Source: an uncultured Chloroflexia bacterium
GTDB lineage: Bacteria; Chloroflexota; Limnocylindria; Limnocylindrales; CSP1-4
Direction of reading: 5' to 3'
Length of the DNA: 64,000 nucleotides
NCBI GenBank assembly: GCA_963766735.1
Contig: CAVYBU010000002.1
Span: 295,697 to 359,696 of the forward strand
Position numbers and translations under genes: made by a program. This document shows, in pieces, positions 1-64,000 of the stretch (position 1 is its first letter; the number at the start of each line of letters is the position of its first letter). The notes beneath the pieces are model-generated. The model had not been told where the DNA came from. It worked only from the letters and a program-made list of their open reading frames with translations, and did no database searches.

Positions 1-122
1 CGGACGGCGGGGTGCCCCGCGAGCCGGCGGGTCCGCCAGGCGCACGACTCGCGCACCGGCCGCCGCGTCCAGAGCTGGGGGCGGATCGAAGCGAACCGGG
101 TCGTGACCGGGATGGCGACCTC

Positions 123-1088
123 GTGACGGGCTCCGAGGCGCTGCGCCGGTTCGTGCGCATGCTGGAGGCACGCGACGCTTCGCCGGACACGCGCCGGTCC
201 TACGAGGCCACGGTGGAGGCGTACCTCGCGTGGTTGACCGCCCACGACGCCGACTGGCGGACGCCCGGACGCCAGGTTCTGCGCGCCTACCTGGCGGAGC
301 TCTCCGAGGGCCACGCGAAGACATCCGTCGCGCAGCGGCTGGCTGCCCTGCGCGCCTTCCACCGGTATGCCTCGCGCGCCGGCCTGGCTCCGGGCGACCC
401 CTGGGGCGCCATCGCCACGCCCCGCCTGCCGAGACGCCTGCCCCGCGTCCTCGAGGTGGAGCAGGTGGAGCGGCTCCTCGCGGTGGTGGACGCCGACCTC
501 ACCGACGCGGCGAACGGAGGTTCCCCCACCGCACGGCGTGACCCTGAGCTCGCCCACGCCCTCGCCCTGCGGGACCGGGCGCTCGTCGAGACGGCGTACG
601 CGGCCGGGCTGCGGATCAGCGAGCTGTCTTCGGCAGACCTGGGCAGCCTGGACCTTCGGCGCGGGGAGCTGCGCGTGCTGGGCAAGGGCCGCAAGGAGCG
701 GATCGGCCTCCTGGGCCGACCCGCGCGTGAAGCGCTGCGCGGCTACCTGGACGAGGGCCGTCCCGTGCTGCTCGGCCGGCTGCCACCCCTGGAGGACGTC
801 CCGACCGCGGTGTTCCTCAACCACCACGGCGCCCAGCTTGGCGTCCGCGGCCTGCGCGGCCGCCTGGACAGGCTCCGGCGCCGGGCCGGCCTGCCCCAGG
901 GCGTGAGCCCCCACACGCTCCGCCACAGCTTTGCGACCCACCTCCTGGAGGGCGGCGCGGATCTGCGCGTCGTCCAGGAGCTGCTGGGGCACGAGAGCCT
1001 CGCCACGACGCAGGTCTACACGCACGTCTCGCCCGCCCGGCTCAAGGACGCCTACCGGTCGGCACACCCCCGGGCGCGGGCGACCTGA
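123..1088 (+). CDS. xerC: Tyrosine recombinase XerC-like
   Basis: GLRISEL, VLGKGRKER and SPHTLRHSFATHLLEGGADLRVVQELLGH..TTQVYTH supply the full R-K-H-R-H-Y set. Start uncertain (GTG 123 chosen; the frame is open from 12). Confidence 0.85.
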   Translation: MTGSEALRRFVRMLEARDASPDTRRSYEATVEAYLAWLTAHDADWRTPGRQVLRAYLAELSEGHAKTSVAQRLAALRAFHRYASRAGLAPGDPWGAIATPRLPRRLPRVLEVEQVERLLAVVDADLTDAANGGSPTARRDPELAHALALRDRALVETAYAAGLRISELSSADLGSLDLRRGELRVLGKGRKERIGLLGRPAREALRGYLDEGRPVLLGRLPPLEDVPTAVFLNHHGAQLGVRGLRGRLDRLRRRAGLPQGVSPHTLRHSFATHLLEGGADLRVVQELLGHESLATTQVYTHVSPARLKDAYRSAHPRARAT

Positions 1089-2755
1089 TGGACGATCCGG
1101 ATGTCCTGACCGGCGTCGTGGCCGACGAGGAGCCGGGCCTGCACCCAGCGGCGGCAGCAGCGGCCACGCGCGTGGGCCGGTCGTCGGCCCGGGCGCTGGC
1201 GCGTGCGGGGCTCATCGTCACGACGCTGTTCATGGCGTCCCGCGTCCTGGGCTACGTCCGGACCATCGTCTATGCCGCCGCGTTCCCCGACGTCGCCCAG
1301 CTCGCGCCGTTCTACGCCGCGTTCCGGATCCCGGACTTCCTGTTCCAGCTCGTTGCCGCCGGGGCGCTCTCGTCGGCACTGATCCCCGTGATCGCCGGGC
1401 TCTTCGCCAAGGAAGAGGATGCCCGCGCCTGGCGCGTGGTCTCGACGGTCACCACCCTGATGCTCTCGGTCCTGCTGGTGCTGGCGGCGGTGGTCCTGTT
1501 GTTTGCACCCGGGCTGGTCGAGATCATCGCGCCCGGGTTCAACGCCGCGCAGCTCGCCGAGACGACGGACCTGACCAGGATCATGGTCCTCTCGCCCCTG
1601 CTTCTGGCGGCCGGTGCTATCGCCTCGACCGTCCTGAACTCCCGTGAGCGGTTCGGGGCCGCCGCGCTCGCCCCCCTCGTGTACAACCTGGCGATGATCT
1701 TCGGCGCCCTCGCGCTGGTGCCGGCGTTCGGTGTGCAGGGCCTGGCGTACGGGGTGGTGCTCGGCGCGCTGGGCCACATCGCGGTCCAGGTCCCGTCGTT
1801 GATCCGGCTGGGAGCCAGGATCCGGCCGTTCGTCGACCTCCGCGACGACCAGGCGCGCACGGCGTTGCTGCTGATGGTGCCCCGAGCGATCGGGCTCGGT
1901 GCCACGCAGATCGTGTTCCTGGTCATGACCAGCTTCGCGACGACGCTGGGCGGCACGGCGCTCCCCGTGTTCAACTTCGCCTTCGCGATGCTGCAGATCC
2001 CGATCGGCATCATCGGGGTGCCGCTGGGCATCGTGCTCCTGCCGTCGCTGTCCCGGGAGGCGGCCCTGGGGGCCGGTGAGGGCTTCACCAGGCTGGTATC
2101 CCGCGGCCTCGCCCTGCTCGGCTACGTGATGGTCGCGATCGCCGCGCTGGGGATCGTGGTCTCGGAGGACATCGTCCGCCTGCTGTTCGGGGTGGCGCGC
2201 ATGCAGGAGAGCGTGCTCGTGGCGACCGCGGAGGCCCTCGCCATCTTCCTGCTCGGCCTGACGGCACATTCCCTGATCACGGTGCTGGCGCGCTCGTTCT
2301 ACGCACTCAAGGACACGAAGACGCCGGTCGCCGCCGCCCTGGTCGCCGTGGTCGCGAACATCGTCGTCGCGAACCTCCTCATCGGGCCCCTGGGTCTCAA
2401 CGGCCTGGCCGCCGCCATCGCGATCTCCGCGTGGCTCGAAACGCTTGTGCTGGTGGTCCTGCTCGTGCGGCGCGTTCCGGGACTCAGGCCCGGGATGGGG
2501 CACGTCTGGATGGTCATGGCGAAGACCGTCGCGGCATCGCTTGCGGGTGCGCTGGTGGCGTTCGGGATCGAGCTGGCGCTGGTCGGGGCCTGGGGCCAGG
2601 ACCCAGGCTTCATCCTGATCCTGGTCCGGACGACGGTGGCGGTTGCCGCCGGCGGGCTGGTCATCATTGCCGGGTCGCTCGCGTTGCGGATCGGAGAGCT
2701 CCGCACTATCGTCGATGTCGTGTTGGACCTCCTCCGCCGACGCGGCCGCGCGTGA
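1088..2755 (+). CDS. murJ: Lipid II flippase MurJ (MviN)
   Basis: ASRVLGYVR, AAFRIPDFLFQLVAAGALSSALIP, many TM segments, RSFYALKDTKTP. Confidence 0.93.
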   Translation: MDDPDVLTGVVADEEPGLHPAAAAAATRVGRSSARALARAGLIVTTLFMASRVLGYVRTIVYAAAFPDVAQLAPFYAAFRIPDFLFQLVAAGALSSALIPVIAGLFAKEEDARAWRVVSTVTTLMLSVLLVLAAVVLLFAPGLVEIIAPGFNAAQLAETTDLTRIMVLSPLLLAAGAIASTVLNSRERFGAAALAPLVYNLAMIFGALALVPAFGVQGLAYGVVLGALGHIAVQVPSLIRLGARIRPFVDLRDDQARTALLLMVPRAIGLGATQIVFLVMTSFATTLGGTALPVFNFAFAMLQIPIGIIGVPLGIVLLPSLSREAALGAGEGFTRLVSRGLALLGYVMVAIAALGIVVSEDIVRLLFGVARMQESVLVATAEALAIFLLGLTAHSLITVLARSFYALKDTKTPVAAALVAVVANIVVANLLIGPLGLNGLAAAIAISAWLETLVLVVLLVRRVPGLRPGMGHVWMVMAKTVAASLAGALVAFGIELALVGAWGQDPGFILILVRTTVAVAAGGLVIIAGSLALRIGELRTIVDVVLDLLRRRGRA

Positions 2756-3891
2756 CCGCCCGTCTCCCGGACGACGGGGCACCTGCGCCCGCGCTCGCCA
2801 TCCGTGACGCGGATCCCGCCTCCTGGGACGCCTATGTCGAGATGAACCCGCGCGGCTCGTACCTCCAGCTCACCGGCTGGGCGCGGGTCAAGGAGGTCAA
2901 CGGATGGTCCTCGCGCCGCCTCCACGACCCCGATGCCGCCAGCGTGCCTGCCGTAGGTGCCCAGGTCCTGCTCCGCCGTCCCGGTCCGTTGCCGTGGGCC
3001 TTCGCCTACGCCCCGCGCGGGCCCGTGCTGGACCGCTGGGACCCGGAGTCGATCGCGCGGTTCACGGGCCTTGCCCAGGCCGGCCTCCGGACGGGCGGCC
3101 GGGTGAGCCACCTGCGGATTGACCCGGAGATCGAGCGGGATGCCGGCCCCGACGAGGGCGGCGCCGTGGTGGCCGGGCTGCTCCGCGCCGGGTGGCGCTC
3201 CGCGCCGCCCATCCAGCCCTCCTCAACGCGCGTCATCGACCTGACGGCCGACGAGGACGCGCTGTGGGGTGACCTGCGCAAGAAGTGGCGCCAGTACGTC
3301 AACAAGGCCCGGGCGGGCGGTGTCCGCATCGTCGACGCGGGGCCGGAGCGCCTGGATGAGTTCTACCGGATCTACCGCGAGACCGCGGACCGGGCGGGGT
3401 TCCTGATCCGCGCCCAGTCCGCGTACCGCGACGCGTGGGATGCCTTCGGACCGGACGGGCGTGCCCGCCTCCTCTTCGCCGAGCTGCCCGATGGGACACC
3501 GGCGGCGACCCTGTTCCTGGTGCGGTCCGGAAGCCGCGTCGTGGAACCCTACGGCGGCATGACCCAGGCGGGTGCGGAGAGCCGGGCCAACTACCTCCTC
3601 AAGTGGGAGGCGATCCGCTCATCGCGGGAGGCCGGCGCGAGCAGCTACGACCTGTGGGGCCTGGCCCATCCGGGCATCGCGCATTTCAAGACCGGTTTCG
3701 GCGGGCGGGAGATCCAGTACGTCGGAGCCTGGGACCTGGTGCTCGATGCCCTTGGACGGCGGACCTACGGGATCGCCCAGCGCTCACGGGTCCGCGTGGA
3801 GCGTCTCCGGCACGGCCTTCGCGGCGGCGAGACCTCGGCAGCCGGGTACACGGGTGGGGGAGGCGGGGGCGACGCCGGGGGCGACGCGTGA
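2752..3891 (+). CDS. FemABX-family peptidoglycan bridge aminoacyltransferase
   Basis: SYLQLTGWARVK, YAPRGPV, LRIDP, KKWRQYVNKA, YDLWG, FKTGFGG. GTG overlaps the murJ stop. Confidence 0.85.
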   Translation: MTARLPDDGAPAPALAIRDADPASWDAYVEMNPRGSYLQLTGWARVKEVNGWSSRRLHDPDAASVPAVGAQVLLRRPGPLPWAFAYAPRGPVLDRWDPESIARFTGLAQAGLRTGGRVSHLRIDPEIERDAGPDEGGAVVAGLLRAGWRSAPPIQPSSTRVIDLTADEDALWGDLRKKWRQYVNKARAGGVRIVDAGPERLDEFYRIYRETADRAGFLIRAQSAYRDAWDAFGPDGRARLLFAELPDGTPAATLFLVRSGSRVVEPYGGMTQAGAESRANYLLKWEAIRSSREAGASSYDLWGLAHPGIAHFKTGFGGREIQYVGAWDLVLDALGRRTYGIAQRSRVRVERLRHGLRGGETSAAGYTGGGGGGDAGGDA

Positions 3892-5021
3892 CGCCGGCGG
3901 TACGGGAGCTGGTCGGGCCGGAGCTGGACGCCTGGGATGCGGCGGCGGTCGATGCTCCCGGCGGGCACGTCTTCCAGTCGAGGGCGTGGGCGGCACACCG
4001 CGCGTCCGGTGGCTGGCAGCCGCGGTTCCTCGCGGCCGGCGACGCGCGTGCGCTGGCACTGGTGCGCCCGTGGCCCCTGGTCGGCGGCGGATCGGCATAC
4101 CTGCCCCGGGGGCCGGTCGGCCAGACGACGCCCTGGACCGGCGACGGATCCGGTATCGCCATCGGGGAGATGCTGACGGGGGCATCGCGGCACCTCGCGA
4201 CTCAGGGGGTCGATGTGGTTGCCGCGGACGCGGAGGTGGCGGCGGCCGACACGGCCTACCTCGCGGCGCTCGACGCTGCGGGCTTCCACGGCATTCCCGA
4301 GATCCAGCCCTCGCAGCATCGGATGGCGCTCGAACTGCCCGGAGACGGCGACGTCGCGGGCGTCCTTGCCGGGGTCGCGAAGGCCACGCGCCAGCGGATC
4401 CGCCGCGCCGAGCGCGACGGGGTCGTCGTGCTGCGCCACGACGCGCGCGCGGGGAAGCTCGACGGGTTCACGACGAGCCGCGAGCCCGCCGATGTCGCCC
4501 TGCGGCGCTTCTACGACCTGCTTCACGCGACCGGCGAGCGGCTGGGCTTCTCGCTGGGTGGCGCGGTCGGGTACCTCGCGTGGTGGCTGCGCGCGCTCGA
4601 GGCCGGCCACCTCGTGTACCTGGAGGCGCGCGACGGCGGGGAGGAGGGCCCGGTGCTGGGCGGGCTCGTTCTCTACCGTCACGGTCGCCGTCTGTCCACG
4701 GCGCACTCGGGCGACATCGCCGACAGCCGACGCGACCACCCGGGCACGATGCACCTGCTCCGGTGGCGGGCGATCCAGCTGGCTCTCGCCGAGGCGCGCC
4801 TGGAGATGGACCTGGGGGGCGTGGACGTCCCGGGCGCTCGCCGGCCGCCGGTAGCGGGCGAGCCCATGTTCGGTCTGTACGAGCACAAGCGCTCGTTCGG
4901 GGCTGCGTGGGTCGAGCTGGCGGGCGCTCAGGAACGTGTAGCGAGCCCGGTTCGCTATGCGGCCGGGCGGGCGACCACGAGGCTGACCCGGGTGTTGGGC
5001 CGGGGAGGGGGCAGCACATGA
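3888..5021 (+). CDS. Second, divergent FemABX-family protein
   Basis: HVFQSRAW, YLPRGPV, KATRQRIRRAER, LLRWRAI, DLGGV, GLYEHKRSFG. GTGA overlap with the previous gene. Confidence 0.8.
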   Translation: MTPAVRELVGPELDAWDAAAVDAPGGHVFQSRAWAAHRASGGWQPRFLAAGDARALALVRPWPLVGGGSAYLPRGPVGQTTPWTGDGSGIAIGEMLTGASRHLATQGVDVVAADAEVAAADTAYLAALDAAGFHGIPEIQPSQHRMALELPGDGDVAGVLAGVAKATRQRIRRAERDGVVVLRHDARAGKLDGFTTSREPADVALRRFYDLLHATGERLGFSLGGAVGYLAWWLRALEAGHLVYLEARDGGEEGPVLGGLVLYRHGRRLSTAHSGDIADSRRDHPGTMHLLRWRAIQLALAEARLEMDLGGVDVPGARRPPVAGEPMFGLYEHKRSFGAAWVELAGAQERVASPVRYAAGRATTRLTRVLGRGGGST

Positions 5022-6658
5022 GCCCGCAGCCGACGCCGCTGGAACGCCTGGTCGAGTCGTCGGTCGGGCGGGAGCCGAAGGCCCTCGGTCCGCTGCTGGA
5101 TCGTCTCGACGCCGCGGGCCTGGTCCGTGAAGTCCGACCGGGGGGCGCAGCCGCGACAATCGACGAAGTCGCCCGCACCGACATCGTCGGGCTGACGGAG
5201 GACTCGCGTCAGGTGCGGGCCTCGACGCTGTTCATCGCCGTGCCGGGCTTCCACGTGGACGGCCACGACTTCGTTGCGCGGGCGGCCGAGGCGGGGGCGG
5301 CGGCCGCGGTGGTCGAACGGCCGGTTCCTGGGGCGAACCTGCCCCAGGTGATCGTCGGGGTCGCGAGGTCGGCACTCGCCCAGGCTGCAGGCTGGTGGGC
5401 CGGAGACCCATCGCGAGGCATGGGCGTGATCGGGATCACGGGCACCGACGGCAAGACCACGACGTCGTTCCTCGTCGTGGCGGCCCTGGAGGCTGCGGGC
5501 ATCTCCACCGGGCTGATCGGCACCGTGGAGACGAAGGTTGGGGACCTGCGTGAGCGCCACGAGGCCCACGTGACCACGCCCGCCGCGCCGGAGCTGAACG
5601 CGACGCTGGTTGCCATGCGCGCCGCCGGCAACGCGGCTGCCGTGGTCGAGACGACGTCTCACGCGCTGGAGCTGGAGCGCGTGGCCGGGATCGCCTACGA
5701 CGCGGCCGTGTTCACGAACCTCAGCCATGAGCATCTCGAGCTTCACGGAACCTTCGAGCGCTACCGCGACGCCAAGCTGCGGCTGTTCACGGCGCTGGCG
5801 GCGGGCCCGGCAAACCCGCTCAAGTCCGTCGGCGGGCGCCCATGGCCCAAGGTAGCGGTGCTCAACAGGGACGACCCCGCCGCGCCTGCCTTCGAGGCGG
5901 CGGCCCGTGCCGCGGGAGCTGCTGTCATGGGCTACGGAACAGGTCACGCGGCTGACGTGCTGGCCACCGCGGTCGACGAGGACGCGCACCGCCTGCGGAT
6001 CCGATACGACGCGCCGTCGGGCCCGGGGGACCTGGCCCTGCGGCTGGCCGGCCGCTTCAACGTCCACAACGCGCTGGCCGTGGTGGCGCTCGGGGAGGCG
6101 CTGGGCCTGGACCCCGTCGCCGTGCGCGGGGGCCTGGAGGGCGTCGCCGGCGTGCCGGGCCGCATGGAGCGGATCGATGCAGGGCAGCCCTTCGGGATCG
6201 TCGTGGATTACGCCCACTCGCCCGCGTCGTTGCAGGTGGTGCTGGACCTGCTGGGGCCGGTGGCCGCCGCGCACGGCGGTGGCCTGATCGCGGTCTTCGG
6301 GTCGGGCGGGGAGCGCGATACGGCCAAGCGTGCGGTCATGGGCCGGATTGCCGGCGAGCGGTGCCGCGTCGTGATTGCAACGGACGAGGACCCCCGCGGC
6401 GAGGACGGTCACGTCATCCTCGAGGAGATCGTCCGGGGTGCCGAGGCCGCGGGTCGCCGCCGGGGCGAGGACGTCCTGGCCATCGCCGATCGCCGTGAGG
6501 CGATCGCGGTCGCCTTCGGGCGGGCCCGGCCGGGGGACCTGGTGCTCCTGGCAGGCAAGGGCCACGAGCCGGCCATCCTGTACGCGGACCACGCGCTGCC
6601 GTGGGATGAGGCCGCCGTCGCCCGCGAGATGCTGGCGGCGATGGGCTTCCCCGGCTGA
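5018..6658 (+). CDS. murE: UDP-MurNAc-tripeptide synthetase MurE
   Basis: DSRQV, GITGTDGKTTT P-loop, VETTSHAL, FTNLSHEHL, VPGRME, VVDYAH, LAGKGHE. Confidence 0.93.
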   Translation: MSPQPTPLERLVESSVGREPKALGPLLDRLDAAGLVREVRPGGAAATIDEVARTDIVGLTEDSRQVRASTLFIAVPGFHVDGHDFVARAAEAGAAAAVVERPVPGANLPQVIVGVARSALAQAAGWWAGDPSRGMGVIGITGTDGKTTTSFLVVAALEAAGISTGLIGTVETKVGDLRERHEAHVTTPAAPELNATLVAMRAAGNAAAVVETTSHALELERVAGIAYDAAVFTNLSHEHLELHGTFERYRDAKLRLFTALAAGPANPLKSVGGRPWPKVAVLNRDDPAAPAFEAAARAAGAAVMGYGTGHAADVLATAVDEDAHRLRIRYDAPSGPGDLALRLAGRFNVHNALAVVALGEALGLDPVAVRGGLEGVAGVPGRMERIDAGQPFGIVVDYAHSPASLQVVLDLLGPVAAAHGGGLIAVFGSGGERDTAKRAVMGRIAGERCRVVIATDEDPRGEDGHVILEEIVRGAEAAGRRRGEDVLAIADRREAIAVAFGRARPGDLVLLAGKGHEPAILYADHALPWDEAAVAREMLAAMGFPG

Positions 6659-6660
6659 CC

Positions 6661-7389
6661 GTGCGGGGCTGCCTGTTCACGCTGCTGCTCGCAGCGATCG
6701 TCCTGGGCTGTGCGGTGGTCATCGGGCTGCCGGCCGCCGCGTCCGCGGTCCTGACCGGCGCCATCACGGCCGCCGGGCTCCAGGCCGACGACACCACGGT
6801 GATCGTCACCAGCGACCAGCCCACGGACCTCATCGGGTTGCACGCGGACCGGGTCCGGATCCGCGCCACTGACGCCACCTTCCATGACCTCGAGATCGGG
6901 AAGCTGGACATCGCGCTGGGTGACGTGGCGATCATCGACCGGACCGTCGGAACCGTGGAGGGGACCCTGGCTGGCGTGACGGTGCCGGATGTCGGCGGGC
7001 GCCCGCTCGAGCTGGCGAAGGTGAGCCTGGGCGGCGGGGGCGAGACGGTGACCGTGTCTACGACGGTCGAGGGCGCCGCGGCCGAGACGCTCCTGGCAGA
7101 CGCGATCGAGGCCGACTCCGGCGTCCGCCCGAGCGCCGTCACCCTCTCCGCGCCGGACCGGATCGCCGCGCGGATGGGCATGGTGGTGCATGCTCGGCTG
7201 CGCGTCAACGCCGCGGGGGACCTCGTGGCGAAGGTGCTCGACGGACCCGAGGCCGGACGCACCCTGACGCTTCTCCGTGGTGGCGACGACCTCCCGATCC
7301 ACCTGACGGGCGTCCGCGTGACCACAGCCGGCGACCTCCGCCTCACCGGCGACCTCGAGATCGGCCTGCTGGGCTTCGTGGGCGGCTGA
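6661..7389 (+). CDS. Membrane-anchored hypothetical protein, possibly LmeA/DUF2993-like
   Basis: N-terminal hydrophobic segment followed by a beta-rich body. The family guess is from pattern only. Confidence 0.55.
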   Translation: MRGCLFTLLLAAIVLGCAVVIGLPAAASAVLTGAITAAGLQADDTTVIVTSDQPTDLIGLHADRVRIRATDATFHDLEIGKLDIALGDVAIIDRTVGTVEGTLAGVTVPDVGGRPLELAKVSLGGGGETVTVSTTVEGAAAETLLADAIEADSGVRPSAVTLSAPDRIAARMGMVVHARLRVNAAGDLVAKVLDGPEAGRTLTLLRGGDDLPIHLTGVRVTTAGDLRLTGDLEIGLLGFVGG

Positions 7390-7444
7390 CACCGGAGGCG
7401 CATCGGCCGGGACCGCGTCCGGGAGCGCCGCCCGCCCCACCGGG

Positions 7445-7450
7445 TAGACT
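7445..7450 (+). promoter_or_regulatory. -10 box TAGACT of a probably leaderless relA mRNA
   Basis: TAGACT lies 6 nt before ATG 7457 with no Shine-Dalgarno; the same geometry occurs at many genes in the window. Confidence 0.6.
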
Positions 7451-7456
7451 CCCGCC

Positions 7457-9763
7457 ATGCCCGATCAGGTCGTCCGCGATCCCGACGTCCCGCCCGCTGC
7501 GGCCCGCGCCGCGTCCCGGGGCGGGCGCCGTGGCGCCCGTCGCGAGATGGATGCGGTTGAGATCGCGGACGTCGTGCCGATCCCGGCCGTCGGCCCCGTC
7601 CCCGCCGCGATGGCCCTGGACCTCCCGGCGCTCCGCGGCGCGCTGCTCGCGTCCGTCGCGCAACACCTCCCCCAGGCCGACCTGTCCATGATCGATCGCG
7701 CCTTCGATCTCGCCGTGGACGCGCACAGCAGCCAGATCCGGGCATCCGGAGAGCCGTACGTCGCACACCCGATCGCTTCCGCGCAGATCCTCGCGGATCT
7801 CGGCATCGATCCGGTTGCCGTCTCCGCCGCCCTCCTCCACGACGTCGCCGAGGACACCGAGTACGACCTCGCCGACGTGGAGGAGCGGTTCGGGCCCGAG
7901 ATCGCCCACCTGGTCGACGGGGTGACCAAGCTTTCCAAGTTCAGCACCCACAGCCACGAGCAGCAGCAGGCCGAGAACATCCGGAAGATGTTCCTGGCCA
8001 TGGCGGACGACATCCGGGTCGTCCTCATCAAGCTTGCGGACCGGCTCCACAACATGCGCACCCTGGGTGCCCTCCCGACGGAGAAGCAGCAGCGCATCGC
8101 CCGCCAGACGATGGAGATCTACGCCCCGCTCGCGGAGCGCCTCGGGATCTGGCAGATCAAGTGGGAGCTGGAGGACCTCTCGTTCAAGGTGCTCGAGCCC
8201 GAGTCCTATCGGGACCTGGCCAAGCTCCTGGACACCCGCCGGACCGGTCGCGAGACGTTCATCGAACGGGCCATCGCGGAGCTCCGCCCGCGACTTGCGG
8301 ATGCGGGCATCGATGCCGAGCTCCAGGGCCGTCCGAAGCACATCTACAGCATCTGGAAGAAGATGCAGCGCAAGGGCGCGGAGTTCGGCGAGATCTACGA
8401 CGTCTACGCCGTCCGCCTCCTGGTCGAGGACATCCGGGAATGCTATGCGGCGCTGGGCACCGTGCACGCGCTGTGGCGCCCGATCCCGGGCCAGTTCGAC
8501 GACTACATCGCGGTCCCCAAGAACAACCTCTACCAGTCGCTGCACACCGCCGTCATCGCCTTCGATGGCAAGCCCCTGGAGATCCAGATCCGCACCCACG
8601 CGATGCACCAGGTGTCCGAGGTGGGCATCGCGGCCCACTGGCGGTACAAGGAGGGATCCAAGGCCGAGCGCGACTACGACGCGAAGCTCGCCTGGCTCCG
8701 CCAGCTCATGGAGTGGCAGCGCGACGTCAGCGAGTCCGACGCGACCGAGTTCCTCGAGGGGATCAAGCTCGATATCTTCCAGGATCAGGTCTTCGTGTTC
8801 ACGCCGCGTGGCGACGTCAAGGATCTCCCTGCAGGTGCCACGCCGCTCGACTTCGCCTACCGGATCCACACCGACGTCGGGCATCGGACGATCGGCGCCA
8901 AGGTCAACAACCGCCTGGTCCCGCTGGACTACCGGCTCAAGAACGGCGACATCGTCGAGATCGTGACGACCAAGGGTGAGCACGGTCCGTCGCGGGACTG
9001 GATGAACATCGTCCGGACCTCGCACGCCCGCGAGAAGATTCGCCAGTGGTTCAAGAAGAAGGACCGCGCGGAGAACATCGTCCACGGGCGGGAGTCCCTG
9101 GAGCGCGAGCTGCGACGCCTCGCCCGGACGAACCTCCAGGCCATCGGCCACGACAAGCTGGTCGAGGTGACGAACCTGTACAAGCACGAGACGGTGGACG
9201 ACTTCCTGGCCGCCATCGGGTATGGCGCCATCTCGGCCCAGCAGGTGGTCATGCGCCTGGGCGTCCTCGACGACGGCGAGATCACGCTGCCCACGGTCGC
9301 CCCGCCGCAGCCACCACGGACGGGCGGCGTCCGGGTCAAGGGGGTCGGGGACCTGCTTGTCCGGTTCGCCAAGTGCTGCCATCCGATCCCGGGTGATCCC
9401 ATCGCGGGGTTCATCACCCGGGGCAAGGGGATCACGGTCCACCTGCGCTCCTGCCCCACGGTGATCAATGAGCGCGAGGTCACCCGCCTGATCGAGGTTG
9501 AGTGGGAGGCGGCACCCTCGCAGACCTACCCGATCGCGATCCGGGTGGAGGCGTACGACCGTACCGGCCTCCTGTCCGAGATCACCCAGGTGATGGCGGA
9601 GAACAAGGTCAACATCCTGGCAGCCAACGTCGGCGTGAACCCGGATCACACGGCGGTGGTGACGATGACGCTGCAGGTGGCATCGGTCGCCCAGCTGGCC
9701 AAGGTCATGAGCCGCGCGGAGCAGCTCAAGGACGTCCTCAGCGTCCAGCGCGACCTGAGCTAG
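7457..9763 (+). CDS. relA: Bifunctional (p)ppGpp synthetase/hydrolase Rel
   Basis: RASGEPYVAHP, LLHDVAEDT (intact HD), KLADRLHNMRTL, GRPKHIYSI, YQSLHT, TGS domain, AKCCHPIPGD, C-terminal ACT. Confidence 0.95.
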   Translation: MPDQVVRDPDVPPAAARAASRGGRRGARREMDAVEIADVVPIPAVGPVPAAMALDLPALRGALLASVAQHLPQADLSMIDRAFDLAVDAHSSQIRASGEPYVAHPIASAQILADLGIDPVAVSAALLHDVAEDTEYDLADVEERFGPEIAHLVDGVTKLSKFSTHSHEQQQAENIRKMFLAMADDIRVVLIKLADRLHNMRTLGALPTEKQQRIARQTMEIYAPLAERLGIWQIKWELEDLSFKVLEPESYRDLAKLLDTRRTGRETFIERAIAELRPRLADAGIDAELQGRPKHIYSIWKKMQRKGAEFGEIYDVYAVRLLVEDIRECYAALGTVHALWRPIPGQFDDYIAVPKNNLYQSLHTAVIAFDGKPLEIQIRTHAMHQVSEVGIAAHWRYKEGSKAERDYDAKLAWLRQLMEWQRDVSESDATEFLEGIKLDIFQDQVFVFTPRGDVKDLPAGATPLDFAYRIHTDVGHRTIGAKVNNRLVPLDYRLKNGDIVEIVTTKGEHGPSRDWMNIVRTSHAREKIRQWFKKKDRAENIVHGRESLERELRRLARTNLQAIGHDKLVEVTNLYKHETVDDFLAAIGYGAISAQQVVMRLGVLDDGEITLPTVAPPQPPRTGGVRVKGVGDLLVRFAKCCHPIPGDPIAGFITRGKGITVHLRSCPTVINEREVTRLIEVEWEAAPSQTYPIAIRVEAYDRTGLLSEITQVMAENKVNILAANVGVNPDHTAVVTMTLQVASVAQLAKVMSRAEQLKDVLSVQRDLS

Positions 9764-9833
9764 GTCCGGAGTCGGGCGGCGATCGTCGGGCCGGTGCCGG
9801 GACCGGCGCCGAGGACCGCGGGCGGGGTCGAGC

Positions 9834-11099
9834 TCAGCCCGCCGTCCCCCGGACCACGCTCTCACGCGGCACGTCGATGAGCCGGATCCGTCGCAGCCGC
9901 CAGAAGGCGGCCAGCCCGAGCAGAGCGCAGGCGGCGCCGCCTGCGGCCAGCGACACGTCCACCCCGAACCGGGACGCGATCCAGCCCATCAGCAGCCCGC
10001 CGATCGGCGCGGAACCGGCAAACACCGTCGTGTAGACGCTCATCACGCGGCCGCGCAGCTCATCAGGGGCCGCCAGCTGGATGACCGTGTTCGCGGTGGC
10101 CGCCATCGCGATCGCCCCGAAGCCCATGAACCCCATCGCCAGCAAGGCCAGGGGGAAGGCCTGCACCGCGGCGGCGAAGATCTCGGCCACTCCCAGCAGC
10201 AGGGCGCCGCCGGCAATCAAGGCGGGCCTGGCGCGCCCCGAGAACGCGATCGACAGGGCCGCGGTCAACGCCCCGATCCCCGAAGCTGCCATGAGGAATC
10301 CGTAGCCCGCGGCGTCGGTGTGGAGCACGTCCCGTGCGAGGGCCGGGATGACCACGTTGAAGTTCATCGCGAACAGGCCCGCCAGCCCGACGACGATCGT
10401 GGCCAAGAGGACCAGGTCCGCCTGGCGCACATAGCGGAGGCCCTCGGCGAGCGACCGGCCCACCCCTCGGATCGTGTGCGGCCGGTTGAGCACGGGCGGC
10501 GAGCCCAGCTCCTCGTCGCGCATCAGGCCGTAGCCCACGATCACCGCGATGAAGCTGATCCCGTTGAGCAGGAACGCGACCGAGATGCCGACGGCCGCGA
10601 TGGCCAGGCCCGCGATCGCCGGCCCCACGATGCGCGCCCCGTTGAAGATCGCGGAGTTGAGTGCCACCGCGTTGGGCAGGTCCTGTCGCCCCACCATCTC
10701 CACGACGAACGATTGACGGGTGGGCATGTCCACGGCATTCGTGATCCCCAGCAGCGCAGCCAGCACGAGGATCTGCCAGACCTCCACGACGCCGGTGGCC
10801 GTGAGCCCGAAGAGGATGAGGGCCAGAGCCATCTGGATCACCTGCGTCGCGATCAGCGTGGGCCGCTTCGGCAGCGCGTCCGCGATCAGCCCGCCGAACA
10901 GCCCGAGGACCATCACCGGCAGGAATTGCATCGCGGCCGTCAGGCCGAGCATGAACGGATCCCCGGTGATCTCGAGGACGAGCCACGCCTGGCCGACCTG
11001 CTGCATCCAGGTACCGATCAGCGAGATCAGCTGGCCGGTGAAGAACAGCCGGTAGTTGCGGTGAGCGAAGGCCCGCGATCCCTTTGCCAGCAGGCTCAT
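9834..11099 (-). CDS. MFS transporter (MFS_3/DUF894 type)
   Basis: AFAHRNYRLFFTGQLISLIGTWMQ, DMPTRQSFVVEMVG, PDELRGRVMS. ATG overlaps the merR stop. Confidence 0.9.
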   Translation of the reverse strand: MSLLAKGSRAFAHRNYRLFFTGQLISLIGTWMQQVGQAWLVLEITGDPFMLGLTAAMQFLPVMVLGLFGGLIADALPKRPTLIATQVIQMALALILFGLTATGVVEVWQILVLAALLGITNAVDMPTRQSFVVEMVGRQDLPNAVALNSAIFNGARIVGPAIAGLAIAAVGISVAFLLNGISFIAVIVGYGLMRDEELGSPPVLNRPHTIRGVGRSLAEGLRYVRQADLVLLATIVVGLAGLFAMNFNVVIPALARDVLHTDAAGYGFLMAASGIGALTAALSIAFSGRARPALIAGGALLLGVAEIFAAAVQAFPLALLAMGFMGFGAIAMAATANTVIQLAAPDELRGRVMSVYTTVFAGSAPIGGLLMGWIASRFGVDVSLAAGGAACALLGLAAFWRLRRIRLIDVPRESVVRGTAG

Positions 11100-11596
11100 T
11101 CGCCGGGATCGGAGTGCGGCACCGGCTCCCGGCCGGCATCGATGTCCGCGAGATGTCCCTCGAGGTGGGCCCGCCGCTCGGAAGCTTCCGCGAGCATTGC
11201 CTCCAGCCTCGCAACCTTGCCCTGCAGCGTCGCCACCTGTCGGTCCGCCCTGTCCAGGGCGTCCACCACCAGCGCCCGTCGCTCGGCCGTATCCATGCTC
11301 GTCCTGAACCTGGTTCGGTTGCGGGCCCGGGCCTGGTCGTCCTCGAGGAGCTGCCCGATCTCGGCAAGCGAGAACCCGGCGTCGTCCCGGAGCCCGCGGA
11401 TGAACCGGAGCCGCTGGAGGTCCTCTGCGTCGTAGAGGCGGTAGGCGCCGCCGGACCGCGCGGCCGGGGCAAGGAGGTCCAGCTCCTCGTAGTAGCGGAT
11501 CGCCCGCGGGGTGAGCCCGGTCGCCTCGGCGACCTCCTGGATACGCAGGAGAGGCTCCGTGACGGCGTCGCGGCCGGGTGGATCGAGTTCTCTCAC
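11096..11596 (-). CDS. MerR-family transcriptional regulator
   Basis: LRIQEVAEATGLTPRAIRYYEELDLL..R..GAYRLY HTH followed by a coiled coil. Confidence 0.92.
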   Translation of the reverse strand: MRELDPPGRDAVTEPLLRIQEVAEATGLTPRAIRYYEELDLLAPAARSGGAYRLYDAEDLQRLRFIRGLRDDAGFSLAEIGQLLEDDQARARNRTRFRTSMDTAERRALVVDALDRADRQVATLQGKVARLEAMLAEASERRAHLEGHLADIDAGREPVPHSDPGE

Positions 11597-11613
11597 CGGG
11601 CCATTCTATGCGA

Positions 11614-11641
11614 ACCTTACCGTTCGCGTAAACGTTAGGGT
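11614..11641. promoter_or_regulatory. MerR-type operator dyad within a 19-bp-spacer promoter
   Basis: Imperfect palindrome ACCTTACCGTTCGCGTAAACGTTAGGGT. The minus strand reads CTGACC-N19-TAAGGT just upstream of merR; a second -10 TAGAAT lies at 11603-11608 (minus). Confidence 0.7.
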
Positions 11642-11789
11642 CAGGGCGTCGGCATGGCCGTGTTCGGGCTTTCGTGCGACAATGGGGGCCTTCGCGACCC
11701 CTCGTCGCGATGCGCCGCGTGGTCGACCTCTCTCTTCGAACGGACCGTGCGTCACCGCATTCCCTGTTCGGGGAGCGAAGGAGGCCCAT

Positions 11790-11993
11790 ATGGCCACCGG
11801 AACAATCAAGCGCATCGTGGCCGACCGCGGCTTCGGATTCATTGCCGCCGAGGATGAGAAGGAGTACTTCTTCCATCGCGGCGGTCTCGACGCATCGCTC
11901 GACTTCGACCGTCTGGTCGGCGGCGAGAAGGTCGAGTTCGACGTCGAGGCAAGCCCCAAGGGTCCCCGCGCCAACCACGTGCGCGCGGCCTGA
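11790..11993 (+). CDS. Cold-shock domain protein
   Basis: MATGTIKRIVADRGFGFI...YFFH...VEFDVEASPKGPRANHV (RNP1/RNP2); AGGAGG RBS. Confidence 0.93.
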   Translation: MATGTIKRIVADRGFGFIAAEDEKEYFFHRGGLDASLDFDRLVGGEKVEFDVEASPKGPRANHVRAA

Positions 11994-12093
11994 GACAACG
12001 ACCGGCGCCCGTCCACGTGGCGGGCGCCGCATCATCCCGACCATTGTCCGCGCCCGTCGTGTGCAAGCCGGCCAGATCGCACGAGGAACCCGC

Positions 12094-13254
12094 ATGACCC
12101 GGTCGGCGTTCGTGTCGACGTATCCGCCGCGTCACTGCGGCATCGCCACCTACACGCAGCATCTCGCCACCGCGGTTGGCGGCCGCGAGATCGTGGCCCT
12201 GCACGCATCGGACCTGCCCTCGCCCTACCCGCTCGAGGTGCACCACCGCCTCCGCGTCACCGAGCCGGATGAGTTCTCGCGCACCGCAGCCTCGCTGCGT
12301 GCCTGCGCCGACGTCGTCTCGATCCAGCACGCGTTCGGGATCTGGGGACCGGACGAGACCGCCGTCCTGGACTTCGCCGACTCCCTCGAGGTCCCGGCCG
12401 TCGTCACCTTCCACGACGTGCCCGCCTCACCGACGCCCGAGCAGCACAGCATCATCGCCGGGGTCTCGGCATCGGTCCTTGGCACCGTCGCGCTGTCGCA
12501 GGCCGCGGCGGCGCTCCTGACGGACGTCTACGGCGTGGATCCCACGGGCATCACGGTGCTCCCGCACGGGATCCCGGACCTGCCGTACCTCGACGCTGAG
12601 ACCGTCAAGCCCGCCGTCGGCATGGGCGGCCGGGACGTCCTGCTGAGCTTCGGACTGCTGGGGCCGGGCAAGGGGGTCGATCTGGCCCTCGAGGCGCTCC
12701 CCGCGATCATCGCTGCGCGCCCAACGACCATGTACGTCGTGCTGGGTGCCACCAATCCGCACCTGTCGGCCGAGGCCGCGGAGGCCTACCGCGCAGGGCT
12801 CGTTGCCCAGGTGGCCCGGCTGGGTATCGGGGACCACGTCCAGGTCGTCGATCGCTTCGTCGGGCGGGTTGAGCTCACCCGCTGGCTGGAAGCGGCGGAC
12901 GTCATCCTGGCGCCCTACGTGGACCCGGGCAAGAGCTCGTCGGGGACGCTGCCCTATGCCCTGGGTGCCGGGCGGCCGGTGGTCGCCACGGCGTTCTCGC
13001 ACGCCAGGGAAGTGCTCGCGGATGGCCGCGGCGTCCTCGTTCCGCATGGTGATCCGGCGGCGCTCGCGTCCGCGGTCGTGGGCCTGCTCGCTGACGCCGA
13101 GGGACGCGTGGCGATGGGACGCCTGGCCCACGAGTACAGCCGGTCGATGACCTGGTGGGAGATCGGAGCCAGGCACCGCGACCTGCTGCTCACGATTGCC
13201 TCTGCGCCGGTACCCAAGCGCGACACGCGTCGCCCGCCCGCCCGCCTCGCCTGA
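12094..13254 (+). CDS. Glycosyltransferase family 4
   Basis: FVSTYPPRHCGIAT, SIQHAFGIWG, LSFGLLGPGKG, SSGTLPYALGAGRPVVAT. Confidence 0.85.
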   Translation: MTRSAFVSTYPPRHCGIATYTQHLATAVGGREIVALHASDLPSPYPLEVHHRLRVTEPDEFSRTAASLRACADVVSIQHAFGIWGPDETAVLDFADSLEVPAVVTFHDVPASPTPEQHSIIAGVSASVLGTVALSQAAAALLTDVYGVDPTGITVLPHGIPDLPYLDAETVKPAVGMGGRDVLLSFGLLGPGKGVDLALEALPAIIAARPTTMYVVLGATNPHLSAEAAEAYRAGLVAQVARLGIGDHVQVVDRFVGRVELTRWLEAADVILAPYVDPGKSSSGTLPYALGAGRPVVATAFSHAREVLADGRGVLVPHGDPAALASAVVGLLADAEGRVAMGRLAHEYSRSMTWWEIGARHRDLLLTIASAPVPKRDTRRPPARLA

Positions 13255-13312
13255 ACCCCCGTTTCGGCAGCGGCCGGCCAGGGATGCCCTTCCGGCTCTA
13301 GACTTCTGAACG

Positions 13313-14602
13313 ATGCCGACCTTCCGCGCCCCCCGGGGCACCCGTGACCTCCTGCCCGATGACCGTGCCGTCTTCGACCGCCTGCTGCGGACGGCAGCGG
13401 ACCTGACCTCGCGCTATGGCTATCGGCCCATCGAGACGCCGCTGTTCGAGCAGGCCGCGGTCTTCGAACGGGGGATCGGCGAGGTCACCGACGTCGTGGA
13501 GAAGGAGCTGTTCCGGCTGGCGCCGCGGACCGAGGAATCGGAAGCCTGGGCGTTGCGGCCGGAACCGACCGCCGGGATCGTCCGGGCCTACATCCAGCAC
13601 GGGATGCAGACCTGGCCGCAGCCGGTGAAGCTGACCACCACGGGGCCGATGTTCCGCTACGACCGCCCGCAGGCCGGCCGCTTCCGCCAGTTCTGGCAGT
13701 TCGACGTGGAGGCAATCGGGGACGCAGGTCCGGCCATCGACGCCGAGATCATCGAGCTGGGGCACCGCTTCTACACGGAGGCCGGCGTCCGGGACGTGGA
13801 GGTGCTGGTCAACTCGATTGGCGACCCGGCGTGCCGACCGGCCTACATCGCCGGGCTGACGGACCACTACCGGGGCCACGCTGCCAGCCTGCCGCCCACG
13901 GAGCTGGAGCGCCTCGAGCGCAACGCGCTGCGGCTGCTGGACTCCAAGGACCCCGCGATGGCGGAGCTCAACGCTCGGGCGCCGCGCATCACGGATCACC
14001 TGTGCGAGGCCTGCGCGGATCATTTCGAGTCCGTGAAGGCGCACCTCCACGCGCTGGGTGTCCCGTTCCGCGTGGAAGCGGGCCTCGTCCGAGGGCTGGA
14101 TTACTACACCCGCACGGCCTTCGAGTTCTACGTGTCCGGGCGCGAGGGACAGCAGCAGGCACTGGGCGGCGGCGGACGGTACGACGGCCTCGTGGCGCTT
14201 CTGGGTGGCAGGCCGACGCCGGGCATCGGCTTCGGGCTTGGGCTGGATAGGGTGGCGCTGGTGCTGGCGGAGCAGGGGGGCTCGGCCGTGCATGCCGAGC
14301 CCGGGCCGCTGGCCGTGGTGGTGGGCGCGACGCCGGACGACACGGTTGGCCGCCTCCGCGTGGCAACCGAGCTGCGGGCGGCGCGACTTCGTGTCCGGGC
14401 GGATCTCGGGCGACGGAAGCTCGGACGCCAGCTCGAAGCCGCCGGCCGGGACGGCGCCCACTTCGCCGTCATCCTGGGTGACGAGCTCGAAGCCGGACAG
14501 GTGCAGCTGCGGGACCTGCTGGCCGGGACCCAGCGGCTGGTTCCGATCGGCGACCTGGCCCGCGAGCTCGCCCGCGCCGAGGCCGGCCACAAGCACGGCT
14601 GA
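13313..14602 (+). CDS. hisS: Histidine-tRNA ligase
   Basis: PRGTRD, LRPEPTAG, FRYDRPQAGRFRQFWQ, LVRGLDYYT, GGGRYDGL. Confidence 0.96.
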   Translation: MPTFRAPRGTRDLLPDDRAVFDRLLRTAADLTSRYGYRPIETPLFEQAAVFERGIGEVTDVVEKELFRLAPRTEESEAWALRPEPTAGIVRAYIQHGMQTWPQPVKLTTTGPMFRYDRPQAGRFRQFWQFDVEAIGDAGPAIDAEIIELGHRFYTEAGVRDVEVLVNSIGDPACRPAYIAGLTDHYRGHAASLPPTELERLERNALRLLDSKDPAMAELNARAPRITDHLCEACADHFESVKAHLHALGVPFRVEAGLVRGLDYYTRTAFEFYVSGREGQQQALGGGGRYDGLVALLGGRPTPGIGFGLGLDRVALVLAEQGGSAVHAEPGPLAVVVGATPDDTVGRLRVATELRAARLRVRADLGRRKLGRQLEAAGRDGAHFAVILGDELEAGQVQLRDLLAGTQRLVPIGDLARELARAEAGHKHG

Positions 14603-14658
14603 CCGCGTTTCGGCGTCTCCACCCCCTGGCCGGGTGCGTGACGTAGGATGGTCCCCCC

Positions 14659-16557
14659 TTGGAATCGAAGCCGGAGACCACGTCCTTGTCCGCAGATCGC
14701 CCCACGTCCGCCACCCCGTATCGCACCCATACCTGTGGGGCGCTGCGCACGGATGATGCCGGCGCGACCGCGAAGCTGGCCGGCTGGGTCCACCGCCGCC
14801 GCGACTACGGGAAGCTGATCTTCATCGATCTGCGGGACCGTCACGGCATCACCCAGGTGGTGATCGACGCGGCCGACGCTCCCGAGGCGCACGAGATCGC
14901 CAATCGGGCCCGCCCCGAGTTCGTGATCGCGGTCGAGGGAGCGGTCGAGAAGCGCCAGCCGGGGCAGGAGAACGCGAGGCTGGCGACCGGTGCCGTGGAG
15001 CTCCAGGTTCGCACGATCACAATCCTGAGCGAGGCGAAGACACCGCCGTTCTACATCAACGACCCGGACGCCACCATCGACGAGAGCCTTCGCCTCAAGT
15101 ACCGCTACCTCGACATCCGGCGCGAGGCGATGCAGGGCCGCCTGCTGCTGCGCAGCCGACTGGTCCAGGCGATCCGGGAGGTCCACCACGACAACGGCTT
15201 CGTGGAGGTGGAGACCCCCAACCTGATCAAGAGCACGCCGGAGGGCGCGCGGGACTTCATCGTCCCCAGCCGCCTCCAGCCGGGCACCGTCTACGCCCTG
15301 CCACAGAGCCCCCAGCAGCTCAAGCAGCTGCTCATGGTGGCCGGCGTCGACCGCTACTTCCAGATCGCCCGCTGCTTCCGTGACGAAGACCTGCGCGGGG
15401 ACCGGCAGCCGGAGTTCACCCAGCTCGACCTCGAGATGAGCTTCGTGGACGAGCCCGCCGTCATGGCCTTCATCGAGGCAATGGTCATCGAGGTCACGAA
15501 GGCCACCGCCCCGGACCGGCCGATCCGCGAGATCCCGTTCCCGGTGTTCGAATACGACGAGGCCATCGAGCGCTTCGGCTCGGACAAGCCGGACCTCCGG
15601 TTCGCGATGGAGCTGTTCGACCTGGCGCCCGCCCTGCTCGCGGCCGATGGCACGCCGGCATCCGGATTCCGCGTATTCGACGAGACGCTGGCGGCCGGCA
15701 ACCGCGTCAAGGGCATCACGGCTCCGGGCATGGGCGGCACGACTCGTCGCGAGATCGACGAGCTGACCGACCTGGCGAAGCGGTTCGGTGCCCACGGACT
15801 GGTCCACCTCTCCGTCCAGCCGGGCGGCGAGCTGCACGGCCCCATCGCCAAGTTCCTCTCCGCCGAGGTTCAGACCGCCGTCCGCGAGCGCGCCGGCGCC
15901 GGTGAGGGAGACCTGATCCTCATCATCGCGGACGGCTCCGTCATGGCCAACGACGTCCTCGGCCGCCTCCGCGTGGAGCTGGGCTCACGCCTGCGTCTCG
16001 CAGACCCGGACGAGCTGGCGTACTGCTGGGTCCATCGGTTCCCGATGTACCAGTGGGATGAGCCGTTCCAGCGCTGGGACGCCACGCACAATCCGTTCAG
16101 CGGCGTGGTCCCCGAGGACGAGGTCCTGCTCACGACCACCTCGGGAGACCTGGACATCCGCTCGCCCGGCGACCCGGCCGGCCGGGCCCGGGCGATGCAG
16201 TACGACGTGGCGCTCAACGGCTGGGAGCTGGGCGGCGGCTCGGTCCGGATCTGGGATCCGAAGCTGCTGGCACGGAGCTTCAACCTGCAGGGCTACACCC
16301 TCGAGCAGATGCGGGAGCGCTTCGGGGCGATCCTGGAGGCATTCGAGTACGGCGCGCCGCCGCACGCCGGGATCGCCCTGGGCGTGGACCGCTGGGCGGC
16401 GCTCCTCAGCTACCAGACGAACATCCGCGAGGTGATGGCGTTCCCCAAGACCCAATCCGGCACGGACCTGATGCTCGAGGCTCCGTCCGCGCCCGACGAG
16501 GGCCAGTACGCGGAGCTCGGGCTGCAATTCGTCGGGCTCCCGGGCAAGCCCGCCTGA
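14659..16557 (+). CDS. aspS: Aspartate-tRNA ligase
   Basis: YRTHTCG, FIDLRDRHG, STPEGARDF, LPQSPQ, CFRDEDLRGDRQPEFTQLD, GAPPHAGIALGVDR. TTG start is approximate. Confidence 0.96.
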   Translation: MESKPETTSLSADRPTSATPYRTHTCGALRTDDAGATAKLAGWVHRRRDYGKLIFIDLRDRHGITQVVIDAADAPEAHEIANRARPEFVIAVEGAVEKRQPGQENARLATGAVELQVRTITILSEAKTPPFYINDPDATIDESLRLKYRYLDIRREAMQGRLLLRSRLVQAIREVHHDNGFVEVETPNLIKSTPEGARDFIVPSRLQPGTVYALPQSPQQLKQLLMVAGVDRYFQIARCFRDEDLRGDRQPEFTQLDLEMSFVDEPAVMAFIEAMVIEVTKATAPDRPIREIPFPVFEYDEAIERFGSDKPDLRFAMELFDLAPALLAADGTPASGFRVFDETLAAGNRVKGITAPGMGGTTRREIDELTDLAKRFGAHGLVHLSVQPGGELHGPIAKFLSAEVQTAVRERAGAGEGDLILIIADGSVMANDVLGRLRVELGSRLRLADPDELAYCWVHRFPMYQWDEPFQRWDATHNPFSGVVPEDEVLLTTTSGDLDIRSPGDPAGRARAMQYDVALNGWELGGGSVRIWDPKLLARSFNLQGYTLEQMRERFGAILEAFEYGAPPHAGIALGVDRWAALLSYQTNIREVMAFPKTQSGTDLMLEAPSAPDEGQYAELGLQFVGLPGKPA

Positions 16558-16573
16558 CCGCGCTGTCCGCAGC

Positions 16574-17494
16574 GTGACCGCGCTCGGGGCCGTCGCCTCC
16601 CGGCCGCGGACCGCCGCTGTGGTCGGCGCCCTGACGATCGCCTTCTCCGCGATCTTCTACGTCTGGGCGGACGTGTCTCCGGCCACAGGCGTCTTCTTCC
16701 GCTGCCTGTATGGGCTTCCGATCCTCCTCCTCGTCGCCCTCTCGGAACGGCGCGCACTCGGGCCGATGACCCGCCGGACGGTCGGGCTGAGCACGCTGGC
16801 CGGCGTGGTCTTCGCGGTCGACCTCCTGAGCTTCCACTACGCCGTCGACCTGATCGGGGCGGGCCTGGGTACCGTGATGGGCAACCTCCAGGTCCTGATC
16901 GTCGGCCTGGCGGCCTGGGCGCTCTTCGGCGAGCGGTTGCGCCGCGAGGTCATCGTCGCGCTGCCGATCATGCTGGCCGGGGTGGTGCTGATCTCGGGCC
17001 TGGTGGGATCGGAAGCGTACGGATCGAACCCGCAGCTGGGCGTCCTCATCGGGCTGGTGACGGCCGCGTCGTACGCCGGGTACCTGCTGGTGATCCGTCG
17101 GGCGAGCCCGGACCGGAGGCCTGCCGGACCAGTCGCGATCGCCACCGCCGTGACCGCGGTGCTGGCCGGGCTGTTCGGGGCTGCGATCGGGGACCTTGAC
17201 CTCGCGCCGGGCCTTCCGGCCCACCTCTACCTGCTGGCGCTGGGGATCCTGTCGCAGTCCATCGGCTACCTGTTCATCCAGACCTCACTGCCCAGGCTGC
17301 CCGCGGTTATCACGTCCGTGCTGCTGCTCGTGCAGCCGGTGGCCACGCTCGTGCTCGGAGCGATCCTCCTGGCCGAGGCTCCATCCGGCTGGCAGCTGGC
17401 GGGTGTGGCGCTGGTGCTCGGCGGGATGGCGCTCGCGACCGGTGCGCCCGCCCGAATCCGTGCGGCAATGGCGCCACGGGGAACTGCGCCGTAG
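16574..17494 (+). CDS. DMT/EamA-family transporter
   Basis: About 10 TM segments in two repeats; LFGERL, SVLLLVQPV. Confidence 0.88.
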   Translation: MTALGAVASRPRTAAVVGALTIAFSAIFYVWADVSPATGVFFRCLYGLPILLLVALSERRALGPMTRRTVGLSTLAGVVFAVDLLSFHYAVDLIGAGLGTVMGNLQVLIVGLAAWALFGERLRREVIVALPIMLAGVVLISGLVGSEAYGSNPQLGVLIGLVTAASYAGYLLVIRRASPDRRPAGPVAIATAVTAVLAGLFGAAIGDLDLAPGLPAHLYLLALGILSQSIGYLFIQTSLPRLPAVITSVLLLVQPVATLVLGAILLAEAPSGWQLAGVALVLGGMALATGAPARIRAAMAPRGTAP

Positions 17495-17500
17495 GCCGCG

Positions 17501-18259
17501 CTAGTGTGGAGGCGGTGCGATCGTGGCCATCATCGCCGACGTTTCCGCGGCCACGATCTGCTGCTGCTCCTCGCGTGAGATCGTGGCCGCCGGATCGTTC
17601 GGCTGGCCGGTGTACCAGCCCATCTGCTCGTGGTTGCCACCGTCGATCGGCACGAATGTCGTGTCGGGCGGGAGCAATGCCCGTGTCCCGGGGCCGGCCA
17701 TCCGGGCGGCCCCGGCGTCACCCGTCCCGTAGATCGAGACCACGACCAGGTCCAGCGCGGACAGGTCCGTTGCCGGGTAGGAGGCCCACAACGCCAACCC
17801 GTCGATCTGATCCGGGTTGTCGGCGATGTACTGGGCAGCCATTGACCCCCCGAGCGAGTGGCCGGCAAGAGCCCATGCCCGGAGCCCCGGGTGGGCGGCG
17901 ATCGCCGAGGCCGCTGCATCGATCCCGAACACCGCCAGGTTGAACGGCATCGGCGTGATGATGACGAGATAGCCATCGGATGCGATCGACTGGGCCAGTG
18001 GCCCGTATGCCGCGGCCGGGACCTTGCCACCCGGGTAGATCACGAGGCCCGCGTCATACCGACGATCCGCCGGCGACCATTCGAGGCGCCCATCCACCTC
18101 GGCGAACGTCACGTCCGGCGTCGATGCCAGCGAAGCGGTGGCCTCGGGGAGGATCGGCTGCGGCTGCGTGTACCACAGCGAGCCGGCCGCAACCAGGGCG
18201 ATGACCGCGAGGAGGGCGAGGCCGACCGTTCGGCGGCGCGGGCGGCGGATGGAGGCCAT
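17501..18259 (-). CDS. Membrane-anchored or secreted alpha/beta hydrolase
   Basis: N-terminal TM, IYPGGKV, GHSLGG nucleophile elbow, IDGGNHEQMGWY. Confidence 0.87.
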   Translation of the reverse strand: MASIRRPRRRTVGLALLAVIALVAAGSLWYTQPQPILPEATASLASTPDVTFAEVDGRLEWSPADRRYDAGLVIYPGGKVPAAAYGPLAQSIASDGYLVIITPMPFNLAVFGIDAAASAIAAHPGLRAWALAGHSLGGSMAAQYIADNPDQIDGLALWASYPATDLSALDLVVVSIYGTGDAGAARMAGPGTRALLPPDTTFVPIDGGNHEQMGWYTGQPNDPAATISREEQQQIVAAETSAMMATIAPPPH

Positions 18260-18271
18260 GGAGAACTCCGC

Positions 18272-18970
18272 TCAGGGGATGGGATCGACGGGGGCCACGT
18301 GCGCAGGCCCGGAGGCCGGAACGTCGTCCGCCTCGTCGGCAGCTGCAGCACCCCATTCGTACGCGCGGGCGTCGGCGGGCTCCGGCGGGCCGTCGTACGG
18401 CGGCAGGTCCGCGTGACGGATCGAGACGTCGTGGGTGACTCCGGGGTCGCCGGTGTCGATGGAACGGACGGGCAGGCCCGCGGCAGCGAGATCCCCGACC
18501 AGCTCATCGGGCGTGCGGGCGACGTCCAGGCCCCGGAGCGCCGGCAGGAGGGCGATCGGCAGGAGCACCGGGAAGCCGTCCTCGCCCCCGAAAGCCGGAC
18601 GCAGCACGGCATCACGCTCCTCGCCGTGGGCAGCGATCAGGGTGGTCACGGTCTCAGCGTCAACCCAGGCGAAGCGCGCCGGCCACACGAGCGCAGCGTC
18701 GGTCTCTGTCACGAGACGGATCACGGCATCGATCCCGTTCACGATCTGGCCCACCGGCCCGGACGCCTGCGCCACGGGGTCCACGAGGGTGACCTCCGCA
18801 TTCGCGAGGGCTGCGCTCACCGTGCCGCCGGGGTCGAACGAGCAGACGACGACGGGAGTCGCCCCACCTGCCCACGCGACGCTCGCCAGGCGGCGGACGG
18901 CGGGCGTGCCACCGGCGTCGGCCAGCGCGGACGCCTCGGACGCGGCCAGGATGACGGCGGCGACGGTCAT
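18272..18970 (-). CDS. Degenerate MobA/MocA-like NTP-transferase domain protein
   Basis: [27 protein letters not shown]. The usual G-x-S-x-R-x-G-x-x-K loop is eroded. AGGAGG RBS. Confidence 0.65.
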
Positions 18971-19171
18971 GCGATCTCCTCCTGCACGGCCCGAGTGTAG
19001 CCGCCAGCCGGGGTCCTTCCTCTCGATCGTCGCCGACAGGATCCTTCGGGCCGACTCCAGGTCGACGGTCGGGCGATCGAGGCGCTGGACTGGCGGGCGT
19101 TCTCCGGGGCCGCGTGGCCCAGGGGTGCGCGACGGCCCGAAACTGCGGCATGTGCGACACTTCGCGCGCCC

Positions 19172-21100
<1,929 letters not shown>

Positions 21101-21264
21101 ACCCCTCCGGAGGCGCGCGGCGCTCCCGAGGCACGGCGAGCGCCCGAGGCGGAGAACCCTCCGCGGGCGCAGCGCGCTCCGAACCTCCAGCGGGGCACTC
21201 GCTGCCCACAGCGTCTGGTCCGCCCGCAGCCTGCTGGCCCGCCCACAGCGTCCGGTCCGCGTTC

Positions 21265-21294
21265 GCCATCCCGGGCGGCGACGCCCGGGATGGC
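21265..21294. terminator. 13-bp GC hairpin between convergent genes
   Basis: GCCATCCCGGGCG-GCGA-CGCCCGGGATGGC is a perfect stem with a GNRA loop and no U-tract. Confidence 0.55.
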
Positions 21295-21308
21295 CACTCC
21301 CGTCGGAG

Positions 21309-23040
21309 CTACTGCTTCCGGTTGCGGATCACGAGCGCGGCGATGCCGATCACGACGCCGATCAGGAGCAGCACGATCAGGATCGTGCCCACATTGCTAT
21401 CCGCTCTCGACGGGAGGCTCGGGCGCCGGCGTGGGGGCCGCGGTGGGAGTCGGGGACGGCGAGCTGACGACGGTAACCGTCAGCGGGATGTCGGACCGCC
21501 CGTTCCCCTTGGTGATGACCGGCGTGCCGACCTCCGTTGCCCAGAGCGTGCCGTTCTCCCAGATCGTCCCGCGGACGACGTAGTCAGCATCGTCATCGAT
21601 CGCTTCGGGGTCGTACGGGACCGAGTAGGCGACGGGCGCCGCGCCGGTCGGCTGGATGTACTGGAACCCGATGGTCTCGCCGGAGCTGACCTTGATCACG
21701 AGGGCCGTGCCGTATGTCTCCGGATCGCTCGCCGAGTCCAGCCCGATGCCGGAGATCGTCCCCGTCACGGCGCCCTTGAGGAGGTCCGGACGGAACGCGA
21801 GCGGGAGCTCCACGCCCTCGACCAGCGCCACGCCGGTCTCGACAGGCACGCCGATCGGGGTCACCCAGGCGAGATCGCCGTCCACGAGGCCGGCATACAG
21901 GCGGTAGGTCGCGTCCTTGGTGAGCGCCGAGAACGCGTATGCCAGCTCCCAGGGAATGGGCTGGTCGCCCGGGTCCGTCATCTGCTTCGAGGCGATGATG
22001 GTGCCGGCCTTCGGACCCGCGGTCCCCTCGACGAGGAGAACGACGGCGTGGGCCTCCGCGGTGGGCTTGTGATCCTCATTCCAGGTCAGGGTGCCCTTGA
22101 TGGTGCCGGTGGTCGGTTCTGCCGTCGGCGACGCGGTCGCGGATTCGCTCGGAACCTCGCTGGGGCTCGATGTCGGCTCGTCGCTGGGCGCCGCCGTCGG
22201 GGCCTCGGTCGGGGCTTCGGTGGGTGCCGCCGTCGGGGCCTCGGTGGGCGCCGCCGTCGGCTTGGCGGTGGGTGCCGCCGTCGGCTTGGCGGTCGGTGCC
22301 GCCGTCGGCTGCGGTCCACCGGCGATCGTGACCGCGACGACGAGGCCCTCGCTGGGCGCTCCGTTGGTCACCGCCGGGACGCCGGTCCGGGCCTCCCAGG
22401 CAGAGGACCCATCGATGATCATGGCCTTCACGACGTAGGTTGCGGCAGGATCGATGATGCCGGGGTCGTAGGCGATGCTGAACGCGACCGGCGTCGCGCC
22501 CGGCGCCGGGATGACCTGGCGCGCCGTGAGCGTGCCGGTGTTCGTGTTGACCAGGATCGCGTAGGCGACGGCCTCCGGGGTGAGGGCGGCCTTGTCGGCC
22601 TTCGTGATCGTGCCGGTCACGGACGCGGTCGCGCCCGGAGAGGTGATGACCACGGGCAGGACCACGTTCGAAGTGGGCCCGCCGGTGATGACCGGCACCG
22701 CCTCGACGGTCTGGCGGGTCTTGCCCGCGTCGAGGGTGCTGGCGAACAGGGCGTAGCTGTGCGTGGGATCGATCGCCGCGGCCTCGAACGGGACGCTGAA
22801 TGCGATGGGGAACTGCCCGCCGGTGATCACCTGCTGGCCGATCGCCACCTTCGTGGTCGGGTCGGCCTGCTGGTCGACCAGGGTCACGACGGTGACGGCA
22901 TCGGGGCTGAGCGCGATCTTCTCCTTGCTCGTGACGTTCCCGGTCACCACGTTCTCGGCGGCGGATGCCGCTGGACCGGCGTGGGCAAGGATGGGCGCGA
23001 TCAGCGCCAGCAGCACGACAAGCAGAAACGTTCGACGCAT
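21309..23040 (-). CDS. Surface protein with four YbaY/YscW-like domains, a Pro/Thr linker and a C-terminal TM anchor (frameshift near 21400)
   Basis: Signal peptide MRRTFLLVVLLAL; four repeats of VTG(T/N)(I/V)T...P(I/V)AFS(V/I)xYD...Y. The frame stops at 21397, but a shifted frame continues SNVGTILIVLLLIGVVIGIAALVIRNRKQ* to 21309. Confidence 0.75.
22186..22310. repeat. 12-bp-period coding tandem repeat (TAAP/TAKP/TEAP)
   Basis: Recurring GCCGCCGTCGG units encode PTAAPTAKPTAAPTEAP on the minus strand. Confidence 0.85.
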
Positions 23041-23169
23041 CGTTTGGGGACTCCTTCGGGCCGGCCCGTGATGTGGGCCGTCGGCGCGGCAAGTGTATCG
23101 CGATCGGAATTCCGTCGCCCCAGGCGGGTCAGTGGTCCCGGGAGGCGACCGGACTACAATCCGCGGACG

Positions 23170-24333
23170 ATGCCGATCTACCTCGACCACGCCGCGACCA
23201 CGCCGCTGCGCGCGGAGGCTCGCGACGCGATGCTCCCGTACCTGGATGGCATCTTCGGGAACCCCTCGTCCGCGCACGGTTTCGGCCGCATCGCGCGCGA
23301 GGCTCTCGACGACGCACACGAGAGGCTGGCGCGGGCCATCGGCGCCGAGGCCCGGGAGATCGTCTTCACCGGCGGTGGAACCGAGGCCGACAACCTCGCC
23401 CTCAAGGGTGCTGCGTGGGCAGGCCGCGCGAAGGGCCACCGGATCGTCACCACGCCCGTGGAGCACCACGCCGTCGGTCACACGCTGGCGCACCTGGAGA
23501 AGTTCGGCTTCGAGGTTGTCCAGGTCCCGGTGGACCGGTATGGGCGCGTGGATCCGGCGGACGTCGAGGCGGCGCTCACGGACCGGACGATCCTGGTATC
23601 GGTGATGCTGGCCAACAACGAGGTCGGCACCGTCCTGCCCATCCGGGAGATCGCGGATGTCGTGCACGCCCACCGTGGCACCCTGCTTCACGTGGACGCG
23701 GTGCAGGCTGCGGCGTGGGTGGACCTCGACGTCGGCGCGCTGGGCGCGGACCTCGTGGCGCTGGCAGCACACAAGGTGGAGGGACCGAAGGGCACCGGGG
23801 CGCTCTGGATCCGCCGTGGGACCCACATCCTCCCCCAGCAGCACGGCGGGTCGCAGGAGCGCCACCGGCGAGCCGGGACGGAGAACGTGGCGGGGGCGGT
23901 GGGCATGGCGGTGGCGTTCGAGCTGGCGGCTGCTGAACGTGTCGTCACCGTGCCCCGTGTCACGGGGTTGCGGGATCGGCTGGCCGCGGCCCTGCTGGCG
24001 GTTCCCGACGCTGAGCTCACCGGCCATCCGGTCGAGCGCCTGCCGCACATCCTCTCGGTGGTGGTGCGCGGAATCGAGGGCGGCTCCGTCGCCCTGTCGC
24101 TGGACCTGGCAGGGATCGCGGCTTCCACCGGTTCGGCCTGCGCGTCGGGCTCCACCGAGGTCAGCCACGTGCTGGCGGCGATGGGCTTCCCGGCCGACGA
24201 GGCGCGCGGTGCCCTCCGGCTGAGCCTCGGCCGCACGACCACGGACGCCGAAATCGACGAGGCAGTACGCGTCGTGCCTGACGTCATCGCGCGCATTGCC
24301 GCCGTCGCCCCGGCCGGGGTGCCCGCCGGGTGA
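23170..24333 (+). CDS. iscS: Cysteine desulfurase (NifS/IscS type)
   Basis: [41 protein letters not shown]; translationally coupled to mnmA. Confidence 0.92.
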
Positions 24334-25487
24334 GCAGGATCCTGGTCGCCATGTCCGGCGGAGTTGACAGCTCCGTCGCTGCCGCGTTGCTGCACCAGCA
24401 GGGGCACGACGTGGTGGGGATCTGGATGCGGCTCCACGATGTGGCCGACAGCTACTCGGAGTTCAGGAAGAGCTGCTGCTCCGCCGATGCTGCCGACGAT
24501 GCGCGTCGGGTGGCGGCGAAGCTCGGTATTCCGTTCTACGTGATGAACCTCGAGCGCGAGTTCTCGGCCGGCGTCATCGAGCCCTTCGTGGCGGCCTACC
24601 TTGGTGGCCGGACACCCAGCCCGTGCGTGGACTGCAACAGCCTCGTCAAGTTCGGGGCGCTCCTCGACCGGGCGCGCCACCTGTACGAGTGCGAGGCGGT
24701 GGCCACCGGTCACTACGCCCGCCGCGAGGTCGTGGAGACGGCAGGCGGGCCGCGCGCCCGCCTCGTTCGTGCCGCCGACGAGCAGAAGGACCAGACGTAC
24801 TTCCTGTACGGCCTGCGACAGGACCAGCTGTGGCACAGCCGCTTCCCGCTGGGGGACCTGGCCAAGCCGGAGGTTCGGGACCTGGCCCGTGGCCTGGGGC
24901 TGGTGACCGCCGACAAGCCGGAGAGCCAGGAGATCTGCTTCGTGCCGGGCGGCGACTACCGGGATGAGCTGCGGGCGCGCGGTGGCTGGTCGCCAGAGCA
25001 GGGAGGTGTCCTGGACGCGGACGGAACCCGGGTGGGCGAGCACGGCGGCGCGGCCGGGTTCACCGTCGGCCAGCGCAAGGGACTGGGCGTCGCGCTCGGG
25101 GAGCCGCGCTTCGTTGCGCGTATCGATCCTGCGGCCAACCTGATCGTGCTTGGCCGACGGGAGGACCTGGAGACGCGCTCCGTGCCGCTGGAGGCCGTGA
25201 GCTTCATCGCGGGTGGGCCGCCGAGGATCGGGGGCGACGGCTCATTCAGGGCGCAGGTCCGGATCCGCCACCGCGCTCCGCTGGTTGACGCCACGGTGCG
25301 ACCCGCAGGGGACGGCCGCTGGACTGCTGCGACGGAGGCGCCGGTCTGGGCCATCGCGCCCGGTCAGGCCTGCGTGCTGTACGACGGCGACGTCTGTCTG
25401 GGCGGCGGCCGGATCGCGGGCGCGGCCGGCAGCACGCCGGACACGGCGATCGACGAGGACGCGGTGCCCGCGGTCGTTCTCGCGTGA
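24330..25487 (+). CDS. mnmA: tRNA 2-thiouridylase MnmA
   Basis: [51 protein letters not shown]. Confidence 0.96.
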
Positions 25488-25771
25488 CCATCGGCCCTGC
25501 GCTTCCTCTGGCGTTGGTGGTGGGCCTCGTCCACACGGCGATCTACGTGCTGCTGCGCGGCAACGCCGGCGGCCGCCTGCCATGGATCTACATCGCGGCC
25601 GCGCTCGGGGCCTGGGCGGGTGCGGCAATCGGCGGACGGCTGGGCCTGGACTGGCTGGCAATCGGGGACTTCGCGTTGATCCCGGCCTCGCTCGTCGCCT
25701 GGCTGGGGATCGGGATCGTGGCGGTCCTGGCGACGCTGGGGCCGCAATCGGAGAAGGAGGTCCGGCGATGA
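25484..25771 (+). CDS. Small membrane protein with about 3 TM segments
   Basis: Hydrophobic 95-aa ORF with 4-nt overlaps at both ends. Confidence 0.7.
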
Positions 25772-25986
25772 CGGACGCACGACCCGCAGGCGCGGGAAAG
25801 CCTGGCATTCCGACGGCCCCCCAGCCCCTCGGCGGAGTCGCGGACCTCGCCGAGCTGCTGGGTGGCGAGAGCGACCGGTCACGCCGGTTCCTGGGCGGGC
25901 TGATCGCGGGGGCGCTCGTGGGAGCGGCCCTGGCGGGAGTGGCGGCGCTGCGACGACGGTCCGCGGGGCGCGACGACAGGGGCTGA
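25768..25986 (+). CDS. Small protein with a C-terminal TM
   Basis: AGGAGG RBS, ATGA overlap, RRFLGGLIAGALVGAALAG followed by a basic tail. Confidence 0.6.
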   Translation: MTDARPAGAGKPGIPTAPQPLGGVADLAELLGGESDRSRRFLGGLIAGALVGAALAGVAALRRRSAGRDDRG

Positions 25987-26020
25987 ACGGGCGGCGCGAC
26001 GGCCGCCTGCGGCCCTGCGT

Positions 26021-26740
26021 TCAGCTTCGGGAGGTCTCGAATGACGGCCCATCGGCATCCAGGATCGTGCGCCGAAGCGTGGCCGGGTTCGCGTAGCTGC
26101 CGAGGAGTCCCTCGAGGTCTCCGAGGGCCCGCGCCACGTCGTCCGCGGCCGTCTCGTGGTGGCCCTCCACCGTGAGCAGGATCTCGGTCGTGTCCGCTCG
26201 CGTGGCGCTCCCGGCGCTCTGCCTCCAGCACCAGCGGCGAGCGCTCACGACATCCGCCTGATCGGCGAAGACCACCTCGCCCGGTTCCGGGCGCTCGGCC
26301 TGGCTTGCGCCGAGATCGGCCCAGCGCTCGCCGCCGTGGGCGAACCGAACCACCGTGCCGCCGGCGATCCCACGCAGATCGAACACGGCGACCGGGAGGG
26401 AGTGCCGGATGCTCACGAGGTTGGCAAGGTCCACCAGCGTCCCGACGGAGGGCAGCTCGCCCTGTTTGGTCACGCGCCGCAGGAGGGCCTCGGCCGCGGA
26501 TCGGTACTGCGTCGGATCGACGCCGAAGCTGCGGAAGACCCTGCGCCACGCCGCGAGCGCGGGCAGCTCGCTCAGGGGCGTCTCGCCGATCCTCGCCCTG
26601 GCCGCGAGCACTTCATCCAGGACCGCGGCAGCGAGCCGGGGCGGAGCAGCGCCGTTGCGGACGCCGGTCGCGTGGATCACGCCGCCGATGACCGCCGGAT
26701 AGCGGGCGATGATGTCCGGGTCATATCGGAAGAGGGCCAC
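26021..26740 (-). CDS. Stand-alone B3/B4 (PheT-like) tRNA-editing domain protein
   Basis: AWRRVFRSFGVDPTQYRSAAEALLRRV, LVDLANLVS, GEVVFAD, RRWCWRQS. Confidence 0.88.
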   Translation of the reverse strand: MALFRYDPDIIARYPAVIGGVIHATGVRNGAAPPRLAAAVLDEVLAARARIGETPLSELPALAAWRRVFRSFGVDPTQYRSAAEALLRRVTKQGELPSVGTLVDLANLVSIRHSLPVAVFDLRGIAGGTVVRFAHGGERWADLGASQAERPEPGEVVFADQADVVSARRWCWRQSAGSATRADTTEILLTVEGHHETAADDVARALGDLEGLLGSYANPATLRRTILDADGPSFETSRS

Positions 26741-26832
26741 GGGGCAATTCTCGCAGGCGCGACGACCCGGGGCCCGACCGCGTCCGCCGCTCCGGATGAG
26801 CGACCGCCGCGCCGTTCTGTACCATGGCGGGG

Positions 26833-29634
26833 ATGCCCAGCCCCGATACCTCCGATCGCCCCATCCCGTACCTGTCCGGCGCGGAGATCCGCAGCCGGTT
26901 CGTCGAGTTCTTTGCCGAGCGCGGCCATACGGTCGTCCCCAGCGCCAGCCTCGTGCCGGCGGGCGACCAGACGCTCCTGTTCACGAACTCCGGGATGGTC
27001 CAGTTCAAGGACGCCCTCACCGGCGCGGAGAAGCGGGACTACGTCCGAGCCGTCGACTACCAGCGGGTCCTGCGCGTCGCCGGCAAGCACAACGACTTCG
27101 AGGAGGTCGGGCGGACGCCGCGGCATCACACGCTGTTCGAGATGCTGGGCAACTGGAGCTTCGGCGACTACTTCAAGCGCGAGGCCATCCGCTGGGCGTG
27201 GGACTTCCTCACCAGGGAGCTGCAGATCCCCGCGGACCGGCTCGCCGCCACGGTCTACTCCACGGACGACCTCGCGCACAGCATCTGGAAGGACGAGATC
27301 GGGCTGCCGCCGGAGCGCCTGGTCCGCTGGGGCGACTTCCCGGCCGGCGACGAGAAGAACTGGTGGCGCATGGCCGACGTCGGCCCGTGCGGTCCCTGCA
27401 GCGAGCTGCACTACGACCGCGGCGCGCACCTCTCCGAGGGCCCGGAATGCGTCCCGGACCACTCCGAGCACTGCCCCCGCTGGCTGGAGGTCTGGAACCT
27501 GGTCTTCATGGAGTTCGAGCTGCACCCGGACCGGAGCCTGACACCGCTGCCGGCGCCCGGCGTGGACACGGGCATGGGTCTCGAGCGCATCGCCAGCGTG
27601 GTCCAGGGCGTGGCCAGCAACTACGACACGGACCTGTTCGCGCCGATCCATGCCCGGATGCGAGAGCTCCTGGGCCACGACCCCGAGGGCTTCGAGGCGG
27701 AGCGCTTCAGCTACCAGGTGATCGCGGACCACGCCCGGGCCGTCACGTTCCTCGTGGCGGACGGCGTGCTGCCGTCGAACGAGGGCCGCGGCTACGTCCT
27801 GCGCCGGATCATGCGCCGCGCGATCCGTCATGGCCGCCTGCTGGGCCGGACGGAGCCGTTCCTGGGTGAGACCGCGAAGGTCGTGATCGACACGATGGAG
27901 ACGGCGTTCCCGCACCTCACCGAGCGTCGCGACGAGATCCTGGCCGTCATCGAGCGCGAGGAGCGGCAGTTCAACCGGACGCTGGAGGCGGGTGTCGGTC
28001 ACCTCGAGGAGGCGTTGATCCCCCTGACCTCCGCGGAACGGACCGTGGGCCGGCTGGCGGAGACGCTGCCGGGGGACGCTCCCGTGCTGCCGGGCGCCGT
28101 GGCATTCCGCCTTCACGACACGTACGGGTTCCCGATCGACCTGACGGTGGAGCTGGCGGCCGAGTACGGCGTGCGGACCGATCTCGCGGGCTTTGAGGAC
28201 TCGCTGGCCGAGCAGCGGGAGCGCAGCCGGAGTCATACGAAGACGGGCATGGCCGAGGCGGCACTGGCGGCATCCCGGTACGCCGAGATCTTCGGGCGAA
28301 CCGGCGCCACGGAGTTCCTCGGCTACGAGACCACGTCGGCGGCGGGGCGGGTCATGGCCATCCTGCGCGACGGCGTGGAGTACGAGACGCTCGAAGCCGT
28401 CGCCGAGGTCGAGCTGCGGGCCGAGGCGGGAGCCCAGGCCGAGCTGGTCCTTGATCGGACGCCCTTCTACGCCGAGAGCGGAGGCCAGGTGGCCGACACC
28501 GGCGTCATCCGGGCGGCGGACGGCACGGTCGTGTTCGAGGTGGAGGATGTGCAGCGCGTGGCGGGGACGCAGGCTGCCGGGCTCACCATCCATCGCGGCA
28601 CCCTCCGCGGACGGATCCGCCTGGGCGACTCGCTGGGCGCCGAGGTGGACGCCGAGCGGCGTGCCCACACGATGCGCAACCACACGGGTACGCACCTGCT
28701 CCACCGCGCCCTGCGCAACGTGGTGGGGGACCGGGCGCGCCAGGCCGGCTCGCTGGTCCACCCGGACTACCTGCGGTTCGACTTCCCGTTCGACCGGGGC
28801 CTCACCGGGGACGAGAAGCTGGCCATCGAGCGCGAGGTGCGCCGCGTGGTCCGCGACGATCGGCCCGTCGCCATCGAGTGGATGACGATGGCTGAGGCCC
28901 AGGGTGCCGGCGCGGATGCTTTCTTCGACGAGAAGTACGGGGAACGCGTCCGGACGATCCGCGTCGAGGGCTTCAGCCATGAGCTGTGCGGCGGCACCCA
29001 CTGCAGCGCTTCCGGCCAGATCGGCAACTTCGTCATCACCGCCGAGCGGAGCATCGGCTCCGGCGTGCGGCGCATCGAAGCCGTCACCGGCGCCGCTGCG
29101 GACGGCCTGATGGAGGAGCGGTTCGCGTTGGTGGAGCGGGCCACGGCCGCCGTCGGCGCGCGCGGGCCCGAGGTCCTGGAGGAGCGGATCGGGGCGCTCC
29201 AGGACGAGCTCCGGGAGGCGAAGCGCCGCCTGCGGGTCGGCGCAGCCGCGGGTGGCCGCCCGCAGCCCTCGGACGTGGCCGCGAAGGCCGAGGAGATTGC
29301 GCCCGGCGTCATGTTCGTCGGGGCCGCGCTGGACCTTGATTCGATCGATGCCCTCAAGGGCTTTGCGAAGGACATGCGCGGCGGCCTGCCCAGCGGCGTC
29401 ATCGCCCTCGGGCTGGACGCGGACGAGCCCCAGCTGTTCGTGACCGTCAGCGACGACCTCGTCGCGCGCGGCATGGCGGCCGGGGAGCTGATCCGGGAGG
29501 CCGTGCCGGCCATGGATGGCCGTGGCGGTGGACGACCGGAGATGGCCCAGGGCAAGGGCTCCCGCCGCGACGGCCTCGCCGACGCCATCGCCGCCGCCCG
29601 GGCCGCGGCCGTGGCGCAGGTCGCCGGCTCGTGA
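26833..29634 (+). CDS. alaS: Alanine-tRNA ligase
   Basis: LLFTNSGMVQFK, HHTLFEMLGNWSFGDYFK, DTGMGLER, NHTGTHLLH, ELCGGTH, GGGRPEMAQG. ATG 26833 chosen because TACCAT overlaps ATG 26824. Confidence 0.97.
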   Translation: MPSPDTSDRPIPYLSGAEIRSRFVEFFAERGHTVVPSASLVPAGDQTLLFTNSGMVQFKDALTGAEKRDYVRAVDYQRVLRVAGKHNDFEEVGRTPRHHTLFEMLGNWSFGDYFKREAIRWAWDFLTRELQIPADRLAATVYSTDDLAHSIWKDEIGLPPERLVRWGDFPAGDEKNWWRMADVGPCGPCSELHYDRGAHLSEGPECVPDHSEHCPRWLEVWNLVFMEFELHPDRSLTPLPAPGVDTGMGLERIASVVQGVASNYDTDLFAPIHARMRELLGHDPEGFEAERFSYQVIADHARAVTFLVADGVLPSNEGRGYVLRRIMRRAIRHGRLLGRTEPFLGETAKVVIDTMETAFPHLTERRDEILAVIEREERQFNRTLEAGVGHLEEALIPLTSAERTVGRLAETLPGDAPVLPGAVAFRLHDTYGFPIDLTVELAAEYGVRTDLAGFEDSLAEQRERSRSHTKTGMAEAALAASRYAEIFGRTGATEFLGYETTSAAGRVMAILRDGVEYETLEAVAEVELRAEAGAQAELVLDRTPFYAESGGQVADTGVIRAADGTVVFEVEDVQRVAGTQAAGLTIHRGTLRGRIRLGDSLGAEVDAERRAHTMRNHTGTHLLHRALRNVVGDRARQAGSLVHPDYLRFDFPFDRGLTGDEKLAIEREVRRVVRDDRPVAIEWMTMAEAQGAGADAFFDEKYGERVRTIRVEGFSHELCGGTHCSASGQIGNFVITAERSIGSGVRRIEAVTGAAADGLMEERFALVERATAAVGARGPEVLEERIGALQDELREAKRRLRVGAAAGGRPQPSDVAAKAEEIAPGVMFVGAALDLDSIDALKGFAKDMRGGLPSGVIALGLDADEPQLFVTVSDDLVARGMAAGELIREAVPAMDGRGGGRPEMAQGKGSRRDGLADAIAAARAAAVAQVAGS

Positions 29635-29669
29635 CACGCATCGCCGCTCCCGACGGCAGGGCAGCCTAG

Positions 29670-30932
29670 ATGGCGTTCCTGCGTCGCCTCTGGAACCGCG
29701 AGGACGAGCCCGTCCCGGCCGCGTGCACGGCGCTCGACATCGGCACGGAGTTCGCCAAGGCGCTCGTGTTCGAGATCGACGATGAGGGCAAGGGCACGGT
29801 TCGCGGCGTGGGCCGGAAGCGCCAGGGCCTGTCCCACATGCAGTCCGGGACCGTAGCCGACATCGCTGCCGTGGTGGACAACTGCGCCGTCGCGCTCCAG
29901 GAAGCCGAGGAGATGGCGGGCTTCCGCCCGACGCAGGTGGTCATCGGCATCGCGGGCGAGCTGGTCAAGGGCTTCACCACCACGCTCACCCAGGAGCGCA
30001 AGAAGCCGGATGTCCCGATCACCGACGCGGAGCTGGTCAAGCTCATCGACAGCGTCCAGAAGGAGGCTCTCCGGGAGGCGGAACGTGCCATCACCTGGGA
30101 GACGGGCCTGCCGCACGTGGACGTGCGCCTGGTCCACAGCGCCATCGTGGGCGCCTCCATCGACGGCTACGGCCTCTCCAACCCGGTCGGGTTCAAGGGC
30201 CGGCACGTCAAGATCGGCATCTTCAACGCCTTTGCCCCGCTCGTCCACCTGGGAGCGCTCCAGTCCGTGGCCAGCCAGCTGGACCTGGAGCTGCTGGAGG
30301 TCGTCGCCGAGCCCTACGCCGTGGCGCGGGTCCTCGGTGCGGAGCATGTCCGCCAGGCCGGCGCCCTGTTCATCGACGTGGGCGGCGGGACGACGGACGT
30401 CGCGCTCGTTCGCCAGGGCGGGATCGAGGGAACGCGGATGTTCGCCCTCGGCGGCCGCGCCTTCACGAAGTCCATCGCGGACCACCTGGACCTCCCGTTC
30501 CCGCGCGCCGAGTCCATCAAGGTGGACTACGCCCGCGGCCTGGACGTGGAACACCGGGACGACGTGGCCGAGATCGTGCGCGACGACGTGAACGTGTGGG
30601 CCGCCGGCGTGGAGCTGGTGATGGAGGAGATGGCCGCGGGCGAGATGCTCCCGGCCCGGATCTATCTCTGCGGCGGCGGCTCGCGCCTGCCCGAGATCCG
30701 CGCCTCCCTGGTCGCGGAGCGCTTCTGGAAGCGGCTGCCGTTTGCCCGTCCGCCCGAGGTCCTGATCATGGCCCCCGACCAGGTCGAATCCATCAAGGAC
30801 GCCACGGACCTCCTGGTGGATCAGCAGGACGTGACCCCGCTCGGCCTGGCGTACCAGGCCATCGAGCTCCAGACCTCCGAGGACCCGCTCGACGCCGCTC
30901 TCCGCCGCGTCCTGCGGGCGATGAAGGTCTAG
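29670..30932 (+). CDS. FtsA-like actin-family ATPase outside a dcw cluster
   Basis: ALDIGTEFAK, VAEPYAVA, IDVGGGTTD, LGGRAFT and LCGGGSRLP actin-fold motifs. Confidence 0.85.
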   Translation: MAFLRRLWNREDEPVPAACTALDIGTEFAKALVFEIDDEGKGTVRGVGRKRQGLSHMQSGTVADIAAVVDNCAVALQEAEEMAGFRPTQVVIGIAGELVKGFTTTLTQERKKPDVPITDAELVKLIDSVQKEALREAERAITWETGLPHVDVRLVHSAIVGASIDGYGLSNPVGFKGRHVKIGIFNAFAPLVHLGALQSVASQLDLELLEVVAEPYAVARVLGAEHVRQAGALFIDVGGGTTDVALVRQGGIEGTRMFALGGRAFTKSIADHLDLPFPRAESIKVDYARGLDVEHRDDVAEIVRDDVNVWAAGVELVMEEMAAGEMLPARIYLCGGGSRLPEIRASLVAERFWKRLPFARPPEVLIMAPDQVESIKDATDLLVDQQDVTPLGLAYQAIELQTSEDPLDAALRRVLRAMKV

Positions 30933-30951
30933 GGGCGCAAGGCAGCCACCC

Positions 30952-32753
30952 ATGGCAACCATCGTCTACCTCGACGCCGACGACGAGATCACCTCGGCCG
31001 CCACCCGGATCCGGAGCGCGGAGGCAACCCGGGTCGGCCTCGTCCTGCCGTTCGGATCGCGCGTGGCAACGTCACGGATCAACTTCCGGCTCCTCGCCCG
31101 GGAGGCGCAGACCAACGGCAGGCGCCTGGACATCGTCGCGCCCGAGGCCTCGGCCCGTGCGCTTGCGGCGTCTGCCGGGCTCCCCGTCTTCGGATCGGTC
31201 GCCGAGTACGAGGCGGCGCTCGATGCCGGGCTCGACGACCGGGATGCCGGCGTGGCTGACGCGGCGGCTGCGGGCGCCGCGGTTGCCGCGACCACGACGA
31301 AGGCGGCGGAGTCGATCCCTCTCGAGGCTGCAGCCCCGATCGCGGCTGTGGCCGTCACGGCCGCGGCACTCTCTCCGGACCAGGGACCACCAGCCGATCC
31401 GGCCGACCAGGCGGATCTCGACGAGTTCGTCGCGGCGGGCCGCCAATTGCCCGTGGCCCGCCCCCGGCGCCGCCGGCCGGGTACCGCCGCCATCGTGGCG
31501 TCCATGATCCTCGTGCTGGCGATCGTCGTGAGCGCCGCCGCCGCGCTGCTCGTGTTGCCGGCCGCCGACATCACCGTCACGCCCCGGATCGAGCCGGTTG
31601 GTCCGATCGCCATCACCGTCACCGCTGACCCGCAGGTCGCGGAGGTCGATCCCGCCGCGCTCGTCATCCCGGCGCAGACGCTGGATGTCCCGGTGGAGGT
31701 CTCGGGCGACTTCCCGGCCACCGGCAAGCGCGTCGAGGAGACCAAGGCGAAGGGGACGGTGCGCTGGACCAACTGCGATCCGACGGCCTCGTACACCATT
31801 CCGAAGGGCACGCATCGTCCGGACGACCGACGGCACGCCTTCGTGATCGACGGAGCAGGTGCTCCTCTCCGTGGCGCGCTGTCGGGCTCGCCCCGGAACC
31901 TGACGTCCAGTGCACCGACCAACGATGTCGACGTGACCGCCGTCGAAGCGGGCAAGGACGGCAACGTCGCCGCGGGTGCGATCAAGGTTGTGCCCGCCAG
32001 GTACAACCGCAAGGTCATCAGCGTGAACAACCGGGCCGCGACGAGTGGCGGCACGCGAACGGAGTTCGCCCGCGTGTCGCAGAAGGACGTGGATGCGGCG
32101 CTGGTCGCACTGGAGGCGGAGCTCGAGACCGAGCTCGCGGCCGGGCTGCAGGACCCGGACCTCGCCCCGCAGGGCACCACGGTCTTTCCCGAGACGGCCG
32201 TTGCGGGTGAGTCCGCGCCAACCGTGGATCCCGCGACGCTGGTGGGTCAGGAGGTCGAGACGTTCACGCTTGGCCTGACCGCCACCGGCACCGTGCTGGC
32301 CGTGGACGAGGGGCCCATCGAGGCCATCGCCGAGGCACAGCTGGCCGCAGCCGTCGACGATGGCTACAGCTCGTGGAGGGATCCACCCGGGTCGAGGTGG
32401 GCGAGGGGACCGTCACCGAGGGCCTCATCGACTTCCCCGTCACCGGCTCGGCGCGGCAGGTGCGCCCGATCGACGCAGCGGCGCTGGAGCTGGCGGTCCT
32501 GGGCCTGACCAAGGCGGACGCCGAAGCGGCCCTGGCGCCGTACGGCGAGGTCGTGGTCGTCCTCTGGCCCGGATGGGTCACGTCGGTGCCCACCCTGGAC
32601 CAGCGTGTGAGGCTGATCGTCGCTGAACCCGTGGATGTCACGCCGCAGCCCACGCCGAAGCCATCGCCCAGCCCCACGCAGGAGCCCGTGGACACCCTCC
32701 AGCCGGATGCCTCCGGAGACGCCCCAGCCAGCGAGCCGGTACCATCCGGCTGA
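30952..32753 (+). CDS. Bitopic membrane protein with a baseplate-J/gp47-like extracellular region (frameshifted near 32368, further indels at about 31810-31920)
   Basis: N-terminal IVYLDADDEITS domain, one TM, then ATGK..KAKGTV.WTN..IPKGT..VTAVEAGKDGNVAAGAI..V.N..ATSGG. Continues in the 32373..32753 frame. Confidence 0.75.
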
Positions 32754-32808
32754 TGCCGACCCCCGTCTCCACGGCCACCACGCACCGGCCGGCCGACGCG
32801 TCCTGCTC

Positions 32809-33324
32809 ATGACCGGCCGTCTGCTCGGCGTGGATCTGGGCTCAAGGCGCATCGGGCTCGCCGTCGCGGACGCGGGCATCGCGATCGCCCGACCCCTGGC
32901 CACCGTGAATCGTGCTGCTTCGCTCGATGCCGATGCGGAGTCGATCGGGCGTGTCTGCCGCGAGCAGGGCATCGGCGAGATCGTGGTCGGGCTGCCGGTG
33001 GAGGCAAGCGGCGTGGAGGGCGAGATGGCCGCTGGTGCCCGCGAGTGGGCGGCCGCGATGGGGGACCGGCTGGGCCTGCCGGTCGTCATGCGCGATGAGC
33101 GGCTGTCCTCGTTCGTGGCGGAGGGCCGGTTGGGCCGCATGCCCAGGGGGCGATCGGGCGGGCCGCCGTCGCGGACGCAGAGGAATGCCTTCCGGGCGCG
33201 TATCGATCGCGAGGCCGCGAGCGTCATCCTCCAGGACGAGCTGGACGCGCGCCATCTCCCGGCGCCGTCAGGCGAGGCGGCCCCCGTGCGGGCCGTCGGT
33301 GATGACCGGCAGGAGGACCGATGA
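32809..33324 (+). CDS. ruvX: YqgF/RuvX pre-16S rRNA nuclease
   Basis: LLGVDLGSRRIGLAVAD, IVVGLP, DERLSS, IDREAASVILQ. Confidence 0.93.
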   Translation: MTGRLLGVDLGSRRIGLAVADAGIAIARPLATVNRAASLDADAESIGRVCREQGIGEIVVGLPVEASGVEGEMAAGAREWAAAMGDRLGLPVVMRDERLSSFVAEGRLGRMPRGRSGGPPSRTQRNAFRARIDREAASVILQDELDARHLPAPSGEAAPVRAVGDDRQEDR

Positions 33325-34709
33325 GCGTGCGAGGCGGCCGCGGCCCCCGGGATCCGATGGCGGGACCCGAGCCGACGGCCGGACGACGCAGGAACGGATA
33401 CCACCGCACCGGGCGGTATGGCCGCGGGCCGGGCGATCAGCGTCGCTTCGAGGCGTACGGTGACAGCGGCGGCGGGCTCGGAGGCCTGATCCGCTTCGTC
33501 CTGTTCCTCGTCATCCTCGCGGCCGTGGTTCTGCTGGTCATGGCGACCGTTGCGCGCCCCATGGTCCGGATGGTGGTGGTGCCGTTCGCCGAGGGCAATC
33601 CCGGTGCCCTGAAGATCGGGTTGGTGGAGGAGCTTGTGCGCGAGGACCTGGGGGCCACGCTGACCCAGCCCGCTGGCGCCGACCCGACCGAGGTCGTGTT
33701 CACGGTGGCAGACGGTGACACGCCGGAGACGCTCGCCCCGAAGCTGGCCGACGCAGGCGTGATCGCCAGCGAGCGGGCGTTCCTGTTCGAGGCGCGCATG
33801 AACGAGCTTGGTGCGGACCTGAAGGCCGGGCGCTTCGCCCTTGCCCTCGACCTGACGCCGGGAGAGGTCGTGGACGGCCTGGTCAACAACCGGATCGTGA
33901 TCGCGACCGTGCCCGTGACCTTCCGGGAGGGTCTCCGGATCGAGCAGATGGCGGCCAAGCTGCAGACGGTGGAGGGCACGCAGGTTGACGCCAGTGAGTT
34001 CTACGACCTGGTGATGGAACCGCCGGACAGCCTCCTGGGCGACTACCCGTGGCTGCTCGACGTGAAGGTGCGCCCGGAAGGTGCCTCTCTCGAGGGCTTC
34101 CTGTATCCGGCCACCTACACCATCCGTGTGGGGGACGCCACGCCGACGACGGCCGAGGACCTGGTCCGGATGATGCTGGACGCGTTCTACAAGCGTGTCG
34201 GGCCCGATCGCCTGGACGTGCCGGAGTCACGCAAGCTCACCTTCCACGAGGTTCTGACCCTGGCGTCGATCGTGGAGCGCGAGGCCGTGCTGGACGATGA
34301 GCGACCGCTCATCGCGGGCGTCTACCAGAACCGCATCGATCGAGTCCCGAGCGTCAAGCACGGGCTCCTGCAGGCAGACCCGACGGTCATCTACGCCGTG
34401 GACACGGTCAACCTCGGCGAGTACGACCCGACCTGGGTCGAGTACGTGTTCTGGACCGTGCCCGAAGGAGGGTCGCTCAGGGACCAGCCCCTGCCCGAAT
34501 CGCTGGCCGGGTACAACACCTACGTCGTGCGTGGGCTGCCGCCCGGCCCCATCGTCACGCCCAGCCTGGCGTCACTCGACGCGGCGCTCACGCCGGACAC
34601 CAAGAGCGGCTACACCTACTTCGTGGCCATCCCCGAGGGCAAGGGCGCCCACGACTTCTCGAAGTCTCTCGCGGAGCACGAGAAGAAGCTCAAGAAGTAC
34701 GGGTACTAG
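33321..34709 (+). CDS. mltG: Endolytic transglycosylase MltG
   Basis: TM, TFREGLR, LEGFLYPATY, LASIVERE, LQADPTVIY, YNTY..GLPPGPI. Confidence 0.93.
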   Translation: MSVRGGRGPRDPMAGPEPTAGRRRNGYHRTGRYGRGPGDQRRFEAYGDSGGGLGGLIRFVLFLVILAAVVLLVMATVARPMVRMVVVPFAEGNPGALKIGLVEELVREDLGATLTQPAGADPTEVVFTVADGDTPETLAPKLADAGVIASERAFLFEARMNELGADLKAGRFALALDLTPGEVVDGLVNNRIVIATVPVTFREGLRIEQMAAKLQTVEGTQVDASEFYDLVMEPPDSLLGDYPWLLDVKVRPEGASLEGFLYPATYTIRVGDATPTTAEDLVRMMLDAFYKRVGPDRLDVPESRKLTFHEVLTLASIVEREAVLDDERPLIAGVYQNRIDRVPSVKHGLLQADPTVIYAVDTVNLGEYDPTWVEYVFWTVPEGGSLRDQPLPESLAGYNTYVVRGLPPGPIVTPSLASLDAALTPDTKSGYTYFVAIPEGKGAHDFSKSLAEHEKKLKKYGY

Positions 34710-34711
34710 CA

Positions 34712-35937
34712 GTGACTGTCCCGATCCGCGGTCTTCCTGTTCCCGACGACTTCGCGGCTCCGCCCGACGCGGTGACCCGGGCCCGCTGGCTGGAGCGGAT
34801 CGCGACCATCGCCCGACCCGCCTCGCGCGCCTCCGGGAGCGACTGGTCGCGGAGGGCGTCGATGCCTACTTCGGTGTCAAGCGCGAGCACATGCGGTGGC
34901 TGACGGGGTTCTCGCTGGCCGATGGTGAGGAGAAGGTCGCCGGCCACTCCGGCCAGTTCCTCGTGGGGACGGACCGGGTGACCCTGGTCACGGACTCCCG
35001 CTACTCGGTCCAGGCCCGGCGCGAGGCGCCGGACGCCATCGTGGACGAGATCGGCTACGAGCTCGCCGCGGCCTGGCCCCGCTTGCTGGCCGAGGCAGGC
35101 GCCCGGCGGGTGGCCGTCGAGGCCGACGCGGTCTCGCACGGACAGTGGGAGCGCCTGGCGGCTGCGGCCCCGGGTGTCGAGCTGGTGCCCGTCGATGGCT
35201 GGATCGAGGCGATGCGGGCGGAGAAGACTCCGGACGAGATCGAGCGGATCGCGGCGGCGTGTGCGGTGGCGGACCGCGCTCTGGCCACGCTGCTGCCCGA
35301 GATCCGCGCGGGTGTGACGGAGCACGAGCTCGCCCTCAGGCTGGAGTGGCTGATCCGGACCGGCGGCGCGGAGGCCCTGGCGTTCGACGTCGCCTGTCTC
35401 GCCGGACCCGAAGCTGCCCTGCCGCACGGCTCGCCGGGCGGCCGCCCGGTGAGGGACGGTGCCGTGCTGCTGTTCGACTTCGGCGCCCAGGTGGAGGGCT
35501 ATCGCAGCGACATGACGCGGACCCTGTTCGTCGGCCCGCCGGCGGAGCGAGACCTGCGCGTGTACGACCTCGTCCGGCGCTCCCAGGAGGCTGCCATCGA
35601 TCTGCTCGAGGCCCGCGTCGGCGAGGGCTCCATCCCTGACGGGCGAGAGCTCGACACCGTCGCTCGTGGCGTGATCGATCTGGTGGGGACCTGGCCCGCC
35701 TATGGCCACGGCCTGGGCCACGGGATCGGCCTCGCCACGCACGAGGAGCCGCGCCTGTCCCGGTCCGCGCCGGAAACACCGTTGCCCAGCCCCACGGTGT
35801 TCTCCGTGGAGCCCGGCATCTACCTCGAGGGTGAGACCGGGGTCCGGATCGAGGACCTCGTCCACCTGGATGCCTCGCGCGGCCTCGTCGAGCTCCTCAC
35901 GCACTTCCCGAGGGACGTGATCGTCCTCGGGGCCTGA
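34712..35937 (+). CDS. Xaa-Pro aminopeptidase (M24B), frameshift near 34795
   Basis: TDSRY, LPHGSP, DFGA, GYRSDMTRT, HGLGHGIGL..HEEP, SVEPGIY, GVRIED. The N-terminus is in the 34712 frame. Confidence 0.88.
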
Positions 35938-36053
35938 GGATCGGGCCGGGATCTGCCGGTGCCTCTGGTAGCATCCCCGGGCACATCCAATCGTTCGCGC
36001 GGGGAGCGCTGCTTGCCTCCCGACCGCGCCACGCGCCACCGGAGCACCACCCA

Positions 36054-36611
36054 ATGATCAGCACCGGCGAGCTGCGCAAGGGCGTCGTCATCGAGCTTGA
36101 CGGCGAACTCTGGCAGATCCTCGACTACCACCACATCAAGATGGGCCGCGGCTCGGCGCAGGTCCGGATCAAGTTCCGGAACGTCAAGAAGGGCAGCACC
36201 GTCGAGAAGTCGTTCCAGGCTGGTGAGCGCTGGCCGCGGGCGCAGATCGACAGCAGGCCGGTGCAGTTCCTGTACCGGGACGGCGACGACCTGCACTTCA
36301 TGGAGATGGAGTCCTACGAGCAGTTCAGCCTCCGGGCCGAGACGCTCGACGACGTCGTTGGCTTCCTGAAGGAGGGCATGACCCTCGATCGGACCAGCTA
36401 CCAGGGCGAGACGCTGGGAGTGGAGCTCCCCGTGACCGTGGACCTCCTGGTGGTCGAGGCGGAGCCGGGCTTCGCCGGCGACACTGCCCAGGGCGCGCGC
36501 AAGAACGCGACCCTGGAGACCGGCCTCGTGGTGACGGTGCCGCTGTTCGTGAACGAGGGCGACACCCTCCGGATCGACACCCGCACCGGCGAGTACCAGA
36601 CACGGCTCTAG
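36054..36611 (+). CDS. efp: Elongation factor P
   Basis: HHIKMGRGSA, QFLYRDGD, PGFAGDTA, VPLFVNEGD.LRIDTRTGEY. Confidence 0.97.
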   Translation: MISTGELRKGVVIELDGELWQILDYHHIKMGRGSAQVRIKFRNVKKGSTVEKSFQAGERWPRAQIDSRPVQFLYRDGDDLHFMEMESYEQFSLRAETLDDVVGFLKEGMTLDRTSYQGETLGVELPVTVDLLVVEAEPGFAGDTAQGARKNATLETGLVVTVPLFVNEGDTLRIDTRTGEYQTRL

Positions 36612-36645
36612 GCCCGGGCCGAGTGGCGGGGAGAGTGGTGGCCGG

Positions 36646-38079
36646 ATGAGCCGGACCCCGGAGCCGCCCGACTGGCTCCTGCCGGCGTGGGACGCCGTCG
36701 GGGACGCGCCGGACGATCCCCGCGCGGGCCGCGTGACCGCACCTCCGGGCACCTTCGGACTGCGGGTGCGCAGCGTGACCGAGGTGACCCGCGCCATCCG
36801 AGAGCGCGTCCGCTCGGACGATGGTCTCCGCGACCTGTGGGTCGAGGGCGAGATCGGTCGGGTGACCGTGTCCACGGCCGGCCACGCCTACTTCACGCTC
36901 AAGGACGCCCGCTCGCAGCTTCAGTGCGTCTGGTTCCGCGATGATCGGGTGCGTTCGCCATTCCAGCCGCAGACCGGGCTCCAGGTGGTGGCTCACGGGC
37001 GGATGGACCTGTTCGAGCCGCAGGGTGCCCTGCAGCTGTACGTGGAATCGCTCCAGCCGTCTGGCTTCGGGAACCTGGCGGTCCAGTTCGAACAGACGAA
37101 GGCCCGCCTGGCGGCCGAGGGTCTGTTCGACCCGGCCAGGAAGCGGCAGCTGCCCGAGCGCCCGCGGACGGTCGCGGTGGTGACGTCTCCCACCGGGGCC
37201 GTCTGGCGCGACGTGTGCAACGTGCTCGCCCGGCGCTGGCCGCTGGCGCTCGTGGTCCTGGTGGGATGCCAGGTCCAGGGCGAGGGCGCGCCCGCCAGCA
37301 TCGTCGCGGCGCTCCGCCGGCTGGAGCGCTGGATGGAGGAGACCCAGGCGTCGGGGGGCACCACCGAGATCCCGTCGGTGACGATCCTGGCCCGTGGCGG
37401 CGGCTCCCTGGAGGACCTCTGGTCGTTCAACGACGAGCGGGTCGTGCGAGCGATCGTCGGTCATCCGGTCCCCGTGGTCTGCGGCGTTGGGCACGAGACG
37501 GACGTCACGCTGGCGGACTTCGCCGCAGACGTTCGAGCGCCCACGCCGTCCGCCGCGGCGGAGCTGGTGGTTCCGGATCTGGGCGAGACGTCCGCCGCCG
37601 TCGGGGCGCTGGGCCGGCGGGGCGCGGCGGCGGCCACGCGGCGGCTGGCTGCGGCGCGTCGCGACACGGACGCGGAACGCCGAGCCCTGGGCCGCCTCGA
37701 ACCGCAGGCGCAGCTAGCCTCGTTGCGGGAGCGAGCGGGGCTGCTGCTCGACCGTGCTGCACGGGCCGTGGCGGATCGGCTTGCCCAGGACGGGCGCCGC
37801 CTGGAGGTGCTCCGGGCGCGCGGCCCGCGGGTGGTGGAGGCACGGCTGGCCGCAGCATCGGGCGGCCTTGCCTCGGCCGGGGCCTCTCTCGCGGCGCTCG
37901 GGCCGCAGGCAACGCTGGACCGGGGCTACGCGATCGTCAGGGGGGCCCGGGACGGTGCCATCCTTCGCGATCCCGCGTCCGCTCCCTCGGGCACGCCCCT
38001 TGTCATCGCGCTCGCCGCCGGCTCGCTGGCGGCCACGAGCGGGGGCCCGGTGCCTCCGCCGGAGGGAGACCCGTCGTGA
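36646..38079 (+). CDS. xseA: Exodeoxyribonuclease VII large subunit
   Basis: WVEGEI, GHAYFTLKD, VTSPTGA, ARGGGSLEDLWSFNDE, GVGHETD, TLDRGYAIV. Confidence 0.95.
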   Translation: MSRTPEPPDWLLPAWDAVGDAPDDPRAGRVTAPPGTFGLRVRSVTEVTRAIRERVRSDDGLRDLWVEGEIGRVTVSTAGHAYFTLKDARSQLQCVWFRDDRVRSPFQPQTGLQVVAHGRMDLFEPQGALQLYVESLQPSGFGNLAVQFEQTKARLAAEGLFDPARKRQLPERPRTVAVVTSPTGAVWRDVCNVLARRWPLALVVLVGCQVQGEGAPASIVAALRRLERWMEETQASGGTTEIPSVTILARGGGSLEDLWSFNDERVVRAIVGHPVPVVCGVGHETDVTLADFAADVRAPTPSAAAELVVPDLGETSAAVGALGRRGAAAATRRLAAARRDTDAERRALGRLEPQAQLASLRERAGLLLDRAARAVADRLAQDGRRLEVLRARGPRVVEARLAAASGGLASAGASLAALGPQATLDRGYAIVRGARDGAILRDPASAPSGTPLVIALAAGSLAATSGGPVPPPEGDPS

Positions 38080-38234
38080 TCGGCGACCTCGTCGTCTTCG
38101 TCTCGATCGTTGCCCTGGTCGTCGTCGTCGGTATCGTCGTCGGTATGATCGTGGCGGGCCGGATCGACCGGATCACGACCCCGCGCCCTGTCGCACGCGA
38201 CGCCGAGCGGCCCGAGCAGGAGCAGAAGCCGTGA
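38076..38234 (+). CDS. 52-aa single-TM protein
   Basis: GTGA overlaps with xseA and xseB; IGDLVVFVSIVALVVVVGIVVGMIVAG. Confidence 0.65.
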   Translation: MIGDLVVFVSIVALVVVVGIVVGMIVAGRIDRITTPRPVARDAERPEQEQKP

Positions 38235-38503
38235 CCGATGCCGAGGGTCCCTCCACCGGACCGGATCCGGAGACACTGTCCTACGACGACGCGTTCACGG
38301 AGCTGCAGCGGGTCGTCCTGGCCCTGGAGACGGGTGGGGGCTCGCTCGAGGCGACCATCGCCCAGTACGAACGTGCCGTGGCGCTCCAGCGCCGGTGCGA
38401 GCGTCTCCTGGCGGAGGCGGAGCTGCGCGTGCAGCAGCTGATGGCACGCCCGGATGGCACGCTCGGAGCCATCGACGTCGCTCCGGATGATGTCGTCGAG
38501 TAG
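38231..38503 (+). CDS. xseB: Exodeoxyribonuclease VII small subunit
   Basis: LSYDDAFTELQRVV.ALETG..SLE.TI..YER...L...C...L.EAELRV. Confidence 0.92.
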   Translation: MTDAEGPSTGPDPETLSYDDAFTELQRVVLALETGGGSLEATIAQYERAVALQRRCERLLAEAELRVQQLMARPDGTLGAIDVAPDDVVE

Positions 38504-38675
38504 GGGCGCACGCCGTCCCGCCACGGTCTCGGTCACGAGCCATCGTGCTACGATCCGATAGCAAATAACGCGTGCCGATCCGCCGGGTGCTCACCGGTCA
38601 GGATCGGGCAGGCGCATCACCGATCCGCCCGCCCGCCCGTCGAAGGCTGGACGCCAAACCGAGCAGCAGGAGCCA

Positions 38676-40811
38676 GTGGCCGTGCCGATCCTCGACGGAC
38701 TTCAGGACCCCGCGGAGCTCCGCGGCCTGTCGGAGGCGGAGCTGGTCCAGCTTGCGGCGGAGATCCGCGAGACCATCATCCGCACCGTGGCCGTGACCGG
38801 GGGACACCTGGGCTCCTCGCTGGGCGTGGTGGAGATCACCCTGGCCCTTCACCGCCTCCTGGAGTCGCCGCGGGACCACATCGTGTGGGACACGGGGCAC
38901 CAGGCCTATGCGCACAAGCTGCTGACAGGCCGCCTCGACCGCTTCCCGACGCTCCGCCAGATCGACGGCCTTGGCGGCTTCCCGCGCCGCTCGGAGTCGC
39001 CGCACGACGTGATGGACGGCGGACACGCGGGCACGGGCCTGTCCATCGCCCAGGGGCTGGCCACCGCGCGCGACATCCGCCACTCGCTGGAGCGCATCGC
39101 GGTGGTGGTGGGCGATGCCGCGCTGCTGTCCGGGCTCAGCCTCGAGGCCCTCAACGACATCGGGCACCGGCAGACGCAGCTCCTGATCGTCCTGAACGAC
39201 AACGAGATGTCGATCAGCCCGTCGGTGGGCGCCATCTCCAAGTACCTGTCCGAGATCAAGCTCTCCCAGACCTGGCAGCAGAGCAGGACCGCTTTCGACA
39301 CCGTGACCGAGCGGATGCCGGTCTTCGGCCCCCTCGCCGTGGAGCTCTCGCGGCGCTTCAGGCAGTCGGTCGTCACGTTCGCCCAGCCGGGCCAGCTGTT
39401 CGAGGACCTCGGGATCACCTACATCGGCGTGATGCCCGGCCACGACCGCCGCCTGCTGGAGGAGACGTTCCGCCGGGCGATCGCCCTCAACGGGCCCGTG
39501 ATCGTCCACGTCCGGACCCAGAAGGGAAAGGGCTACAAGCCGGCCGAGGCCGACCAGGTCTCGTTCCATGGCGCCGCCCTGCCGCCGATGGCGCTCGCGA
39601 CACCCGCCGACACCCACGACCGGATCGGACGGGGAACCCATGCCAACGGGGACCCGATGACGTCCTCCGCGGCCGGTGGCGCGTCCGTCACGCACTCACG
39701 CGAGGCGGATGAGGGGGCGCCGCCCTCCGCGTCGGTGATGAGCGACCGCCGCTCGCACGCCCCGCCGGCGGACGGCGAGGACGTCACCCCCCCGGCCGCT
39801 GCGCCCGAGGAGAAGGGCGATGCGAAGAAGACGCCCAACTACACGGCATTCTTCGCGCAGGAGCTCCTGGAGCTGGGTGCGGAGGACCGCCGGATCGTCG
39901 GGATCACGGCGGGCATGCCCACAGGCACCGGACTGGCCAAGTTCCAGGCCGCGTATCCGGATCGCTTCATCGACGTCGGCATCGCCGAGCAGCACGCGGT
40001 CACATTGGCATCCGGCCTGGCGCTGGCCGGGATGCGGCCCGTCGTCGCGCTGTACTCGACGTTCCTCCAGCGCGCGTTCGACCAGACCGTGCACGACGTG
40101 TGCCAGAACGACGCCCCGGTAGTGCTCGCGGTGGACCGCGCGGGCCTGGTGGGCGAGGACGGCACCAGCCACCAGGGCATGTTCACGATCCCGGCCCAGC
40201 GGATGCTGCCCAACCTGGTGATCGCGAGCCCCAGGGACGAGCAGCAGCTGCGGTCCCTGCTCCGCACGGCCTTCGCCCAGGACCACCCGTTTGCGCTGCA
40301 CTACCCGCGCGACGCGGGGTTCGGGGTGGCGGAGCGGACGCCGGAGATCATCCCCATCGGCCGGGGCGAGGTGGTCCGGGAGGGCCGGGACCTGCTGTTC
40401 GTCGGCTTCGGGCCGATCACGATGCGGGCCGTCGAGGTCGCGGACGCCCTCGAGGCGCATGGGTGGTCCGTGTGCGTCATCGATGCCCGGTTCGTCAAGC
40501 CGCTCGATCGCCAGCTGATCCTCGACCAGGCCCGGGGCAAGCGCCTCGTCGTGACCTTCGAGGAGAGCGTGGTCACGGGTGGTTTCGGGTCCGGGATCCT
40601 CGAGGCGTTCGAGGAGGCCCGGCTGGCCGACCCCGTGTACCGCGACGTCCCGGTCCGCATCCTCGGGATCCCGGGCGACCGGTTCGTGGATCACGGCGCC
40701 GTCGCGGACCTGCGCCGCCTGATCCGCCTCGACGTCACGGGGCTGACCGCCCAGGTCACCGAGGCACTCGAGCAGCTCGGGTTGACCGCTCCGGCGGCCG
40801 AGCCCGCCTGA
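38676..40811 (+). CDS. dxs: 1-deoxy-D-xylulose-5-phosphate synthase
   Basis: GGHLGSSLGVVE, WDTGHQAYAHK, LNDNEMSI, DVGIAEQHA, YSTFLQRAFDQ, DRAGLVGEDG. Confidence 0.96.
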   Translation: MAVPILDGLQDPAELRGLSEAELVQLAAEIRETIIRTVAVTGGHLGSSLGVVEITLALHRLLESPRDHIVWDTGHQAYAHKLLTGRLDRFPTLRQIDGLGGFPRRSESPHDVMDGGHAGTGLSIAQGLATARDIRHSLERIAVVVGDAALLSGLSLEALNDIGHRQTQLLIVLNDNEMSISPSVGAISKYLSEIKLSQTWQQSRTAFDTVTERMPVFGPLAVELSRRFRQSVVTFAQPGQLFEDLGITYIGVMPGHDRRLLEETFRRAIALNGPVIVHVRTQKGKGYKPAEADQVSFHGAALPPMALATPADTHDRIGRGTHANGDPMTSSAAGGASVTHSREADEGAPPSASVMSDRRSHAPPADGEDVTPPAAAPEEKGDAKKTPNYTAFFAQELLELGAEDRRIVGITAGMPTGTGLAKFQAAYPDRFIDVGIAEQHAVTLASGLALAGMRPVVALYSTFLQRAFDQTVHDVCQNDAPVVLAVDRAGLVGEDGTSHQGMFTIPAQRMLPNLVIASPRDEQQLRSLLRTAFAQDHPFALHYPRDAGFGVAERTPEIIPIGRGEVVREGRDLLFVGFGPITMRAVEVADALEAHGWSVCVIDARFVKPLDRQLILDQARGKRLVVTFEESVVTGGFGSGILEAFEEARLADPVYRDVPVRILGIPGDRFVDHGAVADLRRLIRLDVTGLTAQVTEALEQLGLTAPAAEPA

Positions 40812-40856
40812 CCGGGGCGAAGCGCCCGGTAAGACCGGCTGTGCCACGATAGGGGC

Positions 40857-41680
40857 ATGCCTGCCACCGCCACGCGACGCCTGCGACTCGACCAGCTCCT
40901 CGTGGAGCGGGGCCTCGCCGATACGCGGTCGCGCGCCCAGGCACTGGTCATGGCGGGCCGGGTGCTGGTCGGCGAGGGCGATGCGGCGCGCCACGACCTC
41001 AAGTCCGGCGACCTCGTCGATCGCGGAGCCCCGGTGGCTGTCGCCGGTGGCCGGGAGTGGGTCAGCCGGGGAGCGCACAAGCTGATCGCCGCGCTGGATG
41101 CGTTCGAGATCGATCCGGCGGGCAGGGTGGCGGTCGACGTGGGAGCGTCGACGGGCGGCTTCACCGACGTCCTCCTGGAGCGGGGCGCGACCGGGTCTAC
41201 GCGGTGGACGTCGGGTACGGCCAGCTGGCGGAGAAGCTCAGGCGGGACCCTCGCGTGGTGTCCATGGAGCGGGTCAACGCCCGGACCCTGACGCCGGAGA
41301 GCCTCCCGGAGACCGCAGATATGGCGGTCGTTGACGTCTCCTTCATCTCGCTGGCGCTGGTCCTGGCACCCGTGTCCTCGGTGCTCCGGGACGGCCGCGG
41401 ATCCATCGTGGCCCTGGTCAAGCCGCAGTTCGAGGCAGGTCGCGCGGATGCGAAGGGTGGCGTCGTCCGGGACCGGGACGTCCATCGCCGGGTCCTGGTC
41501 GAGACGGTCGCCCGGGCTGCAGCGCTGGGTCTGGGGACGCGGGGCGTCATCGCCTCGCCGATCCGCGGGCCCGAGGGCAACCGGGAGTTCCTGGCCTGGA
41601 TCGCGGCCGGGCCGTCCTGCGCCGAGGTCGAGGATCGGATCGAGGCCGCGGTCGCCGCGGCATGGGAGGGCACGGCGTGA
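40857..41680 (+). CDS. tlyA: TlyA-family RNA methyltransferase, frameshift near 41191
   Basis: RLDQLLV S4 domain, VSRGAHKL, DVGASTGGFTD, then shifted RVYAVDVGYGQL, DVSFISL, LVKPQFEAG, GPEGNREF. Confidence 0.9.
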
Positions 41681-42519
41681 GCGTCCGGCGCATCGGCTTC
41701 GTCTACAACCCGTCCAACGAGCTCGCCCTGGAGCTGCGGGAGCGCGGGGCGGGCTGGTGCCGGATGCGGGGCGTGGACCAGTGGGCGGCACCGGCCGGAG
41801 ACCTGGTCGCCCACCGCCGGGAGCTGCCGACGACGGACGTCCTCGTGGTCCTCGGTGGAGACGGGACGTTGCTGCTGGCGAGCCAGTCGGTGGCGGAGGT
41901 GGACGTGCCGATCCTGGGTGTGAACCTGGGCAAGGTGGGCTTCCTGTCGAAAGCGGAGGCGCACGAGCTGGAGAAGGTGCTGGAGAAGCTCGTGGCCGGG
42001 CAGTTCACGATCCGCGAACGGATGGGGCTCCTCGGCTCGATCCTGCCGGGTGGCCGCCCGTCCGACGACACGTTCACGGCCCTCAACGACATCGTCGTCG
42101 CCCGCGGCTCGCTGGCGCGCGTCGTCCGCGTTGCCGTCTCGATCGACGAGTCCCACCTCGCCACGTTCGTCGCGGACGGCCTGGTGGTCGCCAGCCCCAC
42201 CGGCTCCACCGGGTACTCGTTCTCGGCCGGGGGCCCGATCGTCGATCCGCAGAGCTGGAACCTGATCGTGACCCCCATCGCCGGCTATCTCTCGGCCATC
42301 CGCTCGGTCGTCGTCTCGCCCACCCAGGTCGTCCGCTGCCGGGTCGTGGCTGCGGACGAGGCGCTTGTGAGCATCGACGGACGCGAGGACCGTCGGATCG
42401 AGGTGGGTGACGTCGTGGAGGTCCGGGCCCTGGAGCGGCCGATCCGGTTCGTGGAGCCCGCGGGCGCACTCCCGTTCTGGGACCTCCTGCGGACGAAGGT
42501 CGAGCTGCTGCCGTCCTGA
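41677..42519 (+). CDS. nadK: NAD kinase
   Basis: LGGDGTLL, GVNLGKVGFL, ALND, ADGLVVASPTGSTGYSFSAGGP. Confidence 0.95.
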   Translation: MSVRRIGFVYNPSNELALELRERGAGWCRMRGVDQWAAPAGDLVAHRRELPTTDVLVVLGGDGTLLLASQSVAEVDVPILGVNLGKVGFLSKAEAHELEKVLEKLVAGQFTIRERMGLLGSILPGGRPSDDTFTALNDIVVARGSLARVVRVAVSIDESHLATFVADGLVVASPTGSTGYSFSAGGPIVDPQSWNLIVTPIAGYLSAIRSVVVSPTQVVRCRVVAADEALVSIDGREDRRIEVGDVVEVRALERPIRFVEPAGALPFWDLLRTKVELLPS

Positions 42520-42521
42520 CG

Positions 42522-44249
42522 ATGGCGATCGACCGTACGCCGGCCCGGGCGGGCCGCCTGCTGGAGCTGGCGGTGAGCGATCTTGCGCTCATCGACCGCC
42601 TCCGGCTGTCGTTCGAGGCGGGCCTGAACGTGCTGACCGGTGAGACGGGTGCTGGCAAGAGCCTCCTGATCGATGCGCTGGGGCTGGCCCTGGGTGCGCG
42701 CGCGGATACGACGCTGGTCCGGCACGGGGCCGATGGCGCGCGCGTGGAGGCACTGTTCGACAGGGTGCCGGAGCCGTTCATCGCCGCCCGCGAGATCAGC
42801 AGCACCGGCCGGTCCACCGCACGGCTGGACGACGAGACCGTCACGGCCGGCCGCCTGGCGCTGGCGACGGCCGGGCTGGTGGAGATCCACGGCCAGCACG
42901 ACCAGCAGCGGCTCTTGGACGAGGGCTGGCAGCGTGACCTGCTCGACGCGTTCGGCGGGCACGGGGACGCGCGGGCACTGGTGGCCACCACGGTGGAGCG
43001 CTGGCGCGCGAACCGGGCGGCGCTCGTGGTGCTGGACCTGGACCCGCGCGAGGTTCTCCGCCGGCTTGACCTGCTGGAGCACGAGGCTGCGGAGATCGAC
43101 GGCGCGCGGCTCCGGCCCGGCGAGGCGGACGAGATCACGCGCCAGCTCGCGGCGGCGCAGCACGCGGAGACGATCATCGGCGGGGCCGCCGCCGTGCGCG
43201 AGACGCTGCTGGGCGACGGAAGCGGTGCGCGTGAGCGGATCGCCCGGGCGGAGCATGAGCTGCACACGCTCGCTCGCGTCGACGAGCGCTGGCGTCCGCT
43301 GGCTGACAGGCTCACCGGCCTGGAGGCGGAGCTGGAGGACGTTGCCGCCGAGGTCCGTTCGCTGGCCGATACCGTGGACCATGACCCGGCCTCGCTCGCG
43401 CGGCTGGAGGACCGCCTGGGTGAGATCCACAGGCTCCTCCGCCGGTACGGTGACGACGAGGAATCGGTCATCGCCCATCACGAGCGCACCGCGGTGGAGA
43501 TCGCCCGGCTGCGGGGCCTGGAGGAGGAGCGGGCGAGACGCGCCGAGGAGGATGCCCGCCTGCTGCTCCAGGTGGCCGATGCGGCAGCCTCGCTCTCGAT
43601 CCTGCGCTCGCGGACGGCCGCTGAGCTGGGGAGGGCGGTATCGGTCGTGCTGGCCGAGCTCGGGTTCCCGGTGGAAGCCTTCCTCGTGGCGATGGGCCGC
43701 CGGCCCGCCGCGCGCGACGACCCCGCGGTCGAGGTGGACGGGGACGCGGTTGCGTTCGACGCCACCGGCATCGACACCGTGGTGTTCACGTTCCGGCCGA
43801 ACCCCGGGGAGCCCGCGAAGCCGCTCGCGCGGATCGCATCGGGCGGCGAGCTGTCGCGCGTTGCCCTGGCCGTGAAGCAGGTGCTGGCGGGCGTTGACGA
43901 CACGCCGACGCTCGTGTTCGACGAGATCGACTCCGGGATCGGCGGGCGGAGCGCGGACCCGGTCGGCCGGAGCCTGTGGGCACTGGCGCGCGACCACCAG
44001 GTGCTGTGCGTCACCCACCTGCCGCAGATCGCCGCCTACGCGGATGCGCACTACCGGATCGCCAAGCGTGAGCGGGACGGACGCACCGTGACGGAGGTCG
44101 CGAGGTTGTCCGACGCGGAGCGGGAGACCGAGCTGGCCCAGATGGTCGGTGGACCCGACGGCGGAGAGGCGTCGCGGCTCTCTGCCCGGGAGCTGCTGGA
44201 CCGGGCCGGGGCGTGGCGCGCCGCGCGTCGCCCGGAGACGGTGGCCTGA
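42522..44249 (+). CDS. recN: DNA repair protein RecN
   Basis: LTGETGAGKS, EIHGQHDQ, ASGGELSR, FDEIDSGIGG, VTHLPQIAA. Confidence 0.95.
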   Translation: MAIDRTPARAGRLLELAVSDLALIDRLRLSFEAGLNVLTGETGAGKSLLIDALGLALGARADTTLVRHGADGARVEALFDRVPEPFIAAREISSTGRSTARLDDETVTAGRLALATAGLVEIHGQHDQQRLLDEGWQRDLLDAFGGHGDARALVATTVERWRANRAALVVLDLDPREVLRRLDLLEHEAAEIDGARLRPGEADEITRQLAAAQHAETIIGGAAAVRETLLGDGSGARERIARAEHELHTLARVDERWRPLADRLTGLEAELEDVAAEVRSLADTVDHDPASLARLEDRLGEIHRLLRRYGDDEESVIAHHERTAVEIARLRGLEEERARRAEEDARLLLQVADAAASLSILRSRTAAELGRAVSVVLAELGFPVEAFLVAMGRRPAARDDPAVEVDGDAVAFDATGIDTVVFTFRPNPGEPAKPLARIASGGELSRVALAVKQVLAGVDDTPTLVFDEIDSGIGGRSADPVGRSLWALARDHQVLCVTHLPQIAAYADAHYRIAKRERDGRTVTEVARLSDAERETELAQMVGGPDGGEASRLSARELLDRAGAWRAARRPETVA

Positions 44250-44257
44250 CGTCTGCC

Positions 44258-45220
44258 ATGGGTGCTGACGGTCCGGTCCTGGACCGCGCCATCGAGGAGT
44301 ACCTCGCCTACCTCCGGGTCGAGCGAGGGGTGGCCGAGGCGACCATCACCGCATACCGGGCGGATCTCGCGGACTTCGCGATGAGCCGCGGTGCCGCGCG
44401 TGACTGGGCAGCGGGCCCGGAGGTGGCCCACCGCTACCTGGCGGCCAGGGCCCGGCGCGGGCTGGGTTCCGATCCGGGGCTTGCCCCCAGCAGCCTCCGG
44501 CGGAGGGCGGCCTCCATCCGCGGGTTCTACCGGTTCGCCTTCGGGGACGGGCTGATCGCGGTCGACGTGGCCGCGCACCTGGACCTGCCCCGCCAGCCGC
44601 GCCTGCTCCCGGAGACGCTGACGGTGGACGAGGTCGAGCGCCTCCTGGAGGCCTCCGGCGGCGAGCCCGTCCACGGGCGGAGGCCGACGGGTGCGGACGG
44701 GGCCGCGCTGCGCGATCGGGCGCTGCTGGAGCTGCTGTACGCCGCCGGGCTCCGGGTGTCGGAAGCGCTGGCGCTGGACCTCGAGGACCTGGCGCTCGAT
44801 GGAGGTTTCGTGCGCGTCATCGGCAAGGGCGACAAGGAACGGGTGGTCCCGGTGGGGGAGGTGGCGCTTGCCTGGCTCGCCCGGTATCTCGCCTGGCCGC
44901 GCCCGGCCTGGCTCAAGTCCGTCAGACCCGTAGACGATCCGCGCGCGCCGCTGTTCCTCACCCAGCGGGGCGGCCGCCTCGGGCGGAGCCAGGCCTGGGC
45001 GACGGTCAAGCGCGCCGCCGCGGTGGCGGGTCTTGACGACCGGGTCTCGCCGCACACGCTGAGACACTCCTTCGCGACACACCTCCTGGAGGGTGGGGCC
45101 GACCTGCGGGTGGTCCAGGAGCTGCTGGGACATGCCAGCATCGCAACGACCCAGCTGTACACGCACCTTACGGGCGAGCGGATCCGCGAGGTCTACACGC
45201 GGGCGCACCCGCGCGCCTGA
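44258..45220 (+). CDS. xerD: Tyrosine recombinase XerD-like
   Basis: YLRVERG..T..AYR.DL, ELLYAAGLRVSE, GKGDKERVVP, HTLRHSFATH, TTQLYTH; lies upstream of scpAB. Confidence 0.87.
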   Translation: MGADGPVLDRAIEEYLAYLRVERGVAEATITAYRADLADFAMSRGAARDWAAGPEVAHRYLAARARRGLGSDPGLAPSSLRRRAASIRGFYRFAFGDGLIAVDVAAHLDLPRQPRLLPETLTVDEVERLLEASGGEPVHGRRPTGADGAALRDRALLELLYAAGLRVSEALALDLEDLALDGGFVRVIGKGDKERVVPVGEVALAWLARYLAWPRPAWLKSVRPVDDPRAPLFLTQRGGRLGRSQAWATVKRAAAVAGLDDRVSPHTLRHSFATHLLEGGADLRVVQELLGHASIATTQLYTHLTGERIREVYTRAHPRA

Positions 45221-45336
45221 CGAACCTCGCACGGTGCGGCCTGCGACGCCCGGAACGTGGGACAGGGATGCCATCCCGGCGAACGCCCGACGGCGGGTAC
45301 CATACGCGGGACTCCAAGACCCCCTGTGAGGCCCGC

Positions 45337-45972
45337 GTGTCCCTCAATCCTCAAGAGCTCGTCGCGAACCTGATCCTGATCGGGATCTTCCTGCTGGTGG
45401 CCTTCCCGGTCCACGAGTTCGCACATGCCGCCGCCGCCTACATGCAGGGCGATGCCACCGCCAAGCTGTTCGGGAGGATGACCCTCAACCCCATCGTCCA
45501 CTTCGACCGGTTCGGCGGGATGATGGTGGTCATCACGGTCTTCCTCACCCCGTTCCTGTTCGGCTGGGCGAAGCCGACGCCCGTCAATCCATCCAACCTT
45601 CGCGACCGCCGCAACGGCGAGCTGTACGTGGCGGTCGCCGGCCCAGCCTCGAACCTGGTGATGGCGATCCTGGGCGCGATCGTGTTCCGGGTGCTGTTCG
45701 CCGTCGGCGCACCCCTGCCTGACATCGGGTGGTACGCGATCTGGATGTTCGTTGTGTTCAATGTCGCGCTCGCGATCTTCAACCTGATCCCGATCCCGCC
45801 GCTCGACGGCTCGGCCCTGCTGTTCCGGTTCCTGTCACCGGACCAGGTGTGGCGGGTCCGCCCGCTCCTGGCGCAGTACGGGTTCTTCGTGCTGATCGCG
45901 TTCATCCTCCTCCTCAGCCGCCCGCTCTCGGAGCTGATCTACGGTGTCGCGAACCTCCTGGTGGGCGCGTAA
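45337..45972 (+). CDS. Site-2 protease (M50)
   Basis: VHEFAH, GDATAK..GRMTLNP, AGPASNL, FNLIPIPPLDG. Confidence 0.92.
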   Translation: MSLNPQELVANLILIGIFLLVAFPVHEFAHAAAAYMQGDATAKLFGRMTLNPIVHFDRFGGMMVVITVFLTPFLFGWAKPTPVNPSNLRDRRNGELYVAVAGPASNLVMAILGAIVFRVLFAVGAPLPDIGWYAIWMFVVFNVALAIFNLIPIPPLDGSALLFRFLSPDQVWRVRPLLAQYGFFVLIAFILLLSRPLSELIYGVANLLVGA

Positions 45973-46441
45973 GGCCCGCCAGCTCCGGACACACCTCCTC
46001 GCCCGCGTGAGCCCGGAGGAGCGCCGGACGCTGGCCGCCTGGACCCGCCCCGCCGAGCTCGACCTGTTCGATGCCATGCACGTCGCCGACCGCCGTCACG
46101 GGCTGGACGTGGTTGCGCACCTGAGGCGTTCCGGCGTCACGGATCGCGACGTCCTGGCCGCAGGCCTGCTCCACGACTGCGCGAAGGGCGACACCGGGGC
46201 TGGGCCGCGCATCGCGTGGTCGCTGGGCCAGCTGCTGGGGTCGTGGGTCCCCGCCGCAGCCGCCCGCCTGCCGGGCTGGGGCGACGCGATGGACCGCCTT
46301 CGCGATCACGCCGGGGCCTCGGCCGATGCCCTGGCGGATGCCGGGCTGCCGCCGCGGGCCGTGGACCTCGTCCGCTACCAGGAGGCCCCGCGGGACCCGG
46401 AATACGGCACCCGCTTCCACGCCGCCGACGAGGCCTGCTGA
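45944..46441 (+). CDS. HD-domain protein
   Basis: ADRRHG..V, AGLLHDCAKG, DHAGASA, HAADE. Start uncertain. Confidence 0.75.
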   Translation: MSRTSWWARKARQLRTHLLARVSPEERRTLAAWTRPAELDLFDAMHVADRRHGLDVVAHLRRSGVTDRDVLAAGLLHDCAKGDTGAGPRIAWSLGQLLGSWVPAAAARLPGWGDAMDRLRDHAGASADALADAGLPPRAVDLVRYQEAPRDPEYGTRFHAADEAC

Positions 46442-47322
46442 TGACCCTCGTCGCGTCCTCCGCCGTCCCGCCGTCCGTCGCCTTCGAGGAGGGCCGCCGT
46501 CCCGAGTCTGCGACACGGGTGACGCTGCCAGCGTTCGACGGCCCGCTGGCCATGCTGCTCGCCCTGATCGAGGCCCGCCAGATGGACGTCCTGACGGTGC
46601 CATTGGGCGCGCTGGCCGATGCGTACCTCGACGCGCTTGCCTCTCTGGACGGAGACCGGATGGGGAACGTGTCCACCTTCGTCGCCGTCGCCAGCCAGCT
46701 GATCCTGATCAAGTCGCGGGCTCTCCTGCCGCGACGGGTGGTTGAGGGCGCGGTCCCTCTCCCTGACGAGGGCCCGGACCCGGAGGCGGAGCTGCGCGCC
46801 CGTCTCATCCTGTACCGGGCATTCCGCGACGGGGGTGCCAGGCTGCAGGAGGGCGCGCAGGCGCGCGTCGGGCTGTTCCACCGGGAGCCCACGGCGTCGC
46901 GCGCGGCGGGCATCGCGGGTGCCACGCCCGCCGTACCGGACCCGTTGTCGCCGTCCCTCCTGGTGGCTGCGCTCGAGGGCATCGCCCGCGTCGCGCCGCC
47001 GGCCCCGCTGCCGCCCGAGACCATCCGCCGCACCATCACGCTGGCGCAGCGGGCCGCGCTCATCCGCCGCGCCCTTGACGGGGCCCCGGCCATCGTGCTG
47101 CAGGAGCTCCTTCGGGGGGTGCGCGATAGAGTCGTCGCGGCGGTCACGTTCCTCGCGATGCTCGAGCTCATGAAGCGGCACGAGATCGTGGTGGAGCAGA
47201 CCGGACCCTTCGGTCCCATCACCGTGCGCCGAACCACCGCTGAGGAGCGTGCCGCCGCCGGGATCACCGGGGCGATCGACGAGGAGGCCCCGATGGACGA
47301 GTCGCTGGAGTCCTTCTCATGA
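46441..47322 (+). CDS. scpA: Segregation and condensation protein A
   Basis: FDGPLAMLLALI, ASQLILIKSRALLP, VTFLAMLELMK, Q..PFGPI. Confidence 0.93.
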   Translation: MTLVASSAVPPSVAFEEGRRPESATRVTLPAFDGPLAMLLALIEARQMDVLTVPLGALADAYLDALASLDGDRMGNVSTFVAVASQLILIKSRALLPRRVVEGAVPLPDEGPDPEAELRARLILYRAFRDGGARLQEGAQARVGLFHREPTASRAAGIAGATPAVPDPLSPSLLVAALEGIARVAPPAPLPPETIRRTITLAQRAALIRRALDGAPAIVLQELLRGVRDRVVAAVTFLAMLELMKRHEIVVEQTGPFGPITVRRTTAEERAAAGITGAIDEEAPMDESLESFS

Positions 47323-48086
47323 GCGAGGAGCTGGCGCCTCAGCGTGATTGGCCGGCGCCTGCGGGCGAGGAGGAACTGCCGCTTCCGGGCGAGGAGCTGC
47401 CGCCCGTGGTCGACGAGGAGCTGCCGGATGGCGAGGAGTCGCCGCCGGAGGCGATCCTGACGGAGAGCCAGCTGGAGGCCCTGCTCTTCGTTGCGGAGCG
47501 GCCGCTGTCCCGGCGCGAGATCGGGACCATCGCTGGCGTGGACCGGGCGACGGTCGACGAGCGTCTGGGTGACCTGGAGGTTGCTCTGGCCGATCGCGGG
47601 ATCCGCCTGGCCCTGTCCGGAGATCGCGTGGAGCTCGTCACGGCACCCGACGCCGGCGCCCTCATCGCCCGCTACGTCGGGGCGGACGCAGTACGGCTCT
47701 CACCTGCGGCGCTCGAGACCCTGGCGATCGTCGCGTACCGCCAGCCCGTCACGAAGAGCGGCGTCGAGCGGATCCGCGGCGTGGACTCCGACTACAGCAT
47801 CCGCGGCCTGATACACCGTCGCCTGGTCGTGGAGCTCGGCCGCTCTGACGCACCCGGGCGTCCCAACCTGTACGGCACGGGTTTCGAGTTCCTGGAGCGC
47901 TTCGGCCTCGTCTCGCTGGACGACCTGCCGCCGCTGGACCTGGACGTGGCCGCGCGACTCGTGGACGGGCCGGATGGGACCGGCGATCCCGTGGCGAACC
48001 TCGCCGCCGCGGCGGTGGCCGCAACCTCTGGAGACCGCGCGGTGGACGGATACGGCGCAGCGGGCGATCCGGACGAGGAGGACTGA
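47319..48086 (+). CDS. scpB: Segregation and condensation protein B
   Basis: LEALLF, LSPAALETLAIVAYRQPVT, IRGVDS, PGRPNLYGT..FLERFGL. Confidence 0.95.
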   Translation: MSEELAPQRDWPAPAGEEELPLPGEELPPVVDEELPDGEESPPEAILTESQLEALLFVAERPLSRREIGTIAGVDRATVDERLGDLEVALADRGIRLALSGDRVELVTAPDAGALIARYVGADAVRLSPAALETLAIVAYRQPVTKSGVERIRGVDSDYSIRGLIHRRLVVELGRSDAPGRPNLYGTGFEFLERFGLVSLDDLPPLDLDVAARLVDGPDGTGDPVANLAAAAVAATSGDRAVDGYGAAGDPDEED

Positions 48087-48089
48087 CCC

Positions 48090-48878
48090 GTGCCGGCGGA
48101 GCGGATCTCCAAGGTCCTGGCCGCCGCGGGCGTGGCGTCGCGCCGCGGTGCCGACGAGCTGGTGGCCGCGGGCCGCGTGACGGTTGATGGTCGTCCGGCG
48201 GTCCTCGGGGAGCGCGTGGACCCCGAGACCCAGCGGATCGAGGTGTCCGGAAGGCTCCTGCGCATACCCGAGGCGCGCCCGATCCACCTGGCCCTGCACA
48301 AGCCGATGGGCGTCACCTCCACGGTGAAGGATCGCCATGCGGATCGGACGATCGTGGACCTGGTGCCGGCAGAGCTGTCGCGCGGCGCCCGGCTCTACCC
48401 GGTGGGCCGCCTGGACCAGGATTCGGAGGGGTTGATCCTGGTCACGAACGACGGCGACTGGGCAGAGCGGGTCCTGCACCCCAGGTACGGCGTGGAGCGC
48501 GAGTACGCCGTGGGCCTGGCCCAGCAGCTGACGCGCGCCCAGGCCGAGGCGCTGGAGACGGGCGTCGAGCTGTCCGAGGGTGTCGCCACGGTGACGGGTC
48601 TGCGCGGCCAGACCAATACCGAGGATCGGCGCCTCGCCGACATGCTTGAGCCTCGGCCCGACCATCGCCTGGTCTGGGTCCGCGTGACCATTCACCAGGG
48701 GTGGAAGCGCCAGCTCCGCCGGATGTTCGCGGAGGTCGGCGCGCCGGTCAGGCGCCTTGTCCGGGTGCGCATCGGAGCGCTCCGCCTGGAGGGTCTCGCG
48801 GCGGGCGACGTCCGCCCTCTCACCCCGGCCGAGGTCCGCCGCCTCGGGGTGGGCGCCGTGGAGCGTGACGCAAGGTGA
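48090..48878 (+). CDS. rluB: rRNA pseudouridine synthase (RsuA/RluB family)
   Basis: S4 domain GVASRR, HKPMG, YPVGRLDQDSEGL, RQLRRMF. Confidence 0.88.
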   Translation: MPAERISKVLAAAGVASRRGADELVAAGRVTVDGRPAVLGERVDPETQRIEVSGRLLRIPEARPIHLALHKPMGVTSTVKDRHADRTIVDLVPAELSRGARLYPVGRLDQDSEGLILVTNDGDWAERVLHPRYGVEREYAVGLAQQLTRAQAEALETGVELSEGVATVTGLRGQTNTEDRRLADMLEPRPDHRLVWVRVTIHQGWKRQLRRMFAEVGAPVRRLVRVRIGALRLEGLAAGDVRPLTPAEVRRLGVGAVERDAR

Positions 48879-48981
48879 GCGATCCGCGGCTGGCCATCCG
48901 CCACCTCCCTCGGCATGTCGCGCCGAAACGCGCGCCGGTCCTCGCGGCTGGGGCAGCCACCCCCGGGCTATGCTCCGGGTG

Positions 48982-50589
48982 ATGTCAGCCATGCCCGCAG
49001 AGCCCGCGACCCGCATCATCGTCGCCCTCGATGGTCCTGCCTCGAGCGGCAAGAGCAGCGTGGGTTCGGCGGCCGCGGCGCGGCTGGGGCTTCGCTTCGT
49101 CGATACGGGCCTCATCTACCGCGCGCTGACCGCGCTGGCACGGCGCGAAGGTGTGGCCACAGACGACGCCGCGGGCCTGGTGGCGCTGGTGGACCGCGTG
49201 GCCCTGGGCGATGACGGCGCCGGGCGACTGGCCAGGGTCCTGCTGGATGGTGACGATGCCACGGACACCGTGCACACCCAGGAGGTTGACGCCGCCGTGT
49301 CCGCCGTCGCCAGGGTGCCGGAGGTCCGGGCCGCGCTCATGGGCCGTCAGCGGGCGCTCACCGCGGGCGGCGGGATCATCCTCGCCGGGCGGGACATCGG
49401 CACGGTCGTGCTGCCGGATGCGCCGCTCAAGCTGTACCTCGACGCGTCCGTCGCGGAGCGCGCATCGCGCCGGATCGCGGAGCGCGGCCTGGATCCCGAG
49501 GGTGGCGAGGCGAACCTCGTGCGCGAGCAGCTGCGAGCCAGGGACGCGCAGGATCGCGGGCGTGCGGTGGCGCCGCTCCGCCCGGCCACCGACGCGGTGG
49601 TGATCTCGACAGACGGCCTCGGCTTCGAGCAGGCGGTGGACCTGGTGGCGACGGCGATCGCTCGCGCGGAGACGACGGACGCCAGCCCGGTGGGAAACGG
49701 CACGCCAGCCCCGGCCGGCGGGCCAGCCCCTTCCGCCTCGCCAACCCCGGCCCCTGCGCCGGCCGACATCGTGGCCTTGGCCGGGACGGGCGCCGCGACT
49801 CCAGCCCCGGCCCCGGCGCCGGCGAAGGCCGAGCCCGCGGCACCCGCCAGGCGGAGCCGGATCCTCGAGACGGCGATGCGCCTGGACAATGACCAGACCA
49901 TCCTCGTGCGGATGACCGCGCTCGTCGCACGGATCTTCTCGCGCGTGATCGCGCGGATCCGGTTCGAAGGCCTGGACCGGATCCCGCGGACGGGACCCGT
50001 GATCCTCTCCCTCAACCACATCTCCAACCTGGATGCCGTGGTGTCGGGCGCGTGGATCACGCCCGCGCTCAAGCACCGCCGGATCCACTGGCTCGGCAAG
50101 CGCGAGCTGTTCGACTGGCCGTTTCTCGGCTGGCTCGCGGCCCACGGGGGCGTCCATCCGGTAGACCGCGGGACCGCGGACGTGGAGGCCTTCCGCCTGG
50201 CTATCCGGATCCTGGAGGCCGGCGACGTCCTGCTGATCTTTCCCGAGGGCACGCGCAGCCCCACTGGCGAGCTCCAGGAGGCGAAGGACGGTCTGGCGAC
50301 GCTGGCAATTCGGACCGGTGCCATGATCGTCCCGATCGGTGTCAACAACAGCGATGCCGTGTGGGCGAAGGGCCGCAAGCTGCCAAGCCCCTTCCCGCGG
50401 CGCACCATCACGGTGCGGATCGGGCGCCCGTTCCAGGCGGTTGACGTGGTGCCCGCCGGGACGGAACGACGCGCGGCGAAGGCCGTCGCCACGGGCGCGA
50501 TCATGGGCCGCATCGCCGCCCTCCTCGAACCGCGTCATCGGGGCGCCTACGCCGCGGCCGTCGGCGAGGAGACCACGCCCGAACCGTGA
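48982..50589 (+). CDS. cmk: Cytidylate kinase fused to 1-acyl-sn-glycerol-3-phosphate acyltransferase (PlsC)
   Basis: ALDGPASSGKS, DTGLIYRA, GRDIGTVVLPDA; Pro/Ala linker; NHISNLD, FPEGTRS. Confidence 0.9.
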   Translation: MSAMPAEPATRIIVALDGPASSGKSSVGSAAAARLGLRFVDTGLIYRALTALARREGVATDDAAGLVALVDRVALGDDGAGRLARVLLDGDDATDTVHTQEVDAAVSAVARVPEVRAALMGRQRALTAGGGIILAGRDIGTVVLPDAPLKLYLDASVAERASRRIAERGLDPEGGEANLVREQLRARDAQDRGRAVAPLRPATDAVVISTDGLGFEQAVDLVATAIARAETTDASPVGNGTPAPAGGPAPSASPTPAPAPADIVALAGTGAATPAPAPAPAKAEPAAPARRSRILETAMRLDNDQTILVRMTALVARIFSRVIARIRFEGLDRIPRTGPVILSLNHISNLDAVVSGAWITPALKHRRIHWLGKRELFDWPFLGWLAAHGGVHPVDRGTADVEAFRLAIRILEAGDVLLIFPEGTRSPTGELQEAKDGLATLAIRTGAMIVPIGVNNSDAVWAKGRKLPSPFPRRTITVRIGRPFQAVDVVPAGTERRAAKAVATGAIMGRIAALLEPRHRGAYAAAVGEETTPEP

Positions 50590-50643
50590 CCGGGACGTTC
50601 GCCTGACGGCGGAAACCCCGCACGTATGCGAACATCGGCAGCT

Positions 50644-51612
50644 ATGAGCATGGTCCGGGAAGTTCGAATCGCACACCGCACGGGGTTCTGCTACGGCGTC
50701 CGCGAAGCCATCGACAAGGCGAAGGAGTCGGCGGCGGCGGGCAAGGCGACGCACACCCTCGGCCAGGTCGTGCACAACGAGGGCGTCATCCGGAACCTGC
50801 AGCAGTCCGGCGTCGAGAGCGTGGACACTCTCGACCAGGTGGCGCACGGGGCCGCCGTCGTCATCCGCGCCCACGGCGTCAAGCCCGAGGTGTTTGATCG
50901 GGCGGAGGCGCGTGGGCTTGACGTCATCGACGGCACCTGCACCTGGGTCATCCAGGAACAGCGCCAGATGCAGGCGCTGGTGGACGAGGGCTACACCATC
51001 GTGCTCCTCGGCACCCCCAGGCACCCGGAGGTCGTCGGCCTGCTCGGCTTCGCTCCGGACGCGATCGTGGTGGACGAGGAGGAGGACTGGCACCGGATCC
51101 CGCGCCGCAAGCGGATGGCCTTGATCACTCAGTCCACACAGCCGCCCTGGAAGTTCGAGAAGCTCGCCGCGTACATGGTGTCCCTCGCCCACGAGCTCAA
51201 GATCGTGAACACCGTCTGTCCGGTGACCATCCGGCGGCAGGAGGACTCCCTGGAGACGGCTCGTCAGGTTGACCTGATGGTCGTGGTGGGAGGCCGGCAC
51301 TCGGCCAACACCAAGGAGCTGACCCGCCTGTGCGCGATGGCCGGGACCCCGGTGTTCCAGATCGAGAACGCCCGGGATCTCGTTGACGAGGCGCCGTTCG
51401 AGGGCGTCACCGTCGTCGGCGTGACGGGCGGGACCTCCACCCCGATCGAGGATCTGCGGGACGTGGCGGAGCGCATCTTCGCGATCGCCGGCGCGCCGGA
51501 CAGGCGGGACCGCGCCGCGGAGCTCGCCCGCGAGGCGCTCGGCGCCGCAGCCACCCCCGCGGGGCGGACGACCTCCCTGCCGACCTACCCCATCCACGCC
51601 GGCGCGGCCTGA
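50644..51612 (+). CDS. ispH: 4-hydroxy-3-methylbut-2-enyl diphosphate reductase
   Basis: GFCYGV, VHN, RAHG, DGTC, HPEV, NTVC.VT.RRQ, GGRHSANT, GVTGGTSTP. Confidence 0.95.
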   Translation: MSMVREVRIAHRTGFCYGVREAIDKAKESAAAGKATHTLGQVVHNEGVIRNLQQSGVESVDTLDQVAHGAAVVIRAHGVKPEVFDRAEARGLDVIDGTCTWVIQEQRQMQALVDEGYTIVLLGTPRHPEVVGLLGFAPDAIVVDEEEDWHRIPRRKRMALITQSTQPPWKFEKLAAYMVSLAHELKIVNTVCPVTIRRQEDSLETARQVDLMVVVGGRHSANTKELTRLCAMAGTPVFQIENARDLVDEAPFEGVTVVGVTGGTSTPIEDLRDVAERIFAIAGAPDRRDRAAELAREALGAAATPAGRTTSLPTYPIHAGAA

Positions 51613-51616
51613 TCCC

Positions 51617-53203
51617 GTGACCGCCCGATCGGCCGGCCTCCCGGTTGTCGCCCTCGTCGGGCGCCCCAACGTCGGCAAGAGCACGCTGTTCAACCGCGTG
51701 GTCGGAGACGACCGTGCGGCTATCGTCGAGGACCGGGCCCGGACCACCCGAGACCGCCTCTACGGCCACGCCGAGTGGAACGGGCGCCGGTTCGTGGTCG
51801 TGGACACCGGCGGGCTGGAGATCGCCCCCGGCGATGCGATCGAGGAGCAGGTCCAGATCCAGGCCCGCCTGGCCATCAACGAGGCGGACGTGATCGTGTT
51901 CCTGGTGGACGCGGCGGTAGGCCCAACCCCCGCGGACCAGGACGCTGCCCAGCTTCTGCGCCGCACAACCAAGCCCGTGCTGGTCGCGGCCAACAAGGCG
52001 GACAACGAGCGGCGGGAGCGGGACGCCACGGAGTTCTACGCCTTCGGCTGGGAGGACACCTTCGCGATCTCGGCCAACCACGGGCGCGGGGTCGGTGACC
52101 TGCTGGACGCCGTGGTGTGGGCGATGCCGCCGGAGAGCGAGCAGGAGGTTGCTCGAAAGGCACGCGAGGAGGAGGCCGAGGCCTGGGCCAGGGAGATGGC
52201 CCGCGCGAAGCCGTCCCCATACGTGGTGGGTGATCCCAGCAACGCCGATGACGGGGACGAGGACGCCGACGGGGCGGACGCCGATGCAGCCGGTGAACCG
52301 GGAACAGTGGGCGACGTGTCGGCTCGCTGGGACGCCGCGATGGCCGCCGACGACGACGAGCCGCCCGCGATCGCCTTCGTGGGCCGCCCGAACGTGGGCA
52401 AGTCCAGCCTGCTCAATGCCCTGCTCGGTGACAACCGGATGATCGTGTCGGAGACCCCGGGCACCACCCGGGACGCGATCGACACGACGATCCCGTGGGG
52501 CCGGAGCGAGATTGTCCTGATCGACACCGCCGGCATCAAGAAACGCGGCAAGGTGGCGTCGGGGCCCGCTGCCGAGAAGTACTCCACGATGCGCGCCCTC
52601 AAGGCGATCTCCCGCGCGGACGTCGCGATCCTGCTCCTGGACGCCCAGGACGGGCTGACGGCCCAGGACGCCCACGTGGCCGGCTACGTCGTGGAGGAAG
52701 GGCGCGGCCTCATCATCGCGGTCAACAAGTGGGACATCGTCGAGGACAAGACCCACAAGAGCTTCGACGAGTTCGTGACCACGCTCCGCCGCGAGCTGCC
52801 GTTCATCGACTACGCACCGGTCGTCTCGATCAGCGCGAAGACCGGGCAGCGCGTCCAGCGCGTGCTGGAGCTGGCGGTGGACGTCTGGGGCGAGCGCCGC
52901 AAGCGCATCGGCACCGGGGAGCTCAACCGTCTCATCGCGACATCCGTGGAACGCAATCCGCCGGCCATCGTCAAGGGCAAGCGCGCCAAGATCCGGTATG
53001 CGACCCAGGCCGCCGTGGCGCCGCCCACGTTCGTGCTGTTCGCCACGGACCCCACGTCGATCCACTTCTCGTACCGGCGGTACCTGGAGAACCGGATCCG
53101 GGAAGCCTATGGCTTTGACGGCACCCCGATCCGTCTCGTCTTCCGGGAGCAGGTCCGAGAGCATCGCCCGAAGGGGCGCGCGGCGAAGGCCCGGCGCAAC
53201 TGA
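51617..53203 (+). CDS. der: Ribosome biogenesis GTPase Der (EngA)
   Basis: Two GRPNVGKS G-domains (DTGG and NKAD; DTAG and NKWD) and a KH-like tail YRRYLENRIRE.YGF.GTPI. Confidence 0.96.
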   Translation: MTARSAGLPVVALVGRPNVGKSTLFNRVVGDDRAAIVEDRARTTRDRLYGHAEWNGRRFVVVDTGGLEIAPGDAIEEQVQIQARLAINEADVIVFLVDAAVGPTPADQDAAQLLRRTTKPVLVAANKADNERRERDATEFYAFGWEDTFAISANHGRGVGDLLDAVVWAMPPESEQEVARKAREEEAEAWAREMARAKPSPYVVGDPSNADDGDEDADGADADAAGEPGTVGDVSARWDAAMAADDDEPPAIAFVGRPNVGKSSLLNALLGDNRMIVSETPGTTRDAIDTTIPWGRSEIVLIDTAGIKKRGKVASGPAAEKYSTMRALKAISRADVAILLLDAQDGLTAQDAHVAGYVVEEGRGLIIAVNKWDIVEDKTHKSFDEFVTTLRRELPFIDYAPVVSISAKTGQRVQRVLELAVDVWGERRKRIGTGELNRLIATSVERNPPAIVKGKRAKIRYATQAAVAPPTFVLFATDPTSIHFSYRRYLENRIREAYGFDGTPIRLVFREQVREHRPKGRAAKARRN

Positions 53204-54390
53204 TGGGCGGGGCAGGGGAGGACGCCACCGGCGGTCCAGCGCCCGGCCCAGGGACGGAGGGAGCGCCCGCGCGCGTCGCGGTGATCGGGTCCGGTGCCTG
53301 GGGCACCACGCTGGCGGCGATCATCGCCCAGCGGGAGCCCGTGACGCTCATCTGCCATTCCGCGGAGACCGCGGCCCGCATCCAGGCCGAGCGCAGACAC
53401 GAGCGCCGCCTCCCCGGCATCGACCTGCCCGCGGACCTTCGCGCCACGGCCGATCCCGCCGACCTGGCGGACGCCGCCGACCTGGTCATCTTCGCGGTCC
53501 CGTCGACGCACCTCCGCGCGACGGTTGCCGCGGTGGCTCCCTTTGTGCCGGCTACCGCTGACCTTCTCTCGGTGGTCAAGGGCATCGAGCGCGGGACACA
53601 CCTCCGGATGAGCGACGTGATCGCGGAGGCCGGCCGGTTCGAGGCGTCGCGAATCGCCGCGCTCTCCGGCCCGAACCTGGCCCTGGAGATCGCGCAGGGG
53701 TTGCCGGCATCGGCGGTCGTGGCCGCGGAGGACGAGGCGCTGGCGGAGCGGATCCAGGGGCGACTCGGGCGGCGCGAATTCCGGCTCTATGTCAACCGGG
53801 ACATCCTTGGGGTGGAGCTCTGCGGGGCGCTCAAGAACATCATTGCGATTGCGGCGGGCGCCGCGGAGCAGCTCGGGTTCGGCGACAACGGCAAGGCCGG
53901 GCTCATGACCCGCGGCCTCGCCGAGATGACCCGGGTGGGGATCGCGGCCGGTGCCAACCCGCTGACCTTTGCCGGTCTGGCCGGTATCGGAGACGTGATC
54001 GCCACCTGCGGGTCGACGCTGTCCCGGAACCACCGGCTGGGCATGGAGCTGGCGCGCGGGCGGACGTGGTCGGAGATCGAGGCATCGCTGCCCGGCGTTG
54101 CCGAGGGTGCCTACACCGTGGACGCGGCGCTCCAGCTGGCGGCGTCCCTCGGAGTTGAGATGCCGATCGCCCGCGAGGTCCACAACGCTCTGTTCGAGGG
54201 CAAGAGCGTCCAGCGCTGCCTGGTGGACCTTCTCTCGCGGGAGTCGAAGGACGAGCTGGCCGACTACGACCGCTGGGCGGCCCGGCCCGGTGGCGAGGGC
54301 ATCGGGCGCCTAGCGACCCTCGGCGACGGGCCGCATTCCCGGAACCCGCACATGTCGTCATCACGCTGCATCTGCTGGCGGCTTGCCTGA
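53203..54390 (+). CDS. gpsA: NAD(P)H-dependent glycerol-3-phosphate dehydrogenase
   Basis: GSGAWGT, KGIE, SGPNLA.E, GALKNIIAIA, GLAGIGD..TC....SRN. Confidence 0.95.
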   Translation: MGGAGEDATGGPAPGPGTEGAPARVAVIGSGAWGTTLAAIIAQREPVTLICHSAETAARIQAERRHERRLPGIDLPADLRATADPADLADAADLVIFAVPSTHLRATVAAVAPFVPATADLLSVVKGIERGTHLRMSDVIAEAGRFEASRIAALSGPNLALEIAQGLPASAVVAAEDEALAERIQGRLGRREFRLYVNRDILGVELCGALKNIIAIAAGAAEQLGFGDNGKAGLMTRGLAEMTRVGIAAGANPLTFAGLAGIGDVIATCGSTLSRNHRLGMELARGRTWSEIEASLPGVAEGAYTVDAALQLAASLGVEMPIAREVHNALFEGKSVQRCLVDLLSRESKDELADYDRWAARPGGEGIGRLATLGDGPHSRNPHMSSSRCICWRLA

Positions 54391-54488
54391 GCCTCGGCGC
54401 CGGATCCGGTTCAGGCCCTCTCTGCAGCCGCACCTGGGCGATCGCGCACTGCCGCGGGTCCGGGCGCGGATGGTAGACTCGTCGCCCT

Positions 54489-54565
54489 CGGGGCGTGGCG
54501 CAGCCTGGTAGCGCACCTGAATGGGGTTCAGGAGGTCGAGCGTTCGAATCGCTCCGCCCCGACCA
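54489..54565 (+). tRNA. tRNA-Pro (anticodon GGG)
   Basis: Acceptor stem CGGGGCG/CGCCCCG, anticodon stem CCTGA/TCAGG with loop ATGGGGT, T-loop TTCGAAT, encoded CCA; -10 TAGACT at 54474-54479. Confidence 0.97.
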
Positions 54566-54576
54566 CATCTCCACGC

Positions 54577-54614
54577 ACGAAAGAGGCCTCCGGAGCGATC
54601 CGGAGGCCTTTCGT
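54577..54614. terminator. Bidirectional hairpin terminator between the tRNA and the integrase
   Basis: AGGCCTCCGGA-GCGA-TCCGGAGGCCT flanked by ACGAAAG and TTCGT. Confidence 0.75.
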
Positions 54615-54622
54615 CTGGGCCT

Positions 54623-54661
54623 GTACCCCGCGCTTGTACCCCTATGCGGTTCCAGTACCCC
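54623..54661 (+). repeat. Putative integrase arm-type sites, left end
   Basis: GTACCCC at 54623, 54636 and 54655. Confidence 0.6.
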
Positions 54662-55670
54662 CGAGAACAGCGTCCATCCGATCGGCCGTCCGCTGGGCCA
54701 TAGCCTTCGTGAACGTTCCGTAGACGTCTGCCGTGGTCGAGATGTTCGAGTGCCCTAGGGCCCTGCTGACCTCGAACAGCTCTGCGCCAGCTTCGAGCTG
54801 CAGCGTCGCGAAGGCGTGCCGCAGATCGTGGAACCGCTGCCGGGGCAGCCCGGCCCGACGGAGGACCTCCCGCAAGTCCGCGGTTACGTTCGGCCCGTCG
54901 AGGGGGCCACCGTTCGCCCGGTTGCCGAAGACGAAGCCTCTGGCGTCCCAGATCTTGGCATCCACCCGGGCTGCCGCCTGAGTCCGCTCGTGGCGACGAA
55001 GGACACCAACCACGGCAAGCGGGAGGCCGAGAGTTCGCTTCGAGCGGTCGGTCCTGGGCTCTGCCAGCCGATCCGTGCCGCGTTCGAGGGTGTGCCGGAT
55101 CGTGGCGGTGGCGGCGTCGAGGTCCACGTCGGACCACCGAAGCGCGAGGAGCTCGCCTTGGCGCATCCCCGTCCCCAGCGCCGTCAGGAACAGCGGCTCC
55201 AGCCGGTGGTCGGCTATCGCCCGCCGGATGTCGCCGACCTGAGCGGCCGTCAGCGGGACTAGGGTGATGTTCGCCTTCGAGGGCGGATCCACCAGCACCG
55301 CGACGTTGCGCAGGATCCGGCCCTGCTTCACTGCTCGGCCGAACGCGATCCGCAGGACCGCGTACGCCGCCCGTACGGTCGTGGGCGAGAGGGTGCCGCG
55401 AGCCATGAGGGAGTCGAGCAACTTCTGGACGTCCTCCGGCGAGACCTTCGCCAAGAGCACCCGACCGAGGGCAGGGCGGGGGAGGTAGGCGCCAGGTGTG
55501 CCGTCCTTGTTCTTGGCCCGTGGCGCGATGTAGTGGTCGACGATGCTCCGGTAGCTTTCCACCGTCCGCGGCCGGCAACGGGTCATGACGCGTCCAGCGA
55601 GCCACTCGTCGAGGTACTCGCCGATGGTGCCCTTGGTGGTCGGTGCGACGACGCCCGCGGCAGCGTCGTC
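54642..55670 (-). pseudogene. Phage/ICE-type tyrosine integrase, 5'-truncated
   Basis: TIGEYLDEWL..RPRTVESYRSIVDHYI, GMRQGELLALRW.DVD, RFHDLRH, LGHS..TT.DVY. The frame is closed by TGA at 55671-55673 with no start upstream of ATG 55586. EPRT (AGG codon) replaces the usual EPKT. Confidence 0.8.
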
Positions 55671-55880
55671 TCAGGAGACGAGGCCAAGCGGATCGTCACC
55701 TGGTGGCTGTGCCCGTGCCACCGCGACTGGGGCGCCGGGCAGCGGGGCCGGGCTCCCACGCTGTAGAAGGGACGCGACGGGCGGGACCGGAGCCGGTTCG
55801 ACGGCGCCAGGCGCACTGGCACTTCCATGCTCCGGGGGGCCGCACTAGCATCGTCGCGCAGACTCCACAGTGGAGAGGCA

Positions 55881-57056
55881 ATGAGGACCTTCTACCGCAT
55901 CTGCGTCAAGTTCATGGCGGTCATCTTGTTCGTCTGCGTCCTGTTCTCCGTCCGCTGGGCGGTCGCGGAAGCCCTGGCGCTGAACCCGTTGGGCGTCTTG
56001 CCGTGGATCCTCCTGGGATTGGTCCTCGGCGTCACCGGGTACGTCTTCTGGACACGGACAGACGACATCGTTCTCGACTACGCCGAGCAAGACGCGCGGA
56101 GGATCGGGATGTTCCTGAAGATCTCCAACGCGCTGCGCGAGGGCGTGTCTCCGCCGAGTGCCGAGCGGCCGTCGGGATCGCCCGGTTCGGAGAGTCTCCG
56201 CGCGACGGCCCAAAGCCCATCGCCATCTCTGTCCACCGTCGACCTCCACGCCCTGCATGAGCATCTGGGGGCCGCCGATTCCCGGCTGGTCCAGATCCTG
56301 GCGGAAGCAGCCGGACAACCGCTTCAGGGATGGATCGGGATCAGGGAGTGGGCGGTCGACGAGGCGGCCTGGGTCGACGGCCTTCCCGACGCGGATTGCC
56401 TCGTGACCTTCCGGCGCGAGTATCGCGACGCGACCGACACCGCGCAGGGCTTCGCTGACCAGGTGCTCGTCGCGCTCCGAGCCAACGATCCCGTCGAGCT
56501 GGAGACGCTCTCGGCGACGGCCGGCGAGATCGACGCGCGGTTCCGTGGCGCGTTCGAGACCGCACCGCTGTTTGCTGGTGCCAGTCCAGGACGAGAGAGC
56601 CGTGGTGTCGTGGACGACCAGCCGGACGACGTCGTTCGCACCTTCGCTGGGGTCTGGTTCATGGAGCAGCGGCCGCGATCGTCATTGACCGCGTTCCGGG
56701 ATCGCCGCTCGGGCACGCTGAGCATCCGCCAGGGGGTGATCAGGTTCCGAGATCGGCGGGGCGAGGTCCACATCGGCGGGATTGAGTGGGCCGGCCGGTA
56801 CATGCCGCGAGAGTGGGACCCCCGTTCCGGACAGGGTGACGACATCGTCAACGACTGGATCGAGGTCGGCTACGTGACCACCTCCGGCGACCACCTCGCC
56901 GTCTACATCGCTGATGGCGGCTGGTTCGGCTTGCATGCGATCGCCCGTCGTTGGCTGGGGCGAAAGACACAGCAAGACCTCATCCTCGAGGTCCTCCGCA
57001 ATGCCATCGGGACGTCCGGGCCGTCCCCATCGATCCCGGGCTCGCCTAGCGAGTAG
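55881..57056 (+). CDS. Hypothetical protein with two N-terminal TM segments
   Basis: GGAGAGG RBS before ATG; 391-aa ORF; no family recognised. Confidence 0.7.
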   Translation: MRTFYRICVKFMAVILFVCVLFSVRWAVAEALALNPLGVLPWILLGLVLGVTGYVFWTRTDDIVLDYAEQDARRIGMFLKISNALREGVSPPSAERPSGSPGSESLRATAQSPSPSLSTVDLHALHEHLGAADSRLVQILAEAAGQPLQGWIGIREWAVDEAAWVDGLPDADCLVTFRREYRDATDTAQGFADQVLVALRANDPVELETLSATAGEIDARFRGAFETAPLFAGASPGRESRGVVDDQPDDVVRTFAGVWFMEQRPRSSLTAFRDRRSGTLSIRQGVIRFRDRRGEVHIGGIEWAGRYMPREWDPRSGQGDDIVNDWIEVGYVTTSGDHLAVYIADGGWFGLHAIARRWLGRKTQQDLILEVLRNAIGTSGPSPSIPGSPSE

Positions 57057-57076
57057 AGGGACGAGCGACCGGGGGC
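57014..57076 (+). repeat. Bulged-hairpin repeat, degenerate copy A
   Basis: CCCATCGATCCCGGGCTCGC...GAGCGACCGGGGG aligns with copy H and overlaps the end of the upstream ORF. Confidence 0.5.
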
Positions 57077-57177
57077 AATTCGCTCTCCGTTCGAGAATCA
57101 ACCCAAAGGCGGGAGGCAATGACGCGCGGTCCAACACCCACGGCCGCCGGGACCGCGCCCGAAGGGAGGGTCAACCC

Positions 57178-57573
57178 ATGACAGGCAGAAGCCTCAGCGC
57201 GCAGCTCGCCTTGGCCTCGCTGATGTCCCTGGCCGTAGTAGACGTCTTGTTCGTGTTTCTGGTGGCCGTGGATGTCTTATCCGGAGACGAAGCCCTGGCA
57301 GCCGCGACTCCGAAGATGATCTACTTCTCCCTGATGACCGGTCTCTCTGTCTTCTCGCTTCCCCTCATGTGGTGGCGGAACAGGATCGGCTACTACCTCG
57401 CGATGGCTATCGCGGTCATCTCCCTGCTCGCCAACGCTTCCGGAATCGGGTCAGCTCTGAGTGGTGCCGTCGTCGTCGACGTCAACATCCTCTCGGGAAT
57501 TGTCGGACTGACCTTCTCGGCGATCCTTCTTGTATCTGGCGCAATCGCCTCTAGAGAGAAACCGGCCGGCTGA
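57178..57573 (+). CDS. Hypothetical membrane protein with about 4 TM segments
   Basis: GGGAGG RBS, four hydrophobic segments, visibly more AT-rich than core genes. Confidence 0.75.
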   Translation: MTGRSLSAQLALASLMSLAVVDVLFVFLVAVDVLSGDEALAAATPKMIYFSLMTGLSVFSLPLMWWRNRIGYYLAMAIAVISLLANASGIGSALSGAVVVDVNILSGIVGLTFSAILLVSGAIASREKPAG

Positions 57574-57634
57574 TCCTGCCGCCCGAGACCGCCGCGCTGG
57601 CGCTACCGGGACCGCTGACCACCAGCTCGCGTTC

Positions 57635-57691
57635 GCCCCGGCTCCGCGCGGAGCGCCCGACCTCGACGCGGGACGCCCCGGCGACCGGGGC
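57635..57691 (+). repeat. Bulged-hairpin repeat, copy B
   Basis: GCCCCGG-C-TC-C-GC-G-CGGAGCGCCCG...CGGGACGCCCCG-GC-GA-CCGGGGC followed by TTTCTT; close to copy I. Confidence 0.85.
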
Positions 57692-57742
57692 TTTCTTGTG
57701 TCTAACTTGACAGCGGCGCAAGGCCCACTCGTCGTCTCGGAG

Positions 57743-57810
57743 CCCCGGCTCCGCGCGCTCGCGTTCGATCGCGGCTCTGACCGGCCAGCTCGGCGAGCGG
57801 CGACCGGGGG
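57743..57810 (+). repeat. Bulged-hairpin repeat, copy C
   Basis: CCCCGG-C-TC-C-GC-G-CGCTCGC...GCGAGCG-GC-GA-CCGGGG; 57772-57810 matches 60675-60713 at 38/39. Confidence 0.85.
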
Positions 57811-57846
57811 GCAAGCGCCGTTGCATCGCGGGTCTATGATGCCCCC

Positions 57847-58113
57847 ATGGACGGCGAGCCCACACCGGCCTGGTGGCCGACAAGGATTCTGCTTGCGATC
57901 GGCATCGGCGCGGTCCTGGTCCCGGTGTTCCTGCTGGTCGCCACGCCCACGGGCTCTAGCCCCATGTTTGGTCCCCCGCCCGGCTTCAGGGCGGCCGTCA
58001 GCTTCGTCACGGTCGCCGGGTACCTCGGCATGCTCGTCGGGCTCGCCTGGATGATCCGCATCTTCCGCGGCCCGCGTGACGAGCCGCCGCCCTGGCGCTA
58101 CCGGGACCGCTGA
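57847..58113 (+). CDS. Small 2-TM protein ending RGPRDEPPPWRYRDR
   Basis: TATGAT 6 nt before ATG; two hydrophobic segments. Confidence 0.75.
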   Translation: MDGEPTPAWWPTRILLAIGIGAVLVPVFLLVATPTGSSPMFGPPPGFRAAVSFVTVAGYLGMLVGLAWMIRIFRGPRDEPPPWRYRDR

Positions 58114-58307
58114 TCCGCGCCTGACCGATCGGCAGGGCAAGTGGGCGACGGGTGAGACGTTCGGTTCTGGTGTAACGGGACGCGTGGGTGCAACGTCTCC
58201 ACGTCAGCGGGAGGCTCTGACGCGCGGTCCATCACCCTGGCCGCCGGGACCGCGCCGAGCCACTGGCGAGACCGACCCGCGATCCGGCGTCCCGAGGGGA
58301 GCGTGGC

Positions 58308-58841
58308 ATGAACGACCACGGGACGGCCAGCGCGTCTCTTGTCCTGATCGTGATCGCGATCCTTGCTGGGTGTGGCGGGGCTGGGAGCTCTGTCGCTCTC
58401 CAGTCGCCGACTGCACTCCCTTCTGCCGCAAGTCTTCTGCCGTCCCCTTCGTCGAGCCCCGTGTATGACGGCCCGGACGAGGTCGCCGTCGGGCAATGCT
58501 TCGACATGATCCTCGACAAGGATGACGCCGGTTTCCTGGCCGCGGCGATAGGGTCGTGCGATGTGCCCCATCAAGCCGAGCTGGTCGGGAGGTTTCAGCT
58601 GCCCGACCCAATCGACGCGCCCTATCCGGGTGACTCATCGATCAACAAGGCGTCGGAGGATCGCTGCCGGTCAGCGTTCGGCGAGTACGTCGGCGTTGAC
58701 TACGATGACTCTGGCCTTCAGCTCACCTACTACACGCCAACCGAACTCATCTGGGTTGGTGGCGACCGGTTGGTTCAATGCATTGTCGAGGGAACCTCGG
58801 CCAACCCGTTGAACAAGTCCGTGAAGGGGCTGCGCGAGTAG
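58308..58841 (+). CDS. Lipoprotein with a septum-formation-like Cys domain
   Basis: LAGC lipobox; VGQCFD..CDVPHQAE..YPG..C...F..YVG..PT...W..GDR.V.C pattern. Confidence 0.8.
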   Translation: MNDHGTASASLVLIVIAILAGCGGAGSSVALQSPTALPSAASLLPSPSSSPVYDGPDEVAVGQCFDMILDKDDAGFLAAAIGSCDVPHQAELVGRFQLPDPIDAPYPGDSSINKASEDRCRSAFGEYVGVDYDDSGLQLTYYTPTELIWVGGDRLVQCIVEGTSANPLNKSVKGLRE

Positions 58842-58849
58842 GCGCTTCG

Positions 58850-58886
58850 CGGCTCCGCACCTGGCGGTCACCTGCGCTGGGCGTCC
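58850..58886 (+). repeat. Bulged-hairpin repeat, degenerate copy D
   Basis: CGGCTCCGCACC...GGGCGTCC lies between two ORFs. Confidence 0.45.
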
Positions 58887-58900
58887 CAAGGAGAGGACCG

Positions 58901-59407
58901 ATGCGTCGGGTGCTAGGACTCCTTGCCGCGATCGTGCTCGCGGGTTCGCTCGCCACGTCGAGCGCCGCCGCCGAGCCGGTTGGCCAGCCGGACTCGTTCG
59001 TGGGCAGGTTCGACATTCTGAATAGCAGCGGCGACGTGGTCGCCAACATCAACGCCGAGGTGCGACGACCGGACGACCAGCACCGGGTTCCGGGCCGCTT
59101 CGATCTCTACGGGCCCACCAGCGAGGTCCATGTCTGGTTCGGCACCGTGGGCTTCTGGTATGACGCCAACCACGAGGGCGGATCGAACGTCGTACTCGCC
59201 GAGGGTGCTGGCTGTCGGTACGGCTACAACGGCGACATCTACTGCGGCGCATACGCGCAGATGTTCATCGACGTCCTGGACCCAGCCAAGCCCGATCAGA
59301 ATGCGTTCGCTACCGTGCGCGACGACAACGGCGAGTGGATCTTCACCGAGAACCACTGGTACGACGTCGGCAACGGCAGCTTCGTCCTCCACTACAACGA
59401 GGGCTGA
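58901..59407 (+). CDS. Secreted hypothetical protein
   Basis: AAGGAGAGG RBS, signal peptide MRRVLGLLAAIVLAGSLATSSAAA, beta-rich body with a Cys pair. Confidence 0.78.
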   Translation: MRRVLGLLAAIVLAGSLATSSAAAEPVGQPDSFVGRFDILNSSGDVVANINAEVRRPDDQHRVPGRFDLYGPTSEVHVWFGTVGFWYDANHEGGSNVVLAEGAGCRYGYNGDIYCGAYAQMFIDVLDPAKPDQNAFATVRDDNGEWIFTENHWYDVGNGSFVLHYNEG

Positions 59408-59534
59408 CGTAGCAGCCGCCCGCAATCCCAGGCGAGAGGTCGAAGAGGACCGGGCTATCGGGCTGGCGCGCAGTTTCGGCCGCGGTTGACCCACATATGC
59501 GGCACGCAGACGGCCACCGCCACCATCGGCGCGG

Positions 59535-59590
59535 CCCCCGGCTCCGCACCGCGCGTGATCCATCGGCAGGGCCGGCGGGCGACCGAGCGG
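59535..59590 (+). repeat. Bulged-hairpin repeat, copy E
   Basis: CCCCCGG-C-TC-C-GC-A-CCGC...GCGG-GC-GA-CCG; the inner stem differs from B and C but still pairs. Confidence 0.75.
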
Positions 59591-59675
59591 CAGCGGTAGC
59601 CGGTTCGGCGTCAGGTAGGGAGAGGCCCGCCCTCGCGGGACGGGCCTCCGTTGCCAGAACTGCGGTTTCGGGACG

Positions 59676-60325
59676 TCAGTTCATGCGCTGCAGCGTGTCC
59701 GTGACGTGAAGGCACGCCGGCAGTCCACCATCGGGCACATTGCATTGCTCGGTGTAGTGGCCCTTGCTCGTGTATCGGTAGTCGACGCCACTGGCATCGG
59801 TCACCATGGACTTGGCTTGGAACGAGCTTTCCTTGCCTCGCGTGCCCGATCCCGGTGTGTACCAGTCCCCGTCGTTGCCAGCCAGGAAGAACTGTGAGAT
59901 CGTCCCCGTCGCCCAGGGGGCTTGCTGACCGTCCGTGTCGTGACAGAGGAGGCCGGTGGGCGGGCCTGGGTCCAGGTTCCACACCTCGGTGGTCAGGTCC
60001 GACGCGGTCGCGCGGGCGATGAGCGCGCCCTGGCCGGTCACGTCCGGCTGGATCGAGATCGGCTTCCGCCCAGGAAACGGCCGTCAGGAGGTCCACGTTC
60101 TCCCCGTGAGCAGCCACTGCTCAACTCGACGACGAGTGCCGTGCAGAACCCGGCACGTGTATGGTGCTGAATGACAGCAACCCGATGGTGACGTCGTGTG
60201 CGTCAGGATGCGGTTCGCCTGCAATCTCTCCGGGGTCCGGCGGCGGCCACGCCGGGCAGCATCGCCGCCACCAGCCCTCCGGCGAGCACCGCAAGCAGCG
60301 CACGCTTCTTCAGGGAACGTTTCAT
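59676..60325 (-). pseudogene. Secreted hypothetical protein broken by several frameshifts (decay or sequencing error)
   Basis: Signal peptide MKRSLKKRALLAVLAGGLVAAMLPGVAAA from ATG 60325; coherent C-terminal part in 59676..60041. Confidence 0.6.
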
Positions 60326-60429
60326 CAGGGACCCTCCTGAGACGCCGAGGACGGACGCCCGGCGGTCAGGGGACGGCCGGCGCGATGACGGGCACCTGGT
60401 TACCGCGTCGTCTACGGGGGTGACCAGTA

Positions 60430-60661
60430 CCATCGCACACGGCCGCGGATCAGCGGAGGCAGCGAGCCAGCACGCGGATGACCTCCAGCTCGTCGGCGCC
60501 GCGGTCCAGTCACGTGATCGGACACCGGTCTGAGCCCGTCGGCAGGGTCGAACGCGTACTCCTCCCACACCGTGCACCGCTCGTCATACGAGGGCTGGCC
60601 CACGAACCAGCCGGGGGGCGTCGTGCAGATCGCTCCAGGCGTCGTCGAGGTCGGTGGACAT
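60430..60661 (-). pseudogene. Small-protein gene MSTDLDDAWSDLHDA.., copy 1 (frameshifted)
   Basis: Reads MSTDLDDAWSDLHDA / PPGWFVGQPSYDERCTVWEEYAFDP / GVRSRDWTA / ELEVIRVLARCLR across frames; TACCAT 7 nt upstream; paralogous to 62584-62721. Confidence 0.65.
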
Positions 60662-60674
60662 GACCGCGATGGTA

Positions 60675-60714
60675 CGGCTCCGACCGGCCAGCTCGGCGAG
60701 CGGCGACCGGGGGC
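60675..60714 (+). repeat. Bulged-hairpin repeat, copy F
   Basis: CGGCTCCGACCGGCCAGCTCGGCGAGCGGCGACCGGGGGC, 38/39 identical to the inner part of copy C. Confidence 0.85.
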
Positions 60715-60857
60715 ACCAGCACGCATCGCGGGCCTAGCATGGGGCCGATGAATCACCGGAGGCCCGCCGGCCGACCCGCTCCTGCTTATGGCGGATTCAT
60801 CGCAAACGGGCGTGATCGTCATCCATCGCCTTCGGCGCCATGCTCGTCGGAGTTCAA

Positions 60858-60896
60858 CCCGGCTCGACGGCCAGCCTCCGACGGGGCGACCGGAGG
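60858..60896 (+). repeat. Bulged-hairpin repeat, copy G
   Basis: CCCGGCTCGACGGCCAGC...GGGGCGACCGGAGG, directly before the right arm-type sites. Confidence 0.6.
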
Positions 60897-60902
60897 TCGT
60901 CT

Positions 60903-60922
60903 GTACCCTAACCCCGTACCCC
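60903..60922 (+). repeat. Putative integrase arm-type sites, right end
   Basis: GTACCC at 60903 and 60916, the same 13-bp spacing as 54623/54636. Confidence 0.6.
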
Positions 60923-61007
60923 AACCAGCACGAACGGATGCGGACCCCAGCGGACCCCGTTGAACGTGAAATCAGTCCGCGGCGGCCGATTTCGTGCGTG
61001 GCCGCTA

Positions 61008-61056
61008 TGAATGGGGTTTAGGAGGTCGAGCGTTCGAATCGCTCCGCCCCGACCAC
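61008..61056 (+). repeat. attR-like duplicate of the tRNA-Pro 3' part
   Basis: TGAATGGGGTTTAGGAGGTCGAGCGTTCGAATCGCTCCGCCCCGACCAC; lacks the 5' acceptor strand and D arm. Confidence 0.92.
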
Positions 61057-61065
61057 TCTCTACGC

Positions 61066-61103
61066 ACGAAATAGCCCCTCGGATCGCTCCGAGGACCTTT
61101 CGT
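61066..61103. terminator. Hairpin after attR, homologous to the tRNA terminator
   Basis: ACGAAA..CCTCGGA-TCGC-TCCGAGG..TTTCGT. Confidence 0.6.
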
Positions 61104-61215
61104 CTCGCCGGCCCGCTAGGGTCTGCCGTCCGACGAGAGTCGGAGATTCCCGTGGCCTGCTCGTGACCAGACATGCTCACGAGCATCCCCTCTGGTCAGG
61201 TATGCGCGGAGTCTG

Positions 61216-62562
61216 TCACGCCACCGAGTACAGCCGCTGCTCGCCCTCGATGCCCTTGAGCTTGTGCAGGCCGCGGTCGTCGTAAGCGATGCCGCTACCC
61301 GCAGTCAGCTGCGGCACGATCGATGAGACCCAGACCTCGCCGGCTCGGGCCGTGGTCGCGACGCGAGCGCCGAGATGGACCGCGATGCCAGCCACGCCAT
61401 CGCCCATCCGTTCGACCTCCCCGGTGTGGACGCCGGCGCGGACCTCGACGCCCAGCGGCGCCGAGGCGTGCTGGATGGCGCGGGCACAACTGATGGCGCG
61501 GGCCGGCCCATCGAACGTGGCCAAGATGCCGTCGCCGGCCATGTCGATTTCGCGCCCGCAGTTGGCGGACACTGCGTCATGGATGATGCGATGGTGCTCC
61601 GCGAGCAATTCGCGCCAGCGGACGTCCCCGACCTCGGCCGCTCGCTCGGTTGAAGCGACGATGTCGGTGAACAGGAGCGTGGCCAGCACGCGATCGGGAT
61701 TCACCGGCTCCCGCTCGCCGGTGAGGAACTCACGCACCTCTCCGATGAAGCGGTCGGCATCCTCAGCCCAGGGCAGATGGTCGGCGCCGGCCGTCTCCAC
61801 GTAGCGCGCACCCTCGATGGTGCGGGCGAGGAAGCGGGCGTTCTCGACGTGACAGACCTCGTCTCCCTGGGAGTGGAAGATCAAGGTGGGGACCTTGATG
61901 GTGGGCGCAACGTGCCGAACATCGATGTCGAAGGCCATGCGCGCGAAGGCCTCCCATGCACCGGGCGTGGCGGCATTGCGCTGTCGGCGGGCCATGTACT
62001 CGCGGCCCCAGGGCACGTCGCCCAGGCTGGGCAGGATGAACTGGAAGTTGCCGCCCAGGCCCCAGCGCTCGGGGATGGCCGCCATCCGGGCCTCGTGCTC
62101 CTCGGGCGTGGCCTCGCCCCAGGGCCACTCCTCATCCCGGCGTTCGCGTACCTCGGCACCCTGGAGGATGAGGGCCCGGGCCCGCTCAGGATGGGCCGCC
62201 GCGAAGAGCATGGCCAGCGGGCCCCCTTCCGACTCGCCGATGACCGCGGCTCGCTCGCTGCCGGCGGCGTCCATCACCGCGCGGATATCGTCCATGCGCG
62301 TCTCGAGCGTCGTGGCCCCGGGCACGCGGTCGGACATGCCCATGCCGCGCTTGTCGAAGCGGATCACCCGCGCGAACTCACCCAGGCGTTCGCAGAACCG
62401 GCGATACAGGGGCACCTCCCACGAGACCTCGAGGTGAGTGAAGGCGCCCTCGACATAGACGATGTCGAGCGGGCCATCGCCGTTGACGGAGTAGGCAACG
62501 GAGACGTCGCCGCTATGGGCAAAGTGGACATCGGGCATGACGGCAAGCGTGGCCGTGCTCAT
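61216..62562 (-). CDS. Alpha/beta hydrolase fused to a class III adenylate/guanylate cyclase (LipJ/Rv1900c-like)
   Basis: FDKRGMGMSDR and GESEGG; then LFTDIVAST, AGDGILATFDGP, VRAGVHTGEVE, GIAVHLGARV, LKGI. Confidence 0.92.
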   Translation of the reverse strand: MSTATLAVMPDVHFAHSGDVSVAYSVNGDGPLDIVYVEGAFTHLEVSWEVPLYRRFCERLGEFARVIRFDKRGMGMSDRVPGATTLETRMDDIRAVMDAAGSERAAVIGESEGGPLAMLFAAAHPERARALILQGAEVRERRDEEWPWGEATPEEHEARMAAIPERWGLGGNFQFILPSLGDVPWGREYMARRQRNAATPGAWEAFARMAFDIDVRHVAPTIKVPTLIFHSQGDEVCHVENARFLARTIEGARYVETAGADHLPWAEDADRFIGEVREFLTGEREPVNPDRVLATLLFTDIVASTERAAEVGDVRWRELLAEHHRIIHDAVSANCGREIDMAGDGILATFDGPARAISCARAIQHASAPLGVEVRAGVHTGEVERMGDGVAGIAVHLGARVATTARAGEVWVSSIVPQLTAGSGIAYDDRGLHKLKGIEGEQRLYSVA

Positions 62563-62583
62563 GGCCCGCTGTCAAATGCACAC

Positions 62584-62721
62584 CTAGGCCCGCTCGACAG
62601 GGTCGAAGGCGTACTGCTCCCACGCCTTGCGCCCCTCGTCGTACGAGGGCTGGCCCACGAACCAGACGTCGGGCTCGGCATCGTGGAGGTCGCTCCAGGC
62701 GTCATCGAGATCGGTGGACGT
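62584..62721 (-). pseudogene. Small-protein gene STDLDDAWSDLHDA.., copy 2 (start codon ACG, premature TAG)
   Basis: In-frame TSTDLDDAWSDLHDAEPDVWFVGQPSYDEGRKAWEQYAFDPVERA*; clear DNA similarity to 60535-60661. Confidence 0.7.
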
Positions 62722-62735
62722 CGGCCGACATGGTA

Positions 62736-62791
62736 CGGCTCCGCGCCCGTCGATCCCGGCTCGCTGGCCAGCAGGGGGCCGGGTGACCTGG
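62736..62791 (+). repeat. Bulged-hairpin repeat, copy H
   Basis: CGGCTCCGCGCCCGTCGATCCCGGCTCGCTGGCCAGC...GGGTGACCTGG. Confidence 0.7.
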
Positions 62792-62826
62792 TCGTGACGC
62801 CCTGCATCCGGGACTAGACTGACCGC

Positions 62827-63270
62827 ATGGGCGTCACGCTGACTCGGGTAGGCGCGGGAAACTGGCGCGCCGTCGCGGATCTGGACGTCCGGGACGAACA
62901 GCGTGTGTTCGTTGCTCCGGTGACCCGGTATCTGGCCATGTGCGTGTATGACGGCGGCCCCTGGCAGCCGCTCGCTGTCGAATCGGGTGGTGCTGTCGTC
63001 GGGTTCGCCATGGAGGCCGTGGACCCGACTGACGATTCGTACTGGATCGGGGGGCTTGTCATCGACGCCGCGTCACAGGGGCGCGGGTTCGGGCGAGCAA
63101 CCGTGGAGGCCATGATTGCGCGGGCCAGGGCAGGGTTGCGACCGTCTGTGGCGCTGAGCTACCACCCCAGCAACAATGCAGCTCGGCGGCTCTATGCCAG
63201 CCTGGGCTTTGTCGAGACCGGCGAGGCTGAAGGTGACGAGGTGGTGGGCCGTCTCCTGCTTCGCGCATGA
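62827..63270 (+). CDS. GNAT N-acetyltransferase (spermidine acetyltransferase/BltD-like)
   Basis: NWRAV.DL.V..EQ..FVAP, VGFAM, LVID...QGRGFGR, SYHPSN.AARRLYASLGF.ETG; TAGACT 6 nt upstream. Confidence 0.9.
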   Translation: MGVTLTRVGAGNWRAVADLDVRDEQRVFVAPVTRYLAMCVYDGGPWQPLAVESGGAVVGFAMEAVDPTDDSYWIGGLVIDAASQGRGFGRATVEAMIARARAGLRPSVALSYHPSNNAARRLYASLGFVETGEAEGDEVVGRLLLRA

Positions 63271-63359
63271 CGCCGATGGACGTGCCGCGGCGGGCGCCGA
63301 GGAGCGGCCCCGAGCGGCAGCCGGCGGCGGGCTGAGCGAGGACGAGTTCATCGTCCCTT

Positions 63360-63415
63360 CCCCGGCTCCACGCGGAGCGCCCGACCAGCTGGCGGGACGC
63401 CCGGCGACCGGGGGC
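63360..63415 (+). repeat. Bulged-hairpin repeat, copy I
   Basis: CCCCGGCTCCACGCGGAGCGCCCG-ACCAGCTGG-CGGGACGCCCGGCGACCGGGGGC followed by TTCTT; differs from B mainly in the loop. Confidence 0.85.
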
Positions 63416-63546
63416 TTCTTCACGACGAACTGCTCTGGCCCAGCCGCGCCCGGGCCCGCGCATCGTTCCTGCCAGCGAAGACGCGTACAGCGCGGAACGG
63501 GGGCGTGGTCACGCGCCGCCGGGTCGCCGGACGAGGGGCGTCAGCA

Positions 63547-63945
63547 ATGTCTGGGCAGTCGAGCATCGGGAGCGCTCCTGTCACCCTGGCGGCAATCTTC
63601 GTTATCGCATTTGCCGCCATCCTGCTGCCGGCCCTGCTCATGGAGGCCATTGAGAACCCCTGGGACCAGCTCGTCGTGCTCCTGATTGTGGCTTTCGGTG
63701 GCATAGCCGTCGCTGGCGTGCTTGGCGGGCTGCTCGGTGGACGCGGTCGGGGCTATGCGGTCGGGCTCGCGGGCGCGGTCGCCGGGCTCGTGGGCATGAT
63801 TGCCGGGAACTGGGTTGCCTACGAGCGACCCATCGACAATGAGGGCCCGTACGCGCTGTACGGGATCGCGTACTGCGCCGCCTGGGGGGTTCGAGCGGCG
63901 GTGCGTTCCGAGCGGGGTCCAAGTCTCGGTCCGCCGACCGGCTAG
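63547..63945 (+). CDS. Hypothetical membrane protein with about 4 TM segments
   Basis: GAGGGG before ATG 63547; four hydrophobic segments. Confidence 0.7.
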   Translation: MSGQSSIGSAPVTLAAIFVIAFAAILLPALLMEAIENPWDQLVVLLIVAFGGIAVAGVLGGLLGGRGRGYAVGLAGAVAGLVGMIAGNWVAYERPIDNEGPYALYGIAYCAAWGVRAAVRSERGPSLGPPTG

Positions 63946-63968
63946 GTCGGCAGTCCGCCCCACCGGAA

Positions 63969-64000
63969 CCCGGCTCGATCGGCATGGCCAGCGGGTGACC
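63969..64000 (+). repeat. Probable further hairpin copy J, cut by the window edge
   Basis: CCCGGCTCGATCGGCATGGCCAGCGGGTGACC resembles the inner and right parts of copies G and H. Confidence 0.45.

Follow-up and report, generated by a model that had tools for sequence, protein, structure and literature searches.

The stretch of DNA analysed here (the window, 64,000 nucleotides from an uncultured Chloroflexota genome) ends in a row of same-strand hairpins lying among short ORFs, and the locus raises the question of what these hairpins are, which element carries them and whether a recombinase reads them. Because the hairpins behave like integron attachment sites but no integron enzyme was found, the gene shuffling they take part in may be the work of a system not yet described.

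The hairpin row and its setting at tRNA-Pro

The hairpin has the consensus CCCCGG-C-TC-C-GC-R-[variable stem]-GC-GA-CCGGGG. Of the copies in the window, B, C, E and I are complete, five are decayed and one further copy (J) is severed at the contig end (Table 1; bit scores are from a covariance model trained on 30 sequences, B, C and I among them). Within the window the exact two-arm pattern is present three times, where 0.02 occurrences would be expected. An earlier note on this DNA had counted about ten same-strand copies, which holds for the complete, decayed and cut copies but not for D (given at 58850), a left arm without a partner, and it had overlooked copy X. The same note saw no copies in 54 kb of core genome; BLAST with 125 cores likewise returned none in 1-54,000, where the best covariance-model match reached 20.4 bits (E 0.025). 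The source genome holds 24 copies in six places (27 BLAST rows minus 3 discarded as chance), so the window array is not unique.

The array sits in an integrative element at tRNA-Pro with both attL and attR, a setting absent from the earlier note. Its integrase is phage-type and broken, as had been described, with an in-frame stop upstream; it is 58% identical to the integrase of satellite L033 and scores 53 bits against the IntI model TIGR02249 (cut-off 265). The GTACCC repeats within the att sites are probably integrase arm-type sites. The window carries the stacked remains of decayed satellite elements at tRNA-Pro. The cassettes each comprise a single gene or a pair, and many supply a promoter of their own along with a c-di-GMP-II riboswitch, features that had also gone unmentioned. 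A GTAAC-N17-CGTC motif upstream of the complete riboswitch is presumably an ECF-like promoter. A 90% match between the GNAT gene and its copy on C30 spans start codon to stop plus 4 nt.

Table 1. Features of the tRNA-Pro element and hairpin row (window positions).
Feature	Position	Strand	Basis or remark
tRNA-Pro(GGG), integration site, attL core	54489..54565	+	3' part repeated at 61008-61056, 1 mismatch/49
Short GTACCC repeats inside attL	54622..54661	.	read from sequence; also inside attR and in L033, L299
Tyrosine integrase, phage-type, 5' end lost	54642..55586	-	PF00589, phrog_1
Cargo ORF, 391 aa, no family	55881..57056	+	ORF list, domain search
Hairpin A	57015..57075	+	left arm decayed, right arm intact
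Partial c-di-GMP-II riboswitch copy	57109..57159	+	90% match to 58207-58256
Cargo ORF, 131-aa hydrophobic protein	57178..57573	+	ORF list, domain search
Relic: 3' end of 57847-58113 gene, before hairpin B	57584..57618	+	94% match to 58080-58113
Hairpin B, complete	57633..57694	+	54.5 bits; MFE with three bulges
Hairpin C, complete	57740..57813	+	55.7 bits; MFE with three bulges
Cassette gene, 88 aa	57847..58113	+	related copy between hairpins in rpoD island
Hairpin X, left arm lost	58114..58152	+	BLAST E 1.5e-7, 14 cores
c-di-GMP-II-GAG riboswitch	58201..58286	+	RF03169, 74.7 bits
Cargo lipoprotein-like ORF with Septum_form domain	58308..58841	+	PF13845
Copy D, left arm only	58849..58861	+	not found with BLAST cores or covariance model
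Cargo ORF, secreted-type, no family	58901..59407	+	relative precedes hairpin in L182
Hairpin E, near complete	59533..59592	+	33.7 bits
Broken copy of 80-aa passenger gene, dsRBD-like fold	60444..60667	-	recurs in all larger arrays of source genome
Hairpin F, left side shortened	60674..60714	+	decayed/left-truncated copy
Hairpin G, decayed, adjoins attR arm repeats	60855..60900	+	13.8 bits; BLAST E 3.6e-8
attR: tRNA-Pro 3' part copy and its terminator	61008..61105	+	sequence repeat
Cargo LipJ-like hydrolase/adenylate cyclase, past attR	61216..62562	-	domain search
Hairpin H, decayed	62733..62795	+	22.1 bits
Cargo GNAT acetyltransferase	62827..63270	+	domain search
Hairpin I, complete	63357..63417	+	52.0 bits
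Cargo ORF, 132-aa hydrophobic protein	63547..63945	+	ORF list, domain search
Hairpin J, decayed, ends with contig	63969..64000	+	partial copy

A bulged fold across the host family

The hairpin is 60-75 nt long (cores 48-68 nt). A covariance-model scan of related genomes, as the earlier note had proposed, found it in 47 of 150 host-family genomes, and pairing and bulges are retained across 18 of 39 genera. The outer stem is continuous and 2+2 bp separate the first and last bulge. Among 99 model matches C occupies bulges 1 and 2 in 98 and 95 respectively, and 93 carry a purine at bulge 3; viewed on the bottom strand, which gives the more stable fold in 102 of 121 cores, the bulged bases are G, G and a pyrimidine. 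In the stems 93% of cells pair, and two-sided changes occupy 170 cells compared to 67 in shuffles. The GC/GC block between the bulges becomes GG/CC in five copies from two genomes. In two copies of one genome the outer stem has C-G in place of a G-C pair, this stem being preset by the search patterns and its compensatory changes perhaps representing only two events. Where the search pattern left inner positions free, every one of them pairs in 65 of 97 sequences (shuffled mean 34, maximum 46), and of 110 copies that could be classified, 107 have left and right inner halves of one subtype. The earlier description of an inner stem that varies while its pairing is kept was borne out, with covariation extending into the bulged part. 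The bulged fold it gave is the MFE structure of B and C and partly of I, but not of A, D-H or J. As no window copy is unusually stable compared to shuffles (z -1.2 to +2.5), the evidence for structure is comparative, not thermodynamic.

Probable cargo joints in integrative phage satellites

Neighbouring hairpins less than 4 kb apart were co-oriented in 32 of 33 pairs, and those of L394 keep one strand although its cargo genes are found on both. Only variable regions contain the hairpins, and none lies behind core genes, in agreement with the clustering that the earlier note had expected. Flank sharing was one-sided in 27 of 28 hairpin pairs. Shared blocks (at least 150 bp, at least 88% identity) ended within 30 nt of a hairpin in 19 of 35 cases (null mean 6.8, maximum 17 in 1000), a count from which ends with collinear continuation within 250 bp were removed, since hairpin masking itself makes ends at hairpins, with short continuations able to slip through. 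In contigs of other samples the gene end at 58113 was joined to hairpins C and I and preceded three different hairpin subtypes, these being short contigs matched at 90% likeness and joints of a kind that repeats attract. Gene-content breakpoints do fall at hairpins, as had been supposed, but not at one fixed position: shared sequence stops within the left or the right arm, or as far as ~35 nt outside. The apical loop tracks neither flank in L239, L276 and L036, and complementarity between cassette ends (mean run 2.9 in 16 pairs compared to 3.1 at random) indicated no cassette-specific core pairing. These sequence comparisons show cassettes moving between loci and genomes, with their ends at hairpins.

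Two complete integrative elements (L033 and L394) carry hairpin-separated cargo adjoining attR, the hairpin row lying between the core genes and attR, and both share with the window element an att pair at a tRNA and a tyrosine integrase. L394, an IMG/VR record, combines an att pair at tRNA-Val with an integrase, terS and terL, followed by five hairpins, with no capsid or tail match among its 13 proteins. In L033 the att pair is at tRNA-Pro, and integrase, excisionase, AAA_25 and RusA-like genes are followed by three near-identical hairpins. Both carry replication/packaging modules but lack a complete set of virion genes; the window copy has lost these modules. Judged by their genes, these intact relatives of the window array are phage satellites, and we hold with high confidence that the hairpin is a boundary element of satellite cargo. 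Hairpins were absent from five other att-pair elements with a related integrase (L325, L328, L331, L333, L338).

Tycheposons and similar elements are described as targeting tRNAs, with partial tRNA att sites, cargo, and stacking and decay at the tRNA (bioRxiv 10.1101/2020.12.28.424599). The satellites here resemble PICI-like satellites and tycheposons in these traits and in their tyrosine integrase, excisionase, and helicase and terminase modules. They differ in the presence of both terminase subunits in L394, and in their hairpin arrays, no repeated structured site between cargo genes being described in the passages on tycheposons.

Competing explanations for the exchange of cargo

The best overall explanation, which we judge about evenly balanced between right and wrong, is that phage satellites exchange cargo at the hairpin, which is read as a structure by an enzyme acting in trans. 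On this view the hairpin joins the cargo cassettes that integrative satellites carry in one Chloroflexota family, with the role of the satellite integrase limited to inserting the element into a tRNA. The hairpin would fold when replication or transfer leaves its DNA single-stranded, and cargo would be exchanged there. A protein would read the three bulged bases on the bottom strand and strands would be exchanged in the outer arms, a proposal under which the inner stem would be inherited whole. That a recombinase reads the hairpin as a structure has, in our view, an even chance. The earlier note had suggested looking for a co-occurring tyrosine, serine or HUH enzyme; the only recombinases recurring as a family beside the hairpins were the att integrases, most of them truncated. 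The enzyme would not be encoded in the cassettes, and by analogy the first candidate would be a host pair resembling XerC/D, at 123-1088 and, for the XerD-like gene, 44258-45220 of the window. Xer acts on folded CTX-phage DNA; that it is the enzyme acting at the hairpin is unlikely.

Sites of the pdif type are 28-bp two-arm duplexes, whereas the hairpin is a bulged site of 60-75 nt in direct orientation. At pdif sites, too, host recombinases would probably act in trans. The pdif modules of Acinetobacter plasmids share with the hairpin arrays accessory genes placed between repeated sites (PMC6449649, PMC7399989). The relative L333 carries a separate 28-bp dif-like array; its repeat has no match in G000 with up to 5 substitutions allowed, and no sequence in common with the hairpin.

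The main rival is homologous recombination between repeats: the hairpin would be a short non-autonomous mobile element of MITE or REP type, or a lost element's end, that accumulates where satellites keep their cargo, and RecA or phage annealing proteins would recombine its conserved 30-bp arms, shuffling the genes between. No dedicated enzyme would be necessary, and crossovers in either arm, exchange mostly within subtype (21 of 23 one-sided pairs), terminal inverted repeats that decay outward and three near-identical dispersed copies in G200 all fit. We nevertheless find it somewhat unlikely, as flanking direct repeats were no different from those of shuffled pairs, a limited sequence set contained no empty site for 134 copies, the Y1 HUH transposase (PF01797) was found in none of 25 hairpin-bearing genomes (controls positive in 6 of 14), core intergenic DNA has no copies, and pairing and bulges are conserved across genera. 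The strict co-orientation also stands against the mostly inverted dimers of REPs (PMC3733652). GTAG/CGTC REPs, TIRs and MITEs are likewise short intergenic palindromes, often right behind stop codons, but according to the same paper measure 20-40 bp; the hairpin is longer, low in copy number and island-confined, without fixed tag, inverted dimers, target duplication or RAYT/TIRYT. A fixed REP tag was sought in 138 right flanks, where CTAC occurred in 12 and CGTC in 15 at varying offsets. A REP or MITE identity was rejected on the lack of Y1 transposase, tag and target duplication. IS91/ISCR ends were also rejected, the Y2 transposase (PF04986) occurring in one of the 25 genomes, away from hairpins in a hairpin-free 37-58% GC stretch of G000:C6.

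Quite unlikely is that the hairpin works as RNA (a terminator, insulator or processing signal) riding with cargo, with homologous recombination shuffling the genes as a side effect. In 71 of 84 copies the upstream ORF points the same way, often at a distance of 8-100 nt, short T-rich tracts follow B and I, and the inner GAT/CCAG loop is retained in many subtypes. Against this, B alone gave a terminator-like call, the count of five was not above the shuffled 3.0, copies between divergent genes or at 5' ends keep their strand (L394; window F and H), and none lie behind core genes. Rfam, a check proposed earlier, gave no match to the hairpins in window 54-64 kb (E up to 5) or, at gathering score, in five other hairpin arrays.

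Compared to attC sites and CALINs (PMC5027507, PMC7439510, PMC4889954), the hairpins are alike in lying on one strand between short unrelated ORFs in clusters less than 4 kb apart, with three extrahelical bases on the gene-proximal arm (G first, pyrimidine last, bottom strand), a variable tip, structure retained despite sequence drift and gene content changing at the sites. They differ in a sequence-conserved outer stem, in bulges 2 bp apart, and in cassettes that often bring promoter and riboswitch, in either direction, on satellites, integron cassettes being promoterless. That they are very divergent attC sites whose integron integrase is missing from the assemblies is highly improbable: core length, bottom-strand stability and a GTT at +6 to +8 past the right arm in 21 of 138 copies fit, but an AAC lies within 12 nt upstream in just 9 of 138, there is no unpaired central spacer and no R-box complementarity, and four base pairs span first to last bulge where IntI1 needs six (PMC5027507). 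The earlier note's statements that IntI and RYYYAAC/GTTRRRY boxes are lacking are confirmed, TIGR02249 exceeding its cut-off in none of 25 hairpin-bearing genomes (50-94% complete) and the AAC and GTT showing no cognate pairing. An attC identity was rejected on these grounds and the lack of a fixed crossover.

Returning to the structure-read exchange site, a wider reading, tentative and somewhat short of even, is an integron-independent cassette system in which phage satellites of one Chloroflexota family store and swap self-contained, often c-di-GMP-controlled cargo at a single-strand, bulge-read hairpin through a recombinase outside IntI, Y1 and Y2. If true, structure-specified cassette recombination would have arisen a second time, independently; should the fold be read by a non-IntI enzyme, this would add a class of structure-specific recombination with possible engineering use. 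A defined site of 60-75 nt marks the joints in complete elements, decayed stacks and strain variants, which bears on how satellites and islands renew cargo hotspots and how single genes turn into cassettes. Even under the rival, the covariance model R1 serves as a marker with which cargo can be mined in an abundant uncultured soil and sediment family, among it arrays of surface proteins under c-di-GMP-II control.

Fold, copies and distribution of the hairpin

The genome carrying the window (G000; 3.62 Mb, 94% complete) places it at the end of contig C2, where gpsA is the last core gene and is followed by tRNA-Pro(GGG), past which GC content drops from about 0.71 to 0.67-0.70. The exact hairpin pattern (CCGGCTCCGC..GCGACCG) matched three times in the window versus 0.02 expected by chance. 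A covariance model of the hairpin (R1), built from 30 diverse copies, scored hairpins C, B, I and E at 55.7, 54.5, 52.0 and 33.7 bits, and H and G at 22.1 and 13.8 bits, with the strongest match in core DNA of the window at 20.4 bits. BLAST with 125 hairpin cores added hairpins A and F and a further copy, X, at 58114. The earlier note had claimed about ten copies (A-J); the covariance model bore out B, C, E and I, but D is a left arm alone, J is cut off by the contig end and X had been overlooked. Folding energy gave no signal of unusual stability for single copies.

Hairpin cores were 48-68 nt long with the consensus (G/C)CCCCGG-C-TC-C-GC-R-[inner stem and variable tip]-GC-GA-CCGGGG(C/G). Among 99 R1 hits the three unpaired bases on the left arm (bulges 1, 2 and 3) were C in 98, C in 95 and a purine in 93. 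Paired cells amounted to 93%, with 170 both-side changes compared to 67 in shuffles (pair counts from a model-fitted alignment of non-independent kin), and slid registers paired only 34-54% in the pair-count control. Because the alignment was fitted to R1 and kin are not independent, two further covariation checks matter. The metagenome scan yielded 97 distinct inner sequences; in 65 of them all positions left unfixed by the pattern paired, compared to 34 (maximum 46) with arms swapped. Among R1 hits, GG/CC replaced GC/GC between bulges 2 and 3 in five copies from two genomes and C-G was swapped for G-C in the outer stem in two copies from one genome, variants that lie outside the reach of the search patterns and were recovered by R1. 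Of 565 loose matches, 455 could not be assigned to a subtype and were left out; among the 110 classifiable ones, left and right inner halves had the same subtype in 107. Covariation holds across hairpin subtypes, upholding the original observation of conserved bulges and pairing kept while sequence changes. No family matched the hairpin in the Rfam scan.

Across 401 genomes of the order, the exact pattern matched 45 times and the reversed pattern 4 times. The 31 genomes with the exact pattern all belong to the window's family and represent 11 of 44 genera. R1 was positive in 47 of 150 genomes of the family, from 18 of 39 genera. Named hits of a GTDB scan that passed the inner-stem check were mostly titled Ca. 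Limnocylindrales or Chloroflexia, and most non-Chloroflexota matches failed this check and seem accidental. Of three viral scans run with hairpin patterns, one gave a single chance-like hit, one gave nothing and one gave the IMG/VR record L394. G000 holds 24 copies at six places, and no contig-end overlap joining C7:1-9 kb to the window array was found.

Locations of hairpin copies in G000 and of associated features
Feature	Location	Remarks
Hairpins of G000	window	9 copies
Hairpins of G000	C7:1.7-8.8 kb	8 copies
Hairpins of G000	1.2-kb island, tRNA-Leu to copy of tRNA-Leu 3' end	3 copies
Hairpins of G000	1.2-kb island, rpoD 3' end to its copy	2 copies
Hairpins of G000	upstream of tRNA-Pro(TGG)	1 copy
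Hairpins of G000	C8	1 copy
tRNA-Pro(GGG), attL core	window 54489-54565
Repeat of tRNA-Pro 3' part (attR)	window 61008-61056
Hairpin copy X	window 58114-58152
Riboswitch arrays (c-di-GMP-II-GAG)	window 58201-58286; G000:C7 1.8-8.3 kb; L329; L355	each precedes a different secreted/membrane protein
GNAT gene	window 62827-63270
GNAT gene copy	G000:C30 259430-259876	90% identical
80-aa protein family	window 60444-60667, 62588-62724; L001 5064-5310
Island at rpoD 3' end	L002 9110-10345	~1.2 kb, no integrase
Island at tRNA-Leu(CAA)	L003 6810-8130	~1.2 kb, no integrase
23-nt unit, three tandem repeats	L221 2219-2284	immediately ahead of hairpin left arm
Eight co-oriented 28-bp dif-like repeats	L333 (G154:C2) 5677-9671	370-800 bp apart, between cargo genes
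Second, XerC-like recombinase	L333 12927-13859
Both terminase subunits	L394 5180-7076
Low-GC stretch	L283 (G000:C6 1-12000)	37-58% GC in a 70% GC genome

Carrier elements and cargo

Within the window a phage-type integrase, truncated at its 5' end, lies inside attL, and hairpin G abuts the arm repeats of attR, with the array extending past attR. The tRNA-Pro locus holds differing hairpin-bearing cargo in L032, L033, L291, L294, L299, L329, L362 and L363. Two carriers, L033 and L394, were complete. The 9.9-kb L033 comprises an att pair, an integrase 58% identical to that of the window, genes for excisionase, AAA_25, RusA-like and SIR2-like proteins, and three near-identical hairpins ahead of attR. 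In L394 (11.65 kb) the att pair is at tRNA-Val, the integrase belongs to a different subfamily, and terS and terL are followed by five co-oriented hairpins, the first 44 bp past terL and the last about 80 bp short of attR, with cargo genes on both strands. This element is satellite-sized and no capsid or tail gene was recognised in it. The hairpin was absent from five further elements with att pairs. Tycheposons are described (bioRxiv 10.1101/2020.12.28.424599) as elements that stack and decay at tRNAs, and we read the window as a decayed stack of such satellite elements at tRNA-Pro. The islands in L002 and L003 each carry an att duplication and arm-like repeats, and could be minimal elements movable in trans.

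A promoter-like motif and a c-di-GMP-II-GAG riboswitch stand at the start of many cassettes (13 Rfam hits, spread over four of five arrays scanned; 22 BLAST matches in G000), and a riboswitch-like motif lay within 140 nt of the hairpin in 20 of 138 copies. DNA shared by the two GNAT genes begins at the start codon and ends 4 nt past the stop, as if a bare ORF had been captured. The commonest hairpin neighbour was an 80-aa protein without a Pfam, PHROG or NCBIfam match, having a dsRBD/HicA-like fold of a common type (best Z 6.6). Every G000 match of this family fell within hairpin arrays and most were broken. It occurred in 25 of the 150 genomes and was common where a genus had few hairpins or none, so it was rejected as the hairpin enzyme and regarded as a passenger.

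Breakpoints, polarity and the reading of the hairpin

Flanks compared among 125 copies were shared upstream only in 7 pairs, downstream only in 20 (two of which look two-sided by eye) and on both sides in 1. Across 108 loci, short and duplicate loci being left out and hairpins masked, 19 of 35 shared-block ends fell 30 nt or less from a hairpin, 12 of them at most 5 nt away, versus 6.8 within 30 nt for random intergenic positions (maximum 17 in 1000). Several shared blocks had a hairpin at or near both ends, at different loci; the block of L031/L072 measured 617 bp (97%), and that of L290/L291, from two tRNAs of one genome, 860 bp (93%). In contigs of four public runs the gene that ends at 58113 is joined to hairpin C (in two runs) or hairpin I, and H is linked to DNA behind A. 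The joint to C fits a closed circle, or any other C-type cassette behind the gene. Of the sequence words sought in two RNA runs, only 5-7% were present. The expectation of breakpoints at a fixed hairpin position was thus borne out in their proximity to the hairpin, but not at one base: shared blocks variously pass through the left arm, start past the right arm, or end 10-35 nt outside. In some pairs the inner part tracks the upstream gene; in others it tracks neither flank. Searches for cognate pairing between cassette ends, for target duplications and for empty sites were negative, and the apical loop was rejected as the place of crossover. Facing the right arm, stop codons were enriched as triplets, yet only 13 of 138 copies had one that ended a coding-like ORF.

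Neighbouring hairpins were co-oriented in 32 of 33 pairs, and hairpin direction equalled tRNA direction in 35 of the 39 copies that lie no more than 10 kb 3' of a called tRNA (two tRNA calls are doubtful). In L221 a second hairpin, in the opposite direction, faces the first and sits between two recombinase genes. Because the bulges are invariant, the inner stem is inherited whole and polarity is independent of neighbouring genes, we give an even chance to a protein that would read the folded single strand of the hairpin and exchange in its outer arms. If the copies were a mobile repeat undergoing homologous recombination, the loose crossovers would be accounted for, but polarity and bulges would not; we consider this unlikely. 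Less probable still is a role of the hairpin as RNA, which fits upstream co-orientation in 71 of 84 copies but not the copies at 5' ends.

Search for an enzyme and relation to known systems

IntI over the cut-off was found in none of 25 hairpin-bearing genomes, which agrees with the array having been described as lacking it. Y1 was likewise found in 0 of 25, and Y2 in one, its sole hit lying in low-GC DNA that does not seem to belong to the bin. G000, the only genome searched for them, contained no serine resolvase or reverse transcriptase, and none of its five IS110 copies lay beside a hairpin. The L283 stretch, encoding an IS91-family transposase and a broken tyrosine recombinase, is probably a chimeric or contaminating piece of the bin. 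Pfam analysis of 84 neighbours from metagenome loci (109 genome-locus neighbours were clustered only) identified three phage-type integrases and four unrelated DDE transposases, and the 19 tyrosine recombinase hits in 141 hairpin loci were mostly att integrases, many truncated. A second XerC-like clade adjoined hairpins in L221, and its copy in G160 stops 42 bp ahead of a hairpin; it was rejected, being found in none of 24 genomes of the window's genus, and 30 of its loci gave only three weak R1 matches (E 0.14-0.52). The co-occurring tyrosine, serine or HUH enzyme that the earlier note had looked to was therefore not identified, and since complete carriers have no second recognisable recombinase, any enzyme would act in trans. 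The tRNA-Thr element L333, to whose 28-bp repeats two sites in L288 are similar, may be a pdif-like cassette array that supplies its own enzyme.

A divergent attC, which the hairpin resembles in layout, is very improbable, as three defining features taken from PMC5027507 and PMC7439510 failed. CALINs require attC (PMC4889954), and REPs differ from the hairpin in size, tags and arrangement (PMC3733652). Literature searches, with supplements and subscription journals outside them, found no published description of the repeat; the main text of a genomics paper on the lineage (PMC13212565) lacks 'integron', 'integrase', 'repeat' and 'genomic island', and a term search of a hotspot preprint (10.1101/2024.10.15.618418) found repeats and hairpins unmentioned. 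Cassette arrays bounded by repeated sites on satellites are a known kind, and we file the hairpin array as a variant of it; that it represents a new structure-read recombination system is a tentative proposal, to which we give slightly less than an even chance. The hairpin marks boundaries in satellite cargo at which gene content changes; it is conserved as a fold and is strictly polar.
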